Shown: positions 1-64,000 of the stretch, piece by piece | How positions within the stretch are numbered: position 1 is the stretch's first letter | How the letters are laid out: every line of letters starts with the position of its first letter | IMG/VR virus record: IMGVR_UViG_3300024262_003767 | Origin: a virus | Length of the DNA: 64,000 nt | Reading direction: 5' to 3' (one strand) | Program-made: the position numbers and the translations under genes | The notes under the pieces: model-generated | The model's database searches: none | The model's input: the letters and a program-made list of their open reading frames with translations, nothing else | What the model was told of the DNA's origin: nothing

Positions 1-1279
1 AAGAAAAAGGCTAGTTTCTTAATATTTTTACCTTCACATTTTGGATTAACACACATAATTTCAACTCCACTTTTATTCCAAACTAACTCAGAACCACAAC
101 TTGGACAATGTGTTGGAACATCTGCTTGTGTCGGTACTGAAACTCCAACGATTTTAGGAATAACAGATCCTGAACGAATAATTTCCACAACAGCATCTTT
201 ACCAATTTTATTATCTAAAATAAATTTCGCATTATAACCAGTCGCTCTTGAAATTGTCACACCTTCAACGTCAAATGGTACAACATTCACAACAGGTTTT
301 ACATAACCATTTTTTGATGTTTCCCAATCATTGAAAAGTGTTGGTGTTGATATTGGTTTTGCCCAATCTGATTTGTATGCAATTGCGTATGATGGATTGT
401 TATTTGTTTCTCTACCTAATTGTTTTCGTAATTTTTCATCATTGACATCAAGAACAATACCATCAATTTCATATTTTTCACCCCAAGTGTAATATAATTC
501 ATCTAACATTTCTGATGTTAGTTCAGAAATGCGAATTTTTTTGAAAGGAACTTTAAATCCTGTTTCTTTTTCAATGAGTTCAATTTGTTCTAACTTGCTC
601 ATATCTTCATCAGCAACACCATAACGAACATGATCAACAAATTCCCAATAAGGCGATACTTCATCGTGATTAACTAAGCCAGCAACCATATTACGAGGAT
701 TTTTATAAGGTTCACCATTACTTCTCACAAAATTATTTTCTTCAAAAACTTGTCTTGGAATAATGAGTTCTCCAATTGTGTAAAATTCAACAGTTGATGG
801 TTTAGAATCTGTGAATGTGTTTAGATGTTCTGTGATATTTTGACCTTCAATACCATCACCTCTTGAGTGTGATACTTGTGTAAATTCATTTCTAAGTGCG
901 GAAACGCCATCATATTTGGCTGTTGCGATTAATATTGTATTTAAAGGTATACCTTTATTTTTTGCCCATTTTTTTACTTCTTCAACAGTTTTCTTTTTTT
1001 CAAGTGAGTACATTGGTTTATCCAATGTTTCCATTCTTTCTGTTGAACCTAAATCTTCAACATTTTCAATAACAGCGTTATCAAAAAGTTCATCATTTGG
1101 TTTGATTTCTTTCATTTTTTCAACTAATCTATCATAGTCTCTATCAGAAAGTTCACCACTTTTTTTACCTAAAAATTCTTGAATATCTTCTGTAAGTTCT
1201 GATATATCTACTGGATTACCAATTCTATACCTTGCATTTGAGATTAAAATTGCGTCTTTTAGGTTCTGTTGAAATGTCA
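1..1279 (-). CDS. ligA: NAD+-dependent DNA ligase (LigA), N-terminal ~426 codons; 3' end runs off the left edge
   Basis: Own translation of minus strand from ATG at 1279 (absent from the ORF track because it is open-ended): ATAKYDGVS (KxDG adenylation site), SRGDG, NPRN, OB-fold region, CPSCGSEL..CVNPKC zinc finger. Confidence 0.9.
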
Positions 1280-1362
1280 TATTTTATGATTTTAATTTTT
1301 TGTTTTAAATTATAGTACAAAAGTAAGGATAATATTTGAATAAAAAAAGAAAATTTAATTTT

Positions 1363-1370
1363 TATATATA
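1363..1370 (+). promoter_or_regulatory. TATATATA box (candidate phage promoter core)
   Basis: tttTATATATAag, 51 nt upstream of the ATG at 1422. Confidence 0.35.
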
Positions 1371-1421
1371 AGATATACTGTCTTTGTTTTTGATGTGTCA
1401 AAAAAAAATAAATAAAAATTA

Positions 1422-2321
1422 ATGATAAAAGAAAAAGAAATTGAAATATCTATAGGTTCTAGCAATTATTCACATTATGAAAAATACAAACCATATAAAA
1501 AGGGTGATAAAATTTTAGTTAAGATATATGACTTAATAGAAAATTCCACAGTTATCATTACCGCAATTTGTGATATTTGTAATAAAGAGAAGAAAATAAA
1601 ATATCAACCATACAACAATCAAATAAAAAAAAGCAATTTTTATTGTTGTTCTGAATGTAAAATGGTGAAAACTAGAGCTACAAATAAAAAAAAATATGGA
1701 TTTGATTATCCTATGCAAAGAGTGGAGGTTATGGTAAAGTCTAAAAATACATTATTAGAAAAATATGGAATAGAAAACATATCACAACGAGATGATATTA
1801 AACAAAAACGGAGTAAAATAATGTGTGATCCAAAATACCAAAAAAAACTTAAAAATGGGGTAATTAAAAAATATGGAGTCGATAATGCATCTTCTTTACA
1901 ATATGTTAAAGATAAAAAGAAAGAAACTACATTATCAAACTATGGTGTTGAGAATCCTTCTCAATCATCCGAAATTTTCATTAAGGCTCAAAAATCAGGA
2001 AAAAAAATTAAAGAGCATCACACAGGATTATTCTATAGAGGTACATATGAAAAAGATTTTTTAGACTTTTGTTATAAACATAAAGTACCTATCGAAAAGG
2101 GTAAAACACTTAAATATACACTAAATGGTAAAGAACGATATTATCATTCTGACTATTATATGAAAAATCTAAATTTAATAATTGAAATAAAATCAAATTA
2201 TTATTATGAGAAGTATAAAGAACAAAATATACAAAAAAAGATTTCTTCTATTAAAAATGGCTTTAACTACATTATTATTATTGATAAAGAATATGACGAA
2301 TTTTTAAGTAAATTTTCTTAA
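1422..2321 (+). CDS. Free-standing homing-endonuclease-like protein (zinc ribbon + KYG repeats + PD-(D/E)xK-like C-terminus)
   Basis: CDICNKE..CCSECK zinc ribbon, four KYG[FIV][DE]N..SQ repeats, C-terminal HSDYY..IIEIKS (D..E.K). Antisense to both neighbours; 3' end overlaps GH16 gene by 4 nt; TATATATA box at 1363. Confidence 0.5.
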   Translation: MIKEKEIEISIGSSNYSHYEKYKPYKKGDKILVKIYDLIENSTVIITAICDICNKEKKIKYQPYNNQIKKSNFYCCSECKMVKTRATNKKKYGFDYPMQRVEVMVKSKNTLLEKYGIENISQRDDIKQKRSKIMCDPKYQKKLKNGVIKKYGVDNASSLQYVKDKKKETTLSNYGVENPSQSSEIFIKAQKSGKKIKEHHTGLFYRGTYEKDFLDFCYKHKVPIEKGKTLKYTLNGKERYYHSDYYMKNLNLIIEIKSNYYYEKYKEQNIQKKISSIKNGFNYIIIIDKEYDEFLSKFS

Positions 2322-3175
2322 TAATTTCTTTCATACACTCGTATATAATCAACTACAAAATCAGCGGGCATTTCTGATGGTTCAGGTAAATATCCTAAAT
2401 CTCCTGCGGTGTTGACAATAACACTCATTTTATTATTAGGTACATTATAAATTTGTCTATATACTGGAACATTATCGATATACCATTCAACATAATTCCA
2501 TTCCCATCTACAAGCATATGTGTGAAAGTCTTTACTCCAATCAATTCTATTATTATAAGTTCTACCCAATTGTGTGCCAAAGTATCCAGTTTTTTCTTTT
2601 TTTCCAGGTGTACCAAAATGTGTGGTTAAACTAATACCTTTTGTATAATCTTTTCCAACATCACTTGTACTCATAAATTCAAAAATGTCAATCTCTGGGG
2701 GCCAGGTACTTCCATACAACCAGAACGCTGTCCACCATTTTAAACCTTGTGTTGGTGGTTTACATCGTATTTCAAAATATCCATATTGTTGATCAAATCC
2801 AATATCTTCCCATCTTGCAGTATTTAACCACCCTCTTTTGAGTTTATACTCACCCCCTGGGTTATCTTTAACATATAAATGTAAATAATTATCTTTTAAT
2901 TCTATACAGTCCAATGAAGATTCACCAGCAACCTGTTGTGGTGTGTGTTCTGTATGAGTAGAATACCATTTATTCCATTTTGTCCAATCCATTTCAGTAC
3001 CATTAAACTCATCATTAAATGTTAGTGTCCAACCTTCTTTGTCTATTGGATTGATTGGTGGGTTTGAGAACAGTTTTTTATTTGAAAAATAAAATTTACA
3101 GTAATAGTAACCATTTAAGAAAATAACATAAATGTTCCATAAAATCTCTTTAATAGCGTATAGTAAATAAGTCAT
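2318..3175 (-). CDS. Glycoside hydrolase family 16 (laminarinase/beta-glucanase-like) with N-terminal hydrophobic anchor
   Basis: GH16 catalytic motif ExDxxE present as WPPEIDIFEF; jelly-roll-like W/Y-rich sequence; hydrophobic N-terminus ILWNIYVIFLNGYYY. Confidence 0.75.
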   Translation of the reverse strand: MTYLLYAIKEILWNIYVIFLNGYYYCKFYFSNKKLFSNPPINPIDKEGWTLTFNDEFNGTEMDWTKWNKWYSTHTEHTPQQVAGESSLDCIELKDNYLHLYVKDNPGGEYKLKRGWLNTARWEDIGFDQQYGYFEIRCKPPTQGLKWWTAFWLYGSTWPPEIDIFEFMSTSDVGKDYTKGISLTTHFGTPGKKEKTGYFGTQLGRTYNNRIDWSKDFHTYACRWEWNYVEWYIDNVPVYRQIYNVPNNKMSVIVNTAGDLGYLPEPSEMPADFVVDYIRVYERNY

Positions 3176-3190
3176 ATCTATTTTTATTTT

Positions 3191-3198
3191 TATATATA
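3191..3198 (-). promoter_or_regulatory. TATATATA box
   Basis: 15 nt upstream of the GH16 start at 3175. Confidence 0.4.
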
Positions 3199-3222
3199 AA
3201 AATGTTATGGTAATGTTATATT

Positions 3223-3483
3223 CTAATTTAGATTTTGTAACTTTTTTATTCTAACATATTTTAATAAGTCTGAAAAGTCTAATTTTACAACATTCAACAT
3301 TTGTCTCATATTAAATCTATTATAACTAGGTGTGGATTCAACATCAACAAAATATGCTATCTCACAATCACAATTAATATCTATAATACCGATATTTTTA
3401 TTATCAATTTGATAAATTGATTTGACACTCAAATTGTATTTGTGTTCTAAATAATCATTTATTATTTGTTCTTTGAAAACCAT
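3223..3483 (-). CDS. Hypothetical protein
   Basis: ORF track; same-strand tight packing; ends VRIKKLQNLN (recurrent basic C-terminal motif). Confidence 0.5.
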   Translation of the reverse strand: MVFKEQIINDYLEHKYNLSVKSIYQIDNKNIGIIDINCDCEIAYFVDVESTPSYNRFNMRQMLNVVKLDFSDLLKYVRIKKLQNLN

Positions 3484-3671
3484 TTTCTTGTGATTTTATC
3501 GAAAATCTTATCTCCATAATATTTTATAACGGTGGCAATTGTTGATATAACAAAAGATGCAACGATACTATCAAGTAATCCGAAACCATAAAATACCATA
3601 GATATTGTTATTACTATAAATATTAGTAAAAATAAGATTTTATATTTCTCCATTATTTGTGTAACTTTCAT
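3462..3671 (-). CDS. Small membrane protein (two predicted TM helices)
   Basis: Hydrophobic stretches ILFLLIFIVITISMVFYGFGLL and IVASFVISTIATVI. Confidence 0.45.
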   Translation of the reverse strand: MKVTQIMEKYKILFLLIFIVITISMVFYGFGLLDSIVASFVISTIATVIKYYGDKIFDKITRKWFSKNK

Positions 3672-3689
3672 ATTATGATTTATTTATTT

Positions 3690-4088
3690 TTAGTAATAAT
3701 TTATATAATTTACAATTGGTAAAAATAAATTTTTAGGGAAATTTTTCCAATCAAACCATCCAATTTCTGTACATTTTTCAGGTTCCATAATTTTGGCATC
3801 ATACGATTTAGATTGACACCTTACAAAAATTGTAATATAATGCAAATCCTCTTCAATAAACATATCATTAGTAAATCTATCAACTTGTAAATTGATGATA
3901 TCTAGTCCTGTTTCTTCTTTTGCTTCTCTGATTGCACAATCTACAATTGTTTCAAATTTGTCTAATTTTCCACCAGGGAAACTCCAGGTTCCTTCGCTGT
4001 GAGCACCTTTTCTTTTCATTAGAAGAACTTTACCATCGTAATCTTCTATTATAACACCTACGCCTATGTGTGGTCTATTACATTTCAT
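3690..4088 (-). CDS. Nudix hydrolase
   Basis: Nudix box GGKLDKFETIVDCAIREAKEETGL (Gx5Ex7REuxEExGu). Confidence 0.8.
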   Translation of the reverse strand: MKCNRPHIGVGVIIEDYDGKVLLMKRKGAHSEGTWSFPGGKLDKFETIVDCAIREAKEETGLDIINLQVDRFTNDMFIEEDLHYITIFVRCQSKSYDAKIMEPEKCTEIGWFDWKNFPKNLFLPIVNYINYY

Positions 4089-4437
4089 TTTCTATTTTAT
4101 TTAATTTGGTTTTTCTTATATCTTTTTCTAATTTTTTCTTTAATCTATCAAAATCTGATATTTCAAAGAAATACTCAAATGCATTTTCATATGTTTCTTT
4201 TGTGATATAATATGTCTCTCCGTCTTTGGTATATGTTCGGGGTGGTAGTATTTTAAAAAAGTATGTAGTATCACGATTAAATCCAGAACTTCTTTCTAAT
4301 CTGATTATATCACCACTATATAAAAAAGTAAACATTCCTCTATCTACATATTTAGTATTGGTATTTTCATCGGGTATATCATATCCTTTCTGAACCCCAA
4401 TATCAATCAATCCTAATATAAATTCATCATTCATCAT
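4078..4437 (-). CDS. Hypothetical protein
   Basis: ORF track; overlaps neighbours by 11 nt on the same strand; ends DIRKTKLNKIENEM. Confidence 0.5.
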   Translation of the reverse strand: MMNDEFILGLIDIGVQKGYDIPDENTNTKYVDRGMFTFLYSGDIIRLERSSGFNRDTTYFFKILPPRTYTKDGETYYITKETYENAFEYFFEISDFDRLKKKLEKDIRKTKLNKIENEM

Positions 4438-4705
4438 TTATTTGCTCTAATTTCTTTTTTCTCAAATTTTTTCTCAAATGTTCTTTATATCTATCAGATT
4501 TTAATAAGAAGTTTTTTATTTCATTTTGTGTTGATTTTAAACCACAAGTAATAGATCCACTTGAGTATGTTAGCCAACCATTATGAAAAAAAAGATATTG
4601 ACCTCTATTAATAATTATACATTCTCCTAGTAAACCACTATCTTTTTTCAAAACATATATATCCTCGGGTATATCAAAAAAATCTATTGCTTCTAATAAA
4701 GTCAT
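4427..4705 (-). CDS. Hypothetical protein
   Basis: ORF track; ends NLRKKKLEQINDE. Confidence 0.5.
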   Translation of the reverse strand: MTLLEAIDFFDIPEDIYVLKKDSGLLGECIIINRGQYLFFHNGWLTYSSGSITCGLKSTQNEIKNFLLKSDRYKEHLRKNLRKKKLEQINDE

Positions 4706-5215
4706 TTAAATGTTATTTTGTCTAATTATTTCTTCGAAAATAGTTGATTTTAAATCTTCATACAAATCTTCAAGTGAATTATTAATTTTCTGAGATGTTC
4801 GTATCACTCTTGTTTGTATTATTACATCATCTTTTCTTTCATATTCTGGATCTATACCAACCACTAATCTCATTGCTGTAGGTAAATATTTGCCATATTC
4901 AAATAATGTAATAGGATTTAGTGAACCTTTAGAAAACCAAAAAAGTATAATATTTGATTCTTTTAATTTATTATGTTCCCAAATGATTTGTTCTTTTAAT
5001 TTATTTCTTGATATTTTCTTTGACATTTTCTTCCGTCTCGGATTAAAAATGTCCGTGTGTTCAAACATATTTTTAGTTTGTGGATATTTTTCAGACTTTA
5101 TCTTTTCAATTATTTCATTTTGCCAATTTGGACAATTTGAAATTCCACCTGCTAAAAATAATTTAATTTTATTCAGGCTTTTAAGTTTACTCGGGGCTTC
5201 TAATATTTTTAACAT
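4706..5215 (-). CDS. Nucleoside 2-deoxyribosyltransferase-like protein
   Basis: KIKLFLAGGISNCPNWQ near the N-terminus, and W..L..SNIILFWFS...PITLFEYG, resemble the Nuc_deoxyri_tr2 pattern; motif-level only. Confidence 0.4.
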   Translation of the reverse strand: MLKILEAPSKLKSLNKIKLFLAGGISNCPNWQNEIIEKIKSEKYPQTKNMFEHTDIFNPRRKKMSKKISRNKLKEQIIWEHNKLKESNIILFWFSKGSLNPITLFEYGKYLPTAMRLVVGIDPEYERKDDVIIQTRVIRTSQKINNSLEDLYEDLKSTIFEEIIRQNNI

Positions 5216-5216
5216 T

Positions 5217-5651
5217 TTAATAGTCTGTTATTAATTTTCCAATTAGATGATCATATTCGTGTTGAATTATACGTGCCATAACACCTTCAAATTCTTGTTG
5301 TTTATACTCCCATGCTCTATTGTGATATTGTATTCTAACTCTACCTTTTCGTGTGACAGTTATTGGTATATCAGGCACACTCAAACAACCTTCAGTCATT
5401 TGTTCTGAATGACCAAATGCGTATATTTTAGGATTTATATATGTTTCCTCAAAACCTTCATATGAAACAATAAATAGGTTTAAATTTTTACTAACTTGTG
5501 GTGCTGCTAATCCAACCCCAGTTGATGATCTCAAAGTTTCAAACATATCCGATATTAACTTTTTAGAATGTTCATTATTTATAACATCTATGTTTGGTTT
5601 TCTTAATATACCTCTTGGATCTTGATTATATTTTATTACATCTAATATCAT
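5217..5651 (-). CDS. def: Peptide deformylase
   Basis: All three PDF motifs: GVGLAAPQ, EGCLSVP, QHEYDHL. Confidence 0.9.
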   Translation of the reverse strand: MILDVIKYNQDPRGILRKPNIDVINNEHSKKLISDMFETLRSSTGVGLAAPQVSKNLNLFIVSYEGFEETYINPKIYAFGHSEQMTEGCLSVPDIPITVTRKGRVRIQYHNRAWEYKQQEFEGVMARIIQHEYDHLIGKLITDY

Positions 5652-5657
5652 TATTTG

Positions 5658-6491
5658 TTATATAATTTTTAATTTTTTAAGTTTATCTTTATCATAAACT
5701 TCTATTTTTTTGTCTCTATATTGTTTTTTAAAAGCAAGATATTTATCTTTTGCATCATCTCTCCACCAGCCTTTAACTTCAACATATAAATCACAATCAA
5801 TAAGGTAAAAATCTGGTCTATATGTTCCTTCAGCATTATTATAATTGATAGGAAATGCTTCTGGTTCAAAGAACCATTCTATGTTATTTTTATCCAAATA
5901 AGTTGCATATTTTATTTCCCAAGAACTTCTCATCCACACAGAATCACCATTTTTACATTTATACCATTCACCTTTACCATGATAACATTTACCATAAAAA
6001 TTAGATTCCTTACCTCTTTTTACATTTTTACTTTTATTGATTAGCATTTTTTGATATCTTATGTTTGCTTCTATTTCGCCATATTTTTCTAACCAAACAC
6101 TAAATACTGAACGACCATACATTGGATTTTTATCACCAGACATTTTGACACTTATCTTTTTTTTAGTTTTGTCTGAATGATAATTACCTATGTTAGATTG
6201 ACTTATTTTTTTCTTTACCTCGTCTGTTCTATGCTTACCTTTAAAATGATGTGTATTATTTTTGTGCCATTCGATAAGTTTTTCAATCTTAACATCTTTA
6301 TTTGTATTCGCATTCACTTTATTAGAACACGATAAGCATAGATCATTTTTAACTGCATATCTATATTTTTTTTCTACTTCAGCATCACAATCTTTACATT
6401 TCCAAATTACAGTCTTTTCGCTACTTGGTTTCAAATCATTTGAATAATACCCAAACATATCCTTTGTTTTTTGTTCTAAAATAATACCCAT
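5658..6491 (-). CDS. Homing-endonuclease-like protein (NUMOD3 repeats + PD-(D/E)xK core)
   Basis: CKDCDAEV..CLSC zinc ribbon; NUMOD3-like KISQSNIGNYHSDKTKKKISVKMSGDKNPMYGR; C-terminal YRPDFYLID..LYVEVKGWW; TATATATA box at 6514. Confidence 0.6.
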   Translation of the reverse strand: MGIILEQKTKDMFGYYSNDLKPSSEKTVIWKCKDCDAEVEKKYRYAVKNDLCLSCSNKVNANTNKDVKIEKLIEWHKNNTHHFKGKHRTDEVKKKISQSNIGNYHSDKTKKKISVKMSGDKNPMYGRSVFSVWLEKYGEIEANIRYQKMLINKSKNVKRGKESNFYGKCYHGKGEWYKCKNGDSVWMRSSWEIKYATYLDKNNIEWFFEPEAFPINYNNAEGTYRPDFYLIDCDLYVEVKGWWRDDAKDKYLAFKKQYRDKKIEVYDKDKLKKLKII

Positions 6492-6513
6492 AACATTTAT
6501 ATATTTTTCGATT

Positions 6514-6521
6514 ATATATAA
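6514..6521 (-). promoter_or_regulatory. TATATATA box
   Basis: 22 nt upstream of the start at 6491. Confidence 0.4.
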
Positions 6522-6554
6522 ATATATACCAGTTGTATTTGTACCAAAAACAAA

Positions 6555-7016
6555 TTATATTATATATTTCCAAAATTCTTCAGGTAAATGAATATTTGTT
6601 AAAAACAAAACATTTTTAAATAATGGTGCAATGTCTGATGCTGCATAACCTGCTAACCCGCAACCTATTGGAGTAACTAAAAATATTTGTTCCTTATGTT
6701 TACAAGCATATTCAATAAAATTACCAACATACTTTTGGATTTCGATTACTGATAATGTTTTAATATTTTTATCTTTTGTTGGTATTGCATATGTTTGACC
6801 CTGAATTCCTTCACCTTGACCATAAATTGCGCCCCATTTAATTGCTTGTTTTGCTGCCCCTTTACCATGTCTTCCCGATTTGTTAGATCCAAAAATAAAC
6901 ACTTCATTGTCTTTTAATTTAGTAATTTTTTCTGGTGTTACTCTTTTTTCTTTATTAATATATTTACTATCACTAAAGTAAGAACCTCTCATTGCTTCTG
7001 ATCTTCCATCTGACAT
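6555..7016 (-). CDS. Conserved phage-type hypothetical protein (FGSN..GxHGKGAA..IPTK..GCGLAG pattern)
   Basis: Motifs VFIFGSNKSGRHGKGAAKQA, QTYAIPTKD, PIGCGLAGY look like a nucleotide-binding Rossmann-like fold; family not identified. Confidence 0.5.
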   Translation of the reverse strand: MSDGRSEAMRGSYFSDSKYINKEKRVTPEKITKLKDNEVFIFGSNKSGRHGKGAAKQAIKWGAIYGQGEGIQGQTYAIPTKDKNIKTLSVIEIQKYVGNFIEYACKHKEQIFLVTPIGCGLAGYAASDIAPLFKNVLFLTNIHLPEEFWKYII

Positions 7017-7137
7017 TGTTTTAATTGTTTTAATTTTAATTTTCTTAAATAACTATTTAATCCTTTTTCATTATTTACAAAATGTGATAACCCCATATTT
7101 TATATAATGTATTTTACTTTTTGTGATTTGTTTAAAT

Positions 7138-7166
7138 AAAAAAAGGGCTACAATAGCCCTTTTTCA
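7138..7166 (-). terminator. Terminator hairpin overlapping the stop of 7148..7390
   Basis: aaaaaaagggcta caa tagcccttttt. Confidence 0.6.
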
Positions 7167-7390
7167 ATCCATTTTCCATTAATTTTAACTTTATCAAGTT
7201 TTGTTAATGTAAATCTCCATTTTTCAGGAAAATCTAATAATCTTAGATTCATTTGTGTTACCATTTTATGAGCAGTTTTATACTCATTTTGATTAGTGTT
7301 CACCTCTATCAATTGATAAGGTGCGTGATACCCATTACGGTGTATCAGATCAACTCTCCAAAGTTGACATCTTTCGCTTGTGTTTGCCAT
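7148..7390 (-). CDS. Hypothetical protein
   Basis: ORF track; stop codon embedded in terminator hairpin 7138-7166. Confidence 0.5.
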   Translation of the reverse strand: MANTSERCQLWRVDLIHRNGYHAPYQLIEVNTNQNEYKTAHKMVTQMNLRLLDFPEKWRFTLTKLDKVKINGKWIEKGLL

Positions 7391-7446
7391 AATCTGAACT
7401 AGTCAGACTACGATGTATTAAAATACCTCATACAACTATATATTAT

Positions 7447-7818
7447 TTATTCTGTGTGAAGTTTTCTTATTTTTGATTTTTTATTTAGTTCATCAAGTTT
7501 CATCTTTCTCAACGCCAAATTACCTAAAAATCGTTTAACAGTGGTCCAAACCATGGTGCCTTTATCACCTTGTATTTTTATTTTACCTGGTTTTTTATCT
7601 AAAACTTTATATACCTTACCAACTGTAAAAGATTGTATCTTTTCTGCTGTTCCATTTTTAGAAAATCTTGGATCAAATGATAAATCTCTATCATCAAAAC
7701 ACAATATAGTATCACCTATATTACAATCTCCATGTTTCAACAACATTCTATCAAGTTCTATTTGTTTTTGGTAGAAATGTAAATTATAAAATTTTTTTGA
7801 ACGTAATTTATTTATCAT
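7447..7818 (-). CDS. Hypothetical protein
   Basis: ORF track; ends LRKMKLDELNKKSKIRKLHTE. Confidence 0.5.
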   Translation of the reverse strand: MINKLRSKKFYNLHFYQKQIELDRMLLKHGDCNIGDTILCFDDRDLSFDPRFSKNGTAEKIQSFTVGKVYKVLDKKPGKIKIQGDKGTMVWTTVKRFLGNLALRKMKLDELNKKSKIRKLHTE

Positions 7819-7838
7819 ATAATGATATATGATAAACT

Positions 7839-8660
7839 TTAAGAAATGTTTTCAAGTTTTAATGCTCTGATTTGTTTTTTAGAAAAAATATTAGTTTTTG
7901 ACTTCTTTATTAAATGTGAAAATATTTTATTTTGTATTAATTTTTTCTTTACGGAAAAATCCGCATTTACTATTTTTTCTTCAAATTCAATTAAACATTC
8001 AGGCTCACGACCATCACCTAAATAAACTTTATCTCCTACTGTGTGAAACCAAAACCATTCTATTTTAATGTCATTTTCTTTAAACAATTTATCTACTTCT
8101 GAACTTAAATAATAATAAAAATATGTTAATAATTCAGTTAAAAATTCAGTTTCAGAAAATCCATCATTACTATTTAAATAATAATACCAAAAATTACTAG
8201 GTTCAACACCTAACTCAAGACAAAGATTATCAATTTTATCAATATTTTTGTTGGTTTTATTAAAAACATAGTCATTAAACAAACTTTTAAATGATTTAGT
8301 ATCTCCATTACCTTTATCACAATTACATTTTGAACACATTGTCTGATAATTGGTAGAAGTGTTTTTACCACCTTTAGATTTTGGTATGATGTGATCTTTC
8401 GTCATTAAAATTTCATCACCGTTTTCATTTACACCATACATATTGATGTGATATTTTTCAATTTCGGGTAAATGCTTCTCAATTGCTAAAAAAATTCCTT
8501 CAAGTCCACATTCAACACAGAATCTATTTTCTTGAAATAATTTGTATCGTTGTGAGGTTATCTTAACAGTAACCCCGTTAATTGTTCGGTATCTATTTGG
8601 TCCTACACTATCCTTTAGTTTTTTTAAATAACTTATATCTAATTTACTATGTCTTATCAT
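7839..8660 (-). CDS. HNH homing endonuclease
   Basis: CVECG zinc knuckle, then HNH core LMTKDHIIPKSKGGKNTSTNYQTMCSKCNCDKGN. Confidence 0.75.
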   Translation of the reverse strand: MIRHSKLDISYLKKLKDSVGPNRYRTINGVTVKITSQRYKLFQENRFCVECGLEGIFLAIEKHLPEIEKYHINMYGVNENGDEILMTKDHIIPKSKGGKNTSTNYQTMCSKCNCDKGNGDTKSFKSLFNDYVFNKTNKNIDKIDNLCLELGVEPSNFWYYYLNSNDGFSETEFLTELLTYFYYYLSSEVDKLFKENDIKIEWFWFHTVGDKVYLGDGREPECLIEFEEKIVNADFSVKKKLIQNKIFSHLIKKSKTNIFSKKQIRALKLENIS

Positions 8661-8675
8661 CTTTTTATTTAAAAA

Positions 8676-9188
8676 TTATTTCAGGTAAATAGGATCAACG
8701 TGATCAACTAACCATACACCATTTTCTGATTGATAAAATTTAATTTTATCAACAATCATTGGATAAGTATCAATTTTGAAGATATATGGAGTATCATTTT
8801 TACAATATCTATTTGCAACATCTAAAGCAGTATCATAATCAGCACTTAGATGTACATGATTTCTTTTCATTTTAGAAAGTCCATTTTTTCTAATTGATTT
8901 AACATTTCTAGATGCTGTGCCGTGATATAAAAATTTTGGTGGCATCTTTGATTTCAATTCAACATCAACTTTTAAAGAATGTCCTTGATTTGCTCTAATT
9001 TTAGTTTCATCTTCATTAAAACTAAATCTTTTCTTATCATTATTATCTACAATCCATTGTAAATCTTCAAATGATATATTAACTTTATTCAATAAATCAT
9101 CAACATCAACCCAACCATTTTTATCCATAGACAAATCTTCTGGGTTATGTCTTAATAAATAACTTATTTGTATTCCTTTATTTTTCAT
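8676..9188 (-). CDS. kptA: RNA 2'-phosphotransferase Tpt1/KptA
   Basis: Near end-to-end match to KptA landmarks: LSYLLRHNP, GWVDVDDLL, DKKRFSF, IRANQGHS, PPKFLYHGTASR, HVHLSAD, ENGVWL. Confidence 0.93.
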   Translation of the reverse strand: MKNKGIQISYLLRHNPEDLSMDKNGWVDVDDLLNKVNISFEDLQWIVDNNDKKRFSFNEDETKIRANQGHSLKVDVELKSKMPPKFLYHGTASRNVKSIRKNGLSKMKRNHVHLSADYDTALDVANRYCKNDTPYIFKIDTYPMIVDKIKFYQSENGVWLVDHVDPIYLK

Positions 9189-9227
9189 TTATTCCTTTAT
9201 TTTTCATCTATTTTATCTAATTACTCA

Positions 9228-9689
9228 TTATAATTGATTAAGTTTTAATTTTCTATTTTCTTTAATGAAAGAATTGTTGATTTTATTCCATAATTGTTCT
9301 TCTGAAAGTAGTTTTTGTATTTTATCATCAGAACAATACTCACATAAATATTTTTGTTTGATTAATCCCAAACAGACAGGACAATCTATGTCGCCATATT
9401 TACAGCCGTGGTTAATACAACAATGAGTTTCATGTACACCATATTTTTCCTTGGGTATTGTCGTTTTACCTTTTTTTACAGCTATCTCTTTTTCTTTTTG
9501 TTTTCGTTCAAACTCAGTTGTACTTTTGATATCTTCTAAAATATCATCACAAGTGAATTTGGAAAATTGATCTGATAATTTTTCATCCAAACCTTCAGTT
9601 CTCATTTTTTTAATAAAATCCGAAAATTCTTTCCTTTGCTCTTCATTTAAAGCAAATATTAAACTTGATATATCACTAAACATCTTCAT
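9228..9689 (-). CDS. Hypothetical Cys/His-rich (zinc-binding?) protein
   Basis: HETHCCINHGCKYGDIDCPVCLG..CEYC cluster; ends ENRKLKLNQL. Confidence 0.5.
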   Translation of the reverse strand: MKMFSDISSLIFALNEEQRKEFSDFIKKMRTEGLDEKLSDQFSKFTCDDILEDIKSTTEFERKQKEKEIAVKKGKTTIPKEKYGVHETHCCINHGCKYGDIDCPVCLGLIKQKYLCEYCSDDKIQKLLSEEQLWNKINNSFIKENRKLKLNQL

Positions 9690-9840
9690 CTTTCAACTTA
9701 TTATAAATTTCAAAATCAACACTACCATCTTCATTAATGTATTGTTCGTAAGTAAACTCACAACATGCTCTAATATGCATCATTGAAAATCCTTTTCGGT
9801 GACACATACACATACAAATATTTTCTTTTTTCTTTTCCAT
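9676..9840 (-). CDS. Small Cys-rich hypothetical protein (start moved to internal ATG)
   Basis: The ORF-track N-terminal extension is low-complexity; MEKKKENICMCMCHRKG.. from ATG at 9840. Confidence 0.3.
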   Translation of the reverse strand: MEKKKENICMCMCHRKGFSMMHIRACCEFTYEQYINEDGSVDFEIYNKLKDEDV

Positions 9841-10019
9841 ACGGCAAATATAAACAAAAATATGTAAATAAAAAATGTTCACTAAATAGAAAATGTGTTC
9901 GTTTTTGATGCACATTTTTAATTCATTATTATCACATTATTATATAATATAATGCTAATTAAGTACTTAGTATTTTTGGCACACTTTATGAGATAGTAAT
10001 AAAAAACAATATAGAAATT

Positions 10020-10265
10020 ATGAAAAATTACTTTAAACAAAGATTAAAAAGAGACAAACAAAATAAGATGATTGCTGGCGTTTGTTCAGGAATCGCAAAT
10101 TATTTTGATGTAGATCCAGTATTAGTAAGATCGGTATTTCTCGTTGGATTATTAATGCCGATTAATGGTTTTCCATTGATATATATTGTATTATGGATTT
10201 TAACACCATACGAAGAAGTTGAAGTTAAACATTATAGTAATGAAAAATATTCAGATGAAAAATAA
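10020..10265 (+). CDS. PspC-domain membrane protein
   Basis: KMIAGVCSGIANYFDVDPVLVRSVFLV followed by a TM helix. Confidence 0.75.
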   Translation: MKNYFKQRLKRDKQNKMIAGVCSGIANYFDVDPVLVRSVFLVGLLMPINGFPLIYIVLWILTPYEEVEVKHYSNEKYSDEK

Positions 10266-10275
10266 AATTAATAAA

Positions 10276-10515
10276 ATGAAAACAATGAAAACTATGCTAA
10301 TAATTTTAGCAATCCTAATGTTAGGAACAACACTTGGAACATCAACACCAAAAGTAAATGAATCTATTTTTGATTTTCCTGAAGAAGAATATATTGATGA
10401 TATTCCTTTTGATACAGATAAGGTAATTAACCAGGACACTTTTAAAATGGAAGAAGAAGGTTATATTGATGATATTCCATTTAATACAGAAAAAGTTGTA
10501 GAAGAATTATCATAA
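10276..10515 (+). CDS. Signal-peptide/anchor protein with two EE.YIDDIPF[DN]T.KV repeats
   Basis: MKTMKTMLIILAILMLGTTLG hydrophobic N-terminus; start uncertain (10219, 10255 or 10276); internal tandem repeat. Confidence 0.5.
   Translation: MKTMKTMLIILAILMLGTTLGTSTPKVNESIFDFPEEEYIDDIPFDTDKVINQDTFKMEEEGYIDDIPFNTEKVVEELS
10381..10500 (+). repeat. Imperfect direct repeat (about 45-50 nt units) encoding the IDDIPF motif twice
   Basis: gaagaagaatatattgatgatattccttttgatacagataaggta versus gaagaagaaggttatattgatgatattccatttaatacagaaaaagttgta. Confidence 0.7.
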
Positions 10516-11070
10516 TTCCTCTACAACTATATTTGTCTTATTGTGTTCGTGATCTGAATAAATATATTTACTTCCAAATAATGGCACTTCTTTCAAATTA
10601 TCTTTTACATACTTACCCCCCATTCCTTTCTTAACATAAGCAATTGTCATGTGTGCATGATAATCTGGATGATTATTTGTGTATTCAAATCTAAAGCACA
10701 TAGTCTTATTAAGTTCTCTTAACTTATCTGAGTGAATATCAAATTTAACAACATCATATTCATCTTGTTCAAATATTGTTATATCACCTCTCATAATATC
10801 ATCTATATCTTCCAATTTAGGTAAATATGTTTTGATATCTTTTGCTATACCATCATAGTGATGAAATCCATATAAAATTGTACAATGTGCCTCATCTTCA
10901 TATCCATAATCATTTGTATCATCATCATCTTGTGATGTGTAAATATCTTCTTCTGGTATCATTCTTCTAATAAATTCGATCCAATTACTAAAAGAAAAAT
11001 ATAACATCAGACAACCTAATTTTGGTTTATCATCTTCCATATAGTTATCAAATTTTAGTATTTCAGCCAT
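10510..11070 (-). CDS. 2H phosphoesterase superfamily protein (LigT/CPDase-like)
   Basis: Two HxT motifs, AHCTILYGF and AHMTIAYV. Start moved to MAEILKF (ATG at 11070), 20 nt from the TATATATA box. Confidence 0.65.
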   Translation of the reverse strand: MAEILKFDNYMEDDKPKLGCLMLYFSFSNWIEFIRRMIPEEDIYTSQDDDDTNDYGYEDEAHCTILYGFHHYDGIAKDIKTYLPKLEDIDDIMRGDITIFEQDEYDVVKFDIHSDKLRELNKTMCFRFEYTNNHPDYHAHMTIAYVKKGMGGKYVKDNLKEVPLFGSKYIYSDHEHNKTNIVVEEL

Positions 11071-11090
11071 AATTTTAATGCTTTTTCTTT

Positions 11091-11098
11091 TATATATA
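11091..11098. promoter_or_regulatory. TATATATA box centred in a divergent intergenic region
   Basis: 20 nt from the minus-strand ATG at 11070 and 22 nt from the plus-strand ATG at 11121. Confidence 0.45.
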
Positions 11099-11120
11099 AA
11101 TAAAAATATTTTTTGTTTAA

Positions 11121-11684
11121 ATGACTGAAAATTTAATAATTGTTGATGTACAACCAACATATAACAAATTTATAGATTTTGATATTGGTGAATTTGTTAG
11201 TTGGATAAATAACTCATCTTTTGATGAGGTTTTTTGTTTATATAATGGTCCTGAATTAGGTTATGAAGATGATGAATGGAGAATATCAAATTGGTATTAT
11301 GATTGGGGATTAGATAGGGATATAAGTTTTAGATTTTTTGAAAAATCTTATGGTTGGTTTCGTGATTTTATGGAAGATATGGATGATGATAATATAATTT
11401 CTATTGGTAAATATATGATAGAACACGACATATGGGATTCGAGATATTTTAAAAAGAAAGATATAAAAATTTTAAAAGATAGAGGAATAAGTACAAGGTA
11501 TTTAGGTAAAGAAAGTAGAGTAATGTATATACCTGAATTAAAAGATTACTTATCAAATAATATATATACTAACGAAGAAATTATTATTTGTGGTGGTGGT
11601 GTCGATGAATGTTACAAAGAAGTTAATATGTTATTGGAAATGATGGGATATAAATTTAAAGAAAAAATAAAATTTGTCTATTAA
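11121..11684 (+). CDS. Hypothetical protein, weak isochorismatase-like pattern
   Basis: LIIVDVQPTY at the N-terminus and IICGGGVDECY near the C-terminus resemble the cysteine-hydrolase fold; weak. Confidence 0.5.
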   Translation: MTENLIIVDVQPTYNKFIDFDIGEFVSWINNSSFDEVFCLYNGPELGYEDDEWRISNWYYDWGLDRDISFRFFEKSYGWFRDFMEDMDDDNIISIGKYMIEHDIWDSRYFKKKDIKILKDRGISTRYLGKESRVMYIPELKDYLSNNIYTNEEIIICGGGVDECYKEVNMLLEMMGYKFKEKIKFVY

Positions 11685-12703
11685 TGTATAGTAAAGAACC
11701 AATTATAAAGTTATTAACATCTATGATCAAATCTTATGTAGAATATGGAGATGAGATAGGTTATACAAAAAAAGAGATGGATGATATTATTGAAAAATAT
11801 GAGTTATTATATTTAGATTATGACTATAACGATGCAATCTTATTATATGACGAAAAATATGTAACAAAAAAAGAGTTTACAGATAAAATTCGTGAACTTT
11901 TTGATGATGCCCAAAATGGTCATTTAGATATTGATATCGTAGAATATATTGAGTTTTTAGAAAAAAATAGTTTAGTTAATATTTGTATAGATAAAATGGA
12001 ACGATCTGATATTAAAAAAGATGATGATGGTAATTGGTATTTTTATGCAAAAGGTGGTTGGGATTATTTTTGTGATTGGTTTAAGGTTGATAGTGATTAT
12101 AGAGACAATGTTGTTAAAATGATATTAAATGGTGAAGGTTATGAATTGTTTGATTATAATCCTAGCGATTATTCTGATTTTTCGTATATAAATATAAATG
12201 ATGATAATTTGAAATATTTGAAAACTATTGTTCAAAATATGAAAGATGATTTTGAACTTGATCAAGATGAAATAGATAATATAGGTGATATAGATGATGT
12301 TTATAGTATTGCTAAAAATAATGATTTAGATGATTTAGAGACTGCATTAACAATGGTAAATTGTAGAGCGCAGGGTTATGCTGATGAGGGTGAAGCATAT
12401 GACTACACAACTAATCTAATTCTAGAACATTTTAATCTTACTCTTGATGGATTAAAATGGGTAAAATTTAATAAAAATTCCGAATATGATGATACTTTAA
12501 AAATAAAATTTAAAGATGAAGAATCCGCAAAAAATGCTATAATTTTATTATATAAGATCGAAAATAGAACTTATGATGATGATGATTTTTTTATAGAATG
12601 GAGTTCACCCTACGGTGGTTGGATTGGAGACGCAGATAAATATATTGATGATGAAATACAAGAAAGAGTTCCAGATTATGTTGATGAAAAATATTTGCCT
12701 TAA
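11684..12703 (+). CDS. Highly acidic hypothetical protein
   Basis: ORF track; D/E-rich throughout (DDDDFFIEW, DQDEIDNIGDIDD). Confidence 0.55.
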   Translation: MYSKEPIIKLLTSMIKSYVEYGDEIGYTKKEMDDIIEKYELLYLDYDYNDAILLYDEKYVTKKEFTDKIRELFDDAQNGHLDIDIVEYIEFLEKNSLVNICIDKMERSDIKKDDDGNWYFYAKGGWDYFCDWFKVDSDYRDNVVKMILNGEGYELFDYNPSDYSDFSYININDDNLKYLKTIVQNMKDDFELDQDEIDNIGDIDDVYSIAKNNDLDDLETALTMVNCRAQGYADEGEAYDYTTNLILEHFNLTLDGLKWVKFNKNSEYDDTLKIKFKDEESAKNAIILLYKIENRTYDDDDFFIEWSSPYGGWIGDADKYIDDEIQERVPDYVDEKYLP

Positions 12704-12724
12704 AAAATTAATATATACAGTACA

Positions 12725-12934
12725 ATGAAAAGATTGAAAAAGTTAAACGAATTATTTTTTGATAGAAGTGAATTAGATGATGGTAATGTTAGATTTTACC
12801 TATTAAATCCCGATACAAATAAAGGTTTTGCGTTTGATGTAGAACGTGAAGATATGAATACTTTAGAAGATATCCTGAAACGCAACAATGTAGTATATGA
12901 AATTGATGATGGTGGAAATGATTTACCGTTTTAA
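12725..12934 (+). CDS. Small acidic hypothetical protein
   Basis: ORF track. Confidence 0.45.
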   Translation: MKRLKKLNELFFDRSELDDGNVRFYLLNPDTNKGFAFDVEREDMNTLEDILKRNNVVYEIDDGGNDLPF

Positions 12935-12985
12935 AAAATGAAATAAAAAATTAAATATATACATTTGGAAAATAAAATACAACAC

Positions 12986-13342
12986 ATGTTTAAAAATACC
13001 TCTGAAAGATTTAAAGATATGAATTTCGGGCAAAAAATAATTATCGGCATTTTAACAACCGTTGGTGCCGCAATAATTATAGGGTTATTTATTATGGCAA
13101 CAAAAGTATATTCTTTTGAAGTTGATATAACAGACATTAAAGGTGATATGAAAGAAAAAGCGGCAATAGAGTATGTTGACAAATCTATCGAAAATATAGA
13201 TATTAGTGTTGGTACAAATGGCGAAAAAATAAAAGCTATCAAAGAAGAAGATATCAAAGACATAAAGGAAGGTATCAAAGATTTAAATAATAAAATAGAT
13301 GAAAACCAAAAATTCATCCTTGAGTATATCAAAAACAAATAA
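12986..13342 (+). CDS. Membrane-anchored coiled-coil protein
   Basis: The ORF-track start at 12965 is TTG; the first ATG is at 12986. TM helix IIIGILTTVGAAIIIGLFIM. Preferred over the antisense ORF 12931..13377. Confidence 0.45.
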   Translation: MFKNTSERFKDMNFGQKIIIGILTTVGAAIIIGLFIMATKVYSFEVDITDIKGDMKEKAAIEYVDKSIENIDISVGTNGEKIKAIKEEDIKDIKEGIKDLNNKIDENQKFILEYIKNK

Positions 13343-13423
13343 AAATTTCCATAAATTATACATTTTTTAAACTTCACAATATTTTTTAATATATAATCAT
13401 CAAATTAAAAAATAATTTGTGAT

Positions 13424-13771
13424 ATGAAAAGAAAATATAGTGATTATTTGGACGCATCAGGAAATTGGCAATTATTAGTAAATGGTGACGAAGATAGTTG
13501 GTGGGATTATAAAGGTGATTGTATTGAAAGAATTTTAGAATTATTAAGTTCAGAAAGTGGTTTACAGGAATTTGATTATGAAGGTGACATTCTAGATTTA
13601 GAAGATCTTAAATATGAATTGGAAAGTCTTTCTGAAGAAGATTTTTATACTGTATTAGAAGAAATAAAAAGAGAGTGTGATTTTTCAGGTGATATTAAAA
13701 TGTTTAATATATCAGATGAAGATGAAATAGATTTCTTAAAAGAAGAAAAAGAGTATTACGATTTCGATTAA
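13424..13771 (+). CDS. Highly acidic hypothetical protein
   Basis: ORF track; D/E-rich. Confidence 0.5.
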   Translation: MKRKYSDYLDASGNWQLLVNGDEDSWWDYKGDCIERILELLSSESGLQEFDYEGDILDLEDLKYELESLSEEDFYTVLEEIKRECDFSGDIKMFNISDEDEIDFLKEEKEYYDFD

Positions 13772-14487
13772 TCTTTATCCAACATAAATAAAGCCAAATC
13801 ATATTTTATTGGATCTTGGCTATCCATCTTTTTCAAATTATTAGTTAGTTCAATAACTGATTTCCAATCGTTTTGATTTCTGGTAAGTAATCCAAATTCT
13901 CTTGACATGTTTCCAACATGAACATCAAGAGGTATGTATAAATTGGACTTATCTATATTTTTCCATAATCCAAAATCTACATTATCATCTCTAACCATCC
14001 ATCTTAAAAACATATTTAATCTTTTTGCCGCTGAATTGTTTTCTACGTTGGAAAGGTGTTTTTCACTTCGTTGTTCATGTTCAAGAGAGAAAAAAATTTT
14101 CCAAAATCTAATTAAACTATTTTTTATATCATTCGTGAAAAATGTTTCCAATCCACTATAATTCAAATAAATATATCTTAGAGATTTCATATAATATATC
14201 ATATCAATATCCTTAATTGTTCTATGTTTAAATCCTTTAAGATTATTAAAATCTCCATATAAAATATAATTGTGAGGTTCATTATTCATTAATTCCATTA
14301 ATGAGTTTGACTTATTTATGATAATATCTCTCCTACCAAATGATATTATAGAAGTTAAAAATGCTGAGATTTCTATATCATAGAAACATTCAAATCTATG
14401 TGGAATTGATATTGGGTCATTTTCTATGAATAATTTATTATTATTAATTTTATAACTTTCTTCAAGTTGCTCTTTTATGTCTTTCAT
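13768..14487 (-). CDS. TIGR02757/DUF2400-like protein (HhH-GPD glycosylase-related fold)
   Basis: FGRRD, KRLNMFLRWMVRDDNVDFGLW, IPLDVHV pattern as recalled for this family. Confidence 0.5.
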   Translation of the reverse strand: MKDIKEQLEESYKINNNKLFIENDPISIPHRFECFYDIEISAFLTSIISFGRRDIIINKSNSLMELMNNEPHNYILYGDFNNLKGFKHRTIKDIDMIYYMKSLRYIYLNYSGLETFFTNDIKNSLIRFWKIFFSLEHEQRSEKHLSNVENNSAAKRLNMFLRWMVRDDNVDFGLWKNIDKSNLYIPLDVHVGNMSREFGLLTRNQNDWKSVIELTNNLKKMDSQDPIKYDLALFMLDKD

Positions 14488-14500
14488 TCTGTATTTCCAT

Positions 14501-15514
14501 TTATAAATTTTTTAAATTATATTTTAAATACCAATCTATAAATTTCTTTATTCCAATTTTGTATGATGTTGAAGGTTTAAAATCTATTGCTTCTTCCAGT
14601 AATGTGGTGTCTGCACCAGCATATCGAATATTTGTTATGTTGTTTCCAACAAAATCTTTTTCTGACTCTTTATTTAAATTTTTTTCAATCTCTTTAATAA
14701 AATCCATAATATTAATTGGTTCAGAATTACCAATATTATAAATTTTACATAAACCTATACTATTATCCTTCATTAATAAATAAATGCTTTTTACAACATC
14801 ATCAATATAAGTAAAATCTCTATAAATTTTACCATCATTATAAATTGTTATTGGTTTATTATTTATTATTTTTTTAGTAAAAATATAAGCGGCACTATCT
14901 GGTCTACCCCAAGGACCATAAACACTAAATAATCTCATACCTATTGTTTTAATGTTATGTATATGGCTATATGTGTGAGCCATTAATTCGTTAGATTTTT
15001 TAGTTGATGCACACATAGATATTGGTAAATTGGTGTTGTCTGTTTCTTTTAATAATATTTTACTTCTATCTGCTGTTAATCCATATACTGAAGATGCGCT
15101 TGCATACATTATTTTATCTACACCATAATCTTTTGATATTTCTAAAACACTATTAAACCCATGAATATTAATATTAATAAATTTGCTTGGATATACTTCA
15201 CTTAATTTTATTCCCGTAAGAGCAGCAAGATGTATAACAATTTTTACATGAAATTCTGAAAATATTTCTCTTAACCTTTTTGTATCGTTAATTTCTACAT
15301 ACGAAAAATCAAAATTTGAATATTTTTTACTTGTTACTGCTCTACCAATTTCTATTGTATCTATTCCTAATTCTTTAAGTCTATCTAATTTAATAGTATT
15401 ACTATAACCTATTTCTTCAAGAAAATCAACGCCAATAACATCTTCACCTTGTTCAATTAAATATTTTGCCAAATTAAACCCTACAAATCCAGCAACACCA
15501 GTAATTAGTATCAT
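14501..15514 (-). CDS. Extended SDR NAD-dependent sugar-nucleotide epimerase (UDP-glucuronate 4-epimerase-like) with CxxxK in place of YxxxK
   Basis: ILITGVAGFVGFNL, YASASSVYG, PISMCASTKKSNELMAHTYSH; start moved to ATG at 15514. Confidence 0.75.
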   Translation of the reverse strand: MILITGVAGFVGFNLAKYLIEQGEDVIGVDFLEEIGYSNTIKLDRLKELGIDTIEIGRAVTSKKYSNFDFSYVEINDTKRLREIFSEFHVKIVIHLAALTGIKLSEVYPSKFININIHGFNSVLEISKDYGVDKIMYASASSVYGLTADRSKILLKETDNTNLPISMCASTKKSNELMAHTYSHIHNIKTIGMRLFSVYGPWGRPDSAAYIFTKKIINNKPITIYNDGKIYRDFTYIDDVVKSIYLLMKDNSIGLCKIYNIGNSEPINIMDFIKEIEKNLNKESEKDFVGNNITNIRYAGADTTLLEEAIDFKPSTSYKIGIKKFIDWYLKYNLKNL

Positions 15515-15535
15515 AATTTTTTGATGTTTTATTTT

Positions 15536-15543
15536 TATATATT
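15536..15543 (-). promoter_or_regulatory. TATATATT box
   Basis: 21 nt upstream of the epimerase ATG at 15514. Confidence 0.4.
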
Positions 15544-15604
15544 GATTTTTTATAAATAAAAAATAATTTTTAATATATAGATAGAGAAAAAATAACAATT
15601 TCTA

Positions 15605-16657
15605 ATGAAACATATTACACCTTTTAAAATTTTTGAAAATATCTCATATGATAAATTAGTTCCAATAGCAACAAATGAAATTAATTGGGGTTGGGAAGAC
15701 GATTCTGTTCATATTAAAGCGACAGTATTTTTCGATCCAACTGGTTCAGGCGAATTATTTTTAAGTATAAGAAGAGTACACACAAAACATGGACTTGGTG
15801 CTGGCAAATTTCCAAGTGATGTAATATCTTACGAACCAATAGGAACAATTGATAAACCAGATTTAAGAAAAGTACAACAATTATTGAGTAAACATAAATA
15901 TGGAACTTCATCTCGTGCGGGTGGAGGTGGTTTCAAAAGACAGTGGACTGACAATAAAGGTGATAATGTAGCTCTTGGTAAAATTATAACTAATTCTAGA
16001 TATCTTAAAATGTCCAATTTAAAAAACAAATTAGCAAAAAAACATACACCAAAAACTGAGATAATTGAAGATATAAAGATTATGAAATATGGTAGAGGTT
16101 ATGTTGTTTATGGACAAGGTACAAAGGCTATTAAGGATAAATTAAAACAAATTGGTGCTAGATTTAATTTTAGATTAACACATCCTGTAACAAAAGAAAA
16201 ATTTGTAGGTTGGGTTATTTCACCAAGCAAATTAAATGATGTTAAACAACTAGCTGGGGTTAAAATTATAACAGAATCTTATGTTTCCCAAAATTTAAAA
16301 AATGATATAAAAGAAAATTTTGATGATGGCGAATTGGTTAGATTTTTTCCAAAAATATATGAAGAATTTTTTGATATTATAACTGAAGATGATGAATTGG
16401 ATTATTCTGATTCTGATGAAGATGATATAGAATTTGATTTTGCTGAAGCCGTCAAAATGTACATTATGGATAATTTTGATGAAACATTAGAAATTAATTT
16501 CTTAGAATCATATTTAAATGAAAAGGAATTTAGTTCACCTTCAAAAGATTATAGAGATCTAAGTGAAAATGCTAAAATTATTTATGATAATTTAGAACAA
16601 AGATTAGAAATAGTTTTTTGGACTGCGTTAGAAAATCAATTAATAAGTAGTTTATGA
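15605..16657 (+). CDS. Hypothetical protein with acidic C-terminal half
   Basis: ORF track; contains DDIEFDFAEA, shared with the next ORF. Confidence 0.55.
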   Translation: MKHITPFKIFENISYDKLVPIATNEINWGWEDDSVHIKATVFFDPTGSGELFLSIRRVHTKHGLGAGKFPSDVISYEPIGTIDKPDLRKVQQLLSKHKYGTSSRAGGGGFKRQWTDNKGDNVALGKIITNSRYLKMSNLKNKLAKKHTPKTEIIEDIKIMKYGRGYVVYGQGTKAIKDKLKQIGARFNFRLTHPVTKEKFVGWVISPSKLNDVKQLAGVKIITESYVSQNLKNDIKENFDDGELVRFFPKIYEEFFDIITEDDELDYSDSDEDDIEFDFAEAVKMYIMDNFDETLEINFLESYLNEKEFSSPSKDYRDLSENAKIIYDNLEQRLEIVFWTALENQLISSL

Positions 16658-16986
16658 AATATTTAAAAGTTTACGAAGAACACACCAAAAAGTATATGCC
16701 TATCTGTATATGGATTGGAGAAGGTGAGGATAGTTGGGATAGTTATTTTTCTGATGATATTGAATTTGATTTTGATGAGGCTCAAACTCGGTTATCAACT
16801 ATGAGAAGCGATTGGGAAAAGAATCAACCTGATGTGTATGATCATTATAAATTATCATTTATGGTTATACCATATTACAAATATGTTGCTATTCAAGATA
16901 TCGAAAAAGGTAGTGAGATAATGGAGTTATTAAATGATAATGAAAGATTAAATTTATTGATACAGTCAAAAAAATATAATTTATGA
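16654..16986 (+). CDS. Hypothetical protein
   Basis: ORF track; 4-nt ATGA overlap with upstream gene; DDIEFDFDEA; ends KKYNL. Confidence 0.5.
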   Translation: MKYLKVYEEHTKKYMPICIWIGEGEDSWDSYFSDDIEFDFDEAQTRLSTMRSDWEKNQPDVYDHYKLSFMVIPYYKYVAIQDIEKGSEIMELLNDNERLNLLIQSKKYNL

Positions 16987-17408
16987 AAAAATTTGAAGAA
17001 TTTAAAATTAATGAATCTTCAACACTCAAATACTCTGTTGTTGGAAGATTTATGACTAATAATGTTAAAAAATGGTTTTTTTCTGAGAATGACAATTTTG
17101 CTGAACTTAATTATTGGAACAAGAATCCAGATTATGCTTTTGAATTTAAACTCAAAAATTTCGATAAAGATATAATATCAAGGGTTGAAAAAATGAGAGA
17201 TTTTTTTAACTTAAAAAGAGATTGGAAAATAGTAGCAATAACATCAAGTAGAGTAGGGTTTTATTTTCATATAAAATCTGATGATATGCCTATAATCTTA
17301 GAAAGATTAAAAGAAATAGATCCTGAAAATATTAAAACAATTGATAGTCTTTTAAAAGGTTTAGAACAACGAAAAATATTAAATACTGCTAATAAATATA
17401 ATTTATAA
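16983..17408 (+). CDS. Hypothetical protein
   Basis: ORF track; 4-nt overlap with upstream gene; ends ANKYNL. Confidence 0.5.
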   Translation: MKKFEEFKINESSTLKYSVVGRFMTNNVKKWFFSENDNFAELNYWNKNPDYAFEFKLKNFDKDIISRVEKMRDFFNLKRDWKIVAITSSRVGFYFHIKSDDMPIILERLKEIDPENIKTIDSLLKGLEQRKILNTANKYNL

Positions 17409-17434
17409 TTATAAACTTTTTGACTAAATTTTTT

Positions 17435-17442
17435 TATATATA
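17435..17442 (+). promoter_or_regulatory. TATATATA box
   Basis: 58 nt upstream of the ATG at 17501. Confidence 0.35.
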
Positions 17443-17500
17443 GACAAGTTTTAAAAGAATTAATTGGAGGTAATTTACTTACCTTTAAAAAAAAATTTTT

Positions 17501-18367
17501 ATGACGAAAGTAGATTACAAAACGAATTATATTGAACCTCAAGATTTTAACCTCTTAATTTCAAAATTAAGAGGATTTTTTATGGAAAATGGTTTCCTTG
17601 AGACATTTCCACAACCTAAATTAACAATACTTGCAGCGTGTGAAGACCCAAAAACTGTTAGAAGTTTTGAATTTGGTGGTGAAAAATTTCCACTACCCCA
17701 AACAAATCAGATGAACTTGGAAGAAGAACTTATGGTAGACTCAACAATAGATGGACTTTTTTGCTTAACAGCATCATATAGAGATGAACCAAACCCTATT
17801 GAAGGTCGCCACATGAAATCATTTCCAATGTTTGAAGCAGAACATAAAGGGGATTTTTCAAATCTAATACAAACAATAAGTGAGTGTTGTGTGTATTTAG
17901 GTTTAGTCGAAAAGGTTGCCGATATCCCAATATTCACATATGATGAACTTTGTGAACATTATAAAGTTGAAGATTTAACTTCTACTGAAGAAACATTGAT
18001 GTGTAAAGAATATGGTGATGTTGTCGCTATTACTATGTTTCCTGATAGGACAGATCCATTTTTCAACATGCGTGTTGATGGTTGTAACTTAAAAGGTGAA
18101 AAATTGTCCAACAAAGTAGATTTTATTGTTTGTGGACAGGAAACATTTGGTTGTGCTGAAAGAGAGATAGACATAAACTTAATGAGGAATAACTTCCACA
18201 CAATTAGTAATGGCGGGTATTCTGGACTATTATTTGAAAAATTTGGTAAGGAAAGAGTTGAAAAGGAATTGGAAGACTTTTTGAAATTGCCAATGATTGA
18301 AAGGTGGGGATTTGGTTGTGGTTTGACTAGATTATCAAGAGCAATGAAAAAGAAAGGATTAATTTAA
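17501..18367 (+). CDS. Stand-alone class-II aminoacyl-tRNA-synthetase catalytic core (AsnA/EpmA/AspRS-AsnRS-like), no anticodon-binding domain
   Basis: Motif-2-like ASYRDEPNPIEGRHMKSFPMFEAE and motif-3-like GFGCGLTRLSRAM; 288 aa. Confidence 0.6.
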   Translation: MTKVDYKTNYIEPQDFNLLISKLRGFFMENGFLETFPQPKLTILAACEDPKTVRSFEFGGEKFPLPQTNQMNLEEELMVDSTIDGLFCLTASYRDEPNPIEGRHMKSFPMFEAEHKGDFSNLIQTISECCVYLGLVEKVADIPIFTYDELCEHYKVEDLTSTEETLMCKEYGDVVAITMFPDRTDPFFNMRVDGCNLKGEKLSNKVDFIVCGQETFGCAEREIDINLMRNNFHTISNGGYSGLLFEKFGKERVEKELEDFLKLPMIERWGFGCGLTRLSRAMKKKGLI

Positions 18368-19362
18368 TTAATCCTTTCTTTTTTTAGTAAAATATAATTT
18401 TTACTGATGGAATTATTTATTATTCCTTCATAACTTATTCTATTTGAACCTATCAAATTTAATTTGATATTAAGTTCATTAAAATATTTTCTCATTTCAT
18501 TTCTACCTTGAAATTCTTCAATTTTATCATCTGGACATTTTATTGTATATAACATCAATTTTCTATGTGACATTTGTGATGATTTATTTGTTCTTTTATT
18601 TACACTCCAACTCATATTTCGATAATCATTAGATTTATTATATAGATTATATCCTTTAGATCCATTTTTATATAATATTGCTGCTGGGCTTATTTTGTGT
18701 TTACCTGTTAATTTTTTTTCTTCATTCAATTCTCTAAAATACCCATGTACATTTTTTGAACCACTCATTTTTATTATATCTCCTTGTGGTGTCTTTATTT
18801 CATAAATTACTGATAGTGTTTTTTTTATTTTGTCAATAGTAATGCTAGTTTTATTTTTTTTGTAATTGGCGTTTTTGTGTGTCTCATAATACCTTTTTAA
18901 AGAGTCTCCAATTTTTTTCAATTTAGTTGCACTTCGTTTACTTTCTTGAAATTTTTTTGATATTTTTAACGATGCTGATATATTCTTTTTATGTTTATCT
19001 GTAAAAATTACACCACTTTCACCTTCACCACCATCACTTAAATTTATTAATGATCCTAATTTTAAATCTTTCCTTCCTATCTTTTTTATTGTAAGTTTTT
19101 CTAAATTAAATGATATATTTTCCTTTAAATTTTCATACAATTTAATAATTATTGGTTCTACCCCACTCTCTCTAATTTTTTTAATTTTATAGTACCGTAT
19201 TTTACTTTTTTTTATAACACTTTCATATAAGTGTACTTTAAATCTATCACCCTTACCTTTACCGACATAAAATGGTTCATGATCAAAAATTAAATCATCA
19301 AAAATATATTTACCAGGTTTTCTTGGATCTAAATAAACATAAACATAAAATTCATCACACAT
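18364..19362 (-). CDS. GIY-YIG homing endonuclease
   Basis: FYVYVYLDPRKPGKY ... PFYVGKGKGDRF; NUMOD3-like KHKKNISASLK; antisense, with 3' overlap with the aaRS-like gene. Confidence 0.75.
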   Translation of the reverse strand: MCDEFYVYVYLDPRKPGKYIFDDLIFDHEPFYVGKGKGDRFKVHLYESVIKKSKIRYYKIKKIRESGVEPIIIKLYENLKENISFNLEKLTIKKIGRKDLKLGSLINLSDGGEGESGVIFTDKHKKNISASLKISKKFQESKRSATKLKKIGDSLKRYYETHKNANYKKNKTSITIDKIKKTLSVIYEIKTPQGDIIKMSGSKNVHGYFRELNEEKKLTGKHKISPAAILYKNGSKGYNLYNKSNDYRNMSWSVNKRTNKSSQMSHRKLMLYTIKCPDDKIEEFQGRNEMRKYFNELNIKLNLIGSNRISYEGIINNSISKNYILLKKERIN

Positions 19363-19379
19363 TTCTTTTCTTTTTATTC

Positions 19380-19387
19380 TATATATA
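19380..19387 (-). promoter_or_regulatory. TATATATA box
   Basis: 17 nt upstream of the GIY-YIG start at 19362. Confidence 0.4.
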
Positions 19388-19442
19388 AAATAAAAAATGT
19401 CATATTTTTACACTTTTTTGTAAAAGTAGAACTTTATGAATT

Positions 19443-19450
19443 TATATATA
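19443..19450 (+). promoter_or_regulatory. TATATATA box
   Basis: 14 nt upstream of the RHH ATG at 19465. Confidence 0.4.
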
Positions 19451-19464
19451 AATATAAAAAGAAT

Positions 19465-19614
19465 ATGAAAAAAAAGAAAATAAAAGTATATTTTACTATG
19501 GACGAAGAATTATATATAGAATTTGAGAAACATATTGATAGAAATTTGGTAAATAAATCTAAACTTATTGAAAAATTAATAAAAGAATATATGAAAATTA
19601 AAAAATTAATATAA
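19465..19614 (+). CDS. Ribbon-helix-helix (CopG/Arc-like) small DNA-binding protein, 49 aa (below ORF-track cutoff)
   Basis: Own translation: MKKKKIKVYFTMDEELYIEFEKHIDRNLVNKSKLIEKLIKEYMKIKKLI; strand-helix-helix pattern; TATATATA box 14 nt upstream. Confidence 0.5.
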   Translation: MKKKKIKVYFTMDEELYIEFEKHIDRNLVNKSKLIEKLIKEYMKIKKLI

Positions 19615-19619
19615 TAAAA

Positions 19620-19808
19620 ATGGAAAACAAAAAACGAATTTTTTGTCACACTTGCGAAAAAGAGTATGTTATTACTTCAAAAGAAAATAGTGAAAAATTA
19701 AAAAAAGATTATAAATGTGATTATTGTGACAATGAATTTATTCATGTTGAAAATGATAGAGGTCATAGCATATCTTTTAGATTCCAAAATTTAGATATGA
19801 TATATTAA
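19620..19808 (+). CDS. Small zinc-ribbon protein
   Basis: CHTCEKEY ... CDYCDNEF. Confidence 0.45.
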   Translation: MENKKRIFCHTCEKEYVITSKENSEKLKKDYKCDYCDNEFIHVENDRGHSISFRFQNLDMIY

Positions 19809-20017
19809 GGATTTTTCAAATGTTTATTACAATTGTTATACATACATACACCCAAAATAATTGTAGACAATGCAACCAAACCTATAATTATTTTGTGGTA
19901 TAACATTGTGTCTACACCAGCGCAACAGCTAAAAAAACTAAATGTTATTATAAGTAGATAAGTTACAAATCCTATAGATGAACCTAATAGTGCAAAATTT
20001 ATTAAAAATGTTTTCAT
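19805..20017 (-). CDS. Small membrane protein (2 TM)
   Basis: Hydrophobic segments FALLGSSIGFVTYLLIITFSFF and IIIGLVALSTIILGV. Confidence 0.45.
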   Translation of the reverse strand: MKTFLINFALLGSSIGFVTYLLIITFSFFSCCAGVDTMLYHKIIIGLVALSTIILGVCMYNNCNKHLKNP

Positions 20018-20113
20018 ACACTATATATACTTATAATAACATTAAGTTGCTATTTTTGTGTGTGATAGATAATTCTATTTAATGTGATAAAAATCACATT
20101 TTTATTTTAGTTT

Positions 20114-20431
20114 TTAATTTTTTTCAACTAAAATAATATCTTTTTTTGAAAATCTAATAATGAAAAATTTACTGAGAATATTTTTTAGTTCATTATCCAA
20201 ATTTGAATCTGGTAGGGTTTCAAAATCAAAAATTCGTAATTGCTTTCCAAATATCTTATTTTCTAAAATTAATTTAAATAGAAATTCTCCCGCATTTAAA
20301 ATTTCACCTTTAATATCCAATTCAATATCATTGGTAGTTTCACCATTAATTTTAATCTGCCCATTTTTAAACCGTTGTCTTATATCATTCGAAAAAAGCC
20401 CCATCGATTTAAGCACTTCTGAAATTTTCAT
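20114..20431 (-). CDS. Hypothetical protein (possible S4-like RNA-binding motif)
   Basis: SNDIRQRFKNGQIKINGE resembles the S4 domain turn; weak. Confidence 0.45.
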   Translation of the reverse strand: MKISEVLKSMGLFSNDIRQRFKNGQIKINGETTNDIELDIKGEILNAGEFLFKLILENKIFGKQLRIFDFETLPDSNLDNELKNILSKFFIIRFSKKDIILVEKN

Positions 20432-20433
20432 TA

Positions 20434-20676
20434 TTATATAATTTGTTCAATCTTGATTTGCGTATCAATGATTGTAAAAGTTAAACATTTCTTTATTTTT
20501 GATCCAAAGTAGATATATAATACTCTTACACTATCATAATGTTCATCTTTTACTTTACTTATTTTCACGTCAATAGAGTCTTTAAGCAAAGTTCTAACAT
20601 CTGATATTTTAAACTTGAAGTTGTTTTGTATAATAAAAGATTTTACAATAGCACTTATTAATTCACCATCTCTCAT
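20434..20676 (-). CDS. Hypothetical protein
   Basis: ORF track. Confidence 0.45.
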   Translation of the reverse strand: MRDGELISAIVKSFIIQNNFKFKISDVRTLLKDSIDVKISKVKDEHYDSVRVLYIYFGSKIKKCLTFTIIDTQIKIEQII

Positions 20677-20790
20677 TTATATTAATTTTGAAGTTATTTA
20701 TACCATTTATATATTCAATGTTTTACACAAGTTTAAAAATTATTATATAAACTACATTGCAAAACTACTAAAAAGATTTAGAAATAAAAA

Positions 20791-21897
20791 CTATTTACCA
20801 AATCTACTTTTTGTTGAATTGTAAATTTGTAAACTCTCATCTGATGTTAAATTTCTATCATATATCATCAATTTACCAATAGAACCATTGCCGAAAGTAA
20901 AACTTCCATATTGGTTGAATTGTATCTGAGTCCATGATGATAATGCAACATTTTTAAATTCTAACATATGCCATTCACCATCTCGGATATAATCATATAT
21001 GTTTGGTGTATCAACCGTGTCCATATAAAAATCAGGAGTACCACAATTACCATAATATTCTTTGTTAGATGAACTATATGCACCAAGGTAAAATGCTGTC
21101 GTTTGTGCACCTAAAAATAATGCCTGTGTGTCTGTTGTTTTTATCCAAAATATAACCGTACAAGTATTTGAGTTTGTTATTGTGTCTGTACAGGTTATAC
21201 CACCATCAGTTAAATTAAATATTTCTTCAAAACTGTCATGAACTATACCAGAACCGTCAAGAGAGAAAGATAAGTTTCTATTCACATCATACCAAGTAGT
21301 GTTGGTTCGTTGAGGTCCAGTAAAATTTGTCATATAAGATTTCTGTTCTATTTGTGGCGCATAAAAAGCATATTTATTTCCAGTTGAACCACCATAAGAA
21401 CTAATATACATTGAAGTCACATCTGTAGCAGGAGTTGTAAAAGTTTTAGATATTCTTATCCATCTATTTGAGGGCCAGGTGTTCCACGATGAACTTCCTT
21501 TATATTCTAAATATCCTTGATTTGTGTTGTGTGGTTGAGGTCTACAATACGGTGAACTTCCACCAATTATAGGTTCATTTTGCCAGAACCAAACAGATGC
21601 GGTATATTCTGTAGATGTTGTGACTGCGGCATTTCCACATCCCATATGGAGACTACCTGTTGTTGTAACTAGTTCAGATAATACACTATAACCTGGAAAA
21701 GGAGGATCAATAGTCAAATCGTTTGAACTCCAAGTAGCAGCACCAGAATTAACCCAACTAGATCTCCAACTTAATGAATTGTCAGATTGATATGATAGAT
21801 TAGTAGTAGATTCACCAGGAAATGAATTCAAATCTTTGGCATCTAAATTTATTAAAAGTCCATCTGTTACTATTTTTGGTCCTATTGATACTCCCAT
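20791..21897 (-). CDS. LamG/concanavalin-A-like jelly-roll structural protein (fibre or receptor-binding candidate), paralogue 2
   Basis: MGVSIGPKIVTDGLLINLDA.. N-terminus and ..MIYDRNLTSDESLQIYNSTKSRFGK Laminin_G_3-type ending; paralogous to the upstream gene. Confidence 0.6.
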   Translation of the reverse strand: MGVSIGPKIVTDGLLINLDAKDLNSFPGESTTNLSYQSDNSLSWRSSWVNSGAATWSSNDLTIDPPFPGYSVLSELVTTTGSLHMGCGNAAVTTSTEYTASVWFWQNEPIIGGSSPYCRPQPHNTNQGYLEYKGSSSWNTWPSNRWIRISKTFTTPATDVTSMYISSYGGSTGNKYAFYAPQIEQKSYMTNFTGPQRTNTTWYDVNRNLSFSLDGSGIVHDSFEEIFNLTDGGITCTDTITNSNTCTVIFWIKTTDTQALFLGAQTTAFYLGAYSSSNKEYYGNCGTPDFYMDTVDTPNIYDYIRDGEWHMLEFKNVALSSWTQIQFNQYGSFTFGNGSIGKLMIYDRNLTSDESLQIYNSTKSRFGK

Positions 21898-23243
21898 TAT
21901 TTACCAAATTTACTTTTTGTTGAATTATAATTTTGAATGGCTTCTGACTCTAAAATTGCTCTATTGTAATATTTAAAAATTGATATATATCCGTCAAAAT
22001 AAGATCCATATGATGCGTGAGCAGTTCCATACCCTTTACCAATACTACTAATAGTCACATTATTGGTTGTGAATGATGGAGAATACACTCCGATATATTC
22101 CCCATCAAAATAAAGAGTTTGTGCTCCATTAGTTGATGTTATTATCACATGGTGCCAGTTTAAATCGGCAACAACACCAGTATTAAAAACTCCCCAATAT
22201 TCTTCATTAATATCTCTTTCACCTCTAAATTGAAATGTATTTGAAACTATTGTATAATCAAGAAGTTGCATATAACCAGCAACACCATTCAATAATCGTA
22301 ATGCGTTATTAGTATTTGTTACATCTTGTGAAGTTAATGTGTTTCGTTTAACCCAAAATTCAACAGTACAAGAATTGAGATCTATTATTGTTGTGTTTAT
22401 ATCAACTTTATTGCCGCTTGTTACACCACCACTAAAATATATTTGTTTGTTACTATCATAGGACATATTTGTAATGTCTCCATTATTGTTACCTATTAAA
22501 TCCACCCAACCTTTTGTTGGTGATACACCCAATAAATCTCTAATATAAGGTTCTGAACCATCACACTTATCCATTCTTGGGTCATAAAATTGTAATTGAG
22601 TTGTACCATCAGTACAATAGTAATGATAAGTTCTATGATATGATGTTGTTGTTGATGGGTTCCACTTACAATCAACACCTATATTACAACCATTAATATC
22701 ACCAATTCTACCACTAGTTGAATACACACCCGTATCATTGTGTCTAGTTGTACCGTCATATGTATGGTAAAAACAATGTCCAACATATAAATACCATTGA
22801 TCTTTTATTAAAGATGATGTTGCTGAACAATTCCAATATGGATTACCACCTTCAGAACCATCTAATTTTACAACAGTAGGACCTAATCCAAAATAAAAAG
22901 TGCCACCACCAGAATCAGAAATTCGTTTTACCCAAATGGAAAATCTATAAGTATAATTAACATCTACACTATAAGATGATGTATTCCAACCACCATCTGC
23001 GTCACTAATTGTGTTTCCACTTGTCTTCCATACAACTGCCGATTCCCCCATAGGGTTTATATCTACAATTCTACTATTCTCACTAGTTGCACCATTTTGA
23101 CTAAATCCAGTCACACCACCTGTTCCAACAGTCCAATTATCCATATTAATATCAGAATGTCTAACATAAGATCTACTATTTGTTGCATCTAAACATAAAA
23201 CTAAACCGTCTGTTACTATTTTAGGACCAACAGTTACACCCAT
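21897..23243 (-). CDS. LamG/concanavalin-A-like jelly-roll structural protein, paralogue 1
   Basis: MGVTVGPKIVTDGLVLCLDA.. and ..KYYNRAILESEAIQNYNSTKSKFGK; TAATG stop/start overlap with paralogue 2. Confidence 0.6.
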   Translation of the reverse strand: MGVTVGPKIVTDGLVLCLDATNSRSYVRHSDINMDNWTVGTGGVTGFSQNGATSENSRIVDINPMGESAVVWKTSGNTISDADGGWNTSSYSVDVNYTYRFSIWVKRISDSGGGTFYFGLGPTVVKLDGSEGGNPYWNCSATSSLIKDQWYLYVGHCFYHTYDGTTRHNDTGVYSTSGRIGDINGCNIGVDCKWNPSTTTSYHRTYHYYCTDGTTQLQFYDPRMDKCDGSEPYIRDLLGVSPTKGWVDLIGNNNGDITNMSYDSNKQIYFSGGVTSGNKVDINTTIIDLNSCTVEFWVKRNTLTSQDVTNTNNALRLLNGVAGYMQLLDYTIVSNTFQFRGERDINEEYWGVFNTGVVADLNWHHVIITSTNGAQTLYFDGEYIGVYSPSFTTNNVTISSIGKGYGTAHASYGSYFDGYISIFKYYNRAILESEAIQNYNSTKSKFGK

Positions 23244-23265
23244 AAAACTTTATTAGTTTTACAAA

Positions 23266-23273
23266 TATATATT
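23266..23273 (-). promoter_or_regulatory. TATATATT box
   Basis: 22 nt upstream of the LamG paralogue 1 start at 23243. Confidence 0.4.
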
Positions 23274-23295
23274 TTAATAAAAAATTGGGTATTTT

Positions 23296-24060
23296 TTAAC
23301 CGTAGTATTTTTCACACAAAACCTTATCATTATACATATCACCAGTTTCTAAAACCATAGGTATATCGTATAATTTAATCATATTTACAATATTATCAAC
23401 CTCACGATTATTAAATTTTCCTGTTTCATCGAAAAGAGAAATATTATGTCTATCAAGGTGTTTTCCAAATTCAACTTCGGGACTTGGATTATTTAGGTGA
23501 ACTAAATCAATATACTTATGATATTTTTCAATAATTTCAAGAACATCATAACCAGCAGCGTAAGAATGTGCAGTATCAAAACACATACCTAAATTTAATT
23601 CAGGATTATTATCAATAAATTCAATAATATCATTAAGATTTAACCGATTACCACCTTCAGCAGTACTTTCAATTAAAATTTTAGTTTTTGCATTTGTTTT
23701 TTGGTAGGCTCTTTTTAGATTATAAAGTGTGTTTTTAATACCTTCTTCTTTGTCTTTATTTGAACCCATATGTATAACTAATCCACTTGCTTCAATAGCA
23801 TCACAAAAATTAAGATTGTCGGCTAATGATTTAGGTAAAACTGGTTTATCTGATGCAAGGTTTACATAATAATTAATGTGTACAAATATAGGAATGCGCA
23901 ATTCTTTCATTGCTTGAACATTTTCGTTTGTGTGGTTTGAAGGAAAATAACTTCTTGGACTACCAGGAAAAATCTGTATAGAACCAAGTTTCTCAATCTT
24001 TGCTTGTTCAGCAGCGATTTTTAATCCTTTTGATATTGATAAGTGATATCCTATTTTCAT
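23296..24060 (-). CDS. nfo: Endonuclease IV (AP endonuclease, xylose-isomerase-like TIM barrel)
   Basis: MKIGYHLS, IQIFPGSPRSY, VHINYYVNLAS, VIHMGS, LIESTAEGGN, CFDTAHSYAAGYD, HLNN. Confidence 0.8.
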   Translation of the reverse strand: MKIGYHLSISKGLKIAAEQAKIEKLGSIQIFPGSPRSYFPSNHTNENVQAMKELRIPIFVHINYYVNLASDKPVLPKSLADNLNFCDAIEASGLVIHMGSNKDKEEGIKNTLYNLKRAYQKTNAKTKILIESTAEGGNRLNLNDIIEFIDNNPELNLGMCFDTAHSYAAGYDVLEIIEKYHKYIDLVHLNNPSPEVEFGKHLDRHNISLFDETGKFNNREVDNIVNMIKLYDIPMVLETGDMYNDKVLCEKYYG

Positions 24061-24073
24061 ATATTTTAAAATT

Positions 24074-24111
24074 AAAAGTGTTTACCCATTATATAATGAG
24101 TAAACACTTTT
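24074..24111 (-). terminator. Terminator between the phosphatase and nfo genes
   Basis: aaaagtgtttac (24074-24085) pairs with gtaaacactttt (24100-24111); the 14-nt loop contains ttatataat. Confidence 0.55.
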
Positions 24112-24113
24112 GT

Positions 24114-24908
24114 TTATTTGATATTTACAACATAAAATGCTTTCTTCTTATGAAGAACATCAATGAAAGTGATGCTAGTGTTGTCACCTTTATATGGTTT
24201 TAAAGTGTGAACATCACCACAAGGATTATGTCCAACTATCTGATGATATCCAACTATTGGTTTATTTGCCAATTCTTTATCTAACCATAGTGGTCCACCT
24301 ACTTTACAATGTCCACCTCTACGATGACCAACATCAAACATACATTCCATTCTATGAGTAAATGCCAAATTCAATTTATCTGCAAGGTTGTTGATTGTAT
24401 AATCAATTTCCATTCTTTTTAGAAATTCTTCTACTTTATAGAATTCTTTATCAAATCTAGTATTGTACCAACCTTTGTGTACGCCTGCGTGAGTGAATAG
24501 ATAATTTTCAACTTGAAATGCCATTTGAAACAACTCAAAGTTTTTATTAAATAGTTCATATAAATCAAATCGCATTTCTGGACGATAACCACTACATTCA
24601 TATTTATTGCTATGAATCCAAGGTGAAGTTAATGCGTAATGTAATTCGTGATTACCCCACAACAGAATAACATTCCGTGGATAAAGTGTTTTGAATTTAA
24701 TTAAATCAATTATATTTTCTCGTATCTGATTGTTATCTTTATCAAAAGCATCACAGTAGTCACCAAGAAAAACATAATAATCATAATCCATATCAACAAT
24801 ATCATATATCTGGTTGCCTTCTTCCATTTGAAGAAGGTAACTGATATCGGCAAAAGTTTTCCAAACATTTCTACCGTGCAAATCTCCTATGACCATTATT
24901 TTTTTCAT
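24114..24908 (-). CDS. Calcineurin-like metallophosphoesterase (Ser/Thr phosphatase/ApaH-like)
   Basis: IMVIGDLHGR, FLGDYCD, WGNHE; start moved to MKKIMVIG (ATG at 24908). Confidence 0.7.
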   Translation of the reverse strand: MKKIMVIGDLHGRNVWKTFADISYLLQMEEGNQIYDIVDMDYDYYVFLGDYCDAFDKDNNQIRENIIDLIKFKTLYPRNVILLWGNHELHYALTSPWIHSNKYECSGYRPEMRFDLYELFNKNFELFQMAFQVENYLFTHAGVHKGWYNTRFDKEFYKVEEFLKRMEIDYTINNLADKLNLAFTHRMECMFDVGHRRGGHCKVGGPLWLDKELANKPIVGYHQIVGHNPCGDVHTLKPYKGDNTSITFIDVLHKKKAFYVVNIK

Positions 24909-24949
24909 AATGCAAAGATACAACTTTTCTTATTATAAAAAAAGAGGTA

Positions 24950-25249
24950 TTACCTCTCTTTTTTTAATCGTTTTGTTTTTTGTTTTCGTAATTGCCTTCG
25001 TAATGCTTCAGTTGCCATATCAATTGAACGTTCAAAGTTTTCAGATTGTTTTTTTGAATATAAAGAACAACCTTGACAATTTAATTTAATTTCAACAATT
25101 TTATTTTCAGGTTTATTCCCTATTCCTAATATTACGTCAACATCTATAATATGTTGATGATGTTCTGTTAATTTTTTAATTTTTTCTTTTATAAAAAAAA
25201 CGAGTTTATTGTCTGTTTTAAAATGAACAGATTCAATGTTTAAATTCAT
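24950..25249 (-). CDS. hpf: Ribosome hibernation promoting factor (short HPF/RaiA)
   Basis: MNLNIESVHFKTDNKLVFFIKEKIKKL ... ATEALRRQLRKQKTK; matches short HPFs over the full length. Confidence 0.85.
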   Translation of the reverse strand: MNLNIESVHFKTDNKLVFFIKEKIKKLTEHHQHIIDVDVILGIGNKPENKIVEIKLNCQGCSLYSKKQSENFERSIDMATEALRRQLRKQKTKRLKKER

Positions 25250-25333
25250 TGTGCGAATTTTTATTTGTGAAATGAGATTTGATCATCTTATGTTTTATAT
25301 AAGATATTTGAAATGAAGTTTTAAACTTTGGTA

Positions 25334-25684
25334 TTATTTTTCAACATTTTTTGGAATAAACACAGATTTGTTATATCTATTTGTTGTTTCATTATTTAGA
25401 GTGGCAACTTTTTGCACATTTCTAACATTTTTACTTGCATTAAGTACATCCATTTTAAATGCATCTATATAATGATATCTGATGATTTTATTCTTTTTAA
25501 CTTTAGTATAATCCTTTTCAAGATTGATTACTTTTTTTACTTCTAAAAGTGCATCTTCATACCTCTTAAATGGTAATTTATTATATTTTCTCCAATATTT
25601 TATAAATAAAAACCATTTGGTATATTGAATGGTATACTCTTTACTTTCTCCAATAATTATTTCTTTTATTCTAAAATGTCTCAT
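25334..25684 (-). CDS. Hypothetical protein
   Basis: ORF track. Confidence 0.45.
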   Translation of the reverse strand: MRHFRIKEIIIGESKEYTIQYTKWFLFIKYWRKYNKLPFKRYEDALLEVKKVINLEKDYTKVKKNKIIRYHYIDAFKMDVLNASKNVRNVQKVATLNNETTNRYNKSVFIPKNVEK

Positions 25685-25701
25685 ATGTTATATATTATTA
25701 A

Positions 25702-25974
25702 TTAAAAATCCCCAGAAGTAGTAATTTTTTTCACCAAACCATTCTCATCAATTCTAACTGTGTCACCTTCAACTAATGATTTGCTGATTGCATTTGTGGT
25801 TGCTGTTTTATAAATAGTAAACACCTTATTATCACCATCTCTTAATACAATAGAACTTGTTTCTGGATCTATTGCTACCACAATTACTGGTGGTTTGCGA
25901 TTATTTATTCTATTATTTGATGAATAATGACACCCAAACATTAAGAATAATAATAATATGAGTATTTTTTTCAT
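25702..25974 (-). CDS. Lipoprotein
   Basis: MKKILILLLFLMFGC lipobox signal peptide. Confidence 0.6.
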   Translation of the reverse strand: MKKILILLLFLMFGCHYSSNNRINNRKPPVIVVAIDPETSSIVLRDGDNKVFTIYKTATTNAISKSLVEGDTVRIDENGLVKKITTSGDF

Positions 25975-25992
25975 ACTACTTTCTTTTTTTAT

Positions 25993-26000
25993 TATATATT
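25993..26000. promoter_or_regulatory. TATATATT box in a divergent region
   Basis: 18 nt from the minus-strand ATG at 25974; 30 nt from the plus-strand ATG at 26031. Confidence 0.4.
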
Positions 26001-26030
26001 AAATATTATATTTGTAAAAAAATTGTACAT

Positions 26031-26282
26031 ATGTTTGATAAATTACCATATACATCTAAGTTGAAAGTTTGTGAATTGTTTTATCTTGAAACAATTAGGA
26101 TTCCTAAAGATTATTTGTTACCGAAAAAAATATTTTTTTCGTGGAGTTGGATAACTGTTGAAACGTTATCAGGTGAAAGACTATTTAGAAGGGTTGAGGT
26201 TGAGAATTGGTATAATAATAATTTAAAATCAATTAGAAAACATAAATTACTTAGCATAACAAAAAGAGAAATGGTTAGCTAA
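26031..26282 (+). CDS. Hypothetical protein
   Basis: ORF track; ends SIRKHKLLSITKREMVS. Confidence 0.45.
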   Translation: MFDKLPYTSKLKVCELFYLETIRIPKDYLLPKKIFFSWSWITVETLSGERLFRRVEVENWYNNNLKSIRKHKLLSITKREMVS

Positions 26283-26320
26283 ACTAACTACCTCTCTTTA
26301 ATGTATATTTCTTAGGATGA

Positions 26321-26473
26321 CTATTTATCTTTTTTAGTCTCTTTGGTTTCCTTTTCTTCTTTCTTTTCAAGAACATCTTTAGCAACGTCTGTTCTCTTAG
26401 TTTTCTTTGCTGGCTTGTTGTACTTTTCACTATGTTCTGTGAAAGAAAGTAAGTTATTTAATTTATCTGCCAT
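26321..26473 (-). CDS. Small lysine-rich hypothetical protein, 50 aa (below ORF-track cutoff)
   Basis: Own translation: MADKLNNLLSFTEHSEKYNKPAKKTKRTDVAKDVLEKKEEKETKETKKDK; TATATATT box 20 nt upstream. Preferred over the antisense ORF 26343..26525. Confidence 0.3.
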   Translation of the reverse strand: MADKLNNLLSFTEHSEKYNKPAKKTKRTDVAKDVLEKKEEKETKETKKDK

Positions 26474-26493
26474 TTCTTTGTTTTATTTTTTAT

Positions 26494-26501
26494 TATATAT
26501 T
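26494..26501 (-). promoter_or_regulatory. TATATATT box
   Basis: 20 nt upstream of the small-ORF ATG at 26473. Confidence 0.35.
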
Positions 26502-26596
26502 AAAAATATAAACTCATTTTTATAGTCTATATATTAATATTTTTCTTTGTTTTTTCTAACTATCAGAAAAAAGAAAAAACTTATCATACACTTTTT

Positions 26597-26606
26597 TATA
26601 TATATT
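26597..26606 (+). promoter_or_regulatory. TATATATATT box upstream of the leader ORF/structured leader
   Basis: 17 nt upstream of the ATG at 26624. Confidence 0.4.
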
Positions 26607-26623
26607 AGAAATTTAAACTATAA

Positions 26624-26704
26624 ATGAAACATATTTATTCATACAAATCAGGTCTAACAGCGGATTTTTGTTTTAGTGGTTTTAAACAAAAATTCCGTAT
26701 ATGA
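26624..26704 (+). CDS. 26-codon leader/mini-ORF upstream of the YkuK-like gene
   Basis: Own translation: MKHIYSYKSGLTADFCFSGFKQKFRI; ATG 17 nt after the TATATATATT box; covers the left arm of the 13-bp stem. Confidence 0.3.
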   Translation: MKHIYSYKSGLTADFCFSGFKQKFRI

Positions 26705-26728
26705 TTTGCTATATAGTTTAAAACCACT
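26675..26728 (+). promoter_or_regulatory. Candidate antiterminator stem (13-bp perfect inverted repeat)
   Basis: agtggttttaaac (26675-26687) pairs with gtttaaaaccact (26716-26728). The right arm overlaps the left arm of terminator 26720-26746. Confidence 0.4.
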
Positions 26729-26752
26729 TCATTACGAGGTGGTTTTTTATTT
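26720..26752 (+). terminator. Intrinsic terminator 20 nt upstream of the YkuK-like start codon
   Basis: aaaaccacttc / gaggtggtttt 11-bp stem (one G-U pair), 5-nt loop attac, then ttttatttt. Confidence 0.6.
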
Positions 26753-26772
26753 TTAAAAACATACTATAAAAA

Positions 26773-27324
26773 ATGGAACAATTAATTTGGAAAAAATGGA
26801 ATCGGGAAACTATTGATGATATCAATCAGTATGTCTTGGATTATGTAAAAAATGTTGATAGGAATGTTAAGATTATTGTTGGTTGTGACTCACATCCACA
26901 TAGAAGAAGATTAGTATATGCTGTCACTATTATTTTATATAATGAATCACTCAGAAAGGGTGCTCACGTTGTTTATGCTAAAGTAAAAATACCAAGATTG
27001 CGTGATGTTAGTGCAAAAATTAGAAAGGAAGCAGAATTTGTTTATACTGTTGCTGAATCCTTAGACCAAACATTAAGGGGCACTTACTATCATAAGTTTG
27101 ATAAAAATACTTACGATGATACTATCCCAACCAAATTAGTTGAAGTTCACGTTGATGTTAATCCTAAGAGAAACACAAGAAATGGTAGAAAATATTCAAA
27201 TAACTTATCTAATGATGTATATCAAGAAATTATGGGTTGGTTATGTGGTTCAGGTTTCAAGGTGTTCGCTAAACCACATGCGTATGGTTCAACTGGATCT
27301 GCGGATAAATTATCAAAAAGTTAA
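26773..27324 (+). CDS. YkuK/DUF458-like RNase H-fold protein
   Basis: IIVGCDSH, YAVTIILY, VEVHVDVNP, GSGFKVFAKPHAYGSTGSADKLSK match the recalled YkuK pattern. Confidence 0.55.
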   Translation: MEQLIWKKWNRETIDDINQYVLDYVKNVDRNVKIIVGCDSHPHRRRLVYAVTIILYNESLRKGAHVVYAKVKIPRLRDVSAKIRKEAEFVYTVAESLDQTLRGTYYHKFDKNTYDDTIPTKLVEVHVDVNPKRNTRNGRKYSNNLSNDVYQEIMGWLCGSGFKVFAKPHAYGSTGSADKLSKS

Positions 27325-27361
27325 ATTAAAAAGCCTAATTATATTAGGCTTTTTAATTTAA
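27321..27361. terminator. Bidirectional terminator, ~19-bp perfect palindrome including both stop codons
   Basis: ttaaattaaaaagcctaat tat attaggctttttaatttaa between convergent genes. Confidence 0.7.
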
Positions 27362-28216
27362 TTCACCTTCCCAAACAATTTTATATTCATATTTACCTGG
27401 TAGTAGTATAATTTCTCTTTGATTTGTATGGTAATATTGTGTTGGTAATTTCTGTACGTCAACTAGTACATCTTTAGGTTGTACTTCCATCATAATAACA
27501 AAAGGTGGTGATGATGGTTGTTCATCCACAAATCTTCTAGCCACTAATATATTTGTAGTCCAAGATGTCGACATATTGAAATCGGATATAACTTTTTCAC
27601 CAACTTTGTATGGTGGGGTTTTTTTTGAAAAATGTTTTATTTGAACTTCTTCAATACCTTTATAAATCTTTAAAGGTTTATCTGGTTTAAAAGGTTTTAA
27701 TTCGTCTATAATATCTTGTGTTAATTTTGATAATAACAAAGAGCCAGAACCTATATATGAATATAACCAATCATCAGTTTTTTCAGATAATTCAACATTT
27801 ATCCTTTCAGGTGTATGTTTATCATATTTAGTAAATCCTCCAATGTAACGAAAAGATATCACATCTCCATTTTTAATTCTTGCTAACCATTCACCTGTTA
27901 TTGAATGTTTATAAAAATAACCAGAATAATCATCAACATCAACTTCTTCATCTTCACTAAATCCAAAAAAATCTACAATTTGTTTATATAGAGGTTTTTT
28001 TGTTTTAATTTGATAGATATATTCACTATTTATATCAGATGCGTCTGCTCTATTTGTTAAATAGATTCTTTTTAAATGATTTAGATTACTAAAATCTATA
28101 TCTTCTAATTTTAATGGTTCATCAGAATATAAATATAAATTTCCATTATATGTTTTTTGATCGTAATCTACTTCATTATAATCTACAAGTTCAAATAATT
28201 TGAATTTAGTTATCAT
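27353..28216 (-). CDS. Candidate ADP-ribosyltransferase (C3/Vip2-like R-S-E class, variant K-STS-QxE) with unknown N-terminal domain
   Basis: KIYKG (aa 183-187), FNMSTSW (aa 213-219), TNQREIILLPGKYEYKI (aa 264-280; compare the C3 exoenzyme QxE ARTT loop as recalled, roughly Q.E.LLPR....Y.I). 11-nt overlap with the CCA-enzyme gene. Confidence 0.4.
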   Translation of the reverse strand: MITKFKLFELVDYNEVDYDQKTYNGNLYLYSDEPLKLEDIDFSNLNHLKRIYLTNRADASDINSEYIYQIKTKKPLYKQIVDFFGFSEDEEVDVDDYSGYFYKHSITGEWLARIKNGDVISFRYIGGFTKYDKHTPERINVELSEKTDDWLYSYIGSGSLLLSKLTQDIIDELKPFKPDKPLKIYKGIEEVQIKHFSKKTPPYKVGEKVISDFNMSTSWTTNILVARRFVDEQPSSPPFVIMMEVQPKDVLVDVQKLPTQYYHTNQREIILLPGKYEYKIVWEGELN

Positions 28217-29465
28217 TCATAAGATATTCATTTTTGAAACGCACAATCTCTCGTCTTTTCTTTTCTATTTCAATTTCAATTCCTTTGAAACCTTCAGCAG
28301 CTAAATCATTACCATTAACCACAAATCCATCATTACAATAATCAACAAATGGTTTATAGAATTCTTCACCCAAAAACTCATAAATTAAATCATCATCAAT
28401 ATGATATTGATTTTTCATTTTAGCCAAACCGTAAACATTTGAAACGTCAATGTTTTTAAATGATTTCCAATGTAAATCTAATTCCTTCTCAAGTTTGAGC
28501 AAAAATTCAATCTGGTTCACTAACTTGGAACTAAATTTCAATTCACTAATCATATATTTTCTCAATTTACGAATATCATTATCACGAAGTAAATGTGCAA
28601 ATAATATTGCGGAAATAGGTTTTGGTGTAAATCCATCGGGAGATATTTTCAATTTGGGAAACATTTGTTCCCACATATCATATTCAGTTAATAGTCTGAT
28701 ATAATTTTCTAATATTTTGTTTCCGCCTTTTTCTGCGTGTTCAATTACCTTATTCCATTCTTCATGTATTCTTTCTTGTGATACATCTTCTTTGGTACTT
28801 ATACCACGTAGTCTGTTATCACTTTTAATGGCTCTTGATGTCTCAGGTGATATGATACCACCTTTTCTACCTTGGGCTCTTGCAGCGAATCTAAATACTC
28901 TTAAAATTCTTAATCTATCTTCTTTAAATCTCTCAGCAGGATCACCAACAGCACGTATAACATTATTTTCAATATCTTTAACTCCACCAACCAAATCTAC
29001 AATTTCTTTTTTATTTATATCATAGAAAAGAGCATTGATAGTTAAATCTCTACGTTTAACATCATCTTCGATTGTAATATGGTTTCCAATTTCTACTTTA
29101 TCATCATCACCTTTTGTATCTCTACCTCCAGAAATATCTTTTCTAAAAGTTGCTAATTCGTGTCCGAGTGGTTCATCTTCAGTATAAATTCTAAGTACGC
29201 CAAAATTTTTACCTTGTTCATCAGAAACATTCCAACCTTTCAAAATTCTTTTACTTTCTTCTGGTAGAGCATTTGTGACTAAATCAAAATCATGTGGTAT
29301 CTTTTTTTGCAAAAAATCACGAACCGCTCCACCAACAACATAGATATCTTTACCAGCATTATTGAAGGCTCTTGATATTTCTTTAATGTCATAAGGAATA
29401 GGCATCTCAACAGAGATAGTATTTTCAGTTATAAATTCTAAATATTTTTTTAATTTTTCTACCAT
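28206..29465 (-). CDS. cca: tRNA nucleotidyltransferase (CCA-adding enzyme / poly(A) polymerase family)
   Basis: VVGGAVRDFLQKKIPHDFDLVT, RRDLTINALFYD, ERFKEDRLRILRVFRFAAR. Confidence 0.85.
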   Translation of the reverse strand: MVEKLKKYLEFITENTISVEMPIPYDIKEISRAFNNAGKDIYVVGGAVRDFLQKKIPHDFDLVTNALPEESKRILKGWNVSDEQGKNFGVLRIYTEDEPLGHELATFRKDISGGRDTKGDDDKVEIGNHITIEDDVKRRDLTINALFYDINKKEIVDLVGGVKDIENNVIRAVGDPAERFKEDRLRILRVFRFAARAQGRKGGIISPETSRAIKSDNRLRGISTKEDVSQERIHEEWNKVIEHAEKGGNKILENYIRLLTEYDMWEQMFPKLKISPDGFTPKPISAILFAHLLRDNDIRKLRKYMISELKFSSKLVNQIEFLLKLEKELDLHWKSFKNIDVSNVYGLAKMKNQYHIDDDLIYEFLGEEFYKPFVDYCNDGFVVNGNDLAAEGFKGIEIEIEKKRREIVRFKNEYLMNDN

Positions 29466-29499
29466 TTTACAAAGATAAGGTTTTTCTGTTTACATTTTT

Positions 29500-29507
29500 T
29501 ATATATA
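29500..29507. promoter_or_regulatory. TATATATA box in a divergent region
   Basis: 22 nt from the plus-strand ATG at 29530; 34 nt from the cca ATG at 29465. Confidence 0.4.
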
Positions 29508-29529
29508 TTAAAAAGAATTTTTTAGTTTC

Positions 29530-30435
29530 ATGAAAATAAAATTATTTGAAAATTTTGGGGGTGACACTATATTAGATAAACCTTTTGTTAAAAAAATAAG
29601 AGGTAAATATTTTTTACCAAATGTTGACTTTACCTGTTTTGATTTGAATTGTCTTAAAACCAGCAAAAAATTATCTACACTTAATTATTCATCACTTATT
29701 AGATTTTATTTATTTGTTTGGTTGTTAAAATATAATGGTACTGATGATTGGACTAATTATATTATTAGTGTTTTGAAAGATCCATCTAATCCAACATATG
29801 ATAAAGTGTGGAGAAATTTAAATCAGATGGGAAATAATAACGCAGTTCTCAAATATTTTAAATCTAAACTTGGGTTAAATATAAAAGATAATAAAGATGA
29901 TAATATTGATACTCTCACCAAAATGGATGAAATGAAAGATATGCTATTTAATGATATGAATTTTAGAGAAATAACATCTATTGTAAGTGATTTAACTAAA
30001 AAGGCAACAGAAAGTGAAACTAATGTTAAATTTTTCTTGAAAAGAATATGGGGTAAATATTATAAGATTAACGACCCTACTGATGCGGAAGATATAAAAG
30101 GTGTTGATTTATGGAGGTTGAATATTAAAACTGGTGATAGAGATAGATTACAAGTTAAAAATATTAGTGAAAGTGTAAGTGTTAATGTGTCTGGTGAAAC
30201 AATTGCGATTAAACCTTCAAGAATAGATCTAAGAGATTACTATTCAGGTACAGATACTTTAAAATTTGACTATTTAATTTTATATGATAAATTTAGAGAA
30301 AAATTGTGGGTTATAAATGGTAAAGCCATTTTCAAAATTAAGAAATATGATAGTATGGTTTTAATTATTTTGAAAAAATGGGATCCTAAATATAATCCTA
30401 TGAAAGAGTATGATATACCTAAAAGATTTACTTAA
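29530..30435 (+). CDS. Hypothetical protein
   Basis: ORF track; TATATATA box 22 nt upstream. Confidence 0.5.
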
Positions 30436-31357
30436 TAGATTCTAAATAAGATTCATATGTCATTTTAATACCTTCTTCTAGAGAATATTTATGTTTCCAA
30501 CCTAAATTGTGTAATTTATCAACATTCAATAATTTTCTTGGTGTACCATCAGGTTTAGTTGTATCATATTTAATTTCACCTTCATAACCAATAACGTTTT
30601 TCATTATTTCAACTAATTCTGTAATCGACACATCTTCACCTGTTCCAATATTTACAATTTCACCATCTTCATATGTTTGCATCAAATAAAAACACGCATC
30701 AGCAACATCATCAACATATAAAAATTCACGTTTTGGTGTTCCTGTTCCCCACATTTCAATAAATGGTGTGTTGTTTATTTTAGCTTCATGAACTTTTCTA
30801 ATTAACGCAGGAAAAACGTGAGATGTTTCTAAATTATAATTATCATTTGGTCCATATAAATTTGTTGGCATCATTGAGATAAATTTAGTGCCATATTGAT
30901 TGTTATAACTTTGGCACATTTTAATTCCTGCAATTTTTGCAGTTGCATAAGCGTCATTAGTTGGTTCTAAGTAACCACTCATCAATTCAGATTCTTCTAT
31001 TGGTTGTTTTGCAAATTTTGGATAAATACAAGAACTACCTAAAAACAACAATTTTTTAACACCAAATACACAAGAATTATGAATTAAATTGTTTTGTATT
31101 TGTAAATTATCATAAATAAATTCTGCTGGATAATCTTTATTTGCCATTATACCACCAACTTTAGCCGCTGCGATAAAAACATAATCTGGTTTTTCTTCTT
31201 CAAAAAATTTTTGAGTATCGATTTGATTTTTTAAATCCAGTTGTGAATGTGTTCTAGTTATTATATTTTCATATCCTTCAGATTGTAATTTTCTAACAAT
31301 TGCACTTCCAACCATACCTCTATGACCTGCAACATAAATTTTATCATATTTATCCAT
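30428..31357 (-). CDS. fcl: GDP-L-fucose synthase (GDP-4-keto-6-deoxymannose 3,5-epimerase/4-reductase)
   Basis: [63 protein letters not shown]; full-length similarity. Confidence 0.9.
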
Positions 31358-31366
31358 TTAATAATA

Positions 31367-31774
31367 TTATTTTTTTTGAAACTTTTTTATACGCTTAATA
31401 GTTTCTTTAAGATCTTCTTCATAATATAATATTAAAAAGTCAACATCCCTCTCATTAATATTATATCTTTTCATTAAATCATCTATCTCTTCTTTTTTAA
31501 ATTTAGATTTGATTTTTGTGGTTTTATTTATTTTAGTTTGCCAATACCAACCAGGTATATTTGTTGTACTACCAAATATTGCGAACCAAATATCTAATGA
31601 TGATGGTTTATTTATATTTTTATTATTAAAAAATTGTGCTTTTTTTATATCCTTATAGGCGAATTTGCGATTGAGAATAAAAAAATTTCTTTCTTTATCA
31701 TCATCAGTAATAAACCTATATTTATCTTTATCTTTGAAGATGATGTTTCCTAAACTTATAAAATCAATTGCCAT
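31367..31774 (-). CDS. Hypothetical protein
   Basis: ORF track; 1-nt overlap with upstream kinase gene. Confidence 0.5.
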   Translation of the reverse strand: MAIDFISLGNIIFKDKDKYRFITDDDKERNFFILNRKFAYKDIKKAQFFNNKNINKPSSLDIWFAIFGSTTNIPGWYWQTKINKTTKIKSKFKKEEIDDLMKRYNINERDVDFLILYYEEDLKETIKRIKKFQKK

Positions 31775-33954
31775 TAATAAAATTGTTTAAATATTTTTGA
31801 GATTTTTTCTTTTGTTATTGGTTTTACAATTTGAAAATCTATATTCTTCTCTACCATATCTGTGGTAGATATTGTAATTATAGTTAACTCTTCATCTATT
31901 TGTTTTAATTTTTCTATGAAATCTAGTATATTAATATTTGATAAACTCATATCTATAAATATTGCATCAATATCACCTAATTTTTCTTCAAGTACATCAA
32001 GTGTTTCCTTTGATGATAGTGTCCATTTAATTTTAACATTCATAGATTTTAACATTATACCTAATAATGAATAGTTTTCAGGTATATCTTCTAATACTAT
32101 CACTTTAATATTAGAAAAATCATACACAATTTTATTAACTTGTTTTGTTTGAATATTTTGAACTTCTTGTAATGGAAGAGTAAAAAAGAATGTGCTTCCT
32201 TCTTTTTGAGTTGAATCTACCCATATATTTCCACCAAGTATATTAACTATACTTTTTGCGATAGATAATCCCAATCCTGTACCTTGGTATTGTTTTTTTG
32301 ATGATGCATCAACTTGCATAAATTTATCAAAAACTATTTCTAATTTATCTTCTGGAATACCAATACCAGTATCTTCAACAAAGAATGTTATAATATTGTC
32401 TTTTATTCTTGTACCAATTCTTATATGTCCACTTTCAGTAAATTTAATTGCATTACTAATCAAATTATATAATACCTGTTTTAATCTAAGAAAATCAGAC
32501 ACTATTATTTCATTATCTTCTCGTTTTTCGAAAGTTAATTTTACCGAATCTATATTCTTTCTAATATTTATATCTATAAAAATTTCTTCTAATTCTTCAA
32601 ATAAATCATTGATTGGGAATCGTTCATATAATAGTTCTAAATTTAATTCACCTGCTTCAATTTTAGCATAATCTAATATGTTATTTAATAATTCTTCTAA
32701 ATGTTTTGCATTAGCATTTATAGTTTTAAGAAATTTTTTATTATTGGTAGTATCAAACTTATCATCTAATAATATATCTGAAAAGCCTATAATCGAATTC
32801 ATTGGCGTTCTTATTTCGTGACTCATATTTGCCAAAAATAGTGACTTTAAAAGATCACTTTTTTCTGCTTCTATTTTTGATTTTTCTAATTCTATTTTAA
32901 TATTTTCTTGTTCTGTAATATCTTTACAATGAATTGCAATATACTCCGTTGAGCCATTATCATTTAAAATGGGATATATGTAATTTTCAAAATATTTATT
33001 ATTTATAACATCAATAAAATGTACTGGTTTGCCTGTAAATATTGCTTCAAGTGTTCTTTTTCTTTTGGGTTCTACACTCTCTTTAGGTAAAATCTGTGAT
33101 ATGTTCACTCCTACTAATTCTTCTCTTGTTTTATTAAAATATTTACAACCTCTATCATTTATTGCTAATAACTCACCTACTTTATTTGTTAAATAAGATG
33201 CACTTAATGTTGAATTTATAATATCTAAGTGTTGTCTCTCCTTTATTTTCATATCAGTAATATCTTGAAATATGGTAACAAAACGATGTGAGTTTTGTTT
33301 ATATGCATCAATTAAAAACCATTTCTGAAAAATATATGAATATTTTTCAAAATGTAAAGTCTTATTATCAGTAAATATTTGAGAATATATCCTTATCCAT
33401 TCACTCGAATCTTTATCTAATATTTCAGTTATATTTTTTCCAATAATTTCTGAATCTAAACCTGTGGTTTCGGTGAACGCTTTATTTATTCTAACAAATT
33501 TATAATCAATAGGTTTGCCACTATTATCAAATATCATTTCATGTAGAGAAAATGCTCGACTCATATTATCAATAATCTTTTCAAGTTCTTCACTTTTAAA
33601 AATATAATCTTTACTTATTTGAGATAAATGTTTTTCATCTTGATATACAACATGTACAAAATTTTCCTCACCTCGATAGATATAATTATATCTCCAACGA
33701 TTAAATTTATCGTCTTTATACTCTTTTAATTCGTGTGTCATACATTCTCCACTATCATACACTTTTAATATTTTATCATAAATACCAAAGTCGATTACTT
33801 TAGAAAAAACATCAACCAATTTTTTATCAATAACATCATATTCAATTCTTTCTACCGTATAAAAATTTTCTGATACTTCGTGAAAATATATATCTTCATC
33901 GATAATTTTATATGTGATAGAAACAAAATCAAAAATTTTTTCAAAATTTTTCAT
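31774..33954 (-). CDS. Soluble PAS-PAS hybrid sensor histidine kinase with C-terminal receiver domain
   Basis: H-box FLANMSHEIRTPMNSIIGF, N-box NLISNAIKFT, G1 DTGIGI, G2 GTGLGLSI. Receiver IKVIVLED..AIFIDMSL..IITIST..IVKPI. No TM segment. Confidence 0.85.
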   Translation of the reverse strand: MKNFEKIFDFVSITYKIIDEDIYFHEVSENFYTVERIEYDVIDKKLVDVFSKVIDFGIYDKILKVYDSGECMTHELKEYKDDKFNRWRYNYIYRGEENFVHVVYQDEKHLSQISKDYIFKSEELEKIIDNMSRAFSLHEMIFDNSGKPIDYKFVRINKAFTETTGLDSEIIGKNITEILDKDSSEWIRIYSQIFTDNKTLHFEKYSYIFQKWFLIDAYKQNSHRFVTIFQDITDMKIKERQHLDIINSTLSASYLTNKVGELLAINDRGCKYFNKTREELVGVNISQILPKESVEPKRKRTLEAIFTGKPVHFIDVINNKYFENYIYPILNDNGSTEYIAIHCKDITEQENIKIELEKSKIEAEKSDLLKSLFLANMSHEIRTPMNSIIGFSDILLDDKFDTTNNKKFLKTINANAKHLEELLNNILDYAKIEAGELNLELLYERFPINDLFEELEEIFIDINIRKNIDSVKLTFEKREDNEIIVSDFLRLKQVLYNLISNAIKFTESGHIRIGTRIKDNIITFFVEDTGIGIPEDKLEIVFDKFMQVDASSKKQYQGTGLGLSIAKSIVNILGGNIWVDSTQKEGSTFFFTLPLQEVQNIQTKQVNKIVYDFSNIKVIVLEDIPENYSLLGIMLKSMNVKIKWTLSSKETLDVLEEKLGDIDAIFIDMSLSNINILDFIEKLKQIDEELTIITISTTDMVEKNIDFQIVKPITKEKISKIFKQFY

Positions 33955-33955
33955 A

Positions 33956-34525
33956 TCATTTTAATTTTTTGAAACAAACTCTACATAAAGGTTTATAACT
34001 TTCATTACCACCAATTTCTATTTGTTCTCCTTCGGTAACTATAATATTATCTTTAAATCTACTATTTACAATGGCTTTTTTGTTTTTACATTCAGAACAT
34101 ATCGTTTTTATTTCTTCTATACTATCTGCCATCGTCATTAAATATTTTGAACCTTCAAATGGTTCCAATCTATAGTCTGATCTTAAACCATAACATATTA
34201 CAGGTATGTTTAATATATCGACAATATCTGACAATTGAAAAATGTGGTCTTTTGTTAAAAATTGTGATTCGTCCACTAAAATAGCCTTTATTTCATATGC
34301 CATTGGTTTAACATATTGGTATATATTTAATTTTTTATCTACAGGAATTGCAGGTTTACTTAAACCTACCCGAGACTTAACCACACCTTCTCCATACCTA
34401 GTATCTAAGGCTGATGTGAAGATTAAAATTTTTTCATTATTCTCTTCATAATTATATGAAACTTTCAGTAAATCAAGGCTTTTACCAGCACCCATGCTGG
34501 AATATCGGAAAAATAATTTTGCCAT
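33956..34525 (-). CDS. tdk: Thymidine kinase
   Basis: P-loop SSMGAGKS, VDESQFL, zinc site CSECKNK..CRVCF. Confidence 0.9.
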   Translation of the reverse strand: MAKLFFRYSSMGAGKSLDLLKVSYNYEENNEKILIFTSALDTRYGEGVVKSRVGLSKPAIPVDKKLNIYQYVKPMAYEIKAILVDESQFLTKDHIFQLSDIVDILNIPVICYGLRSDYRLEPFEGSKYLMTMADSIEEIKTICSECKNKKAIVNSRFKDNIIVTEGEQIEIGGNESYKPLCRVCFKKLK

Positions 34526-34572
34526 TTTTTTAATTATTTTTTGTAAAAAGTCATTTTATATTCTCATAATTT

Positions 34573-34580
34573 TATATATA
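34573..34580. promoter_or_regulatory. TATATATA box in the tdk-divergent region
   Basis: 47 nt from the tdk ATG at 34525; 83 nt from the plus-strand ATG at 34664. Confidence 0.3.
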
Positions 34581-34663
34581 CTTTCGATGACTTTAGTTAT
34601 TATAATTCCGAATTTTATAAAGGTTGAATTCTCAGCCTTATTTTTAAAAAATAATCATTCATT

Positions 34664-34876
34664 ATGGAAGATGTTAAAAAATCTAATGGTAATTTACCAT
34701 GGAAGCTTGTATGGGATGCTGAAACAAAAGAAGTTTTGTTTTGCAATAAAATTGATGGGGAATTTGAAACAATCAACGAACTCTTTGAGTCAAAAACGAA
34801 AGTTGATGTTTTTAGAAAAATAGATGAATTGGGACTCAAATATAACCCAAGTATTTTAGAAGAAGAATGGGTATAA
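34664..34876 (+). CDS. Hypothetical protein
   Basis: ORF track; followed by terminator. Preferred over overlapping ORFs 34494..34823 and 34615..34839. Confidence 0.45.
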   Translation: MEDVKKSNGNLPWKLVWDAETKEVLFCNKIDGEFETINELFESKTKVDVFRKIDELGLKYNPSILEEEWV

Positions 34877-34916
34877 AATAAAAAAAGGGAGATGAAAGTC
34901 TCCCTTTTTTTTATTT
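34876..34916. terminator. Bidirectional terminator
   Basis: aaataaaaaaa gggaga tgaaag tctccc ttttttttattt between convergent genes. Confidence 0.7.
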
Positions 34917-35438
34917 GTAATATAAGTTGTCAAGTTCTTTCCACATATCAGGATATAAACCTCTAACTTTTAATGCGTACTTAAAGATTGGATATTCTTT
35001 TTTATACATTTGAAATAGAGAATCACCATTTGAGTTTGTTTCAAATGATTTTTTACTATTTCGAGTATTTGCGATTCTATCACAAAGTTTTACAAAAATT
35101 GAAAAATCACAACCCCAAATTTTAGGATATGTTTTGAAGTTTTTTTCTTTTCTATCTAATCCTCTTTCATTTGATACATTGAAGATAATTCTACTTACTC
35201 GTTCATTTGTCCATTGAACAATATCTCTTACTGAAACTTCTGTATCTTCTATTAAATCATGACCCAAACAAGCGTGTTCAACATCTTCTTTATCTTCATC
35301 TTTTAGGTAATACTCATATTCTTTCATCACATCGACTACATCTTGTAGATGTTTTGAATAAGGTGCGGAACCGTAACGTTGTGAGCCTGAAGGTTGGTTG
35401 TGTTTTTCTGTTACAAAGATTTTAAATTTTTCGTTCAT
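34911..35438 (-). CDS. HD-domain phosphohydrolase, RelA/SpoT-type (small alarmone hydrolase-like)
   Basis: PYSKHLQDV ... HACLGHDLIEDT; compare the SpoT/Mesh1 LLHDxxEDT motif. Confidence 0.55.
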   Translation of the reverse strand: MNEKFKIFVTEKHNQPSGSQRYGSAPYSKHLQDVVDVMKEYEYYLKDEDKEDVEHACLGHDLIEDTEVSVRDIVQWTNERVSRIIFNVSNERGLDRKEKNFKTYPKIWGCDFSIFVKLCDRIANTRNSKKSFETNSNGDSLFQMYKKEYPIFKYALKVRGLYPDMWKELDNLYYK

Positions 35439-35490
35439 AGTTTTTATCTCCTTTCTTTTGCTAAGATAATAAATATTGTTGAATAAAAAA

Positions 35491-35772
35491 TTAAATATTA
35501 AGCTTATTTTTATTCTTGATAGCAGTTTTTAAGAGATACTTCATTAGAGCATCAAATTTAATTCCTTTTTCTTGACATAGTTCTGATGTTTCTTTTAACA
35601 ATTCATCATCCAAATCTAACAAAACAACATTATCACTTTCTACATAAAACTTGGAGAAGTTTCTGAGAACTTCAGACATTGTTTTATTTTTATCATCACA
35701 AGTCTCTTGAAAATACCCATACAACTCTTCTGATATTCTTAATTTTAAAAATTTTTGTTTTTCCATAGACAT
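35491..35772 (-). CDS. Ribbon-helix-helix-like protein (two RHH-like repeats)
   Basis: FLKLRISEELYGYFQETCDDKNKTMSEVLRNF and VLLDLDDELLKETSELCQEKGIKFDALMKYLL. Confidence 0.4.
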   Translation of the reverse strand: MSMEKQKFLKLRISEELYGYFQETCDDKNKTMSEVLRNFSKFYVESDNVVLLDLDDELLKETSELCQEKGIKFDALMKYLLKTAIKNKNKLNI

Positions 35773-35799
35773 ATATATTATAGAAATTGAGGAAAGTTT

Positions 35800-36228
35800 T
35801 TATAAATAAATTGGATCTCTATATGGATATAATTGATTAAAGAGGTTATTATAAAAATCTAATGACTCTCTTGAAAATATATTATCATAGGAATCTAATA
35901 TAGTATCTGTCACTAATGAAATCATACTACCTTCATACTCATTAATATTAACTACGTATAGTCTATCTTTAAAAGATAATAACCAATAATAATTAACACC
36001 ATCTTCATCAATGTATGGTGTTCCAAATTTTAATTTCATCAAAGCTATTGGTATACCGTGCGGGTTTCTTGTTTTTCTAATTTCATCAGAAGAATCGTAA
36101 AATTTACTTATAAAATAATGTGCGTTTGATATTGGTTCTCTATCATTTTCTTCTAAGAATTTTTTCAATTCATAGTCTGATTTATGTACTTTTTCTATTT
36201 TAGAAAATGTTTTAAGTGAATCTAACAT
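35800..36228 (-). CDS. Hypothetical protein
   Basis: ORF track. Confidence 0.5.
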   Translation of the reverse strand: MLDSLKTFSKIEKVHKSDYELKKFLEENDREPISNAHYFISKFYDSSDEIRKTRNPHGIPIALMKLKFGTPYIDEDGVNYYWLLSFKDRLYVVNINEYEGSMISLVTDTILDSYDNIFSRESLDFYNNLFNQLYPYRDPIYL

Positions 36229-36229
36229 A

Positions 36230-36649
36230 TTATATATATTTTTCTTTTATTATTACAATTTCTCTTGCTTTTGAGTTATGAAATTTTCTGATAAATCTAT
36301 CAAGAGTGCGAACAAAATCATCATTATGGTTTGCTCCTGATTTAAAATGGTAATTGTGTGCGTGTGCGAATTCGTGAACTAATGTACCAACACTTTTGTC
36401 ACAATTTGCAATGGTGACAAAAGGTTTACCTCTCCTTTTACCACCCCAAGAACGATTACAATTTCTGAAATTGATATTCAATTCCATTTGGCATGAACGA
36501 GCCAACCATTTCAGTATTGTTTCAGATTCTTCTTGTGTTACACGAATCTTATTATATTTAAGTAATAACTCATATTCTTTGGTTTTATATGAAACCATAT
36601 GATATTCCCCTGGTATTTTTTCACGATTAGTGTACGTTGTTAATTTCAT
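36230..36649 (-). CDS. SprT-like zinc metallopeptidase-fold protein
   Basis: HExxH as TLVHEFAHAHNYH, with a downstream H..D. Confidence 0.45.
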   Translation of the reverse strand: MKLTTYTNREKIPGEYHMVSYKTKEYELLLKYNKIRVTQEESETILKWLARSCQMELNINFRNCNRSWGGKRRGKPFVTIANCDKSVGTLVHEFAHAHNYHFKSGANHNDDFVRTLDRFIRKFHNSKAREIVIIKEKYI

Positions 36650-36650
36650 A

Positions 36651-36773
36651 TTACTTTTGTTCTAAGTTAAATAATCTAAATTCGAGCCATTCTACGTATT
36701 CATATGTGTTTCCAACATATGATAATCCTGTTTCTTTTTTGAATTCTTTTTTAAGTTTATCTGTATAACTCAT
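36651..36773 (-). CDS. Small hypothetical protein, 40 aa (below ORF-track cutoff)
   Basis: Own translation: MSYTDKLKKEFKKETGLSYVGNTYEYVEWLEFRLFNLEQK; stop 1 nt before the next ATG. Confidence 0.3.
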   Translation of the reverse strand: MSYTDKLKKEFKKETGLSYVGNTYEYVEWLEFRLFNLEQK

Positions 36774-36869
36774 AATTTCTACCCATTTTTATTTTTTAAA
36801 TAGTTAAACACCAATTATGATACAAAGATATAAATTTAGTTTCGATTAAAAAAATTAATATATAATGAT

Positions 36870-37331
36870 ATGATTACCATTTTTAAAATATATGAGACTT
36901 GGAATGATGATACCATAGATAAATCGTTATTTGTTAGTGGTCGTGCTAAACATAATCCTAAAGTAAAAAACGATATAATAGAGTATAAAACTGATAATGG
37001 TAAATATGTAGCAAAGATTAAAAAATTGTCAAATGGTAAGTTTATTTGCAAAGTATATAGAATAAGAGACGATGGTAGTAAAATTAGAATTAGAAAGAAA
37101 GTAAAAAAAACGTTACAAACCGCTCATAATTTTATTAGAGAATTTCTAAATGATAGACTTGAAGGTAAAAAAATTAAAAAATCTAAAAAGAAAGAAAACA
37201 AAAAACAAAAGGATGATGATCCTCTTGATAAATTATTTGTGGATATTGACGAACCTGGGTTTTCAGATTCAGATTTTGATTTTAGCGAACCTAAAAAACC
37301 AAGAAAAACTATAATTAGAAGGTTTACTTAA
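36870..37331 (+). CDS. Basic (Lys-rich) hypothetical protein
   Basis: ORF track; KKIKKSKKKENKKQK tract. Confidence 0.45.
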   Translation: MITIFKIYETWNDDTIDKSLFVSGRAKHNPKVKNDIIEYKTDNGKYVAKIKKLSNGKFICKVYRIRDDGSKIRIRKKVKKTLQTAHNFIREFLNDRLEGKKIKKSKKKENKKQKDDDPLDKLFVDIDEPGFSDSDFDFSEPKKPRKTIIRRFT

Positions 37332-38334
37332 TCTTATTTTCTAAAATATTTTCAATATTTTTAAATTGAGTGTAGGCTATTCTCAACATTTTTATATCAT
37401 TTTCCTTACAATATTTATTTTTAATTTTATCATTTTGTTTCGTATATTTTAATCTTTCTTCACCTCCAAAATGTTCAACAGATTTATAATGTTGTATACC
37501 ATCATATTCCACACACATATTAAGTTCAGGTAAATAAAAATCAAAATGTAAAACTTGTTTATTTTTACATCCATTGAAAGTATATTGAGGTTCAAATTTA
37601 ATATTATTTTCTTTCAAATAATTTAATATTATTTCTTCTCCTTTAGATTGTTTACAACCTGGACAACCAACACCTCGCAAAATAGCGTTTGGTGTTATTT
37701 CCCATATATTATCACATTGATTACATTTTATTTTAACTTTATTATTTGCTTTAATATATTTACCTATAACTTCATATTTATCACCATGTACATTAAAAAC
37801 ATCTTTGATAAATTGTTCAGGTGTTTTTCTTTGTTTTTCACCCTTTTCTTTTGCTGAACATTCTGGACATTCACATTTTGTGTGTGATAAATGATACGGT
37901 TTAATTTTCCATATATTTTCACATATTTTACACCTAACCTTTACTTTTGTATTAGCATTAATATAATCTGATAAAAGTTCATACTTATCACCATAGTTAT
38001 TATTAAATTCTTCTTTAAATTTTTCTGGGGTTTTTCTTTGTTTTAAAACTGCACATTGTTTACAACCTCTACCCCTTAATAATGAATTACCGTTAGTTTT
38101 CCATTTATATCCACATTCATTACATCTAACTTCTATTTCTGATTTAGAATTTATGTAAGGTGATAATGTTGTAAATTTATCACCATAATTTTCCTTTAGT
38201 CTTTTTTGAAACCTTTCTTCTGAAAAACTTTTTGGTGCTAATTCGTGTGTTTCCCTATATTTTTCTTTTAGTTTTTTAAGTATTTTTTCTTTATTTTTTA
38301 GATAATATTGTTTATGCCATTCCTTATTATACAT
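37324..38334 (-). CDS. Homing-endonuclease-like protein (three zinc-ribbon repeats + Vsr/DUF559-type nuclease core)
   Basis: 3x [VRC.EC/IC..W...P..L..G.GCP.C]; C-terminal HFDFYLPELNMCVEYDGIQHY; TATATATT box at 38350. Confidence 0.55.
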   Translation of the reverse strand: MYNKEWHKQYYLKNKEKILKKLKEKYRETHELAPKSFSEERFQKRLKENYGDKFTTLSPYINSKSEIEVRCNECGYKWKTNGNSLLRGRGCKQCAVLKQRKTPEKFKEEFNNNYGDKYELLSDYINANTKVKVRCKICENIWKIKPYHLSHTKCECPECSAKEKGEKQRKTPEQFIKDVFNVHGDKYEVIGKYIKANNKVKIKCNQCDNIWEITPNAILRGVGCPGCKQSKGEEIILNYLKENNIKFEPQYTFNGCKNKQVLHFDFYLPELNMCVEYDGIQHYKSVEHFGGEERLKYTKQNDKIKNKYCKENDIKMLRIAYTQFKNIENILENKIK

Positions 38335-38349
38335 ATAAGTTTTTATTCT

Positions 38350-38357
38350 TATATATT
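38350..38357 (-). promoter_or_regulatory. TATATATT box
   Basis: 15 nt upstream of the start at 38334. Confidence 0.4.
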
Positions 38358-38389
38358 AAAATAAAATTATGGCTTTTTTCTCCCATCAA

Positions 38390-39280
38390 TCAAAATATAA
38401 GGCTACTTTTCGTTTCCCAACGTGAATATAATTTTCCGTTCTCCCTCAATATCAAATATTTGTATGTATCTTTAACTTCTTCATTCATACAATCATCATC
38501 AACTACGACAGACATTTCATCAATATCGTAAATTGATGCACCAAAAGGAAGTTTACCTAAATATCTACCATTCTTTACAACATATTCAGAAATTTTATCA
38601 TAAAATATTGAAGATGCGTTTTCTTCAATCCATTTATCAATTTCATTGTTTGTTTCTGATTTGTAAAGTTTCCTAAATGTAATCTGATCTGCACCCATTT
38701 CTTTACATTTATTTAAAACTTCATCAACTGAATATTTATCATAATCATCAACAAGATTTAATGATAATCTAAGATTGAAATCATATTTTTTGATAAGAGA
38801 AATAATTTCATTCATATCAAATTTCAATTTATCTTTACATCCAATTATACTCATATTTTTTTCATTATCAAAAACATTAGATATTGAAAGTGAGATTGTT
38901 GTTACTCCAATATTCCTTAAAAATTTAAGGCTTATATCATCTAATAACACACCTGTACTTTGAATTTCAATACTTTTAAAAGGTGTAATCAATTTTGAAT
39001 TTGTCTCAGAAAAGAATTTCAAAAATGGAAAATTTTGTGTTGGTTCACCTGTACCTGTTAATATAACAACATTACAACCATTATCTCTTGCAAATTGTAA
39101 ACGATTAAAATAATCTTTATATTCAATTGTAGTAGTATCTACATCAACCCAAAATTTATCTTTCTTTTTTAAACAATTAGAAACTTTATCACTATAAGGA
39201 TTTGTGTGCGTCCTACTCACACAAAATTTTACACATTTGTTTTTTGTAGGGACAACAATCGATAAACTCTGTATATTCAT
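38390..39280 (-). CDS. Radical-SAM-fold-like protein with incomplete cluster motif (CX3CX2R)
   Basis: SIVVPTKNKCVKFCVSR, VVILTGTGEPT, TTISLSIS. DNA confirms AGG (Arg) where the third Cys is expected. Confidence 0.35.
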   Translation of the reverse strand: MNIQSLSIVVPTKNKCVKFCVSRTHTNPYSDKVSNCLKKKDKFWVDVDTTTIEYKDYFNRLQFARDNGCNVVILTGTGEPTQNFPFLKFFSETNSKLITPFKSIEIQSTGVLLDDISLKFLRNIGVTTISLSISNVFDNEKNMSIIGCKDKLKFDMNEIISLIKKYDFNLRLSLNLVDDYDKYSVDEVLNKCKEMGADQITFRKLYKSETNNEIDKWIEENASSIFYDKISEYVVKNGRYLGKLPFGASIYDIDEMSVVVDDDCMNEEVKDTYKYLILRENGKLYSRWETKSSLIF

Positions 39281-39402
39281 TTCTTTGTATTTTAACGTTA
39301 TAATTTTATTTTATATTGCAAATATATAACTTTTATTCAACACAAAAAAGAAATGTGAAATAATTTATATTAATTATTAACAAATAAAAATCAAAAATAT
39401 TT

Positions 39403-39912
39403 ATGAATTGGTATGTAATACGAGTAGTAACTAGTAAAGAAAAGAAAACAAAAGAATTAATTGAAAAAGAATTGGAACTATATAAATTAGATAATAAAGT
39501 GTCTCAAATTTTGGTTCCAAGTAAGAAAGTGATGCAAATGAGAAATGGTAAAAAATATACTATTGAAAAGAATGATTTTCCAGGATATATTCTCATCGAA
39601 ACGGATAAAGTTGATGAACTAGTTTCAACTATTAAAAATGTTTCAAATGTTTTAGGGTTTTTAGGTGTGACTCACCCAGAACCACTAAGGCAAAGAGAGG
39701 TGGAAACAATCGTTGGTAGACAAAATAACACAATAGTTGAAGATAAATATTTTATTGGTGAAGTTGTAAAAGTCACCGACGGTCCTTTTAACTCATTTGT
39801 TGGTGAAATTATTCTAGTGAATGATAAGAAGAAAGCTGTAAAAGTGAACATTAAAGTTTTTGGACGTGATGTTCCAGTAGATTTGACTTATATTCAGATA
39901 GAAAAGAATTAG
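39403..39912 (+). CDS. nusG: Transcription termination/antitermination factor NusG
   Basis: NGN start NWYVIRVVTSKEKK; KOW GEVVKVTDGPFNSFVGEIILVNDKKKAVKVNIKVFGRDVPVDL. Confidence 0.85.
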   Translation: MNWYVIRVVTSKEKKTKELIEKELELYKLDNKVSQILVPSKKVMQMRNGKKYTIEKNDFPGYILIETDKVDELVSTIKNVSNVLGFLGVTHPEPLRQREVETIVGRQNNTIVEDKYFIGEVVKVTDGPFNSFVGEIILVNDKKKAVKVNIKVFGRDVPVDLTYIQIEKN

Positions 39913-39923
39913 AACAAAAACTT

Positions 39924-39967
39924 TTCTAAACAAAAAAAGAGGCTCACGCCTCTTTTTTTGTTTAGAA
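39924..39967. terminator. Bidirectional terminator, 20-bp perfect palindrome
   Basis: ttctaaacaaaaaaagaggc tcac gcctctttttttgtttagaa between nusG and the S1 gene. Confidence 0.75.
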
Positions 39968-39975
39968 AAAATGGA

Positions 39976-41106
39976 TTATTCCTCTTTTTCTTTAACTAAG
40001 TTAAGATATATCTTTCTATCATCTTTGATAACAGAAATAACCTTAACTTTTACTTGATCACCTTTCGTTAATTTGGCATTATTCTTCACAAGGTATGTGG
40101 TTTGTATTAACCCCATAGTTTCATAGTCAAGTGAAATTAATGCTCCAAAATTTTTCACATCAATTACTTTTCCTGATAATATTTTACCTACTTTAATTTT
40201 ATCCCAAAGAGACTCTTTTAAAGATTGTGTTAGTATAATCTTTTGACTTTTTGTGATTTCCTTAACATAAAAATCAATTGCCATACCAGGTAGGATTTGG
40301 TGCCATCTATCTTGCCACTCAGTATTTATGTTCATTTTATGAATCATACCTGTAAGACAATTATTGAATTGAACAAATACTCCAAATGGTGTTGTTCCAG
40401 TAACTTCGCCTGCATAAACGACATCATTTTTTAGTTTTTTGATCTCTTCTGGTATAAGTGTCTTAAGATATTTTCTTCGTGAAACAACATAAACCCCCTT
40501 TTCTTGTTGCAATGTCTCTAACATCACATTTAGAGTTTCACCAATAATTGATTCAGGATTTGCGAGTTTATTAACATCAGCTAATGTATTTGGCATAAAC
40601 GCATCGATAGTTACATTATCCATATAAATATCAAGCATATAGCCTGCTGGTATTAATTCCTTCACCTTAGCAACAAGTGATAATCTTTCTTCATAATAAG
40701 TTTTCAATTTATTATGAACATTCATTTTAATTAATTCTGTAATAGATCCTCTTATTAAGAATGGATCGTCTTGAATTGATGTTATTAGTACATCAATTTG
40801 TGAACCAGGCTCTAACCCTATCACTAATTTTCCTTTTGGTGTGTCAACATAAATGTAGTCTTTATACCCAAAATCAACAGTTATTTCTGTATCATCTATA
40901 GATACTATCACACCTTTGATTATTTCCCCTTCTCTTACTTCTCTTAAATCAAGAAAAGTTTTTTCCATCATACGATAAAGATTTTGATAATCTTCAGTAA
41001 GATTAGATAAATCACCTTTTACTTTGATTATTTCTCTATCATTAGTTAGAAACGGAAAAGGATCAGGAAGTGATCCTACATTTACGCCTTCGATTAATTT
41101 CGACAT
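39976..41106 (-). CDS. rpsA: Ribosomal protein S1-like protein (four S1/OB domains, 376 aa)
   Basis: GEIIKGVIVSIDDTEITVDFG, GYMLDIYMDNVTIDAFMP, YAGEVTGTTPFGVFVQF..LTGMIH, LSGKVIDVKNFGALISL..GLI. Confidence 0.8.
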   Translation of the reverse strand: MSKLIEGVNVGSLPDPFPFLTNDREIIKVKGDLSNLTEDYQNLYRMMEKTFLDLREVREGEIIKGVIVSIDDTEITVDFGYKDYIYVDTPKGKLVIGLEPGSQIDVLITSIQDDPFLIRGSITELIKMNVHNKLKTYYEERLSLVAKVKELIPAGYMLDIYMDNVTIDAFMPNTLADVNKLANPESIIGETLNVMLETLQQEKGVYVVSRRKYLKTLIPEEIKKLKNDVVYAGEVTGTTPFGVFVQFNNCLTGMIHKMNINTEWQDRWHQILPGMAIDFYVKEITKSQKIILTQSLKESLWDKIKVGKILSGKVIDVKNFGALISLDYETMGLIQTTYLVKNNAKLTKGDQVKVKVISVIKDDRKIYLNLVKEKEE

Positions 41107-41175
41107 ACGATTTTTTTTAAGTTAAACATTTATTTTAATTACTCACAATATTATAGAACCATTAAAAATAAAGGT

Positions 41176-41832
41176 TTACTTTTCTTTATCTTCTTTGTAA
41201 ATATTTTGTTTTCTTTGTGAAGGTAATTGCTCGGTATGAGTCCAAACTTCTGTATCATAGATACTTTCTTCTTGAATTTCTTGTGTTGTGCTAAGAGCCC
41301 AATCTATATCCAAATATAAAAATTTGAAAGTTAATGAGAATGTTTGTTCTGATATGTCTTGTATATTATATGCAAGTCTAAGTTCAGATTCTGATTTCCA
41401 TAAAACTGAACGAAACTTAACTACATAAATCACATCTCCATCCTTATCAAGAATATCTAAAGTTAACCAAGGCATATAATATTTTCTTGTATTATTATAA
41501 TATTCAGTTAGTATTTGTCTTAACATGAAATAGTTGGCATGCGAATCTATACTTCTAAATGTTATATCTAATTCTTGGGAATTTAAATCGTGAATATTTT
41601 GTGTTGGTTTATATTCAATTTGTTTACTATATTTATGAACCTGTTGTGAACCATCAATTTGCATTGATGGAAAAACAATTTCTTTTATTGTTGAATTTAA
41701 GTAATCAATAGGTTTATTATATGGTATAAAATTCTTATCCATAAACCTTTGAAGTTTATCATTTGTTTCTTCTGAAACAAAATCAGTTGGAAAATTAAAC
41801 TTAAATTGATTATTTTGTGATCCTAATCTCAT
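41176..41832 (-). CDS. T4 gp19-family tail tube-like protein (tube / tube initiator)
   Basis: NQFKFNFP, IKEIVFPSMQIDG, ELDITFRSID, and C-terminal EQTFSLTFKFLYLDIDW (compare T4 gp19 EIQTFEVTLALDYWE). Confidence 0.4.
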   Translation of the reverse strand: MRLGSQNNQFKFNFPTDFVSEETNDKLQRFMDKNFIPYNKPIDYLNSTIKEIVFPSMQIDGSQQVHKYSKQIEYKPTQNIHDLNSQELDITFRSIDSHANYFMLRQILTEYYNNTRKYYMPWLTLDILDKDGDVIYVVKFRSVLWKSESELRLAYNIQDISEQTFSLTFKFLYLDIDWALSTTQEIQEESIYDTEVWTHTEQLPSQRKQNIYKEDKEK

Positions 41833-41846
41833 TTTTAAACATTATT

Positions 41847-42188
41847 TTATCCTGCAACACCACCTGCGCCAGGAACATTTTCACTATCATCTGTACTTTC
41901 ATTTGATAAATCTTGAAAGGCGATAGTCGTATTTTGTACTGTTACTGTTGGAATATCAGAAGTTTGATTGTTGCTGTATCTCTTTAATGGTAGCACTTCT
42001 AATGCTTCTATGTATGGACTTTTTAACAATTCTCTATATAACTCTTCTGATATTTCAGAAGCTACAATTATATTACCAGATTGATATACAACTGAACCAC
42101 CTTCATTTTTAATTAAGTTAGATATTTCAGGATTAAATGTTGAAGCTATTACTGATTCTGCTGTATTATTAGATGATGATGTTGCCAT
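41847..42188 (-). CDS. Hypothetical protein (structural module)
   Basis: ORF track; lies between two putative structural genes. Confidence 0.45.
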   Translation of the reverse strand: MATSSSNNTAESVIASTFNPEISNLIKNEGGSVVYQSGNIIVASEISEELYRELLKSPYIEALEVLPLKRYSNNQTSDIPTVTVQNTTIAFQDLSNESTDDSENVPGAGGVAG

Positions 42189-42205
42189 TTTTATATTATT
42201 AATTT

Positions 42206-44050
42206 TTAAGTTGCTCTTATTTGCTCTGCTGGTGAACTTGTTACAGAACTTCGTGATTTCGTGTAAATTATTAACGTTTTACCTGCTTTTGGTTGCCATC
42301 CAGTATTTCCAATATTTACTGGTTTAATATTTGATGTATTAGATGAACTTAATGAACCATCATCCGTTATAGTTATACCATCTTCAACAAATCTAACATC
42401 TTCATAAAATGTGAACGTACCTGAGTATAATAATGTTTTTAATTTGTTGGCTTCTAACGCTATATAAAAATTATTATATCCCTTATCATATATTTTCTTT
42501 AGTACATTTAAATCATTTTCAGCAATTTTAAAATTAACTATACCTAATGTGAAATTATTTGTAGATTCTTTAAAAATTGATTTTTCAATTGATTCTGAAT
42601 CAGATTTAAATATTAATTTAACATCTGAACCTTTTGTTAATTCTGATAAATTAAAAGGTTGTAAACTTTTATTATTTATTAATTTTCCAAGTTTAAATTG
42701 AATCACATTATCAAACGGGGTTATAATTATGTTCAATAACCCCATACCTTTATAATTTTGTGGTTGTGAACTCTTTGGACTATTTACAATAACTTTACCA
42801 ACATCTATTAGAAGAGGATAAGGTATTTTTCTAATTTCAGTCACAAGAGGCTTAGTGCTAAAATCCCTATTAAGTTGAATTTGCTCTGGTTTAGCATTGT
42901 ATATCTTTAAATTATTAATATTTCCAACATCAAGAGAAATTAATCTTTTACCATATTTATGAATACTATCCCTAATTCCAAGTGTTGTAAATCTCACAAT
43001 TTGTGACATATCAACCAAATCAACAACTCTCATTGTAACTTTAATGGCAGCGGTTGTATTAGAGAATGTCATAATTGGTCTATAATATAATTTCTTTGTG
43101 AATATAGCTAAACCTAATGTTGGATCTTCTTCAACAGAAAATGTTTGTTTTGACGTTTGAATATTTTCTTCATAAAGATATACATCATATTCAAATTTTA
43201 CTCGTCTACCTTTTGTATATACATCTTCAATAAATTCGTTAAGATTCTCATTTGATTCACCATAAGTGCCATATATTTCAAAAAAATCACCTTCAGTAGA
43301 TTCTTCGACTTTAACTGCAAGAGTTTGATATTCAGGTGTTTGTGGTATAGACATTCTATACTCATTTGTGGCATAATAGTAATTCACCCCTAATATCGTA
43401 TCTTTACTAGTTAAAAATCTAAAATCTAAGAATATAGGTGCAGTTTGACTTAATCCTTCATGACTTGTTGTTAAATTATAATTTATAGTATTAGGTATTA
43501 CACTATTTGTGTTATCACTTAAAACTCGTTGATTAGATACGTAATTTATAGAAGGCACCTCAAATTCAAAATATTTACCCCATTCAATTTCATCATATAT
43601 GAATGGTATTGCCAAATTCAATAATGTTGAACCACTACGAGCATCTGTATTATCATAGAAAATGTTACTTAGATTATATGTTTTTGTATTATCAAATCCA
43701 TAAGCGAATGTTTTTAAATAAAATCCAACATAACCTTCTGTTTCAAAATTGTAATTTGTTGGTAAATAAACTCTTACCCTATCATATTGTATTGGTGCTG
43801 AACTATAATCTTGTTCTTGTAGATAATTATAACTATTATCAAATACGGTATATTTTCTTAAAACTGGATCGATTTGAAATAAGTTTCTACTTTTACTATT
43901 TAAAAGTGATGTTGAAAGGAAATTTTTCGTATTGTTTTCGTTAATATTTGTTATTATCTGATAATTCTCTGATATAAAATTATTACTATCAAATCCCCAC
44001 TCAATTAATACTTTTGGGTTTATTTTTATATACTTAGAAACAGTCGCCAT
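42206..44050 (-). CDS. Large virion-structural candidate (occupies the sheath position upstream of the tube-like gene)
   Basis: 614 aa, N/S/T/Y-rich and beta-rich. Position only; no sheath motif recognised. Confidence 0.55.
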   Translation of the reverse strand: MATVSKYIKINPKVLIEWGFDSNNFISENYQIITNINENNTKNFLSTSLLNSKSRNLFQIDPVLRKYTVFDNSYNYLQEQDYSSAPIQYDRVRVYLPTNYNFETEGYVGFYLKTFAYGFDNTKTYNLSNIFYDNTDARSGSTLLNLAIPFIYDEIEWGKYFEFEVPSINYVSNQRVLSDNTNSVIPNTINYNLTTSHEGLSQTAPIFLDFRFLTSKDTILGVNYYYATNEYRMSIPQTPEYQTLAVKVEESTEGDFFEIYGTYGESNENLNEFIEDVYTKGRRVKFEYDVYLYEENIQTSKQTFSVEEDPTLGLAIFTKKLYYRPIMTFSNTTAAIKVTMRVVDLVDMSQIVRFTTLGIRDSIHKYGKRLISLDVGNINNLKIYNAKPEQIQLNRDFSTKPLVTEIRKIPYPLLIDVGKVIVNSPKSSQPQNYKGMGLLNIIITPFDNVIQFKLGKLINNKSLQPFNLSELTKGSDVKLIFKSDSESIEKSIFKESTNNFTLGIVNFKIAENDLNVLKKIYDKGYNNFYIALEANKLKTLLYSGTFTFYEDVRFVEDGITITDDGSLSSSNTSNIKPVNIGNTGWQPKAGKTLIIYTKSRSSVTSSPAEQIRAT

Positions 44051-44075
44051 GTTATTTGATTATTTATTATTTACT

Positions 44076-44083
44076 TATATATA
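44076..44083. promoter_or_regulatory. TATATATA box in a divergent region
   Basis: 25 nt from the minus-strand ATG at 44050; 56 nt from the plus-strand ATG at 44140. Confidence 0.4.
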
Positions 44084-44139
44084 TTAAATTGTAAACTTTA
44101 AACCGAAAAATTAATAAAAAGTAAAAATAAAGTCCAACA

Positions 44140-44694
44140 ATGTCATTAACAACAACTGCGGTAAGTTCTAACTATGGCACATTAACCGTCTCAGGTACAC
44201 TTTCAGGTTACACAACAACATCATCGACAATAACAATATGTACAGGGTACACTTACGCAGGTTATGGGTATTCACCTTATCTAATGGGTGTTGATGTTGC
44301 TTATTCAAAATTATCAAATTTAGATTATGAAATAGAATTTTCATATGATGTTGACGATCATTTAAAAAATAGTGTAAGTTTTATAAATCATAAAAAAATC
44401 ACATTTAATTGTGATTTTGTGGAGAAAGATAGAATTCAACCTTATGAACTAATAATGAAAATGATAAGTGAAAAAATAAAATTCGATATCACAATTGATG
44501 TGAGTGATATTTTAACAGTTAAATATCTAGATGTTAGGTTTAAAGATATTGAAAATAATTTTTTATTTAATGGTAAGTGTGACTTTAGTACATTACAAGT
44601 TAAAATTAAATATAAGAGTATAATTTACGATAACCATAAATTACACATAACAGAAAAACGAAAAGATAAATTAAATAAAATAATGGAATTGTGA
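44140..44694 (+). CDS. Hypothetical protein
   Basis: ORF track; ends EKRKDKLNKIMEL. Confidence 0.5.
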   Translation: MSLTTTAVSSNYGTLTVSGTLSGYTTTSSTITICTGYTYAGYGYSPYLMGVDVAYSKLSNLDYEIEFSYDVDDHLKNSVSFINHKKITFNCDFVEKDRIQPYELIMKMISEKIKFDITIDVSDILTVKYLDVRFKDIENNFLFNGKCDFSTLQVKIKYKSIIYDNHKLHITEKRKDKLNKIMEL

Positions 44695-45284
44695 TAGATA
44701 GAAGAAATGATATATACAAAATTCTCAATTTAAAAAATTATAAACTTGGTATAGAAGTGGGTACTTTTGAAGGTGATTTTTCAAGAACTATTTTAAGTAC
44801 TTGGAATGGTACATTATATTCTTTAGATATTTGGAAAACATTAGATAATGAAGAATATGTTGATACTAGTAATAATATCACACCATTTGACACATTAGGT
44901 AAGACTATTATTAATATTGAAGGATTTGAAGATAGGAGTGTCTTAATAAGAACCTCATCAGAAAATGGTTCAAAAATATTTCCTAATGAATATTTTGATT
45001 TTGTTTATATTGATGCAAATCATAAATATTCTTATGTTAAACAAGATATAGAATTGTGGTATCCAAAAATAAAACATGGTGGTATGATATCAGGTCACGA
45101 TTATATTAACGATTATAAACCTGATCAAACGGTTAATGGATATGATACTAATGTATGGATAGATAATAATTTTTGTGGATTGTTTGGAGTAAATCCTGCG
45201 GTTGATGAATTTGTTAAAAAATATAATCTAGATTTAAATATAACAAGTGAATATTTTGGTACATGGTACACATTTAAAAAATAA
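44691..45284 (+). CDS. Class I SAM-dependent methyltransferase (Methyltransf_24-like)
   Basis: LGIEVGTFEGDFS, FDFVYIDANHKYSYVKQDIELWYPKIKHGGMISGHDY. Confidence 0.6.
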   Translation: MIDRRNDIYKILNLKNYKLGIEVGTFEGDFSRTILSTWNGTLYSLDIWKTLDNEEYVDTSNNITPFDTLGKTIINIEGFEDRSVLIRTSSENGSKIFPNEYFDFVYIDANHKYSYVKQDIELWYPKIKHGGMISGHDYINDYKPDQTVNGYDTNVWIDNNFCGLFGVNPAVDEFVKKYNLDLNITSEYFGTWYTFKK

Positions 45285-45291
45285 TTAAATT

Positions 45292-45495
45292 ATGAAAACG
45301 TTAAAGAAAAACAATGAAATTAAAAGAGTAAAAGATTCTTCACCATCAGACGAGGCACAAATTCAAAGTTTATTAAACTCTGGATGGAAATATTGTCCGA
45401 AAAGTGAATGGAAAGCAACAAGACCTGTAAAGGAAAAAGTTGACAAGAAAAAAGTTGACAAGAAAGAGAATAAAAAAAGAGGTATAGATTCGTGA
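45292..45495 (+). CDS. Small basic hypothetical protein
   Basis: ORF track; KVDKKKVDKKENKKR. Confidence 0.4.
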   Translation: MKTLKKNNEIKRVKDSSPSDEAQIQSLLNSGWKYCPKSEWKATRPVKEKVDKKKVDKKENKKRGIDS

Positions 45496-54567: not shown

Positions 54568-55134
54568 TTAATTTGATTTACTTACTTTAACTAAATTATC
54601 TGTGATAAATTCAGTTACAATTACTTGTGAATTTGTATCAATTTTTTCACCAGTTTCTGAAAGAGCGTCAATAGTTCTCAATGCGCCACGAATGGACATT
54701 TGAATTTTTCCTCTCTTATCTTTTCCTGGTATAACCAGATACACGGTTGCAGGTTGTTTCAATACATCATTTTTATCGATGTCATTTGGTGTTGCTTGAA
54801 GTTTTTTGAAACCGAACATAATAGATGCGAAGATGATAGTTAGAACTAAACCAGAACCAACCGAAATTATAATTGATAGCCAAGTATTATAACCTTGTTC
54901 AATGCAAAAAACACCTACCCAACCAAAGAATGCTAAAAAATTAATCAAACTTCTTAGAGTAAATGCTTCACCCATTATACCACTTGCACCATCAACATCA
55001 AAATCACCATCTACGTCACCTATACCATCAGCATCCATATCTGAATCCATTCCGAAAAAGGCAGAACCATTCAAAAATAAAAAAATCGCACCGAATACGA
55101 TTGCGATGATGTAAAATACTGTTAAAAGTGTCAT
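54568..55134 (-). CDS. YqiJ/NfeD-like membrane protein (TM helices + C-terminal OB-like domain)
   Basis: TM-acidic loop (DSDMDADGIGDVDGDFDVDG)-TM-TM, then KQPATVYLVIPGKDKRGKIQMSIRGALRTIDA; immediately upstream of the flotillin gene. Confidence 0.65.
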   Translation of the reverse strand: MTLLTVFYIIAIVFGAIFLFLNGSAFFGMDSDMDADGIGDVDGDFDVDGASGIMGEAFTLRSLINFLAFFGWVGVFCIEQGYNTWLSIIISVGSGLVLTIIFASIMFGFKKLQATPNDIDKNDVLKQPATVYLVIPGKDKRGKIQMSIRGALRTIDALSETGEKIDTNSQVIVTEFITDNLVKVSKSN

Positions 55135-55195
55135 TTGTGTTAATTTAGAGATTAAACTTAATTATTTATCTGTATTTCTTAGTAATCGAAAAATA

Positions 55196-55233
55196 AAAAG
55201 TTTAGAAATTTTAATTAAAATCACTAAACTTTT
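55196..55233 (-). terminator. Terminator between orf151 and the NfeD-flotillin pair
   Basis: aaaagtttag (55196-55205) pairs with ctaaactttt (55224-55233); 18-nt loop; T-rich tail on the minus strand. Confidence 0.5.
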
Positions 55234-55265
55234 ATACCCCATAAGGGTTTTTGATCACCTTTCAG

Positions 55266-55721
55266 TTATAAATTATATTTATCCATTTGATCCATTTGAT
55301 CTTTCACATTCTTTCTCAAATCATCCAAATTTGTGAGTTGTTGTCTTGGATGACGAATTTTCAGTCTATCAGATATTGCATCCAATATAAAAGGTTCTAT
55401 ATCTTGATATCCTTTATTTTCTACCATATCACTAATATCTTTTGGTAACCAAATTTGATAATATTTAAGTTCACTATCAAAATTTCCTCTTGCTTGCAAT
55501 CCTTGTATATTAGACATTCCTTGACGGTCTTTATTAATTTTTATCATCTTTTCAATACCTAGAACTTTTTTAAATCTACCATCTTTTTCTTCAATAAATT
55601 CAGGTCTTGCCACAAAAGCAAATAAGTCATGTTCTTTACTATTTGGATTCATATCAAATAGTTCTTGAAATACTTTTAAATCTTCTTCACTATATCCTTC
55701 AAAATATTTTAAATGTTCCAT
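55266..55721 (-). CDS. Hypothetical protein
   Basis: ORF track; ends MDKYNL. Confidence 0.5.
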   Translation of the reverse strand: MEHLKYFEGYSEEDLKVFQELFDMNPNSKEHDLFAFVARPEFIEEKDGRFKKVLGIEKMIKINKDRQGMSNIQGLQARGNFDSELKYYQIWLPKDISDMVENKGYQDIEPFILDAISDRLKIRHPRQQLTNLDDLRKNVKDQMDQMDKYNL

Positions 55722-56407
55722 TATATTACGTTTATTTCATTAGCCATACAAACTTCACCATAATCTTTGATAAGTTTGTCCATATCATCAAATGAGATAT
55801 ATGCAAATCCTTTTTTACCCCATTCTCTACCCCAAGAATTTTTAATTCTTATTAGTTTCTTTTTAACATTAACACCATCTAATAAATATGCGTGTCCGCC
55901 CATTTTATTTCCTGTTGGAGTTATAATACCTTCACTATTTGGAAAAAACATATCATAGTACCACCAAGTACCAACAACAACAGGACCTAATGTTAATAAT
56001 GCGTTTACTGTTGTGTCAATATCCCAAGCCCAATTATATCCATTAATATACCCTGCAGATTGTAAAACTTTAGCACCAGCTCTAACACTAGTTCCATCAT
56101 AATCTTCACCAGGCCAACGATCTATCTTTTGTGCTTCATTATATAAATATTCTGTATCATAAGGTGCTACTCCACCTTTTCTACTTGCTTTTTGTGTTAT
56201 TGGACCAGAGGCTAACCAATGTATCCAACTAAATGCAACACAATGAGGTTTATAACCTTGATTTCCCCACCATCCATTTGTCCACCAATATTTATAATCT
56301 ATACCTGGTAATTTTTTAGGTAGCATTGAACTAATTAGGAATTGATGATCCCTATCATCAGGTTTTATAAATCTACCTAATCTTGATTTTAATTGATTTT
56401 CATTCAT
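55721..56407 (-). CDS. Papain-like cysteine peptidase (C1 family)
   Basis: Catalytic-Cys context QGYKPHCVAFSW, His GGHAYLLDG, Asn/Trp IKNSWGREWGKKGFAYI. Confidence 0.7.
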   Translation of the reverse strand: MNENQLKSRLGRFIKPDDRDHQFLISSMLPKKLPGIDYKYWWTNGWWGNQGYKPHCVAFSWIHWLASGPITQKASRKGGVAPYDTEYLYNEAQKIDRWPGEDYDGTSVRAGAKVLQSAGYINGYNWAWDIDTTVNALLTLGPVVVGTWWYYDMFFPNSEGIITPTGNKMGGHAYLLDGVNVKKKLIRIKNSWGREWGKKGFAYISFDDMDKLIKDYGEVCMANEINVI

Positions 56408-56425
56408 AGAATGTGATTTTTATTC

Positions 56426-56433
56426 TATATATT
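56426..56433 (-). promoter_or_regulatory. TATATATT box
   Basis: 18 nt upstream of the C1 peptidase ATG at 56407; overlaps the stop of the M16 gene. Confidence 0.4.
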
Positions 56434-57583
56434 AAAATTCAGAATTATAAATGGATTTGTAAAATTTACCCCAATTAAAATACTTATCCATTGTTTGAAA
56501 TATATCATCAAGAGTTATCTTATGAATAAGGTGTTCCATACTCCAACATTCAGGTTCAATATATTTATTGACATTTGCGTGTCTTAATATGTCGTTCTTT
56601 TTTAGTTTAACTAAAAAATTATCTTTAATAATATCAAATCTATCTTGTGTCAAATAAATTTCTTTATTACTTAATACTTTACCTATTTCTTCTTGCAAAT
56701 GCTCTACATTCTTATTTGAAGTCTCAGTTAAGATTGTAACAACTGAAGATGTATTATTTAATTTTTGGTTAATACATTGAACATAATATGCTAATCCTGA
56801 TTTTTCTCTAATTTCTTGATATAGTGGAGAATTTAATCCAGAACCTAACATACTACAAGTATAACTAATTAATGGAAAATCTTCAGTTGCAACATTTGAA
56901 ATATTTATAATTGATTGTTTATTTTTATATTCGTTAATTAACTCTAACGGCACTAAACCTTCGGGTATAATGATATCATCATTAGTTCTAATTCCAAATG
57001 TTTCCGTTTCGATAAATTTGAATGGGGTATTTATAATACTATCTCTAAAATCAACATTAAAATCAAAATCATTGTTTTTAGATACATTAATTATCATTGT
57101 AGGTTTCTTATAGAAAAGATTTAAATATTCTTTACAATCATCTAAAGTGAAATTTTCTATATCACACCTTAATCCTATTGGGTGATAATAACCAAACATT
57201 TTTCTATTTAAATTTAGAAAATGGTTATTCATCTGTTCATTAAATGAATCTTTATATTCTTCCAAAACAATTTTTTTCTCATTTTCTAATTCTTCTTCTG
57301 TTGGATCATAAGATAGAATCAATTCTAGAAATTCATATTTATATTTATTAACATATTCATCCAATCCATTCATATAAAAAACTACTTCTGTATTAGATGT
57401 ATATGCGTTCCAAGCGACACCATATCTTTGAAAATCATCTTGTAAATGTTCAAATGACTTACAAATTAAATGCTCACAGATATGGGAGGCTCCAAATGTT
57501 CCAACTTTTTCTACCATTGTAGATCCATCAAATATTATATAAAATGAGGATAATTCTATTTCACTTTTAATGTTTTTTATCAT
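56432..57583 (-). CDS. M16 (pitrilysin-family) zinc peptidase
   Basis: Inverted zinc motif HxxEH in GASHICEHLICKS; GVAWNAYTSNTEVVFY; EKKIVLEEY. Confidence 0.7.
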   Translation of the reverse strand: MIKNIKSEIELSSFYIIFDGSTMVEKVGTFGASHICEHLICKSFEHLQDDFQRYGVAWNAYTSNTEVVFYMNGLDEYVNKYKYEFLELILSYDPTEEELENEKKIVLEEYKDSFNEQMNNHFLNLNRKMFGYYHPIGLRCDIENFTLDDCKEYLNLFYKKPTMIINVSKNNDFDFNVDFRDSIINTPFKFIETETFGIRTNDDIIIPEGLVPLELINEYKNKQSIINISNVATEDFPLISYTCSMLGSGLNSPLYQEIREKSGLAYYVQCINQKLNNTSSVVTILTETSNKNVEHLQEEIGKVLSNKEIYLTQDRFDIIKDNFLVKLKKNDILRHANVNKYIEPECWSMEHLIHKITLDDIFQTMDKYFNWGKFYKSIYNSEF

Positions 57584-57879
57584 AATATTCTTTTTAATTT
57601 TATTTTACGAATTCTTTTTTCTATTTCTCTTAATTGTTTATCTGATATTTCACCTTTATCTATCTTACTTAAATATACATCAAATAGTGCTTCATCAGGT
57701 TCTTTACCTGTATATCCTAAAACACAATGTTTAAAGGCTTCTAATATTTCTTCACCATTTTCAACCTTTTTAATGTCACCATGATGATTATAATACACAT
57801 CCCCATTATTTCTAAATTCGAGTAATGGTTTATCTATTCCATTAATTGTGAATACTACTCCTGGAGTTAATCCTATCAC
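57580..57879 (-). CDS. Hypothetical protein
   Basis: ORF track; 4-nt overlaps on both sides; ends EKRIRKIKLKRIL. Confidence 0.5.
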   Translation of the reverse strand: MIGLTPGVVFTINGIDKPLLEFRNNGDVYYNHHGDIKKVENGEEILEAFKHCVLGYTGKEPDEALFDVYLSKIDKGEISDKQLREIEKRIRKIKLKRIL

Positions 57880-58097
57880 ATACCTAATATTTTTTTATAA
57901 TATTCTGATTGAATATTTTTTAATGAGCCATATAATTTATCTAAAAAATCTATTCTATCTTCAAGATTATCTATTTCTTCATCTGAACCATCTGTTATTT
58001 TTTCATCAAGTTCATCTCTAGTCTTTTTTACTTCTTCCATTAAATCTTCTAAACTAATATAAGGTTTCCCATCATCCCCACGCATTGTTTTTAACAT
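57876..58097 (-). CDS. Small acidic hypothetical protein
   Basis: ORF track. Confidence 0.45.
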   Translation of the reverse strand: MLKTMRGDDGKPYISLEDLMEEVKKTRDELDEKITDGSDEEIDNLEDRIDFLDKLYGSLKNIQSEYYKKILGM

Positions 58098-58111
58098 ATA
58101 TTCTATTATTT

Positions 58112-61100
58112 TTAAAAATCTGTTATCAAAGATGATATCAAATTATCATTTTTCTTAACAGTTATTAATCCATCATAATTTATTGGATGAACATGCTCAA
58201 TTATAATAATTTTATCAATTTTATTTTTTATTTCGTCTAATAGTTCAATAAATTCCATAACAGATTTTTCATATAATTTGCCCATAATCTCATCAAGAAT
58301 AATAAAATTAGGTCTTGATTTTACATTAATTTGTCTTAATGCAATTTTTAATGTTAATGCACAAAATGTTCTTTCTTTACCTGATGATTCGATTGCATTT
58401 TGTGAAACATCTAATCTATCATCCATACTTAATTTTAAAATTAAATCATCATTAAAGAATAATGTAAAATCAACATTAGTCAATAAGTCGTTCAATTCTT
58501 TATTTATTAGATGTATAGATTTTTTTAGAAGATAAGTAGGAATACCGTCTCTGGATATACATCTCTGGTACTCTTTCATTAGTTCTTCTTGCTTTTTTTG
58601 TTGAATAAATTTCTCAATTCGTGATTGAATATCTTCTATTGATTTTTCTAATAATGCTATTTCTTTTTTAATTTCAGATATTACTATATATTTTTCATCA
58701 ATATTACTTTTCAATTCTAAAATATACACATCTTTATCATCAATGTCTAATTGAGTTTGTTTATTTTCCTCAATTTGTGATTCATACATTTTAAAATTAT
58801 TAATAGTTTGTTCTATTTCTTTAATCTTCAAAAGATAATTATCAATATTTAATGTTAGTTTTTCTTTTAAATTGACTTTATCTTTTCTTAGTTCGTAATT
58901 TTCTTTAATTTTTTCTTCATGTTGAATATCATCTTCAATAGATTCAATATTTAATGATTTTAACTCGTTTTCAAGATTTTTAATTACCGATAAATTGTCA
59001 TTTTTATCTTTATCTAATTTTTTCAATAACATTTTACCTTTATCAAATTTATTTTTTAATTCTTCATTAATTGATAAATCATTATTTTTTAATCTTTCAA
59101 TTAACGATTCAATCATTAATATTTCATTCTCAAGATATTTAGTATCTTGAAGAACGTTTAATTCTGATAATATTTCTTCGTCATATTCACCACTTGTTAA
59201 TTTATCTCGTTTTAATCTGAGAGTCTGAATTTTTTCCTCTAATTCGGGTATAATAGGTGTTAAATCTTTATATTCCTCAATTAAATCCTTTATTTTAATA
59301 GTATTAATTTCTATATCATGTTCTAATGTTTTAATCTTTTCTTGAATGTGTTCTAAATGATCGGGTGTAGATTCGTCATAATCTCTACCACATGCAGGAC
59401 AAAAACTTGAATTTTTAAATTCTTCAATTTCTTGAAGTTTCTCATCATTTCGTGATTTTAAATTTGAACCATCTTTTTTCAGATTTCTAATTTTATTTTC
59501 GAGATTAATTTTTTCAAGTTCATTCTTCTTTATCTCATCTTTAATTGATATTATTTTTGAGTTTATTATACTCAATTTTTCACTTTCAACATTAGAAATT
59601 TCTTTTTCTTTAATGTTAATTTTGTCTTTTAAATTATTAATTTCTTTATCTCTAAACTCTCTAAGTTTTTGTTTTACTTTATCAACCTTCGTATCAATTT
59701 CATTATTATTTGTTTTAACTGATGATATTTCTTCTTTTATTTTTGAAATTTTATCATTAGTTAATTTTAATTTATCTTTTAAATTGTTAAGTTTATCTGG
59801 CTCAAATTTAGAAGGTAATTCATTTATATCTCTATCATAGATACTTATTTGTACTTTATTATCATCAATCTTTTGATTATAATTTGATAATGTATTATTT
59901 GAAATATTCAGATCAAAATTGATCATCGATTCATCAATTTTATTTAATTTTTTAATTAAATTATCTCTTAAAGAATTTTCACTATCCAATTCTAATTTAA
60001 AATCTATAATCAATTTCTTTTGTTCTTTTATCGTATTTTTCTTCTCTTCTATTACATTTACGATTTCAGAAATCTCTTGCTCTGATTGACTAACATCAAC
60101 TATAATTTTTTCAATGTTGAGATCTTTTTTATAATCTTTATATTCATTTTGTTTCTTTTCAAAAATATCATAACCAGCATCTCTAATGATGCTATCCATA
60201 AACACACTTCTATCAGCAGATAAAAGTTCATTCAAATTATCTGCATTAGTTAATGATATTCTAACAAAATCTTTAAAATCACCAAGAATAAGATCTAATT
60301 TCTTTTGAGTTTGAGTTTTTCTTTCACCAGTTTGTTTATTCTTTTCTTTTATTTCTTCAGTATCATAATAGTCCACATTGGTAGAACAAGATTTTATTTC
60401 TCCACTTCTATTTTCATCTCGTTCAGTTTTTCTCAAAATTGTAATTTTTTCACCATCAATATCTAAAACAGCGCCACCTGAACATTTATTTAATTTTCGT
60501 TTATTGTTAATATATCTATTATCACCGTGTTTTTCTCTTTTTACGGTAGTTGTGGTTGTACCATAAAGAATATATGTTATAACATCTAAAATAGTAGTTT
60601 TTCCTTGTTGGTTTTCACCATGAATTTGTATGATACCATTTAAATCTTTCCAATCAATTTTATTTTTATCACCAAAAACTCTAAAATTATCAAACCAAAA
60701 TTTTTCAATTTTCCACTCAATGTTAGTTTTTTGTTCTTTAATCTCTAATCTATCATTAATTAAATCATCAATTTTTAAAATTTCATCAATATCATTTTTT
60801 TTATATCCTTGTTCTTCAAGATATTCTTTAAATATTTTACGTTGAGTTTCAACATTTGTTAAATCTAATGTTTCAGATAACATTTTAGATGAAACCATAT
60901 CTGTATAAATGTATGTTTTATCAAATTTTACTTTGGTTGAATCATATTTATTTTTAATAAAGTTTCGTATTTTTCTTTCATTTTCAGTATTGATGTTGGA
61001 ACTTAAATCTTTCCAATGCACTTTAAATTCAGGAAAATTTCCAATTCTTTCATTTGTGTGTAATGTCAAATTATCATAATCTTCACCTTCATTGATATAT

Positions 61101-61279
61101 AAATTGATAAATGTATATTCATTAAGAATATCTATTTCTTCAACTCTAAAGTCAGTTTTACTTTTTATATCCCAAACCAAAAATCCATGTTTATCAACAT
61201 CTTCACCAAATGATTGTTGAACTGGACTACCAGGGTAACCAATAGTTGGTATTTTTTTCTTTATTTTTATTTTAGACAT
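58112..61279 (-). CDS. Fusion protein: C-terminal fragment of Mre11/SbcD nuclease (aa 1-~187) + Rad50/SbcC SMC-like ATPase (aa ~188-1055)
   Basis: IGYPGSPVQQSFGEDVDKHGF (post-motif-V segment of SbcD); P-loop HGENQQGKTT at aa 220-229; CPACG zinc hook; very long coiled coils; Walker B FIILDEIMG. Confidence 0.85.
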   Translation of the reverse strand: MSKIKIKKKIPTIGYPGSPVQQSFGEDVDKHGFLVWDIKSKTDFRVEEIDILNEYTFINLYINEGEDYDNLTLHTNERIGNFPEFKVHWKDLSSNINTENERKIRNFIKNKYDSTKVKFDKTYIYTDMVSSKMLSETLDLTNVETQRKIFKEYLEEQGYKKNDIDEILKIDDLINDRLEIKEQKTNIEWKIEKFWFDNFRVFGDKNKIDWKDLNGIIQIHGENQQGKTTILDVITYILYGTTTTTVKREKHGDNRYINNKRKLNKCSGGAVLDIDGEKITILRKTERDENRSGEIKSCSTNVDYYDTEEIKEKNKQTGERKTQTQKKLDLILGDFKDFVRISLTNADNLNELLSADRSVFMDSIIRDAGYDIFEKKQNEYKDYKKDLNIEKIIVDVSQSEQEISEIVNVIEEKKNTIKEQKKLIIDFKLELDSENSLRDNLIKKLNKIDESMINFDLNISNNTLSNYNQKIDDNKVQISIYDRDINELPSKFEPDKLNNLKDKLKLTNDKISKIKEEISSVKTNNNEIDTKVDKVKQKLREFRDKEINNLKDKINIKEKEISNVESEKLSIINSKIISIKDEIKKNELEKINLENKIRNLKKDGSNLKSRNDEKLQEIEEFKNSSFCPACGRDYDESTPDHLEHIQEKIKTLEHDIEINTIKIKDLIEEYKDLTPIIPELEEKIQTLRLKRDKLTSGEYDEEILSELNVLQDTKYLENEILMIESLIERLKNNDLSINEELKNKFDKGKMLLKKLDKDKNDNLSVIKNLENELKSLNIESIEDDIQHEEKIKENYELRKDKVNLKEKLTLNIDNYLLKIKEIEQTINNFKMYESQIEENKQTQLDIDDKDVYILELKSNIDEKYIVISEIKKEIALLEKSIEDIQSRIEKFIQQKKQEELMKEYQRCISRDGIPTYLLKKSIHLINKELNDLLTNVDFTLFFNDDLILKLSMDDRLDVSQNAIESSGKERTFCALTLKIALRQINVKSRPNFIILDEIMGKLYEKSVMEFIELLDEIKNKIDKIIIIEHVHPINYDGLITVKKNDNLISSLITDF

Positions 61280-62148
61280 TTATTTAATTTTATTTTAAAT
61301 TCACCATTTAGAATATTGGTTTCCCAGAACCTTAAAATATTAAAATTATTAGATTTTGAAAGTTCATCTTTAAAAATATCATTTTCAATATTTAACATCT
61401 GAGTCTTATTTAATTCATTTATATTAAATATGTTGGGGTTAGCATGCCAATAATCACCATCTGCCTCAATAATTATATTTTTATCTATTAACATAAAATC
61501 ATATATTTTATATCTTAATTTACCATCAAGTTTATAGTATATTCTAAATTGTGGTTTATATTTTATTGATTTTTCATCTAAAAAATCACCTATAATTTTT
61601 TCTATTTTAGTTTTACTTTTTTTAAATAACCCTTTATGTGCGATTTCCGTCATACTTAAACCATATCTTTCAATGCAAGTATTATTAATTTTTTTTCTAC
61701 ATTCATCGTCTTTCCAATTATGTGTTGTACCATATCGTTCTAAGAACGTATTTTTTCTTTTTATTTTTGATTCAGGTTTCCATCCAAATGGAAATTCATT
61801 ATTTTGATTATATTCTAATTTAGATTTCCTAACTTTATTTTTATAATTTTCATCACTCCACAATTTTTTAGTTATTTTTGAATGTAAATCTTTACTTTCT
61901 TGTGTTTTTACCTTACCAAACATTGGATTTTTTTCACCAACATATATAATTTTTTTATGCTCATCACAACATTTCCTTGAGCAATATTTTTTATCATCAG
62001 ATACTAATACTTCAATATCAACTCCACAATTTATACAATAAATAATTTTTCTTTCAACCTTAGATTTCTTATAATCTTTATATTGACATTTCCTTGAACA
62101 ATATTTCTTATTATTATGTTTCTCACCACAAACTATACATTTTTTCAT
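61267..62148 (-). mobile_element. Free-standing homing-endonuclease-like gene inserted inside the mre11/sbcD coding region
   Basis: CIVCGE..CSRKC and CINCG..CSRKCC knuckles, NUMOD3-like GEKNPMFGK, ERYG repeats, Vsr/DUF559 core YDFMLID..IIIEADGDYWH; own TATATATA box at 62170. Confidence 0.65.
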
Positions 62149-62169
62149 AGATTTTTTGTTGTTTTATAG

Positions 62170-62177
62170 TATATATA
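62170..62177 (-). promoter_or_regulatory. TATATATA box
   Basis: 21 nt upstream of the endonuclease ATG at 62148, inside the split mre11 locus. Confidence 0.4.
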
Positions 62178-62191
62178 AAAATATAATACTA

Positions 62192-62848
62192 CTATTCTGA
62201 TAATATCCAACCATTTTTTAAATATTCATCTAAGTCTTTATCATCTATCTCCATTTCTACTTCTTTATATTTGAAAAACTGCCTTTTATGTATATCACCA
62301 AGAAAAAGAAAATCATTCTTTTTAAAATCATTAATACTCTTGTACATACTATCAGTAAAAAATTTACCTCTATCGGTAGAACTATTTTGTATAGGGTCAT
62401 GAAACAAACCTATATAAATTTGTTCTTTTTTCTTTGTTTGTCCAACCCAAGGATCATTTAATTTGTCAGGGTGATCATATACAACCCAAGATATATTACC
62501 TTCATCATAAATACCTGTTGTGTCATAATATGTCACATTAGGATTATCAATCAATTTAACTACAACCTTTATACTATCAGTTCTATTTAAATTTTTCTTA
62601 CGCAAATCGTGATTACCTCTTGTTATAATAACTTTGGCTATATGTGAAAGTTTGTTTAAAAATTCACCACCGAGTATTTTTGCTTCATTGGAAATTTCAA
62701 TAAAATTTTCAAATAAATCACCAACAATTACAATTTTTTCTGGTTGTCTTATTTTTAATTCGTTATATATTTTTTCAAATACTTCTCTATACTCATCATG
62801 TCTCTCTACATTTCTAATGTGTACATCTGCTAAATGTGCTATCTTCAT
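62192..62848 (-). CDS. N-terminal fragment of Mre11/SbcD nuclease (phosphoesterase motifs I-V)
   Basis: LADVHIR (I), IVGDLFE (II), TRGNHD (III), GLFHD (IV), LGDIHKRQ (V), then a 26-aa non-conserved tail and stop. Confidence 0.8.
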   Translation of the reverse strand: MKIAHLADVHIRNVERHDEYREVFEKIYNELKIRQPEKIVIVGDLFENFIEISNEAKILGGEFLNKLSHIAKVIITRGNHDLRKKNLNRTDSIKVVVKLIDNPNVTYYDTTGIYDEGNISWVVYDHPDKLNDPWVGQTKKKEQIYIGLFHDPIQNSSTDRGKFFTDSMYKSINDFKKNDFLFLGDIHKRQFFKYKEVEMEIDDKDLDEYLKNGWILSE

Positions 62849-62936
62849 TCAACTTCTTATTTTTTATTTAGAATAAATCTAATTATTATATGTTATACCC
62901 TTGAAATAGTTTAATGAAAAATAAATTATGAATTTT

Positions 62937-62944
62937 TATATATA
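62937..62944 (+). promoter_or_regulatory. TATATATA box
   Basis: 23 nt upstream of the deoC ATG at 62968. Confidence 0.4.
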
Positions 62945-62967
62945 AAAGAAAATTAATCATTAGTCAC

Positions 62968-63768
62968 ATGAAAAATATTACAAGTAGAGAAAAATTTCTA
63001 AAAAAAGTATATGAATATAGTCAAGGAATCCAAGATTATATAGGTTTAGTAGATTATACTATGTTAGGTTTAGATGCCACGGAAGGAGATATACTAGGTT
63101 TGTGTAAAAGAGCAAAAGAATATGGAGTCGCAACTGTTTGCGTTAGACCTAATATGGTATCTTTAGCAAAAAGAGAACTCGATGGTTCAGATGTTGGAGT
63201 TACAACAGTTATATCGTTCCCTGAAGGTACAAATTCTAAAGAAGCAAAATTATTTGAATGTAAGAAAGCGATTTCTGATGGTGCTGATGATATTGATATG
63301 GTTTTAAATTATCAAAAACTTAAAGAAGTATGGAATAAAATTGGTTCCGCTGATGAAGATGAACGTGAAGAGGAAATGTTTGATGTTATCTATTATGAAT
63401 TGGTTGATGAAGTTAAAGCATTAGTGGATATGTGTCATAATGCTAGTAAAATTTTAAAAGTTATTGTTGAATCTGGTAAATTAAATTCTGAACAAACAAA
63501 ATTTGTTACAGAGATATGTATAGAAGCAGGAGCAGATTTTATTAAAACATCAACTGGTATGGTAGATATTGGTGCGGAATTAGATAAAATTAAAATTTTC
63601 TATGATACAATTAAAGAAAAAGGTTCAGATATGTTAATTAAAGCATCAGGTGGAATTAGAACAATTGAAGATATTAAAAAATTCGCACCATACACAGATA
63701 GATTTGGTGTTGGTTCGGGTTCTATTGATAATATGATGGGTGTTAGTTCGGGTAGTTCATCATACTAA
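62968..63768 (+). CDS. deoC: Deoxyribose-phosphate aldolase
   Basis: TVCVRPNMV, VISFPEG, DIDMVLNY, LKVIVESG, DFIKTSTGM (Schiff-base Lys), IKASGGIRT. Confidence 0.88.
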   Translation: MKNITSREKFLKKVYEYSQGIQDYIGLVDYTMLGLDATEGDILGLCKRAKEYGVATVCVRPNMVSLAKRELDGSDVGVTTVISFPEGTNSKEAKLFECKKAISDGADDIDMVLNYQKLKEVWNKIGSADEDEREEEMFDVIYYELVDEVKALVDMCHNASKILKVIVESGKLNSEQTKFVTEICIEAGADFIKTSTGMVDIGAELDKIKIFYDTIKEKGSDMLIKASGGIRTIEDIKKFAPYTDRFGVGSGSIDNMMGVSSGSSSY

Positions 63769-63780
63769 ATGAAATTCTAA

Positions 63781-63828
63781 ATACAAATAAAAAAACCAAT
63801 CATTTTTGATTGGTTTTTTTATTTGTAT
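63781..63828. terminator. Terminator, 22-bp perfect palindrome
   Basis: atacaaataaaaaaaccaatca tttt tgattggtttttttatttgtat. Confidence 0.75.
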
Positions 63829-63868
63829 TTTTTTATTACTTTTGTGACATTATTATAAAATTTTTAAT

Positions 63869-64000
63869 ATGTCATATCATAATAAATTATCAGAAGTCAC
63901 ACACAAATTAAATACTCTTAAAATTAGGGTTACTATTTTATCGGTTTTTACCATATTGATATGGTTATTTAATGTTAGTTTATCAACATCTATTTTACTA
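63869..64000 (+). CDS. Hypothetical membrane protein, 5' fragment (runs off the right edge)
   Basis: Own translation: MSYHNKLSEVTHKLNTLKIRVTILSVFTILIWLFNVSLSTSILL... Confidence 0.3.
   Translation, partial: MSYHNKLSEVTHKLNTLKIRVTILSVFTILIWLFNVSLSTSILL

Follow-up and report, generated by a model that had tools for sequence, protein, structure and literature searches.

The locus analysed here raises the question of whether a histidine kinase encoded by a phage could act as a working sensor and, if so, where its phosphoryl group would go. The stretch of DNA under study, hereafter the window, comprises 64,000 nucleotides of an IMG/VR virus record (IMGVR_UViG_3300024262_003767), and the gene in question together with its domains lies at the following positions.

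31774..33954, minus strand: hybrid sensor histidine kinase ORF, 726 aa from ATG to stop, with Pfam and NCBIfam domains and an AlphaFold2 model
33640..33933, minus strand: PAS-A, residues 8-105, an AlphaFold2 fold with pLDDT around 90 and without a Pfam call
33259..33597, minus strand: PAS-B, residues 120-232, recognised by its AlphaFold2 fold and a signature
32917..33237, minus strand: PAS-C, residues 240-346, Pfam PAS_9/PAS_4 at 254-350 (E 1.6e-13)
32656..32916, minus strand: DHp/HisKA helical hairpin, residues 347-433, Pfam HisKA at 370-435 (E 1e-20)
32164..32625, minus strand: CA (ATP-binding) domain, residues 444-597, HATPase_c at 487-596 (E 7e-31), with N, G1, F and G2 boxes
31777..32106, minus strand: receiver, residues 617-726, Pfam Response_reg at 618-717

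With the domain order PAS-A, PAS-B, PAS-C, DHp, CA and receiver, the product is, as judged from its sequence, a soluble, cytoplasmic hybrid HisKA kinase with PAS domains. An earlier note on this DNA had reported no transmembrane segment, in agreement with a highest 19-residue Kyte-Doolittle mean of 1.32. The Pfam search proposed there called HisKA, HATPase_c, PAS_9/PAS_4 and Response_reg, and the AlphaFold2 model reached a pLDDT of 82.6 over the full length and 89.9 over residues 1-352. The layout is not that of Bacteroides-type HTCS proteins: transmembrane segment, HTH and AraC domain are absent, and the receiver forms the C-terminal end.

The catalytic core displays every box expected of its class. 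In the AlphaFold2 monomer model, the DHp helices span residues 347-396 and 402-433. The H-box reads SHEIRTP and contains the phospho-accepting H379 (codon 32818-32820), a DHp arrangement that defines class I HisKA. This box (S-H379-E-I-R-T383-P) is conserved across 62 sequences, and H379, E380 and T383 of the H-E-x-x-T phosphatase motif are invariant in 10/10 relatives. The CA domain contains the four boxes of a Bergerat fold, namely the N-box (N497, N501), G1 (D528-x-G530-x-G532), the F-box (F542, F545) and G2 (G558-x-G560-L-G562). All ten of these residues, from N497 to G562, are likewise invariant in the ten relatives and conserved in the 62 sequences. The complete HisKA and HATPase core described in the earlier note, with its H, N, G1 and G2 boxes, was therefore recovered at named sites, and the degenerate boxes that would have spoken against a kinase were not found. 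Identity of the relatives to the kinase reaches 65-94% in the DHp and 65-91% in the CA domain, compared with 16-70% in the N-terminal module, and the core appears to be under strong purifying selection. Saturation of synonymous sites is expected for proteins 43-78% identical in a genome with GC3 around 0.13. The residues for ATP binding, for autophosphorylation at H379 and for HisKA-type phosphatase action are all invariant, and activity is predicted.

The receiver, the least typical part of the protein, combines conserved chemistry with an altered fold. Its position at the C-terminus, together with an acidic pair, Asp, Thr/Ser and Lys, places the protein among the hybrid kinases, and the signature residues are E622, D623, D668, S696 and K711, the last followed by P712. 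All four motifs listed at first inspection were located: LED corresponds to L621-E622-D623, FIDMSL carries D668 (codon 31951-31953), IITIST carries S696, and VKPI carries K711-P712. In the set of 62 sequences, conservation of D668, K711 and P712 is 90% or higher. Of the ten close-family sequences, eight have D668 and eight have S696, and the acceptor Asp is substituted in two relatives, by N in P0009 and by E in P0012. The proposal of a plausible phospho-acceptor hence stands, but the receiver is structurally atypical and departs from the canonical (beta-alpha)5 fold in lacking helix alpha4. In the AlphaFold2 model, this helix is replaced by a 10-residue coil between beta4 (691-696) and beta5 (707-710). 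The deletion amounts to 6-7 residues; it is common to a 23-member clade and absent from 98 other hybrid kinases. The Thr-to-Lys spacing is 14 here and ranges from 13 to 18 among the 19 clade members with both positions aligned, compared with 21 in 97/98 other hybrid kinases and in CheY.

Because loss of alpha4 strips most of the alpha4-beta5-alpha5 output face, the modelled receiver probably acts as a phosphoryl relay or sink rather than as a conformational switch. Helix alpha1 (N-Y-x-L-L) fits the consensus of bacterial hybrid kinases, which is consistent with the DHp-receiver interface being kept. Phosphotransfer through the receiver could also be dispensable, given the missing alpha4, the N and E at the acceptor position in two relatives, and a Response_reg match that is marginal (E 3.4e-8; 34.1 bits against a cut-off of 30.2).

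The N-terminal region had been described as tandem PAS modules. PAS modules are indeed present, with the five-stranded antiparallel sheet and flanking helices of this fold, but AlphaFold2 gives three of them instead of two, with folds at residues 8-105, 134-231 and 252-345. PAS-A shows a topology of two strands, helices and three strands. Identity over residues 1-115 is 53-70% in P0002-P0007 versus 16-22% in P0008-P0012, and the PAS-A position is swapped within the clade, being occupied by a receiver in P0009 and by unrelated modules in P0008, P0010 and P0012. PAS-B carries a widespread signature (F-x-L-H-E-M-x-F-D..G.P.DY.F..N.AF...TGL) and a C-terminal DIT motif (D231-I-T). In a set of 28 diverse sequences, Y151 of this domain never varies, and conservation of N157, G165 and D231 is 90% or higher; the signature also occurs in kinases of a 735-kb phage and of 640/678-kb phages. 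PAS-C ends in D345-I346-T347, continuous with the DHp helix. A search for residues that would bind FMN, heme or FAD, as the note had advised, found no cofactor or ligand signature in any of the three domains. They contain neither the LOV motif (GxNCRFLQ, adduct Cys) nor the c-heme motif (CXXCH), nor the FixL/DOS proximal His on F-alpha.

The kinase gene forms part of a compact unit delimited by the following features.

33956..34525, minus strand: thymidine kinase (TK), Pfam TK (E 6.6e-46), first gene of the unit
31367..31774, minus strand: p135, a conserved protein of 135 aa whose ATG overlaps the kinase stop (TAATG)
30428..31357, minus strand: NAD-dependent sugar-nucleotide epimerase/reductase, Pfam Epimerase (E 2.8e-66), last gene of the unit
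34880..34911, no strand assigned: bidirectional intrinsic-terminator-like hairpin, 13-14-bp stem with T runs on both strands

The TK stop codon (TGA) is separated by 1 nt from the kinase ATG, and throughout the unit genes overlap or abut. TK lies directly upstream of the kinase in the relatives L001, L002, L003, L007/L008 and L010, and not in L009. The gene for p135 adjoins the kinase in 6/6 independent syntenic loci, followed by the epimerase in five of the six (L001, L002, L003, L009 and L010; absent in L007/L008). This TK-kinase-p135-epimerase arrangement is retained down to 43% identity. The hairpin at 34880..34911 would close off the genes upstream of the unit; five terminator-like sites were found against 1.1 expected. 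The promoter of the unit is expected at about 34526 to 34660. With 55 sites against 52.9 expected, a sigma-70 scan was uninformative; such a scan does not extend to Bacteroidota or phage promoters.

The neighbouring p135 was considered as a kinase partner, either Hpt-like or as an output protein. It has no Pfam, PHROG or PDB match and contains no His. Homologs are found in LR756501 and other Mahaphages, with faint ones in Lak phages, and in LR756501 the gene sits between a radical SAM gene and the epimerase at a site without a kinase. The lack of His, the lack of a family match and this kinase-free backbone site led us to reject the partner role, and p135 is, on its distribution in sequence records, a backbone gene of the phage clade rather than a kinase-specific partner. 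A likeness to the T4 gp62 clamp-loader subunit was unsupported by PHROGs or by a PDB-sequence profile search, in which no clamp-loader chain matched.

Assignment of the window to a phage lineage draws on one further gene.

42206..44050, minus strand: 614-aa orphan, a lineage marker traced by tblastn against phage records

This orphan matches 6/50,697 records (LR756500-04 and LR745206), which belong to uncultured huge phages of 462-735 kb, and it also occurs in the relatives L001, L003, L009 and L010. Apart from two unlisted records, p135 matches only the same huge-phage records and Lak phages. The ClpB-like ATPase of the window is 60% identical to those of LR756502 and LR745206. Gene order is shared with a 501-kb IMG/VR viral contig that was found by an alignment-based IMG/VR scan; a single-protein scan gave nothing. 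When 24 kb of the window was compared by megablast with the 50,697 phage records, nothing matched. The phage context assumed in the earlier note is thus supported indirectly, by marker genes and synteny, and not by any virion hallmark gene, since genes for capsid, terminase and portal are all missing from the 64-kb window. Clade-restricted proteins and shared gene order, both read from sequence, support membership of a Mahaphage-like megaphage lineage. The genomes above 634 kb have been assigned to the Mahaphage clade, in which placement is by terminase or major-capsid phylogeny and for which Bacteroidetes hosts are predicted; the paper describing the clade does not mention kinases in its main text (PMC7162821). 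The genome sampled here is likely larger than 400 kb, of which 64 kb is visible.

The kinase family itself is encoded by a phage clade. A search of 185,579 reference cellular genomes returned no member, the best match there being 26-45% identical. The genomic position of the kinase is conserved across relatives at 43-100% identity, which excludes a recent passenger. Its composition and codon usage are the same as elsewhere in the window (RSCU r 0.93, GC3 0.125), so the gene is fully ameliorated, and the ORF is intact at all loci examined. Only 171/50,697 phage records gave any tblastn match to the kinase, in line with the previous remark that two-component proteins are rare in phages; many of the listed matches are to assembly records of bacteria or to short contigs that lack annotation. 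A viral structure library returned 47 matches, the top-ranked of which come mostly from eukaryotic giant viruses. In the searched literature, no dedicated study of, or biochemical data on, any phage histidine kinase was found. Phage histidine kinases are rare and unstudied, but with precedent.

The downstream side of the pathway is less well defined. A six-frame scan with locally built profiles (the Hpt profile being weak, built from two sequences) detected no other receiver and no Hpt in the 64 kb, and the only two HxxKG motifs in the window lie inside a CCA-adding enzyme and an endonuclease. These scans agree with the initial observation that no Hpt or response regulator lies nearby. With neither an Hpt nor another acceptor detected in the 64 kb, the output step is conjectural. 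In the relative L010, a complete stand-alone receiver of 118 aa, with DD, D, T and K in place, is encoded 5 kb downstream of the kinase. No such protein occurs within about 10 kb of the kinase in L001-L003, L007 and L009, and the stand-alone receiver is sporadic, not conserved along with the kinase. An extra N-terminal receiver is present in P0009 and in the kinases of the 640/678-kb phages.

Taken together, these data lead us to favour, with moderate confidence, an active intracellular sensor kinase of a megaphage that relays a phosphoryl group from a PAS-detected cue to an acceptor outside the window. The kinase would be co-transcribed with TK, p135 and the epimerase, with its translation coupled to that of TK and p135, and it presumably works as a homodimer, as is usual for the class. 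An intracellular cue at the PAS domains would set the balance between kinase and phosphatase activity, with DIT-motif helices linking the three PAS domains to the DHp hairpin. The phosphoryl group would then pass from H379 to D668 within the dimer and exit to an acceptor outside the window, most likely a host Hpt or response regulator. With a host acceptor, the phage could make its own programme, or the expression of host genes, respond to host physiology. Alternatively, the acceptor may be a single-domain receiver encoded by the phage and similar to that of L010.

Fixed position, invariant core, changing inputs and a clade-specific receiver form the pattern expected of a functional, adaptively tuned sensor. 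A more far-reaching version holds that the lineage domesticated a hybrid kinase as a core gene, with an alpha4-less receiver and repeatedly swapped inputs, which senses the metabolic or redox state of the host and times infection by a phosphorelay that runs via hijacked host Hpt proteins or regulators or via a phage receiver. We put this forward only tentatively and regard it as doubtful in full. If true, the domesticated megaphage kinase would be the first phage-operated two-component phosphorelay.

Other readings distribute the same evidence differently. The kinase may jam host signalling, either because its receiver drains a host Hpt or because its DHp dephosphorylates a host regulator, silencing a host pathway for stress or defence in the course of infection. 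Reverse operation is known for hybrid kinases such as LuxQ, which is also the second-best NCBIfam partial match. The invariant phosphatase motif (H379-E380-x-x-T383), the lack of a dedicated downstream partner within the window and a receiver whose missing alpha4 output face suits a sink more than a switch all fit this proposal. However, the invariant and complete N, G1, F and G2 apparatus would be superfluous for a pure phosphatase or sink, and three conserved PAS domains point to regulated rather than constitutive signalling, which makes this reading unlikely. Alternatively, the kinase could signal to a phage receiver or regulator elsewhere in the genome and control the developmental timing of the phage itself. 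The stand-alone receiver 5 kb from the kinase in L010, the additional N-terminal receivers of P0009 and the 640/678-kb phage kinases, and the share of the likely >400-kb genome that lies beyond the visible 64 kb leave room for such a circuit. Nonetheless, we consider it a slightly poorer prospect still, as no receiver occurs in the window or within about 10 kb of the kinase in L001-L003, L007 and L009, and the stand-alone form is sporadic among relatives.

Two further readings would deny the gene any signalling role for the phage, and both appear very improbable. A cellular contig, or a recent host-derived passenger without a phage-specific role, would be in keeping with the lack of capsid, terminase and portal genes, with many cellular-type genes in the window (e.g., NAPRTase, ClpB-like ATPase, NusG and S1) and with the deposition of one relative's contig under NCBI assembly accession GCA_029940505.1. 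Yet the 614-aa marker and p135 are related only to huge-phage and Lak genomes, gene order recurs on the 501-kb viral contig, homing endonucleases are dense in the window, and the 185,579 reference cellular genomes contain no family member. Ameliorated codon usage and a position conserved from 43% to 100% identity also argue against it. Least probable of all is a relic that has kept its fold and lost signalling, a view to which the eroded receiver (alpha4 lost, acceptor Asp replaced in 2/10 relatives) and the lack of a partner nearby would lend themselves. Against it, the DHp and CA catalytic residues are invariant in 10/10 relatives, no other part of the protein is as conserved as the core, and the ORF is intact at every locus examined.

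Should the favoured reading of an active relay kinase hold, very large phages would have a sensing system of their own, based on phosphorylation, at work inside the host, and the virus would possess a direct route to inject signals into, or drain them from, the dense Bacteroidota two-component networks. A defined H379 and D668 on a soluble protein make the question testable in vitro.

Among known systems, the closest in design are bacterial cytoplasmic multi-PAS hybrid kinases, especially the "PAS domain S-box protein" entries of Bacteroidales/Bacteroidota, which share architecture, catalytic boxes and the PAS-B signature. Named cellular homologs come mostly from these groups, at roughly 29-40% identity over 52-83% of the query. 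In contrast to the bacterial proteins, the phage kinase has no transmembrane or periplasmic sensor, no fused Hpt and no receiver alpha4, and its family is encoded by a phage clade and not by reference cellular genomes. The kinase core also resembles the TorS/LuxQ/ArcB/BarA class, with partial NCBIfam matches to TorS, LuxQ, HrmK, ArcB and BarA (E 1e-62 to 1e-82). These scores fall far below the family cut-offs (for TorS, 279 bits against 676), so none of the named kinases is its ortholog.

Eukaryotic giant viruses also encode hybrid kinases, for which a role in the response of the virus to cues from its host or environment has been proposed (PMC12993054). Those of EsV-1, FirrV-1, klosneuvirus and marseillevirus match in Foldseek (E 4e-41 to 1e-16) at 12-27% identity; they belong to another virus realm with eukaryotic hosts, and common ancestry is implied only at the level of the kinase superfamily. 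The "multi-sensor signal transduction histidine kinase" of Agrobacterium jumbo phage Atu_ph07 and several "uncultured Caudovirales phage" entries contain HisKA and HATPase domains, some with PAS. Their identity is 11-20%, their architectures are shorter or different, and they fall outside the window clade. Phages are also known to eavesdrop on host signals via one-component receptors such as VqmA of vibriophage VP882, a PAS-HTH transcription factor and receptor for the host autoinducer DPO. VqmA is not a kinase and shows only a generic PAS-fold likeness (10% identity).

Other Mahaphage-type megaphages also have hybrid kinases, namely those of LR756501 (735 kb; 737 aa) and P0027/P0028 (640/678-kb contigs; 775 aa), which are likewise soluble PAS-HisKA-HATPase-receiver proteins with the PAS-B signature. 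They are 30-34% identical to the window kinase and differ in their canonical receivers (21-residue spacing) and in their gene neighbourhoods; P0027/P0028 carry an additional N-terminal receiver, unlike the window kinase. In an NJ tree of the core (no support values), both fall outside the window clade. This separation suggests that hybrid kinases entered megaphage lineages through separate acquisitions, at least three in number.

The kinase is an open reading frame of 726 codons, from ATG to stop (31774..33954, minus strand), as described in the earlier note, and the Pfam calls proposed there return four domain types. AlphaFold2 models of the full-length protein (62-sequence alignment, mean pLDDT 82.6) and of residues 1-352 only (pLDDT 89.9) complete the domain layout:

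residues 8-105, PAS-A (AlphaFold2 models; undetected by Pfam)
residues 134-231, PAS-B, with a cap helix in front (AlphaFold2 models)
residues 252-345, PAS-C (AlphaFold2 models)
residues 254-350, PAS_9/PAS_4 (Pfam, E 1.6e-13), plus a second, weaker PAS_9 stretch
residues 370-435, HisKA (Pfam, E 1e-20)
residues 487-596, HATPase_c (Pfam, E 7e-31)
residues 618-717, Response_reg (Pfam, E 3.4e-8; 34.1 bits against a gathering score of 30.2)

The full set of motifs named earlier was located, with H379 in S-H-E-I-R-T-P (codon 32818-32820), D668 in I-F-I-D-M-S-L (codon 31951-31953), and L621-E622-D623, S696 (I-I-T-I-S-T) and K711-P712 as further receiver residues. The protein lacks a transmembrane segment, its 19-residue hydropathy mean peaking at 1.32. 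NCBIfam matches to TorS, LuxQ, HrmK, ArcB and BarA are strong but partial, and each falls far under its family cut-off; the protein is thus a generic hybrid HisKA kinase and no named kinase's ortholog. The tandem PAS arrangement suggested for the N-terminal region holds for the fold, not for the number, as three PAS domains are modeled instead of two. Both PAS-B and PAS-C end in a D-I-T motif, and that of PAS-C runs straight on, in the model, into a 50-residue helix bearing H379. Signaling geometry of this sort between PAS domains and the H-box hairpin (DHp) is usual in PAS-kinase linkers.

The sequence features that define the HisKA class and receivers are present; the canonical (beta-alpha)5 receiver fold is not. 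In the AlphaFold2 model, beta4 (691-696) and beta5 (707-710) are linked by a 10-residue coil, which indicates that helix alpha4 is missing. On a profile alignment, 21 residues separate the beta4 Thr/Ser from the beta5 Lys in CheY. The same spacing occurs in 97 of 98 hybrid kinases from outside the window kinase's clade, among them those of other megaphages. Within the clade it is 13-18, mostly 14-15 (in the 19 of 22 receivers that could be aligned at both positions). Among ten close members, the acceptor Asp is replaced by N in P0009 and by E in P0012, and S696 is missing in two. Despite these losses, D668, K711 and P712 are each at least 90% conserved across 62 sequences.

Protein searches returned a tight, metagenome-only set of relatives: P0002-P0013 are 53-78% identical to the window protein and P0014-P0023 about 39-48%, beyond which other kinases fall to roughly 24-45%. 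The family is absent from 185,579 species-representative cellular genomes, where the best matches reach 26-45% identity, the upper end spanning core fragments only. Conservation differs by domain, as identity of the ten close members to the window protein illustrates:

DHp, 65-94%
ATP-binding (CA) domain, 65-91%
PAS-B, 57-73%
PAS-C, 50-73%
receiver, 37-76%
N-terminal module, 16-70%

Catalytic residues of the DHp and CA domains are invariant throughout these ten. The N-terminal module is exchanged among members, being a complete receiver in P0009 and unrelated modules in P0008, P0010 and P0012, and additional PAS or PocR domains occur in P0006 and P0011. In a neighbor-joining tree of the DHp-CA core, computed without support values, the 23 family members group together, apart from the kinases of 735-kb and 640/678-kb phages, which fall among bacterial sequences. 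This topology suggests that megaphages may have acquired PAS hybrid kinases at least three times.

The phage context proposed earlier is supported indirectly and narrowed to a Mahaphage-like megaphage, to which marker proteins, endonuclease genes and gene order point; the 64-kb window (26% GC) contains no capsid, terminase or portal gene. A 614-aa orphan (42206-44050) has relatives in only 6 of 50,697 phage records, all uncultured genomes of 462-735 kb. The 838-aa ClpB/ClpC-like double AAA+ ATPase (46956-49472, minus strand; phrog_4871, E 2.6e-260) has 60%-identical matches in two Mahaphage genomes (about 640 kb), both among the uncultured huge-phage set. Those of the genomes that exceed 634 kb belong to the Mahaphage clade, with Bacteroidetes as predicted hosts (PMC7162821); the main text of that study does not mention kinases. 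The window is dotted with endonuclease genes of the homing, HNH or GIY-YIG type, at least five in all:

1422-2321, plus strand, endonuclease gene
5658-6491, minus strand, endonuclease gene
7839-8660, minus strand, endonuclease gene
37324-38334, minus strand, DUF723-type gene, a counterpart of which also adjoins the kinase of the 678-kb phage
61267-62148, minus strand, NUMOD3/DUF7487 homing-endonuclease-like ORF, inserted between the SbcC-like and SbcD-like genes

The remaining gene content includes functions in translation and transcription that are typical of huge phages, namely a ribosome hibernation factor (S30AE), a CCA-adding enzyme, an antiterminator resembling NusG and a protein with an S1 domain (jointly 24950-25249 (-), 28206-29465 (-), 39403-39912 (+) and 39976-41106 (-)); a tRNA-synthetase fragment also occurs in one relative. 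An SbcC-like ATPase (1055 aa) and a Metallophos SbcD-like nuclease (62192-62848) occupy 58112-62848 (-), and an SPFH/Band-7 protein (501 aa), a papain-like C1 peptidase and an M16 (insulinase-like) peptidase cluster at 53034-57583 (-). A nicotinate phosphoribosyltransferase (NAPRTase, E 2e-45) immediately followed by an isochorismatase/nicotinamidase-like gene (50077-52078 (-)) forms an NAD-salvage pair that may counter NAD-depleting host defenses. Two sugar-nucleotide epimerase/dehydratase genes at separate sites, together with a DUF2400 protein (14501-15598 (-), 30428-31357 (-) and 13768-14487 (-)), hint that the phage may direct the modification of DNA, a nucleotide sugar or a surface glycan.

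The kinase gene is embedded in a compact unit. A single nucleotide separates the stop codon of a thymidine kinase (TK) gene from the kinase ATG. At its other end, the kinase gene shares its stop with the start of the gene for a 135-aa protein, p135 (overlap TAATG), and an epimerase gene starts 9 nt after p135:

34880-34911, bidirectional terminator-like hairpin upstream of the TK-kinase-p135-epimerase unit

The order S1 ... NusG ... radical SAM ... TK - kinase - p135 - epimerase ... CCA enzyme ... RNaseH-like recurs at six independent loci with kinases 43-100% identical. Single genes are absent from some, and kinase-p135 is the sole adjacency kept in all six. A relative of the kinase occupies the corresponding place in this order on a 501,337-bp IMG/VR viral contig. 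In the 735-kb phage, the p135 homolog sits between radical SAM and epimerase without a kinase beside it, and about 67 kb of the circular genome separate it from that phage's own kinase. Hence, p135 is a backbone gene beside which the kinase was inserted in the window's lineage. The kinase gene is a long-term resident by composition: its GC3 is 0.125, and its codon usage (RSCU) correlates with the remainder of the window at r = 0.93, compared with an average of 0.89 for reference genes. Relatives of p135 occur in the same uncultured huge-phage genomes, with faint ones in Prevotella Lak megaphages. The protein (31367-31774 (-); 4001-4393 at locus L011) is conserved, restricted to Mahaphage and Lak-type phages and without detectable family, and its N-terminal half is strongly conserved (IDFI-L-NIIFKDK-KY...FFILNRKF...AQFFN).

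The earlier note saw no Hpt protein or response regulator nearby, and when all six frames of the window were scanned with locally built receiver and Hpt profiles, the kinase's own receiver was likewise the only hit; the Hpt profile comprised two sequences, so a divergent Hpt may have escaped detection. Both HxxKG motifs in the window lie inside unrelated enzymes. One related megaphage contig (L010) encodes a stand-alone CheY-like receiver of 118 aa with all signature residues (DD, D, T, K). Its gene lies 5 kb downstream of that contig's kinase, in the interval between the CCA enzyme and RNaseH-like genes:

L010 16822-17178, plus strand, stand-alone receiver (Pfam, E 1.5e-11)

The window has no equivalent, at the matching place or elsewhere, and neither do the other loci compared.

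Sequence and models establish the window kinase as an intact, soluble sensor kinase: motifs for both kinase and phosphatase activity are present, the PAS-to-DHp coupling is helical, and the receiver keeps its predicted phosphorylation chemistry. The dimer would autophosphorylate on H379 and pass the phosphoryl group to D668, in a receiver whose helix alpha1 retains the hybrid-kinase consensus N-Y-x-L-L. The group would then leave for an acceptor outside the window, most likely a host Hpt or regulator, alternatively a phage receiver. The alpha4-beta5-alpha5 surface is the normal output face of receivers. With alpha4 lost, most of it is gone, and the receiver probably serves as a relay or sink rather than as a switch. 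The leading alternative, in our view less likely than forward signaling, is that the protein acts as a net phosphatase or sink on a host pathway; the present data fit either direction of phosphoryl flow. Being putatively co-transcribed with TK, the kinase may be expressed together with genes of nucleotide metabolism.

Viral kinases are already known, and the find is not categorically new. EsV-1 and other eukaryotic giant viruses encode hybrid kinases, proposed to sense cues for activation (PMC12993054), and kinase annotations also exist for a few phage entries, one of them in Agrobacterium phage Atu_ph07 (490 kb). Of the listed "phage" records that match the kinase, many are short contigs without annotation or belong to bacterial assemblies. 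Examples are Salmonella enterica WGS records and the multi-contig "Listeria phage LM" and "Acinetobacter phage MD-2021a" sets, so raw kinase counts in phage databases probably overstate frequency. The literature searched yielded no functional study of a phage kinase. This soluble protein offers a clean way of asking whether very large phages operate two-component signaling of their own. Among phage-encoded PAS sensors, the nearest functional precedent is VqmA of VP882, a one-component receptor. In its predicted mechanism the window kinase matches ordinary multi-PAS hybrid kinases of bacteria but departs from them in the (beta-alpha)5 receiver fold, and its clade is phage-restricted, syntenically fixed and truncated in the receiver, with rapidly exchanged input modules.

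Follow-up and report, generated by a model that had tools for sequence, protein, structure and literature searches.

Four-domain ribosomal protein S1 and NusG homologues encoded by convergent genes of a huge, AT-rich phage related to Mahaphages

Huge phages are, to our knowledge, rich in translation genes, and we know of no phage-encoded ribosomal protein S1 that has been tested so far. For genomes without Shine-Dalgarno (SD) sequences, it was proposed that a phage rpS1 hijacks the ribosome (Al-Shayeb et al. 2020, Nature 578:425), and the same study noted that a "true" rpS1 is hard to tell from a generic S1-domain protein. The cellular reference for these proteins is bS1, whose anchor residues have published contacts with uS2 and the mRNA exit. 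In E. coli bS1, F5 and F9 form a pair in the N-terminal helix that pi-stacks on uS2, and K43 is a lysine in a domain-1 loop that enters the uS2 zinc pocket. An E. coli rpsA mutant without domains 5 and 6 is viable, with nearly normal formation of 30S initiation complexes, and this is the smallest E. coli S1 truncation that still grows with a modest slowdown. For NusG, a PHROG family of phage proteins already exists (phrog_6386, "transcription antiterminator"), which is NusG-like and includes, for example, proteins of Microcystis phage MaAM05 and of Synechococcus phages. Phage S1 and phage NusG are thus both already known, and the two genes described here add to known kinds.

We analysed a 64-kb stretch of viral DNA (the window) in which convergent genes for a NusG and an S1 homologue face each other across a hairpin (Table 1). 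The window finds its best DNA and protein matches in the huge-phage genomes LR756501-4 and LR745206 and in IMG/VR contigs, and the phage is related to the Mahaphage genomes. The source genome belongs to a very large phage whose host phylum is probably Bacteroidota, given the affinity of its NusG, the lack of SD sites in its leaders, and the host that has been predicted in print for related genomes. Its DNA is AT-rich (27% GC). Genes for RNA repair and RNA processing are abundant in the window; searches of its 64 kb returned no Rfam families and no tRNA genes, and approximate query proteins found no bS21, IF1, or IF3 in it. The Bacteroidota -7 promoter motif TAnnTTTG gave too weak a signal to support use of the host RNA polymerase (RNAP): the window holds 136 sites against 111 +/- 10.5 expected, a site lies in the 100 nt upstream of only 10 of the 77 genes, and a motif scan of the window found none upstream of NusG or S1.

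Table 1. Positions of the features of the S1 and NusG locus in the window
Feature	Positions	Strand	Basis
NusG gene, 169 aa	39403..39912	+	TIGR00922, phrog_6386, Pfam
NusG NGN domain, residues 1-103	39403-39711	+	Pfam NGN, 3e-19
NusG KOW domain, ~residues 119-148	39757-39846	+	Pfam KOW, sub-threshold
Putative bidirectional intrinsic terminator	39922..39969	.	Perfect 22-nt inverted repeat, folding
Phage four-domain S1 gene, 376 aa	39976..41106	-	Pfam, phmmer, AF2, Foldseek
S1 OB domain 4, residues 309-370	39997..40182	-	AF2, Pfam, phmmer
S1 OB domain 3, residues 231-293	40228..40416	-	AF2, Pfam, phmmer
S1 OB domain 2, residues 144-209	40480..40677	-	AF2, phmmer
S1 OB domain 1, residues 62-121	40744..40923	-	AF2, phmmer
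S1 N-terminal helix, residues 36-52	40951..41001	-	AF2, HMMER alignment
S1 N-terminal extension, residues 1-35	41002..41106	-	Conserved motif, AF2
Three tightly spaced genes, 614, 113, and 218 aa	41176..44050	-	ORFs; conserved order in relatives

Several comparisons identify the larger protein as a shortened S1. Pfam S1 matched it at 1.9e-22 in three significant stretches, the highest-scoring of them being OB domain 4, and OB domain 3 carries the canonical RNA-binding S1 motif (TGTTPFGVFVQF..CLTGMIHK). With phmmer, residues 46-371 were colinear with residues 8-347 of E. coli bS1, that is, with domains 1-4 (6e-18), and a profile of the phage S1 family reproduced this d1-d4 colinearity at 6e-37. 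In the AF2 model four OB folds come after an N-terminal helix, and the best Foldseek match of this model was bS1 (9gut_B, 2e-22). The preliminary description had counted four S1/OB domains against the six of E. coli RpsA, and both AF2 and phmmer bear this out. The domains kept are the ribosome-binding d1-d2 and the RNA-binding d3-d4, canonical in bacterial bS1 and in the same order here, while d5-d6 are gone; in this the phage protein resembles the viable E. coli mutant without domains 5-6. At ~20% identity to cellular bS1, it falls far under every NCBIfam rpsA equivalog cut-off (120.4 bits versus at least 524), and the four-domain Firmicutes rpsA model gave 88 bits against a cut-off of 368. 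Because these cut-offs are missed and only four domains are present, we file the protein as a phage S1 homologue and not as an rpsA equivalog. A Bacteroidota origin, unlike for NusG, is not supported for S1, as E. coli bS1 (130.7 bits) ranks above F. johnsoniae bS1 (100.6 bits) with the family profile.

The huge-phage rpS1 proteins (LR756500-4 and LR745206) belong to the same family, with 35-48% identity to the window S1 by tblastn, and Foldseek returned two further relatives among UniProt/BFVD entries, A0A8D9CG03, named "30S ribosomal protein S1 [uncultured marine phage]" (43% identity), and A0A7S9STL2 of Virus NIOZ-UU157 (34%). The huge-phage rpS1 proteins share with the window S1 a length class of ~370-390 aa, an association with SD-less genomes, and the proposed role. 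What sets the window S1 apart is membership of a distinct subclade (identity at least 61%), the motif LPDPFPF, and a nearby NusG. Al-Shayeb et al. 2020 left the retained domains unresolved; to their account we can add the d1-d4 colinearity and a set of putative uS2-anchor residues.

These residues match those of bacterial bS1, both E. coli RpsA and F. johnsoniae (9zcd_A), in the domain-1 lysine loop and an OB2 aromatic patch, and probably in the helix aromatics. The loop D78-F-G-Y-K82 aligns with E. coli D39-A-G-L-K43, and K82, the equivalent of K43, is invariant in 47 family members; only the remotest representatives are without it. In OB2, the E. coli residues F120 and F130 have Y156 and F170 as their counterparts, and AFMPNTL corresponds to AFLPGSL. 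HMMER aligned LTEDYQNLY, within the helix that AF2 places at residues 33-52, to E. coli MTESFAQLF, so that Y40/Y44 correspond to F5/F9; another run shifts the register, and position 44 is not always aromatic, being L, F, or H in some family members. Taken together, the phage S1 appears to retain the features by which E. coli bS1 is anchored to uS2, and docking on the ribosome is predicted from them.

The 35 N-terminal residues form an extension that is absent from E. coli bS1 and predicted to be disordered. Within the subclade its motif ELIEGVNIGxLPDPFPF is nearly invariant. Many distant family members carry [DE]F[DNS]W[DE]x[YHL] in the extension, where the window subclade has LPDPFPF instead. 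The bS1 of F. johnsoniae is also extended, by an aromatic helix, FLANFNWHNF, that contacts uS8 and resembles the motif of the distant members. A profile of the phage extensions alone had no match in the PDB at E<=10 and so gave no homology between them and this helix; we take the likeness as no more than a lead.

The S1 family comprises 132 clusters (50% identity) at E<1e-30, nearly all of 350-420 aa, on contigs of up to 711 kb, and related copies occur in the genomes of 630-735 kb described by Al-Shayeb et al. 2020. It has been seen only on phage and metagenome contigs, with one cellular match among 185,579 species representative genomes. That match (58% over residues 51-368) lies on a 26,068-bp contig of a MAG, which is likely mis-binned, since an IMG/VR viral contig has the same 26,068 bp and identical match statistics.

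The NusG protein exceeds the curated equivalog cut-off of TIGR00922 nusG (144.3 versus 135.7 bits) over residues 3-168, a match that therefore includes the KOW region, where Pfam KOW alone reached 19.7 bits, under its cut-off of 22.3. The NGN-plus-KOW architecture originally proposed for these 169 aa is confirmed by this match. A short linker joins the two domains; in Bacteroidota NusG it is ~5-6 residues longer. The architecture and the FPGY and FGR motifs are shared with housekeeping NusG, from which the phage copy differs in that a phage carries it and in that it forms one clade with the copies of other huge phages. Its F153-G-R corresponds to E. coli F165-G-R (KVFGRDVPV aligns with SIFGRATPV), which we take to be the KOW-loop motif used for contacts with uS10 and Rho. 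A specialised paralogue was considered and rejected, since the protein scores under the cut-offs for LoaP (92.6 versus 125), UpxY (49 versus 100), and RfaH (35 versus 144.5). It matches phrog_6386 at 1e-26, and a literature search pairing NusG with "jumbo phage" gave no paper. In our tree the phage NusGs are monophyletic (98% bootstrap) and adjoin Bacteroidota NusG, to which the window copy is 45-52% identical.

Between the convergent stop codons, either strand reads as a hairpin followed by a U-tract. The palindrome was originally given as 20 bp at 39924-39967; it is indeed perfect, and it is larger than that, with arms of 22 nt (39922-39943 and 39948-39969) that are 100% complementary around a 4-nt loop. 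The core stem GAGGC/GCCUC encloses the loop UCAC and lies between runs of A7 and U7. Predicted folding energies are -29.6 kcal/mol on the plus strand and -30.7 kcal/mol on the minus strand (z ~ -9), and none of 200 shuffled sequences folded as well. Relatives L002, L003, L045, and L046 have differing palindromes in the equivalent place, among them a compensatory change (AAAC...GUUU in the window, AAAU...AUUU in L045), and L047, which is without the convergent gene, has a one-way hairpin with T9. Known bidirectional intrinsic terminators likewise place a G+C stem between an A-tract and a U-tract and vary in sequence while keeping the structure. Nothing about the present one is unusual compared with them: the G+C core of 5-6 pairs and the long A/U arms are to be expected in a genome of 27% GC. 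Similar hairpins end several other genes of the window, mostly at convergent junctions, and the palindrome shared by S1 and NusG is one more piece of such generic punctuation.

The leaders of the window genes had been described as AT-rich, and they are: A makes up 57-70% at positions -19 to -9. SD sites are also absent, a 4-mer SD core preceding only 5 of the 77 genes. The S1 and NusG genes had further been grouped with a broad ribosome-directed toolkit. PDF, a CCA/polyA-polymerase head, and a class II aaRS core hold up as parts of it; the RlmN/Cfr-like enzyme does not, as the candidate supports a radical SAM assignment only, and for HPF an HPF-like ORF was weakly supported in searches with approximate query proteins. 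Upstream of S1 lie three co-oriented genes, and S1 closes their block as its last gene before the terminator. These three genes gave no family matches and only Ig-like folds. That the 614-aa protein is a tail sheath or some other late structural protein, an identity from which S1 expression could have been dated, found no support: the protein had no sequence match in Pfam, PHROG, or the PDB, and its AF2 model (pLDDT 61) had only generic Ig/FN3-like matches.

With moderate confidence, we favor a model in which S1 and NusG are two separate genes for translation and transcription takeover in a huge, AT-rich, Mahaphage-related phage that probably infects Bacteroidota. The phage S1 would be a natural "delta-5-6" bS1 that docks on the platform of the host 30S subunit through its uS2-binding helix (Y40/Y44) and K82, perhaps assisted by the conserved N-terminal extension. 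Domains 3-4 would then capture the A-rich, SD-less phage leaders, and the protein would supplement or replace the readily exchanging host bS1 during infection. NusG would be a full NGN-KOW factor of ancient, Bacteroidota-like origin that binds host RNAP via NGN and uS10 or Rho via KOW and so keeps elongation and termination of phage transcription under phage control. The convergent transcripts would each end at one ordinary bidirectional intrinsic terminator. Binding to ribosome and RNAP and the benefit to phage mRNAs are what we infer from sequence; the idea that S1 may favor SD-less phage mRNAs at initiation has already been put forward, in Al-Shayeb et al. 2020.

One could instead suppose that S1 and NusG form a functional pair that loads ribosomes onto nascent SD-less phage mRNAs, with NusG tethering RNAP to uS10 while S1 on the 30S platform catches the emerging A-rich leader. 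bS1 and NusG-uS10 are the two known routes of co-transcriptional 30S recruitment in E. coli, and the FGR motif of the NusG KOW domain is kept. The two genes are also neighbors in 21 of 22 subclade loci and occur together in 5 of 6 related huge-phage genomes with an S1 match. This adjacency, however, is limited to the one subclade with S1 identity of at least 61%, where S1 and NusG are less than 2 kb apart, and in relatives it is often interrupted by inserted genes, or else by inversion or loss. NusG is ~370 kb from S1 in the 735-kb LR756501, and in a close relative whose S1 is 77% identical, the 4 kb around that gene hold no NusG. Moreover, the whole neighborhood is syntenic in relatives, so that adjacency adds no extra signal, and the genes are convergent and hence not co-transcribed. 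We read the adjacency as inherited synteny, since the pair does not look like a functional unit, and regard a working pair as quite unlikely. An extended form of this idea, which we find more doubtful still, would have the phage own co-transcriptional ribosome loading on Bacteroidota ribosomes and so give its mRNAs privileged initiation. Here NusG may bridge RNAP and uS10, the uS2-anchored truncated S1 may catch the nascent A-rich leader, and the S1 extension may reach a second platform site such as uS8, by analogy with Bacteroidia bS1; on Bacteroidota ribosomes the anti-SD sequence is sequestered.

The remaining alternatives concern what the proteins do on their own. S1 might act off the ribosome, where it could chaperone RNA, protect mRNA, or serve a phage enzyme as cofactor. 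Several phages use host S1 off the ribosome (T4 RegB and Q-beta replicase are examples), Al-Shayeb et al. did not decide between a role "on or off the ribosome", and the abundance of RNA-repair and RNA-processing genes in the window would fit. Q-beta replicase even binds the equivalent S1 surface (the N-terminal helix, D39, and K43); yet the lysine, the helix aromatics, and the OB2 aromatic patch that the phage protein appears to retain are known in cells only as 30S contacts. Domains d1-d2 do not bind RNA, and the family correlates with SD-less genomes, which together make an off-ribosome role unlikely in our view. If S1 does sit on the ribosome, it could be a selective filter or decoy that displaces host bS1 from uS2, disfavors host mRNAs for want of domains 5-6, and thereby aids host shut-off instead of just supplying extra S1. 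The anchor appears intact, and the two C-terminal domains, which have been proposed to serve specific mRNAs, are missing from every family member; the extension could also raise affinity, just as extensions of phage bS21 were proposed to aid competitive binding. But E. coli S1 without domains 5-6 supports growth and near-normal initiation, so truncation alone does not imply selectivity, and such a filter seems improbable. That S1 and NusG are recently captured host genes or decaying, functionless passengers is hardly credible. The nearest cellular relatives of NusG do come from Bacteroidota, the likely host phylum. Neither protein is near-identical to a host gene, however: no cellular sequence exceeds 52% identity to NusG, and S1, ~20% identical to bS1, has no cellular genome to its name save the one likely mis-binned contig. 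Both genes are intact and conserved over dozens of divergent phage contigs, with a dN/dS of ~0.07 for S1 and of 0.04-0.17 for NusG against close relatives, where dS is near saturation. These ratios indicate that both genes are under purifying selection, which excludes recent capture.

Neither the NusG copy nor the terminator is out of the ordinary. The S1 family appears to keep the ribosome-anchoring half of bS1 plus two RNA-binding domains. Retention of the anchoring half makes the ribosome-hijack idea concretely testable in Flavobacterium johnsoniae, for which S1-dependent SD-less initiation assays and 30S cryo-EM exist, and the conserved N-terminal extension is a candidate specificity element. 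If the favored model is true, a virus would be retuning the choice of start sites in a phylum where Shine-Dalgarno sequences are ignored.

The preliminary description placed two genes face to face, and both are present in the window as described (see the table). The four S1 domains that it counted are domains 1 to 4 of bS1; domains 5 and 6 are absent. This follows from a single colinear alignment of phage residues 46 to 371 with E. coli bS1 residues 8 to 347, from a profile of 47 family members that is colinear with E. coli residues 11 to 348 (6e-37), and from four OB folds in the AlphaFold model (62-121, 144-209, 231-293, and 309-370; pLDDT 71), which are preceded by a disordered stretch (1-32) and a helix (33-52). 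A structural search with this model put bS1 chains on top (9gut_B, 2e-22), and the protein scored far under every curated rpsA cut-off. Against the two closest relatives, for which dS is unsaturated, dN/dS is ~0.07.

In E. coli, F5 and F9 of bS1 stack on Phe32 of uS2 and ribosome binding depends on both, while K43 inserts in the uS2 zinc pocket and F120 and F130 are located at the mRNA exit. HMMER places phage 36-LTEDYQNLY-44 on E. coli 1-MTESFAQLF-9, matching Y40 and Y44 to F5 and F9; the helix register varies between HMMER runs, and position 44 is aromatic in some but not all members. The domain 1 loop D78-F-G-Y-K82, whose K82 is invariant in the family, corresponds to D39-A-G-L-K43, and Y156 and F170 of the OB2 patch correspond to F120 and F130. 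As judged from these alignments, the 30S-anchoring features of E. coli bS1 are present, with an ambiguous helix register; the anchor looks intact at the residue level, and binding is predicted. Because an E. coli rpsA allele without domains 5 and 6 is viable, with near-normal 30S initiation-complex formation, and the anchor features are kept, the phage protein looks like a competent minimal S1 and not a generic S1-domain protein; the functional minimum of E. coli S1 is domains 1 to 3.

The N-terminal extension of 35 residues contains ELIEGVNIGxLPDPFPF, which hardly varies among loci with S1 at least 61% identical to that of the window; an F-[DNS]-W motif occupies this region in many distant members. 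The latter motif brings to mind FLANFNWHNF, the aromatic helix through which bS1 of F. johnsoniae touches uS8. Because a profile of the extension alone gave no PDB match, this likeness is only a lead.

When 1.84 billion representatives were searched exhaustively, 132 S1 clusters reached E<1e-30, nearly all of 350 to 420 aa. The best 120 relatives are 52 to 100% identical, 370 to 400 aa long, and found on contigs of up to 711 kb, and the family profile retrieved 39 IMG/VR viral contigs. Representative genomes of 185,579 bacterial and archaeal species, one per species, together yielded a single match, a 26,068-bp MAG contig that is probably a binning error because its length and match statistics equal those of an IMG/VR viral contig. 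Viral members are already named "30S ribosomal protein S1" in UniProt and BFVD; PHROGs v4 has no family for phage S1. Among phage records, the best matches are the complete 630- to 735-kb "uncultured phage" genomes LR756501-4 and LR745206, and Lak phages give partial S1 matches. Al-Shayeb et al. 2020 assigned their five genomes of >634 kb and the Lak phages to the "Mahaphage" clade, with predicted Bacteroidetes hosts.

The NusG scores 144.3 bits over residues 3 to 168 with the NCBI equivalog model TIGR00922 (cut-off, 135.7) and lies well under the cut-offs of the models for the specialized paralogues LoaP, UpxY, and RfaH. Over its full length it can be aligned with NusG structures solved for B. 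subtilis (3e-29) and E. coli (2e-26), and both the FPGY core and the F-G-R motif of the KOW domain are retained; Pfam KOW at residues 119 to 148 is sub-threshold (19.7 bits; threshold, 22.3). In a sister subclade, the G-F-L-G segment at the NGN end is gone and F-G-R is sometimes F-D-R or F-E-R. About 15 phage relatives are 62 to 77% identical, followed by Bacteroidota NusG at 45 to 52%. All NusGs adjoining phage S1 genes group in a neighbor-joining tree (98% bootstrap), beside Bacteroidota sequences, and the NGN-KOW linker of all phage NusGs (window and related loci L002 and L006-L016) is ~5 to 6 residues shorter than that of Bacteroidota NusG. This pattern fits one old acquisition and then vertical descent; recent passive capture of host genes is excluded. 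The window NusG also matches phrog_6386, "transcription antiterminator," and annotated NusG genes occur in cyanophages and other phages.

Features of the window
Feature	Coordinates	Strand	Evidence or remark
NAD salvage set: nicotinate phosphoribosyltransferase, adjoining isochorismatase/nicotinamidase-like protein, NUDIX hydrolase	50077-52078, 3690-4088	-	
Peptide deformylase	5217-5651	-	5e-39
RNA-repair/anti-defense candidates, four genes	8676-9188, 10510-11160, 28206-29465, 52165-52569	-	Tpt1/KptA 2'-phosphotransferase (7e-47); 2H phosphoesterase/Acb1-like protein (weak match); CCA-adding/polyA-polymerase head; cREC_REC cyclic-phosphate receiver domain
Class II aaRS catalytic core, 288 aa, without anticodon-binding domain	17501-18367	+	tRNA-synt_2 4e-16
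99-aa ORF, weakly HPF-like	24950-25249	-	Local phmmer 4e-5
PAS-HisKA-HATPase-REC hybrid histidine kinase beside thymidine kinase	31774-34525	-	
NusG, 169 aa	39403-39912	+	Pfam NusG/NGN, residues 1-103, 3e-19
Perfect 22-nt inverted repeat, 4-nt loop	39922-39943, 39948-39969	both	NusG/S1 spacer
S1 homologue, 376 aa	39976-41106	-	Pfam S1 domains 1.9e-22
S1 N-terminal extension, residues 1-35	41002-41106	-	Conserved; lacking in E. coli bS1
Three conserved genes, 614, 113, and 218 aa	41176-44050	-	Always ahead of S1 in relatives
Other perfect palindromes (A-run/G+C stem/T-run)	7140-7164, 18347-18383, 27321-27361, 34880-34911, 46900-46933, 63779-63830		Mostly convergent gene ends; that at 18347 overlaps both stop codons
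Homing-endonuclease-like genes, dense	1422-2321, 5658-6491, 7839-8660, 18364-19362, 61267-62148		DUF7487, NUMOD3 with endonuclease I, HNH, GIY-YIG

Of 22 loci with S1 identity of at least 61%, 21 have a NusG 70 to 2,040 bp past the S1 stop, and the orientation is convergent in nearly all of them; at S1 identities of 57% or less, none of 21 loci has a NusG within 6 kb. The neighborhood in relatives runs through genes of ~610, ~100, and 218 aa, S1, NusG, and radical SAM, and further along thymidine kinase and histidine kinase. Because it is wholly collinear, and the pair is interrupted (inserted genes in L003 and L045) or rearranged by inversion within the subclade of at least 61% S1 identity and separated by ~370 kb in LR756501, the adjacency is inherited synteny, and nothing points to selection for keeping the two genes linked; being convergent, the two genes cannot share a transcript. 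The L045 insertion (5176-5499) encodes a 107-aa CarboxypepD_reg protein, and the inverted NusG/radical-SAM/CapR block occupies 1830-4366 of L001. An IS605 OrfB/TnpB gene adjoins NusG in L002 (7734-8948), the kinase pair also lies downstream of NusG in L001 and L002, and NusG is absent near S1 in L047. The 614-aa protein is 54 to 87% identical across >100 contigs; Pfam, PHROG, and PDB yielded no match for it, and only Ig/FN3-like folds appear in its AF2 model, which is weak.

The palindrome between the genes is indeed perfect, but its arms are two pairs longer than the 20 bp first reported. It forms a hairpin of ~-30 kcal/mol on either strand, followed by a U-run (z ~-9; none of 200 shuffles as stable). 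Relatives have differing palindromes at the unchanged position after S1. In L045, C/G is replaced by U/A, a compensatory exchange, and L047, which has no convergent gene beyond S1, carries a one-way hairpin and T9. Bidirectional terminators appear to be standard punctuation of this genome, and the hairpin is predicted to be an ordinary bidirectional intrinsic terminator, not specific to the gene pair; with similar palindromes at six other sites, its sharing by the pair is incidental.

These observations bear on what the two proteins might do. Cooperation of S1 and NusG in co-transcriptional ribosome loading draws on the literature, in which bS1 and NusG-uS10 define the two E. coli recruitment pathways, but the synteny data do not favor it and we regard it as improbable. 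We give a similarly low probability to S1 being a selective decoy, and an off-ribosome RNA role for S1, though somewhat less improbable, is still unlikely.

Gene content of the window (26.9% G+C) is typical of huge phages. It includes a ClpB-like chaperone, a hybrid histidine kinase, an SPFH protein, NAD salvage enzymes that may counter NAD-depleting defenses, a CCA/polyA-polymerase head domain, peptide deformylase, Tpt1, a virion-protein fragment, and many homing endonucleases, as well as a class II aaRS core that may represent an enzyme of the EpmA/PoxA or AsnA type and not a synthetase. Searches of the 64 kb detected no tRNA, Rfam match, bS21, IF1, or IF3.

A Shine-Dalgarno core precedes 5 of 77 genes, A makes up 57 to 70% of leader positions -19 to -9, and the initiation signals are Bacteroidia style. 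The interpretation of S1 and NusG proposed in the preliminary description is plausible, although it has been published in outline and its pair and terminator aspect is incidental; S1 and NusG are further members of known phage protein kinds. In the mechanism that we consider most likely, the phage S1 would dock on the host 30S subunit via uS2, and its domains 3 and 4 would recruit A-rich phage leaders, supplementing or replacing host bS1, while NusG would bind host RNAP and uS10 or Rho and would keep elongation and termination favorable to phage genes.

Follow-up and report, generated by a model that had tools for sequence, protein, structure and literature searches.

Organization of the locus

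The locus lies in a 64,000-nt stretch of viral DNA, hereafter called the window. Three ORFs on its minus strand encode the N-terminal part of an Mre11/SbcD nuclease (218 aa), an endonuclease (293 aa), and the rest of Mre11 together with Rad50 (1055 aa). Their positions and families, proposed in a first-pass annotation of this DNA, are confirmed by the ORF calls and by Pfam and PHROG matches. The N-piece (62192..62848) matches Metallophos over aa 1-188 (E-value 6.5e-14), the endonuclease matches NUMOD3, DUF559 and DUF7487, and the large ORF (58112..61279) matches AAA_23 from aa 197 onwards and phrog_77, SbcC (1.3e-34). The endonuclease ORF, with its stop codon, ends 13 nt inside the large ORF. 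That the locus is no assembly artefact follows from two assemblies made independently, ENA ERZ27249621 and JGI 3300009149, which both contain identical genes for the N-piece and the endonuclease. This anatomy and the family assignments support the annotated view of a nuclease gene split by a free-standing endonuclease gene.

Table 1. Features of the split Mre11-Rad50 locus, in window positions.
Feature	Position	Strand	Basis
N-piece, native part (aa 1-193), Mre11/SbcD phosphoesterase core	62270..62848	-	Pfam, invariant alignment columns, AlphaFold2
Insert-borne acidic tail, aa 194-218 (YKEVEMEIDDKDLDEYLKNGWILSE), and stop codon	62192..62269	-	Without counterpart in intact homologs
43-nt spacer, the endonuclease 5'UTR, with TA-rich motif and hairpin 3' arm	62149..62191	-	Upstream regions compared among loci
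Free-standing homing-endonuclease gene, 293 aa	61267..62148	-	Pfam/PHROG and family-profile matches
Insert-borne start codon and basic head MSKIKIKKKIP of the C-piece	61247..61279	-	ORF overlap, head conservation
Rest of Mre11, C-piece aa 12-187	60719..61246	-	Intact relatives, HMMER, AlphaFold2 and Foldseek
Rad50/SbcC part, C-piece aa 188-1055, then stop codon	58112..60718	-	AAA_23, phrog_77, motif positions

The break interrupts the nuclease of a single-chain Mre11-Rad50

The N-piece carries phosphoesterase motifs I to V (D8/H10, D44, N79/H80, H150 and G184-D-I-H187), and the metal-ligand columns are invariant in two alignments that include split N-pieces. AlphaFold2 models aa 1-190 with pLDDT >90. 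HMMER alignment with SbcD (7dog) and Thermotoga maritima Mre11 places the break about 6 residues past motif V and within the phosphoesterase fold, as had been annotated. When aligned to intact relatives, the N-piece at aa ~193 continues directly at aa ~12 of the large ORF. Residues ~12-187 of this ORF contain the last nuclease-domain strands (IGYPGSPVQQSFGE..KHGFLVWD), the capping domain and the C-terminal helices. Their assignment to the remainder of Mre11 is borne out by HMMER, by the intact relatives and by AlphaFold2, whose model for the two pieces joined together led Foldseek to the full-length Mre11/SbcD structures 3qg5, 7dog and 6s6v.

Downstream, the large ORF presents all the landmarks of Rad50: Walker A (aa 221-228), the CPAC zinc hook (627-630), the signature SGKE (966), Walker B FIILDE (992-997), an H-loop near 1029, and the coiled coil. 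The Rad50 had rightly been annotated as complete, but its P-loop, given as 220-229, was one residue off. Relatives carry an N-intein of ~29 aa in the Rad50 P-loop. That the C-piece is fused to Rad50 had also been taken as part of the split; this is not borne out by the relatives, which are mostly uninterrupted single chains of ~1030-1310 aa. Among the best 150 family representatives, the nuclease N-part belongs to the same chain in 113 (101 of them at least 1000 aa long); long proteins starting at the break account for 25, and short ones for 10. Intact single chains include the 1202-aa ORF of LR756501.1, which shows ~46% identity to both pieces and is unbroken across the break site, and those of Microcystis phage Mel-JY01 and Tenacibaculum phage pT24 (gp019). 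The site is uninterrupted as well in P0118, P0003 and L010 (51-66% identity). The single-chain fusion is the ancestral state and not part of the split.

A mobile cassette with a site-specific endonuclease

Relatives without the endonuclease were compared with the window, as the first-pass annotation had suggested; the intact ones are contiguous, and two presence/absence pairs were found. Loci L006 and L004 are 100% identical over 1893 nt; precisely at the break, L006 departs and continues with tail, spacer and endonuclease. The tail is thus encoded by the insert. Loci L011 and L001 have flanks that are 88-89% identical, with a 1070-nt insert in place of 32 nt. The cassette is mobile, brings the tail along, and has been gained or lost recently in relatives. 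In L009, the tail is followed by a stop codon, 8 nt and a head-bearing C-piece, without an endonuclease gene, and L008 is likewise split without such a gene. Catalytic motifs are intact in split versions, and the split would work without splicing. Other variants almost lack the peptides: L007 has a LAGLIDADG gene as insert with almost no tail or head, and further near-tailless and near-headless cassettes occur in L024/L008 and L025-27. The nuclease thus evidently tolerates the break without long docking peptides.

The endonuclease consists of two N-terminal zinc knuckles, NUMOD3, a DUF7487 region and a C-terminal Vsr-like/I-Bth0305I-like nuclease domain, with residues E228, D230, D232 and H235. 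We found 220 homologs, and the family profile matches PDB entries 3hrl (1.7e-5), 1cw0 (Vsr, 2.9e-4) and 3r3p (I-Bth0305I, 1.1e-3). All 13 full-length relatives in IMG/VR sit at this same Mre11 site, which shows the endonuclease family to be site-specific; the shorter matches L030 and L032, and the endonucleases of L002, L011 and L012, are also located there. The TATATATA box ahead of the gene belongs to a 5'UTR motif common to related cassettes, TTTTTATATATAC[AT]ATAAAACAACAAA. The window spacer keeps the 3' arm (AAAACAACAAAAA) of a hairpin known from these cassettes, with the 5' arm missing, and folds no better than its shuffles (z -0.87); the spacer hairpins of L011, L012 and L006 have z-scores of -2.5 to -3.2.

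Acidic tail and basic head

Along with the endonuclease, the cassette brings in an acidic tail of 25 aa and a basic head of 11 aa. The tail had been annotated as lacking any family resemblance, which proved wrong: it is a conserved peptide of the insert and has a partner in the basic head, which is conserved as well. Both peptide sequences are conserved in no fewer than 15 fetched loci, and the amino acids of the tail are kept among loci despite synonymous codon differences, which points to protein-level selection on both peptides. The net charge is -5 for the tail, counted with the two preceding native Phe, and +5 for the first 13 residues of the C-piece. In 15 loci the acidic tail is long (net -1 to -10) and so is the head (net +1 in L002, +3 to +7 in the others); in 5 loci both are short. 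A basic head is present in about 21 of the 33 representatives starting at the break. In the AlphaFold2 "complex", where both pieces are joined as a single chain and tail and head are therefore held close by construction, a confident Mre11 fold (pLDDT 86.6) is predicted, in which the tail forms strands at 194-200 and 215-218 and a helix at 203-211, and the head forms a strand at 223-229 (pLDDT 74-83). When the N-piece is modelled alone, its core is kept and the tail is without strands (pLDDT 55-71); structure in the tail is thus predicted only with both pieces present. These matching acidic and basic ends, supplied by the insert, probably help the two halves to reassemble.

Tail and head could instead be passive baggage that provides only a stop and a start codon, the fragments joining through their native beta-sandwich interface. 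Five loci split at the same site, with tails of 4-9 aa, short heads and intact motifs, are consistent with this, as is the fact that the Aeh1 NrdA fragments heterodimerise without their tails (PMC3045599). However, the peptides and their synonymous codon changes are found among hosts whose Mre11 parts are just ~30-40% identical, L009 retains both after losing the endonuclease, long tails go invariably with long heads of complementary charge, and order is predicted in the tail only when the C-piece is there. We regard passive baggage as unlikely, though worth keeping in mind, and assisted reassembly as the better reading.

Two polypeptides from one ancestral gene

The break takes core strands out of the catalytic domain, and the split might have killed the nuclease, so that the 218-aa ORF would be a remnant in decay and function, if any, would be left to the Rad50-containing ORF. 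This is improbable: the metal-ligand motifs are all invariant in split N-pieces, 25 of the 150 best cluster representatives are long proteins starting at the break, both ORFs are open in at least 20 fetched loci, endonuclease-less relics persist, and identical copies come from two samples. A still smaller chance is given to a group I or II intron carrying the endonuclease ORF, with RNA splicing restoring a contiguous Mre11-Rad50 mRNA. Vsr-like endonucleases are known in group I introns, such as I-Bth0305I in recA, but an Rfam search of 57500-64000 at E<=1 found no intron family, the sole match being a chance sRNA, just ~150 nt of the insert lie outside the endonuclease ORF, tail and head are selected as protein, and L009 has only 8 nt between its ORFs. 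Hardly credible is the classical "fractured gene", in which tail and head would be working split-intein halves that ligate the pieces by protein trans-splicing: such halves usually flank this endonuclease family and the tail weakly resembles the Rad50 N-intein of the relatives (16 of 1000 shuffles score equally high, in a test picked after the resemblance was noticed), but tail and head total ~36 aa, far below the needs of a HINT fold, the junction K193|Y194 has no Cys/Ser/Thr nucleophile and the head no His-Asn, the Thr following the head lacks the upstream catalytic elements that it requires, Pfam found no intein in the ORFs of the locus, and Dassa et al. classed their own SbcD locus as intein-less (PMC2677866). 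As neither an intron nor an intein is detectable, the two polypeptides must reassemble, in agreement with the first-pass annotation.

We consider it likely that an ancestral single-chain Mre11-Rad50 was split by the mobile cassette and that the pieces reassemble, aided by docking of tail and head. The window comes from an AT-rich huge or jumbo phage whose clade normally makes both proteins as one polypeptide. A cassette of ~1 kb has entered ~6 codons past motif V, bringing in order 25 acidic-tail codons with a stop, a short regulatory spacer, the Vsr-like (I-Bth0305I-type) endonuclease gene and, overlapping its end, a new start codon with ~11 basic-head codons. The locus therefore yields three proteins: the 218-aa N-piece with all metal-binding motifs, the endonuclease, and the 1055-aa C-piece with the last nuclease strands, capping domain, linker helices and Rad50. 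The two pieces may reassemble non-covalently into an active nuclease-ATPase, with the oppositely charged tail (strand-helix-strand) and head (strand) docking together and aiding or stabilising this process; the mobE-borne tails of split Aeh1 NrdA are the precedent on which we propose docking. The endonuclease could spread the cassette by cutting intact alleles upon co-infection.

Comparison with known systems

The catalytic motifs, capping domain, ABC ATPase and CxxC zinc hook are those of Mre11/Rad50 as in T4 gp47/gp46 and bacterial SbcD/SbcC. In these systems, however, each of the two proteins is a complete subunit of its own, whereas the phage ancestor here had one chain, and the cut in the window falls within the nuclease domain and not between the two proteins.

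The split of the Aeh1 phage gene nrdA into nrdA-a and nrdA-b by mobE is said to have been described by Friedrich in 2007. As in the window, the gene of an essential enzyme is split within the fold by a free-standing endonuclease gene, and the insert supplies tails of opposite charge that only the split version has. The charged tails borne by the Aeh1 insert are essential in NrdA, without RNA or protein splicing (Crona et al. 2011, PMC3045599). Aeh1 differs in its host gene (RNR), in its HNH endonuclease and in its reversed polarity (basic C-tail and acidic N-tail, versus acidic tail and basic head in the window); it is also a single case, whereas many lineages conserve tail and head sequences of the window type.

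I-Bth0305I, of the Vsr-like family, is encoded by an intron in recA (Taylor et al. 2011, PMC3239194). The window endonuclease shares its Vsr-resembling C-terminal catalytic domain (profile matches 3r3p and 1cw0) and a NUMOD3-type DNA-binding module, but its gene is free-standing, its N-terminus bears two zinc knuckles, a DUF7487 region is present, and its target would be Mre11.

The first-pass annotation knew of no description of such a locus, wrongly, since one was first reported in 2009 by Dassa et al. (NAR 37:2560, PMC2677866): an SbcD-like gene broken up by a free-standing endonuclease of the Vsr-like kind. There, the upstream ORF has ~25 extra C-terminal residues and the downstream ORF ~9 extra N-terminal residues, the 3' end of the endonuclease gene overlaps the downstream ORF, and a hairpin and a late-promoter-like 5'UTR precede the endonuclease. 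The Vsr-like split of SbcD/Mre11, tail, head and ORF overlap are common to both loci, likened here by description. That report concerned one short metagenomic fragment only, and did not note a Rad50 fusion or that tail and head are conserved and paired, nor did it include presence/absence pairs, endonuclease-less relics or other endonuclease families at the site. New here are the Rad50 fusion, the breadth of the split, the presence/absence pairs and the conserved pair of tail and head.

A nuclease gene broken within its catalytic domain

The first-pass annotation had described three minus-strand ORFs at this locus, and all three were found exactly where it placed them. The same three genes are present in two independent assemblies; the G+C content of the window is about 24%. 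The upstream ORF (N-piece) shows phosphoesterase motifs I–V and the metal ligands of Mre11/SbcD in the Pfam Metallophos match and in alignments. Among homologs D8, H10, D44, N79, H80 and H150 never vary, and H187 varies rarely if at all. The large downstream ORF (C-piece) has all motifs of the Rad50/SbcC ABC ATPases, together with a CxxC zinc hook and a long coiled coil, and its start codon lies in a 13-nt overlap with the end of the endonuclease gene. N-piece and C-piece match consecutive regions of PHROG 35725, a 1376-column fused "metallo-phosphoesterase" profile.

Features of the split locus and its neighbourhood in the window
Feature	Location	Strand	Size	Matches
N-piece	62192..62848	-	218 aa	Pfam Metallophos aa 1-188, E 6.5e-14; PHROG SbcD-like families
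Endonuclease 5'UTR	62149-62191	-	43 nt	
Endonuclease ORF	61267..62148	-	293 aa	NUMOD3, DUF7487, sub-threshold DUF559/Vsr; PHROG matches
C-piece	58112..61279	-	1055 aa	AAA_23 from aa 197; phrog_77 (SbcC) 1.3e-34
Walker A GENQQGKT	C-piece aa 221-228			
Zinc hook CPAC	C-piece aa 627-630			
Signature SGKE	C-piece aa 966			
Walker B FIILDE	C-piece aa 992-997			
H-loop EH	C-piece, near aa 1029			
DeoC-family aldolase	62968-63768	+		
M16 (insulinase-like) peptidase	56432-57583	-		
Papain-like C1 peptidase	55721-56407	-		
ClpB-like ATP-dependent protease ATPase	46956-49472	-		phrog_4871, 2.6e-260
tRNA nucleotidyltransferase	28206-29465	-		
ORF near window start	1422-2321	+	299 aa	DUF7487, 5.7e-25

When an intact homolog is aligned by HMMER with SbcD (7dog) and Thermotoga maritima Mre11 (4o24), the break falls after motif V (GDIH) and before the following core strand (YPGS..FGE). 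The strands following motif V are missing from the N-piece alone, both in the HMMER alignment and in AlphaFold2. When the two pieces were joined end to end as one chain, AlphaFold2 gave a model with a pLDDT of 86.6, and its top Foldseek matches were Mre11/SbcD chains (3qg5, 7dog and 6s6v; E down to 2e-14). The agreement of the joined model with full-length Mre11/SbcD structures extends to the capping domain and the C-terminal helices, and the complete nuclease and capping-domain fold was reached only with both ORFs joined. Taken together, the HMMER alignment and the joined model indicate that residues ~12-187 of the C-piece are Mre11 and that the break lies inside the catalytic domain. Two earlier proposals are thus borne out, namely that the C-piece opens with Mre11 and not Rad50 sequence, and that the interruption falls within the nuclease fold.

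The genes for the ClpB-like ATPase, the tRNA nucleotidyltransferase and a virion protein nearby indicate a large phage, and the neighbouring gene content (aldolase, peptidases, ClpB-like ATPase, tRNA nucleotidyltransferase) is typical of huge phages.

Single-chain Mre11-Rad50 in related phages

A tblastn search of phage genomes revealed in the uncultured phage LR756501.1 (735 kb) one 1202-aa ORF that is ~46% identical to both pieces, and in which the residues corresponding to N-piece ~193-197 directly abut those corresponding to C-piece ~12. Microcystis phage Mel-JY01 (WWT39521.1) and Tenacibaculum phage pT24 (gp019, 1310 aa) also have a single chain. The closest relatives (P0003, the L010 contig and P0118; 51–66% identity) show no interruption at the site, which in the L010/P0003-type sequence lies around GDIHKRQFFRKNKSAAYCGS. 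L010 (7287-11023; NCBI GCA_043658615.1, JBIGLD010000905.1) is the closest relative, with ~65% identity and no endonuclease at the site, and is syntenic with the window for the DeoC and M16 peptidase genes. Its Mre11-Rad50 gene was called as five fragments (135, 122, 375, 477 and 106 aa), which probably reflect frameshift errors of assembly.

As a word-indexed search queried with the beginning of the C-piece returned only 3 matches, an exhaustive representative search with C-piece residues 1-230 was used instead and gave 1142 relatives. Among the 150 best cluster representatives, 113 carry the N-terminal part of the nuclease in the same chain (101 of these 113 are at least 1000 aa long), 25 are long proteins starting at the break, i.e. 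about one in six, and 10 are short proteins starting there. With such a majority in the best 150 representatives, joining of the Mre11 C-terminal part to Rad50 is ordinary for the family. Judged from these sequences, the Rad50 fusion is the ancestral state and not a product of the split, of which the first-pass annotation had made it a part. A literature search on Mre11-Rad50 fusion found no report of a single-chain form, which is documented here as the norm across a large group of jumbo and huge phages.

A mobile endonuclease cassette

The ORF between the two pieces matches PHROG families annotated as HNH and homing endonucleases, and has 220 homologs. The acidic and His residues E228, D230, D232 and H235 of its C-terminal Vsr-like catalytic domain are nearly invariant. 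As a single sequence it remains under the Pfam DUF559 cut-off (18.6 vs 20.6 bits), and phmmer with this sequence gave no useful match in the PDB. Vsr and I-Bth0305I were reached only with the family profile: a profile of 37 homologs matched the DUF559 protein 3hrl (1.7e-5), Escherichia coli Vsr 1cw0 (2.9e-4) and I-Bth0305I 3r3p (1.1e-3). By these profile matches, the 293-aa ORF is a predicted Vsr-like homing endonuclease of the I-Bth0305I type. The ORF near the start of the window is weakly similar to the middle of this endonuclease (tblastn E 0.001) and may be another endonuclease-related or DNA-binding gene.

Scanning IMG/VR with the endonuclease profile yielded 80 loci. All 13 loci with full-length matches are located directly downstream of an Mre11 N-piece, as are the shorter matches in L030 and L032, and wherever sequence is available a matching C-piece follows. 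A scan of viral contigs with the single N-piece as query gave no match. Loci L002, L011 and L012 have the same gene arrangement as the window, and the same Mre11 site is occupied in at least 20 loci from diverse hosts. Two pairs of loci with and without the insert define the cassette as tail codons, stop, spacer, endonuclease gene and head codons. In the first pair, L006 and L004 share 1893 nt at 100% identity, and L006 departs from L004 exactly past the GDIHKRQTFNH codons, into tail, spacer and endonuclease. In the second, the flanks of L011 and L001 are 88–89% identical and a 1070-nt insert stands in place of 32 nt. Cassette mobility is thus observed for the endonuclease family, not for the window's own copy.

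The site is also home to another endonuclease family. In L007 (7001-11332; JGI 3300050711, 172-kb contig), a 287-aa LAGLIDADG gene (LAGLIDADG_3, 6.9e-10) separates a 198-aa N-piece without a long tail from a 922-aa C-piece that begins MNNKKILGAYPSS. In L004 (7001-12510; ENA ERZ19026178, 267-kb contig), L018-L021 and L032, the locus is further broken even without the endonuclease. The order in this phage group is a 270-aa nuclease, ORFs of 87, 87, 196, 338 and 96 aa, and a 745-aa Rad50; cassette insertion in the L004-type group leaves a separate mini-ORF of ~75 aa with the head and the YPSS..FGE strands.

The spacers of related cassettes fold as a UUUUGUUG...CAACAAAA hairpin with a TA-rich loop (z -2.5 to -3.2). 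In the window's spacer the TA-rich motif and the 3' arm are all that remains, and it folds no better than shuffled sequences. The endonuclease 5'UTR is short in the window compared with 64–73 nt in L006, L011 and L012, and lacks the hairpin 5' arm (UUUUGUUG) that related cassettes conserve. The window's endonuclease copy may be under altered translational control.

Conserved peptide extensions at the break

The insert encodes two peptide extensions that are missing from intact relatives: a 25-aa tail on the N-piece (YKEVEMEIDDKDLDEYLKNGWILSE) and an 11-aa head on the C-piece (MSKIKIKKKIP), with net charges of -5 and +5, respectively. The corresponding pairs are KEVELEIDEEDLDKYLKDGW with MAKIKIKKKIP in L011 and KTIEMEIDENELDEYIKKGW with MTKIKIKKDI in L012, and similar ones are found in L002, L015-L022, L030 and L032. 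Tail and head are recognisable even in loci whose Mre11 parts are merely 30–40% identical, and across loci the amino acids are kept while codons vary synonymously. A long acidic tail (net -1 to -10) is paired with a long head in 15 loci, the charge of the head being +1 in L002 and +3 to +7 in the rest, and a short tail with a short head in 5 loci. About 21 of the 33 cluster representatives that start at the break have a basic head. In L009 the endonuclease gene is gone, and what remains is the tail, a stop, 8 nt and the head-bearing C-piece.

In the joined AlphaFold2 chain the tail forms a strand (194-200), a helix (203-211) and a second strand (215-218), and the head a strand (223-229), with a pLDDT of 74–83 when both pieces are present. 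For the N-piece alone, the core remains above 90 while the tail strands are lost (pLDDT 55–71). This fits a small joint module contributed by both polypeptides, which were modelled as a covalently joined single chain. Conservation, co-occurrence and partner-dependent order in AlphaFold2 give indirect support to the idea that the extensions would be required for activity or assembly. It is rather unlikely that tail and head are passive by-products of the insertion, a reading favoured by the existence of short-tail variants (L024/L008, L025-27, and L007 with its LAGLIDADG gene).

Whether the split simply inactivates the nuclease has also to be considered. Such a dead gene is very improbable, since motifs are invariant among split N-pieces and the split state is frequent and persistent. 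Removal of the insert as a group I or II intron is hardly credible. Only ~150 nt of the insert lie outside the ORF, an Rfam search of 57500-64000 (E<=1) found no intron match and no recognisable ribozyme core, and both extensions are translated and under selection; the layout of L009 moreover excludes RNA splicing there and means that the two-polypeptide state is viable. Least probable of all is a working split intein that ligates the pieces, because tail (25 aa) and head (11 aa) make up only ~36 aa, with no nucleophile at the native/tail junction, no terminal His-Asn, and no intein match at tail or head in a Pfam search.

The tail might have arisen as a copy, since diverged, of the native segment that was displaced (YPSSLIQQNFGE..KHGFLLW). 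This origin was rejected: 21% of shuffles score as high in ungapped comparison, and the gapped score is under the shuffle mean (9.9 vs 11.2). In some relatives (L008, P0271, P0309, P0369) an atypical split intein with a short N-intein (~29 aa) interrupts the Rad50 P-loop, and the tail was also compared with this N-intein. Here 6% of shuffles score as high ungapped and 1.6% gapped (16/1000), in a comparison picked after the likeness had been noticed. An intein-vestige origin of the tail is possible from this likeness, but unproven. That intein lies, atypically split, inside the P-loop in L008 (7687-10910; Logan SRR22334943), P0271, P0309 and P0369. In L008 the middle piece ends ...GK-CVDPNTKIDIEFNENDIIKKLGFLPKELL followed by a stop, and the next ORF opens with a C-intein of ~125 aa ending ...GIVSHN-STIMKL, with a weak Pfam Intein_splicing match (1.8e-4). 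As a consequence, these phages make Mre11-Rad50 in three pieces.

Returning to the joint module, a more speculative proposal, which we consider unlikely in this full form, is that tail and head are a portable pair of docking peptides, carried along by the endonuclease, without which the nuclease fold could not be rebuilt. The pair may be the splicing-dead vestige of an atypically split intein with a short (~25–29 aa) N-fragment, similar to the P-loop one described above, that kept fragment association. If true, split inteins would be connected through it with splicing-free "genes in pieces", and the module would constitute a natural split-protein glue.

Comparison with known systems

The locus illustrates how an enzyme can probably survive being interrupted within its catalytic fold by a selfish endonuclease: stop, start and matching peptide ends all arrive with the insert. 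It also presents homing endonucleases as a route to gene fission. The split is widespread and has natural controls in empty alleles, relics without endonuclease and short-tail variants, which makes it a good system for testing the Crona–Edgell idea, in which charged tails carried by the insert offset the fragmentation of a gene.

The first-pass annotation knew of no description of a split Mre11 plus a Mre11C-Rad50 fusion, but a split of this kind had been published. Among their "fractured genes", Dassa et al. 2009 (PMC2677866) reported an intein-less locus from Lake Gatun in which a Vsr-like endonuclease interrupts an SbcD-like gene. The locus encodes additions that SbcD proteins lack, 25 residues at the C-terminal and 9 at the N-terminal side, and its endonuclease overlaps the downstream ORF. 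This intein-less arrangement is the one found here. The locus differs from the main class of that study, in which N- and C-intein halves flank the endonuclease. In phage Aeh1, the split NrdA cannot do without the oppositely charged tails that mobE contributes, and like tails were predicted on other fragmented genes (Crona et al. 2011, PMC3045599). As in Aeh1 NrdA, unique and oppositely charged terminal extensions that are absent from intact homologs are present at the break. Splitting of SbcD/Mre11 by a Vsr-like endonuclease was thus already known in 2009 from a single metagenomic fragment, and insert-borne charged tails in 2011. New in the present work are the Rad50 fusion, the wide occurrence of the split, the conserved sequences and joint presence of tail and head, the presence/absence pairs, the relics without endonuclease, and the LAGLIDADG gene at the same site.
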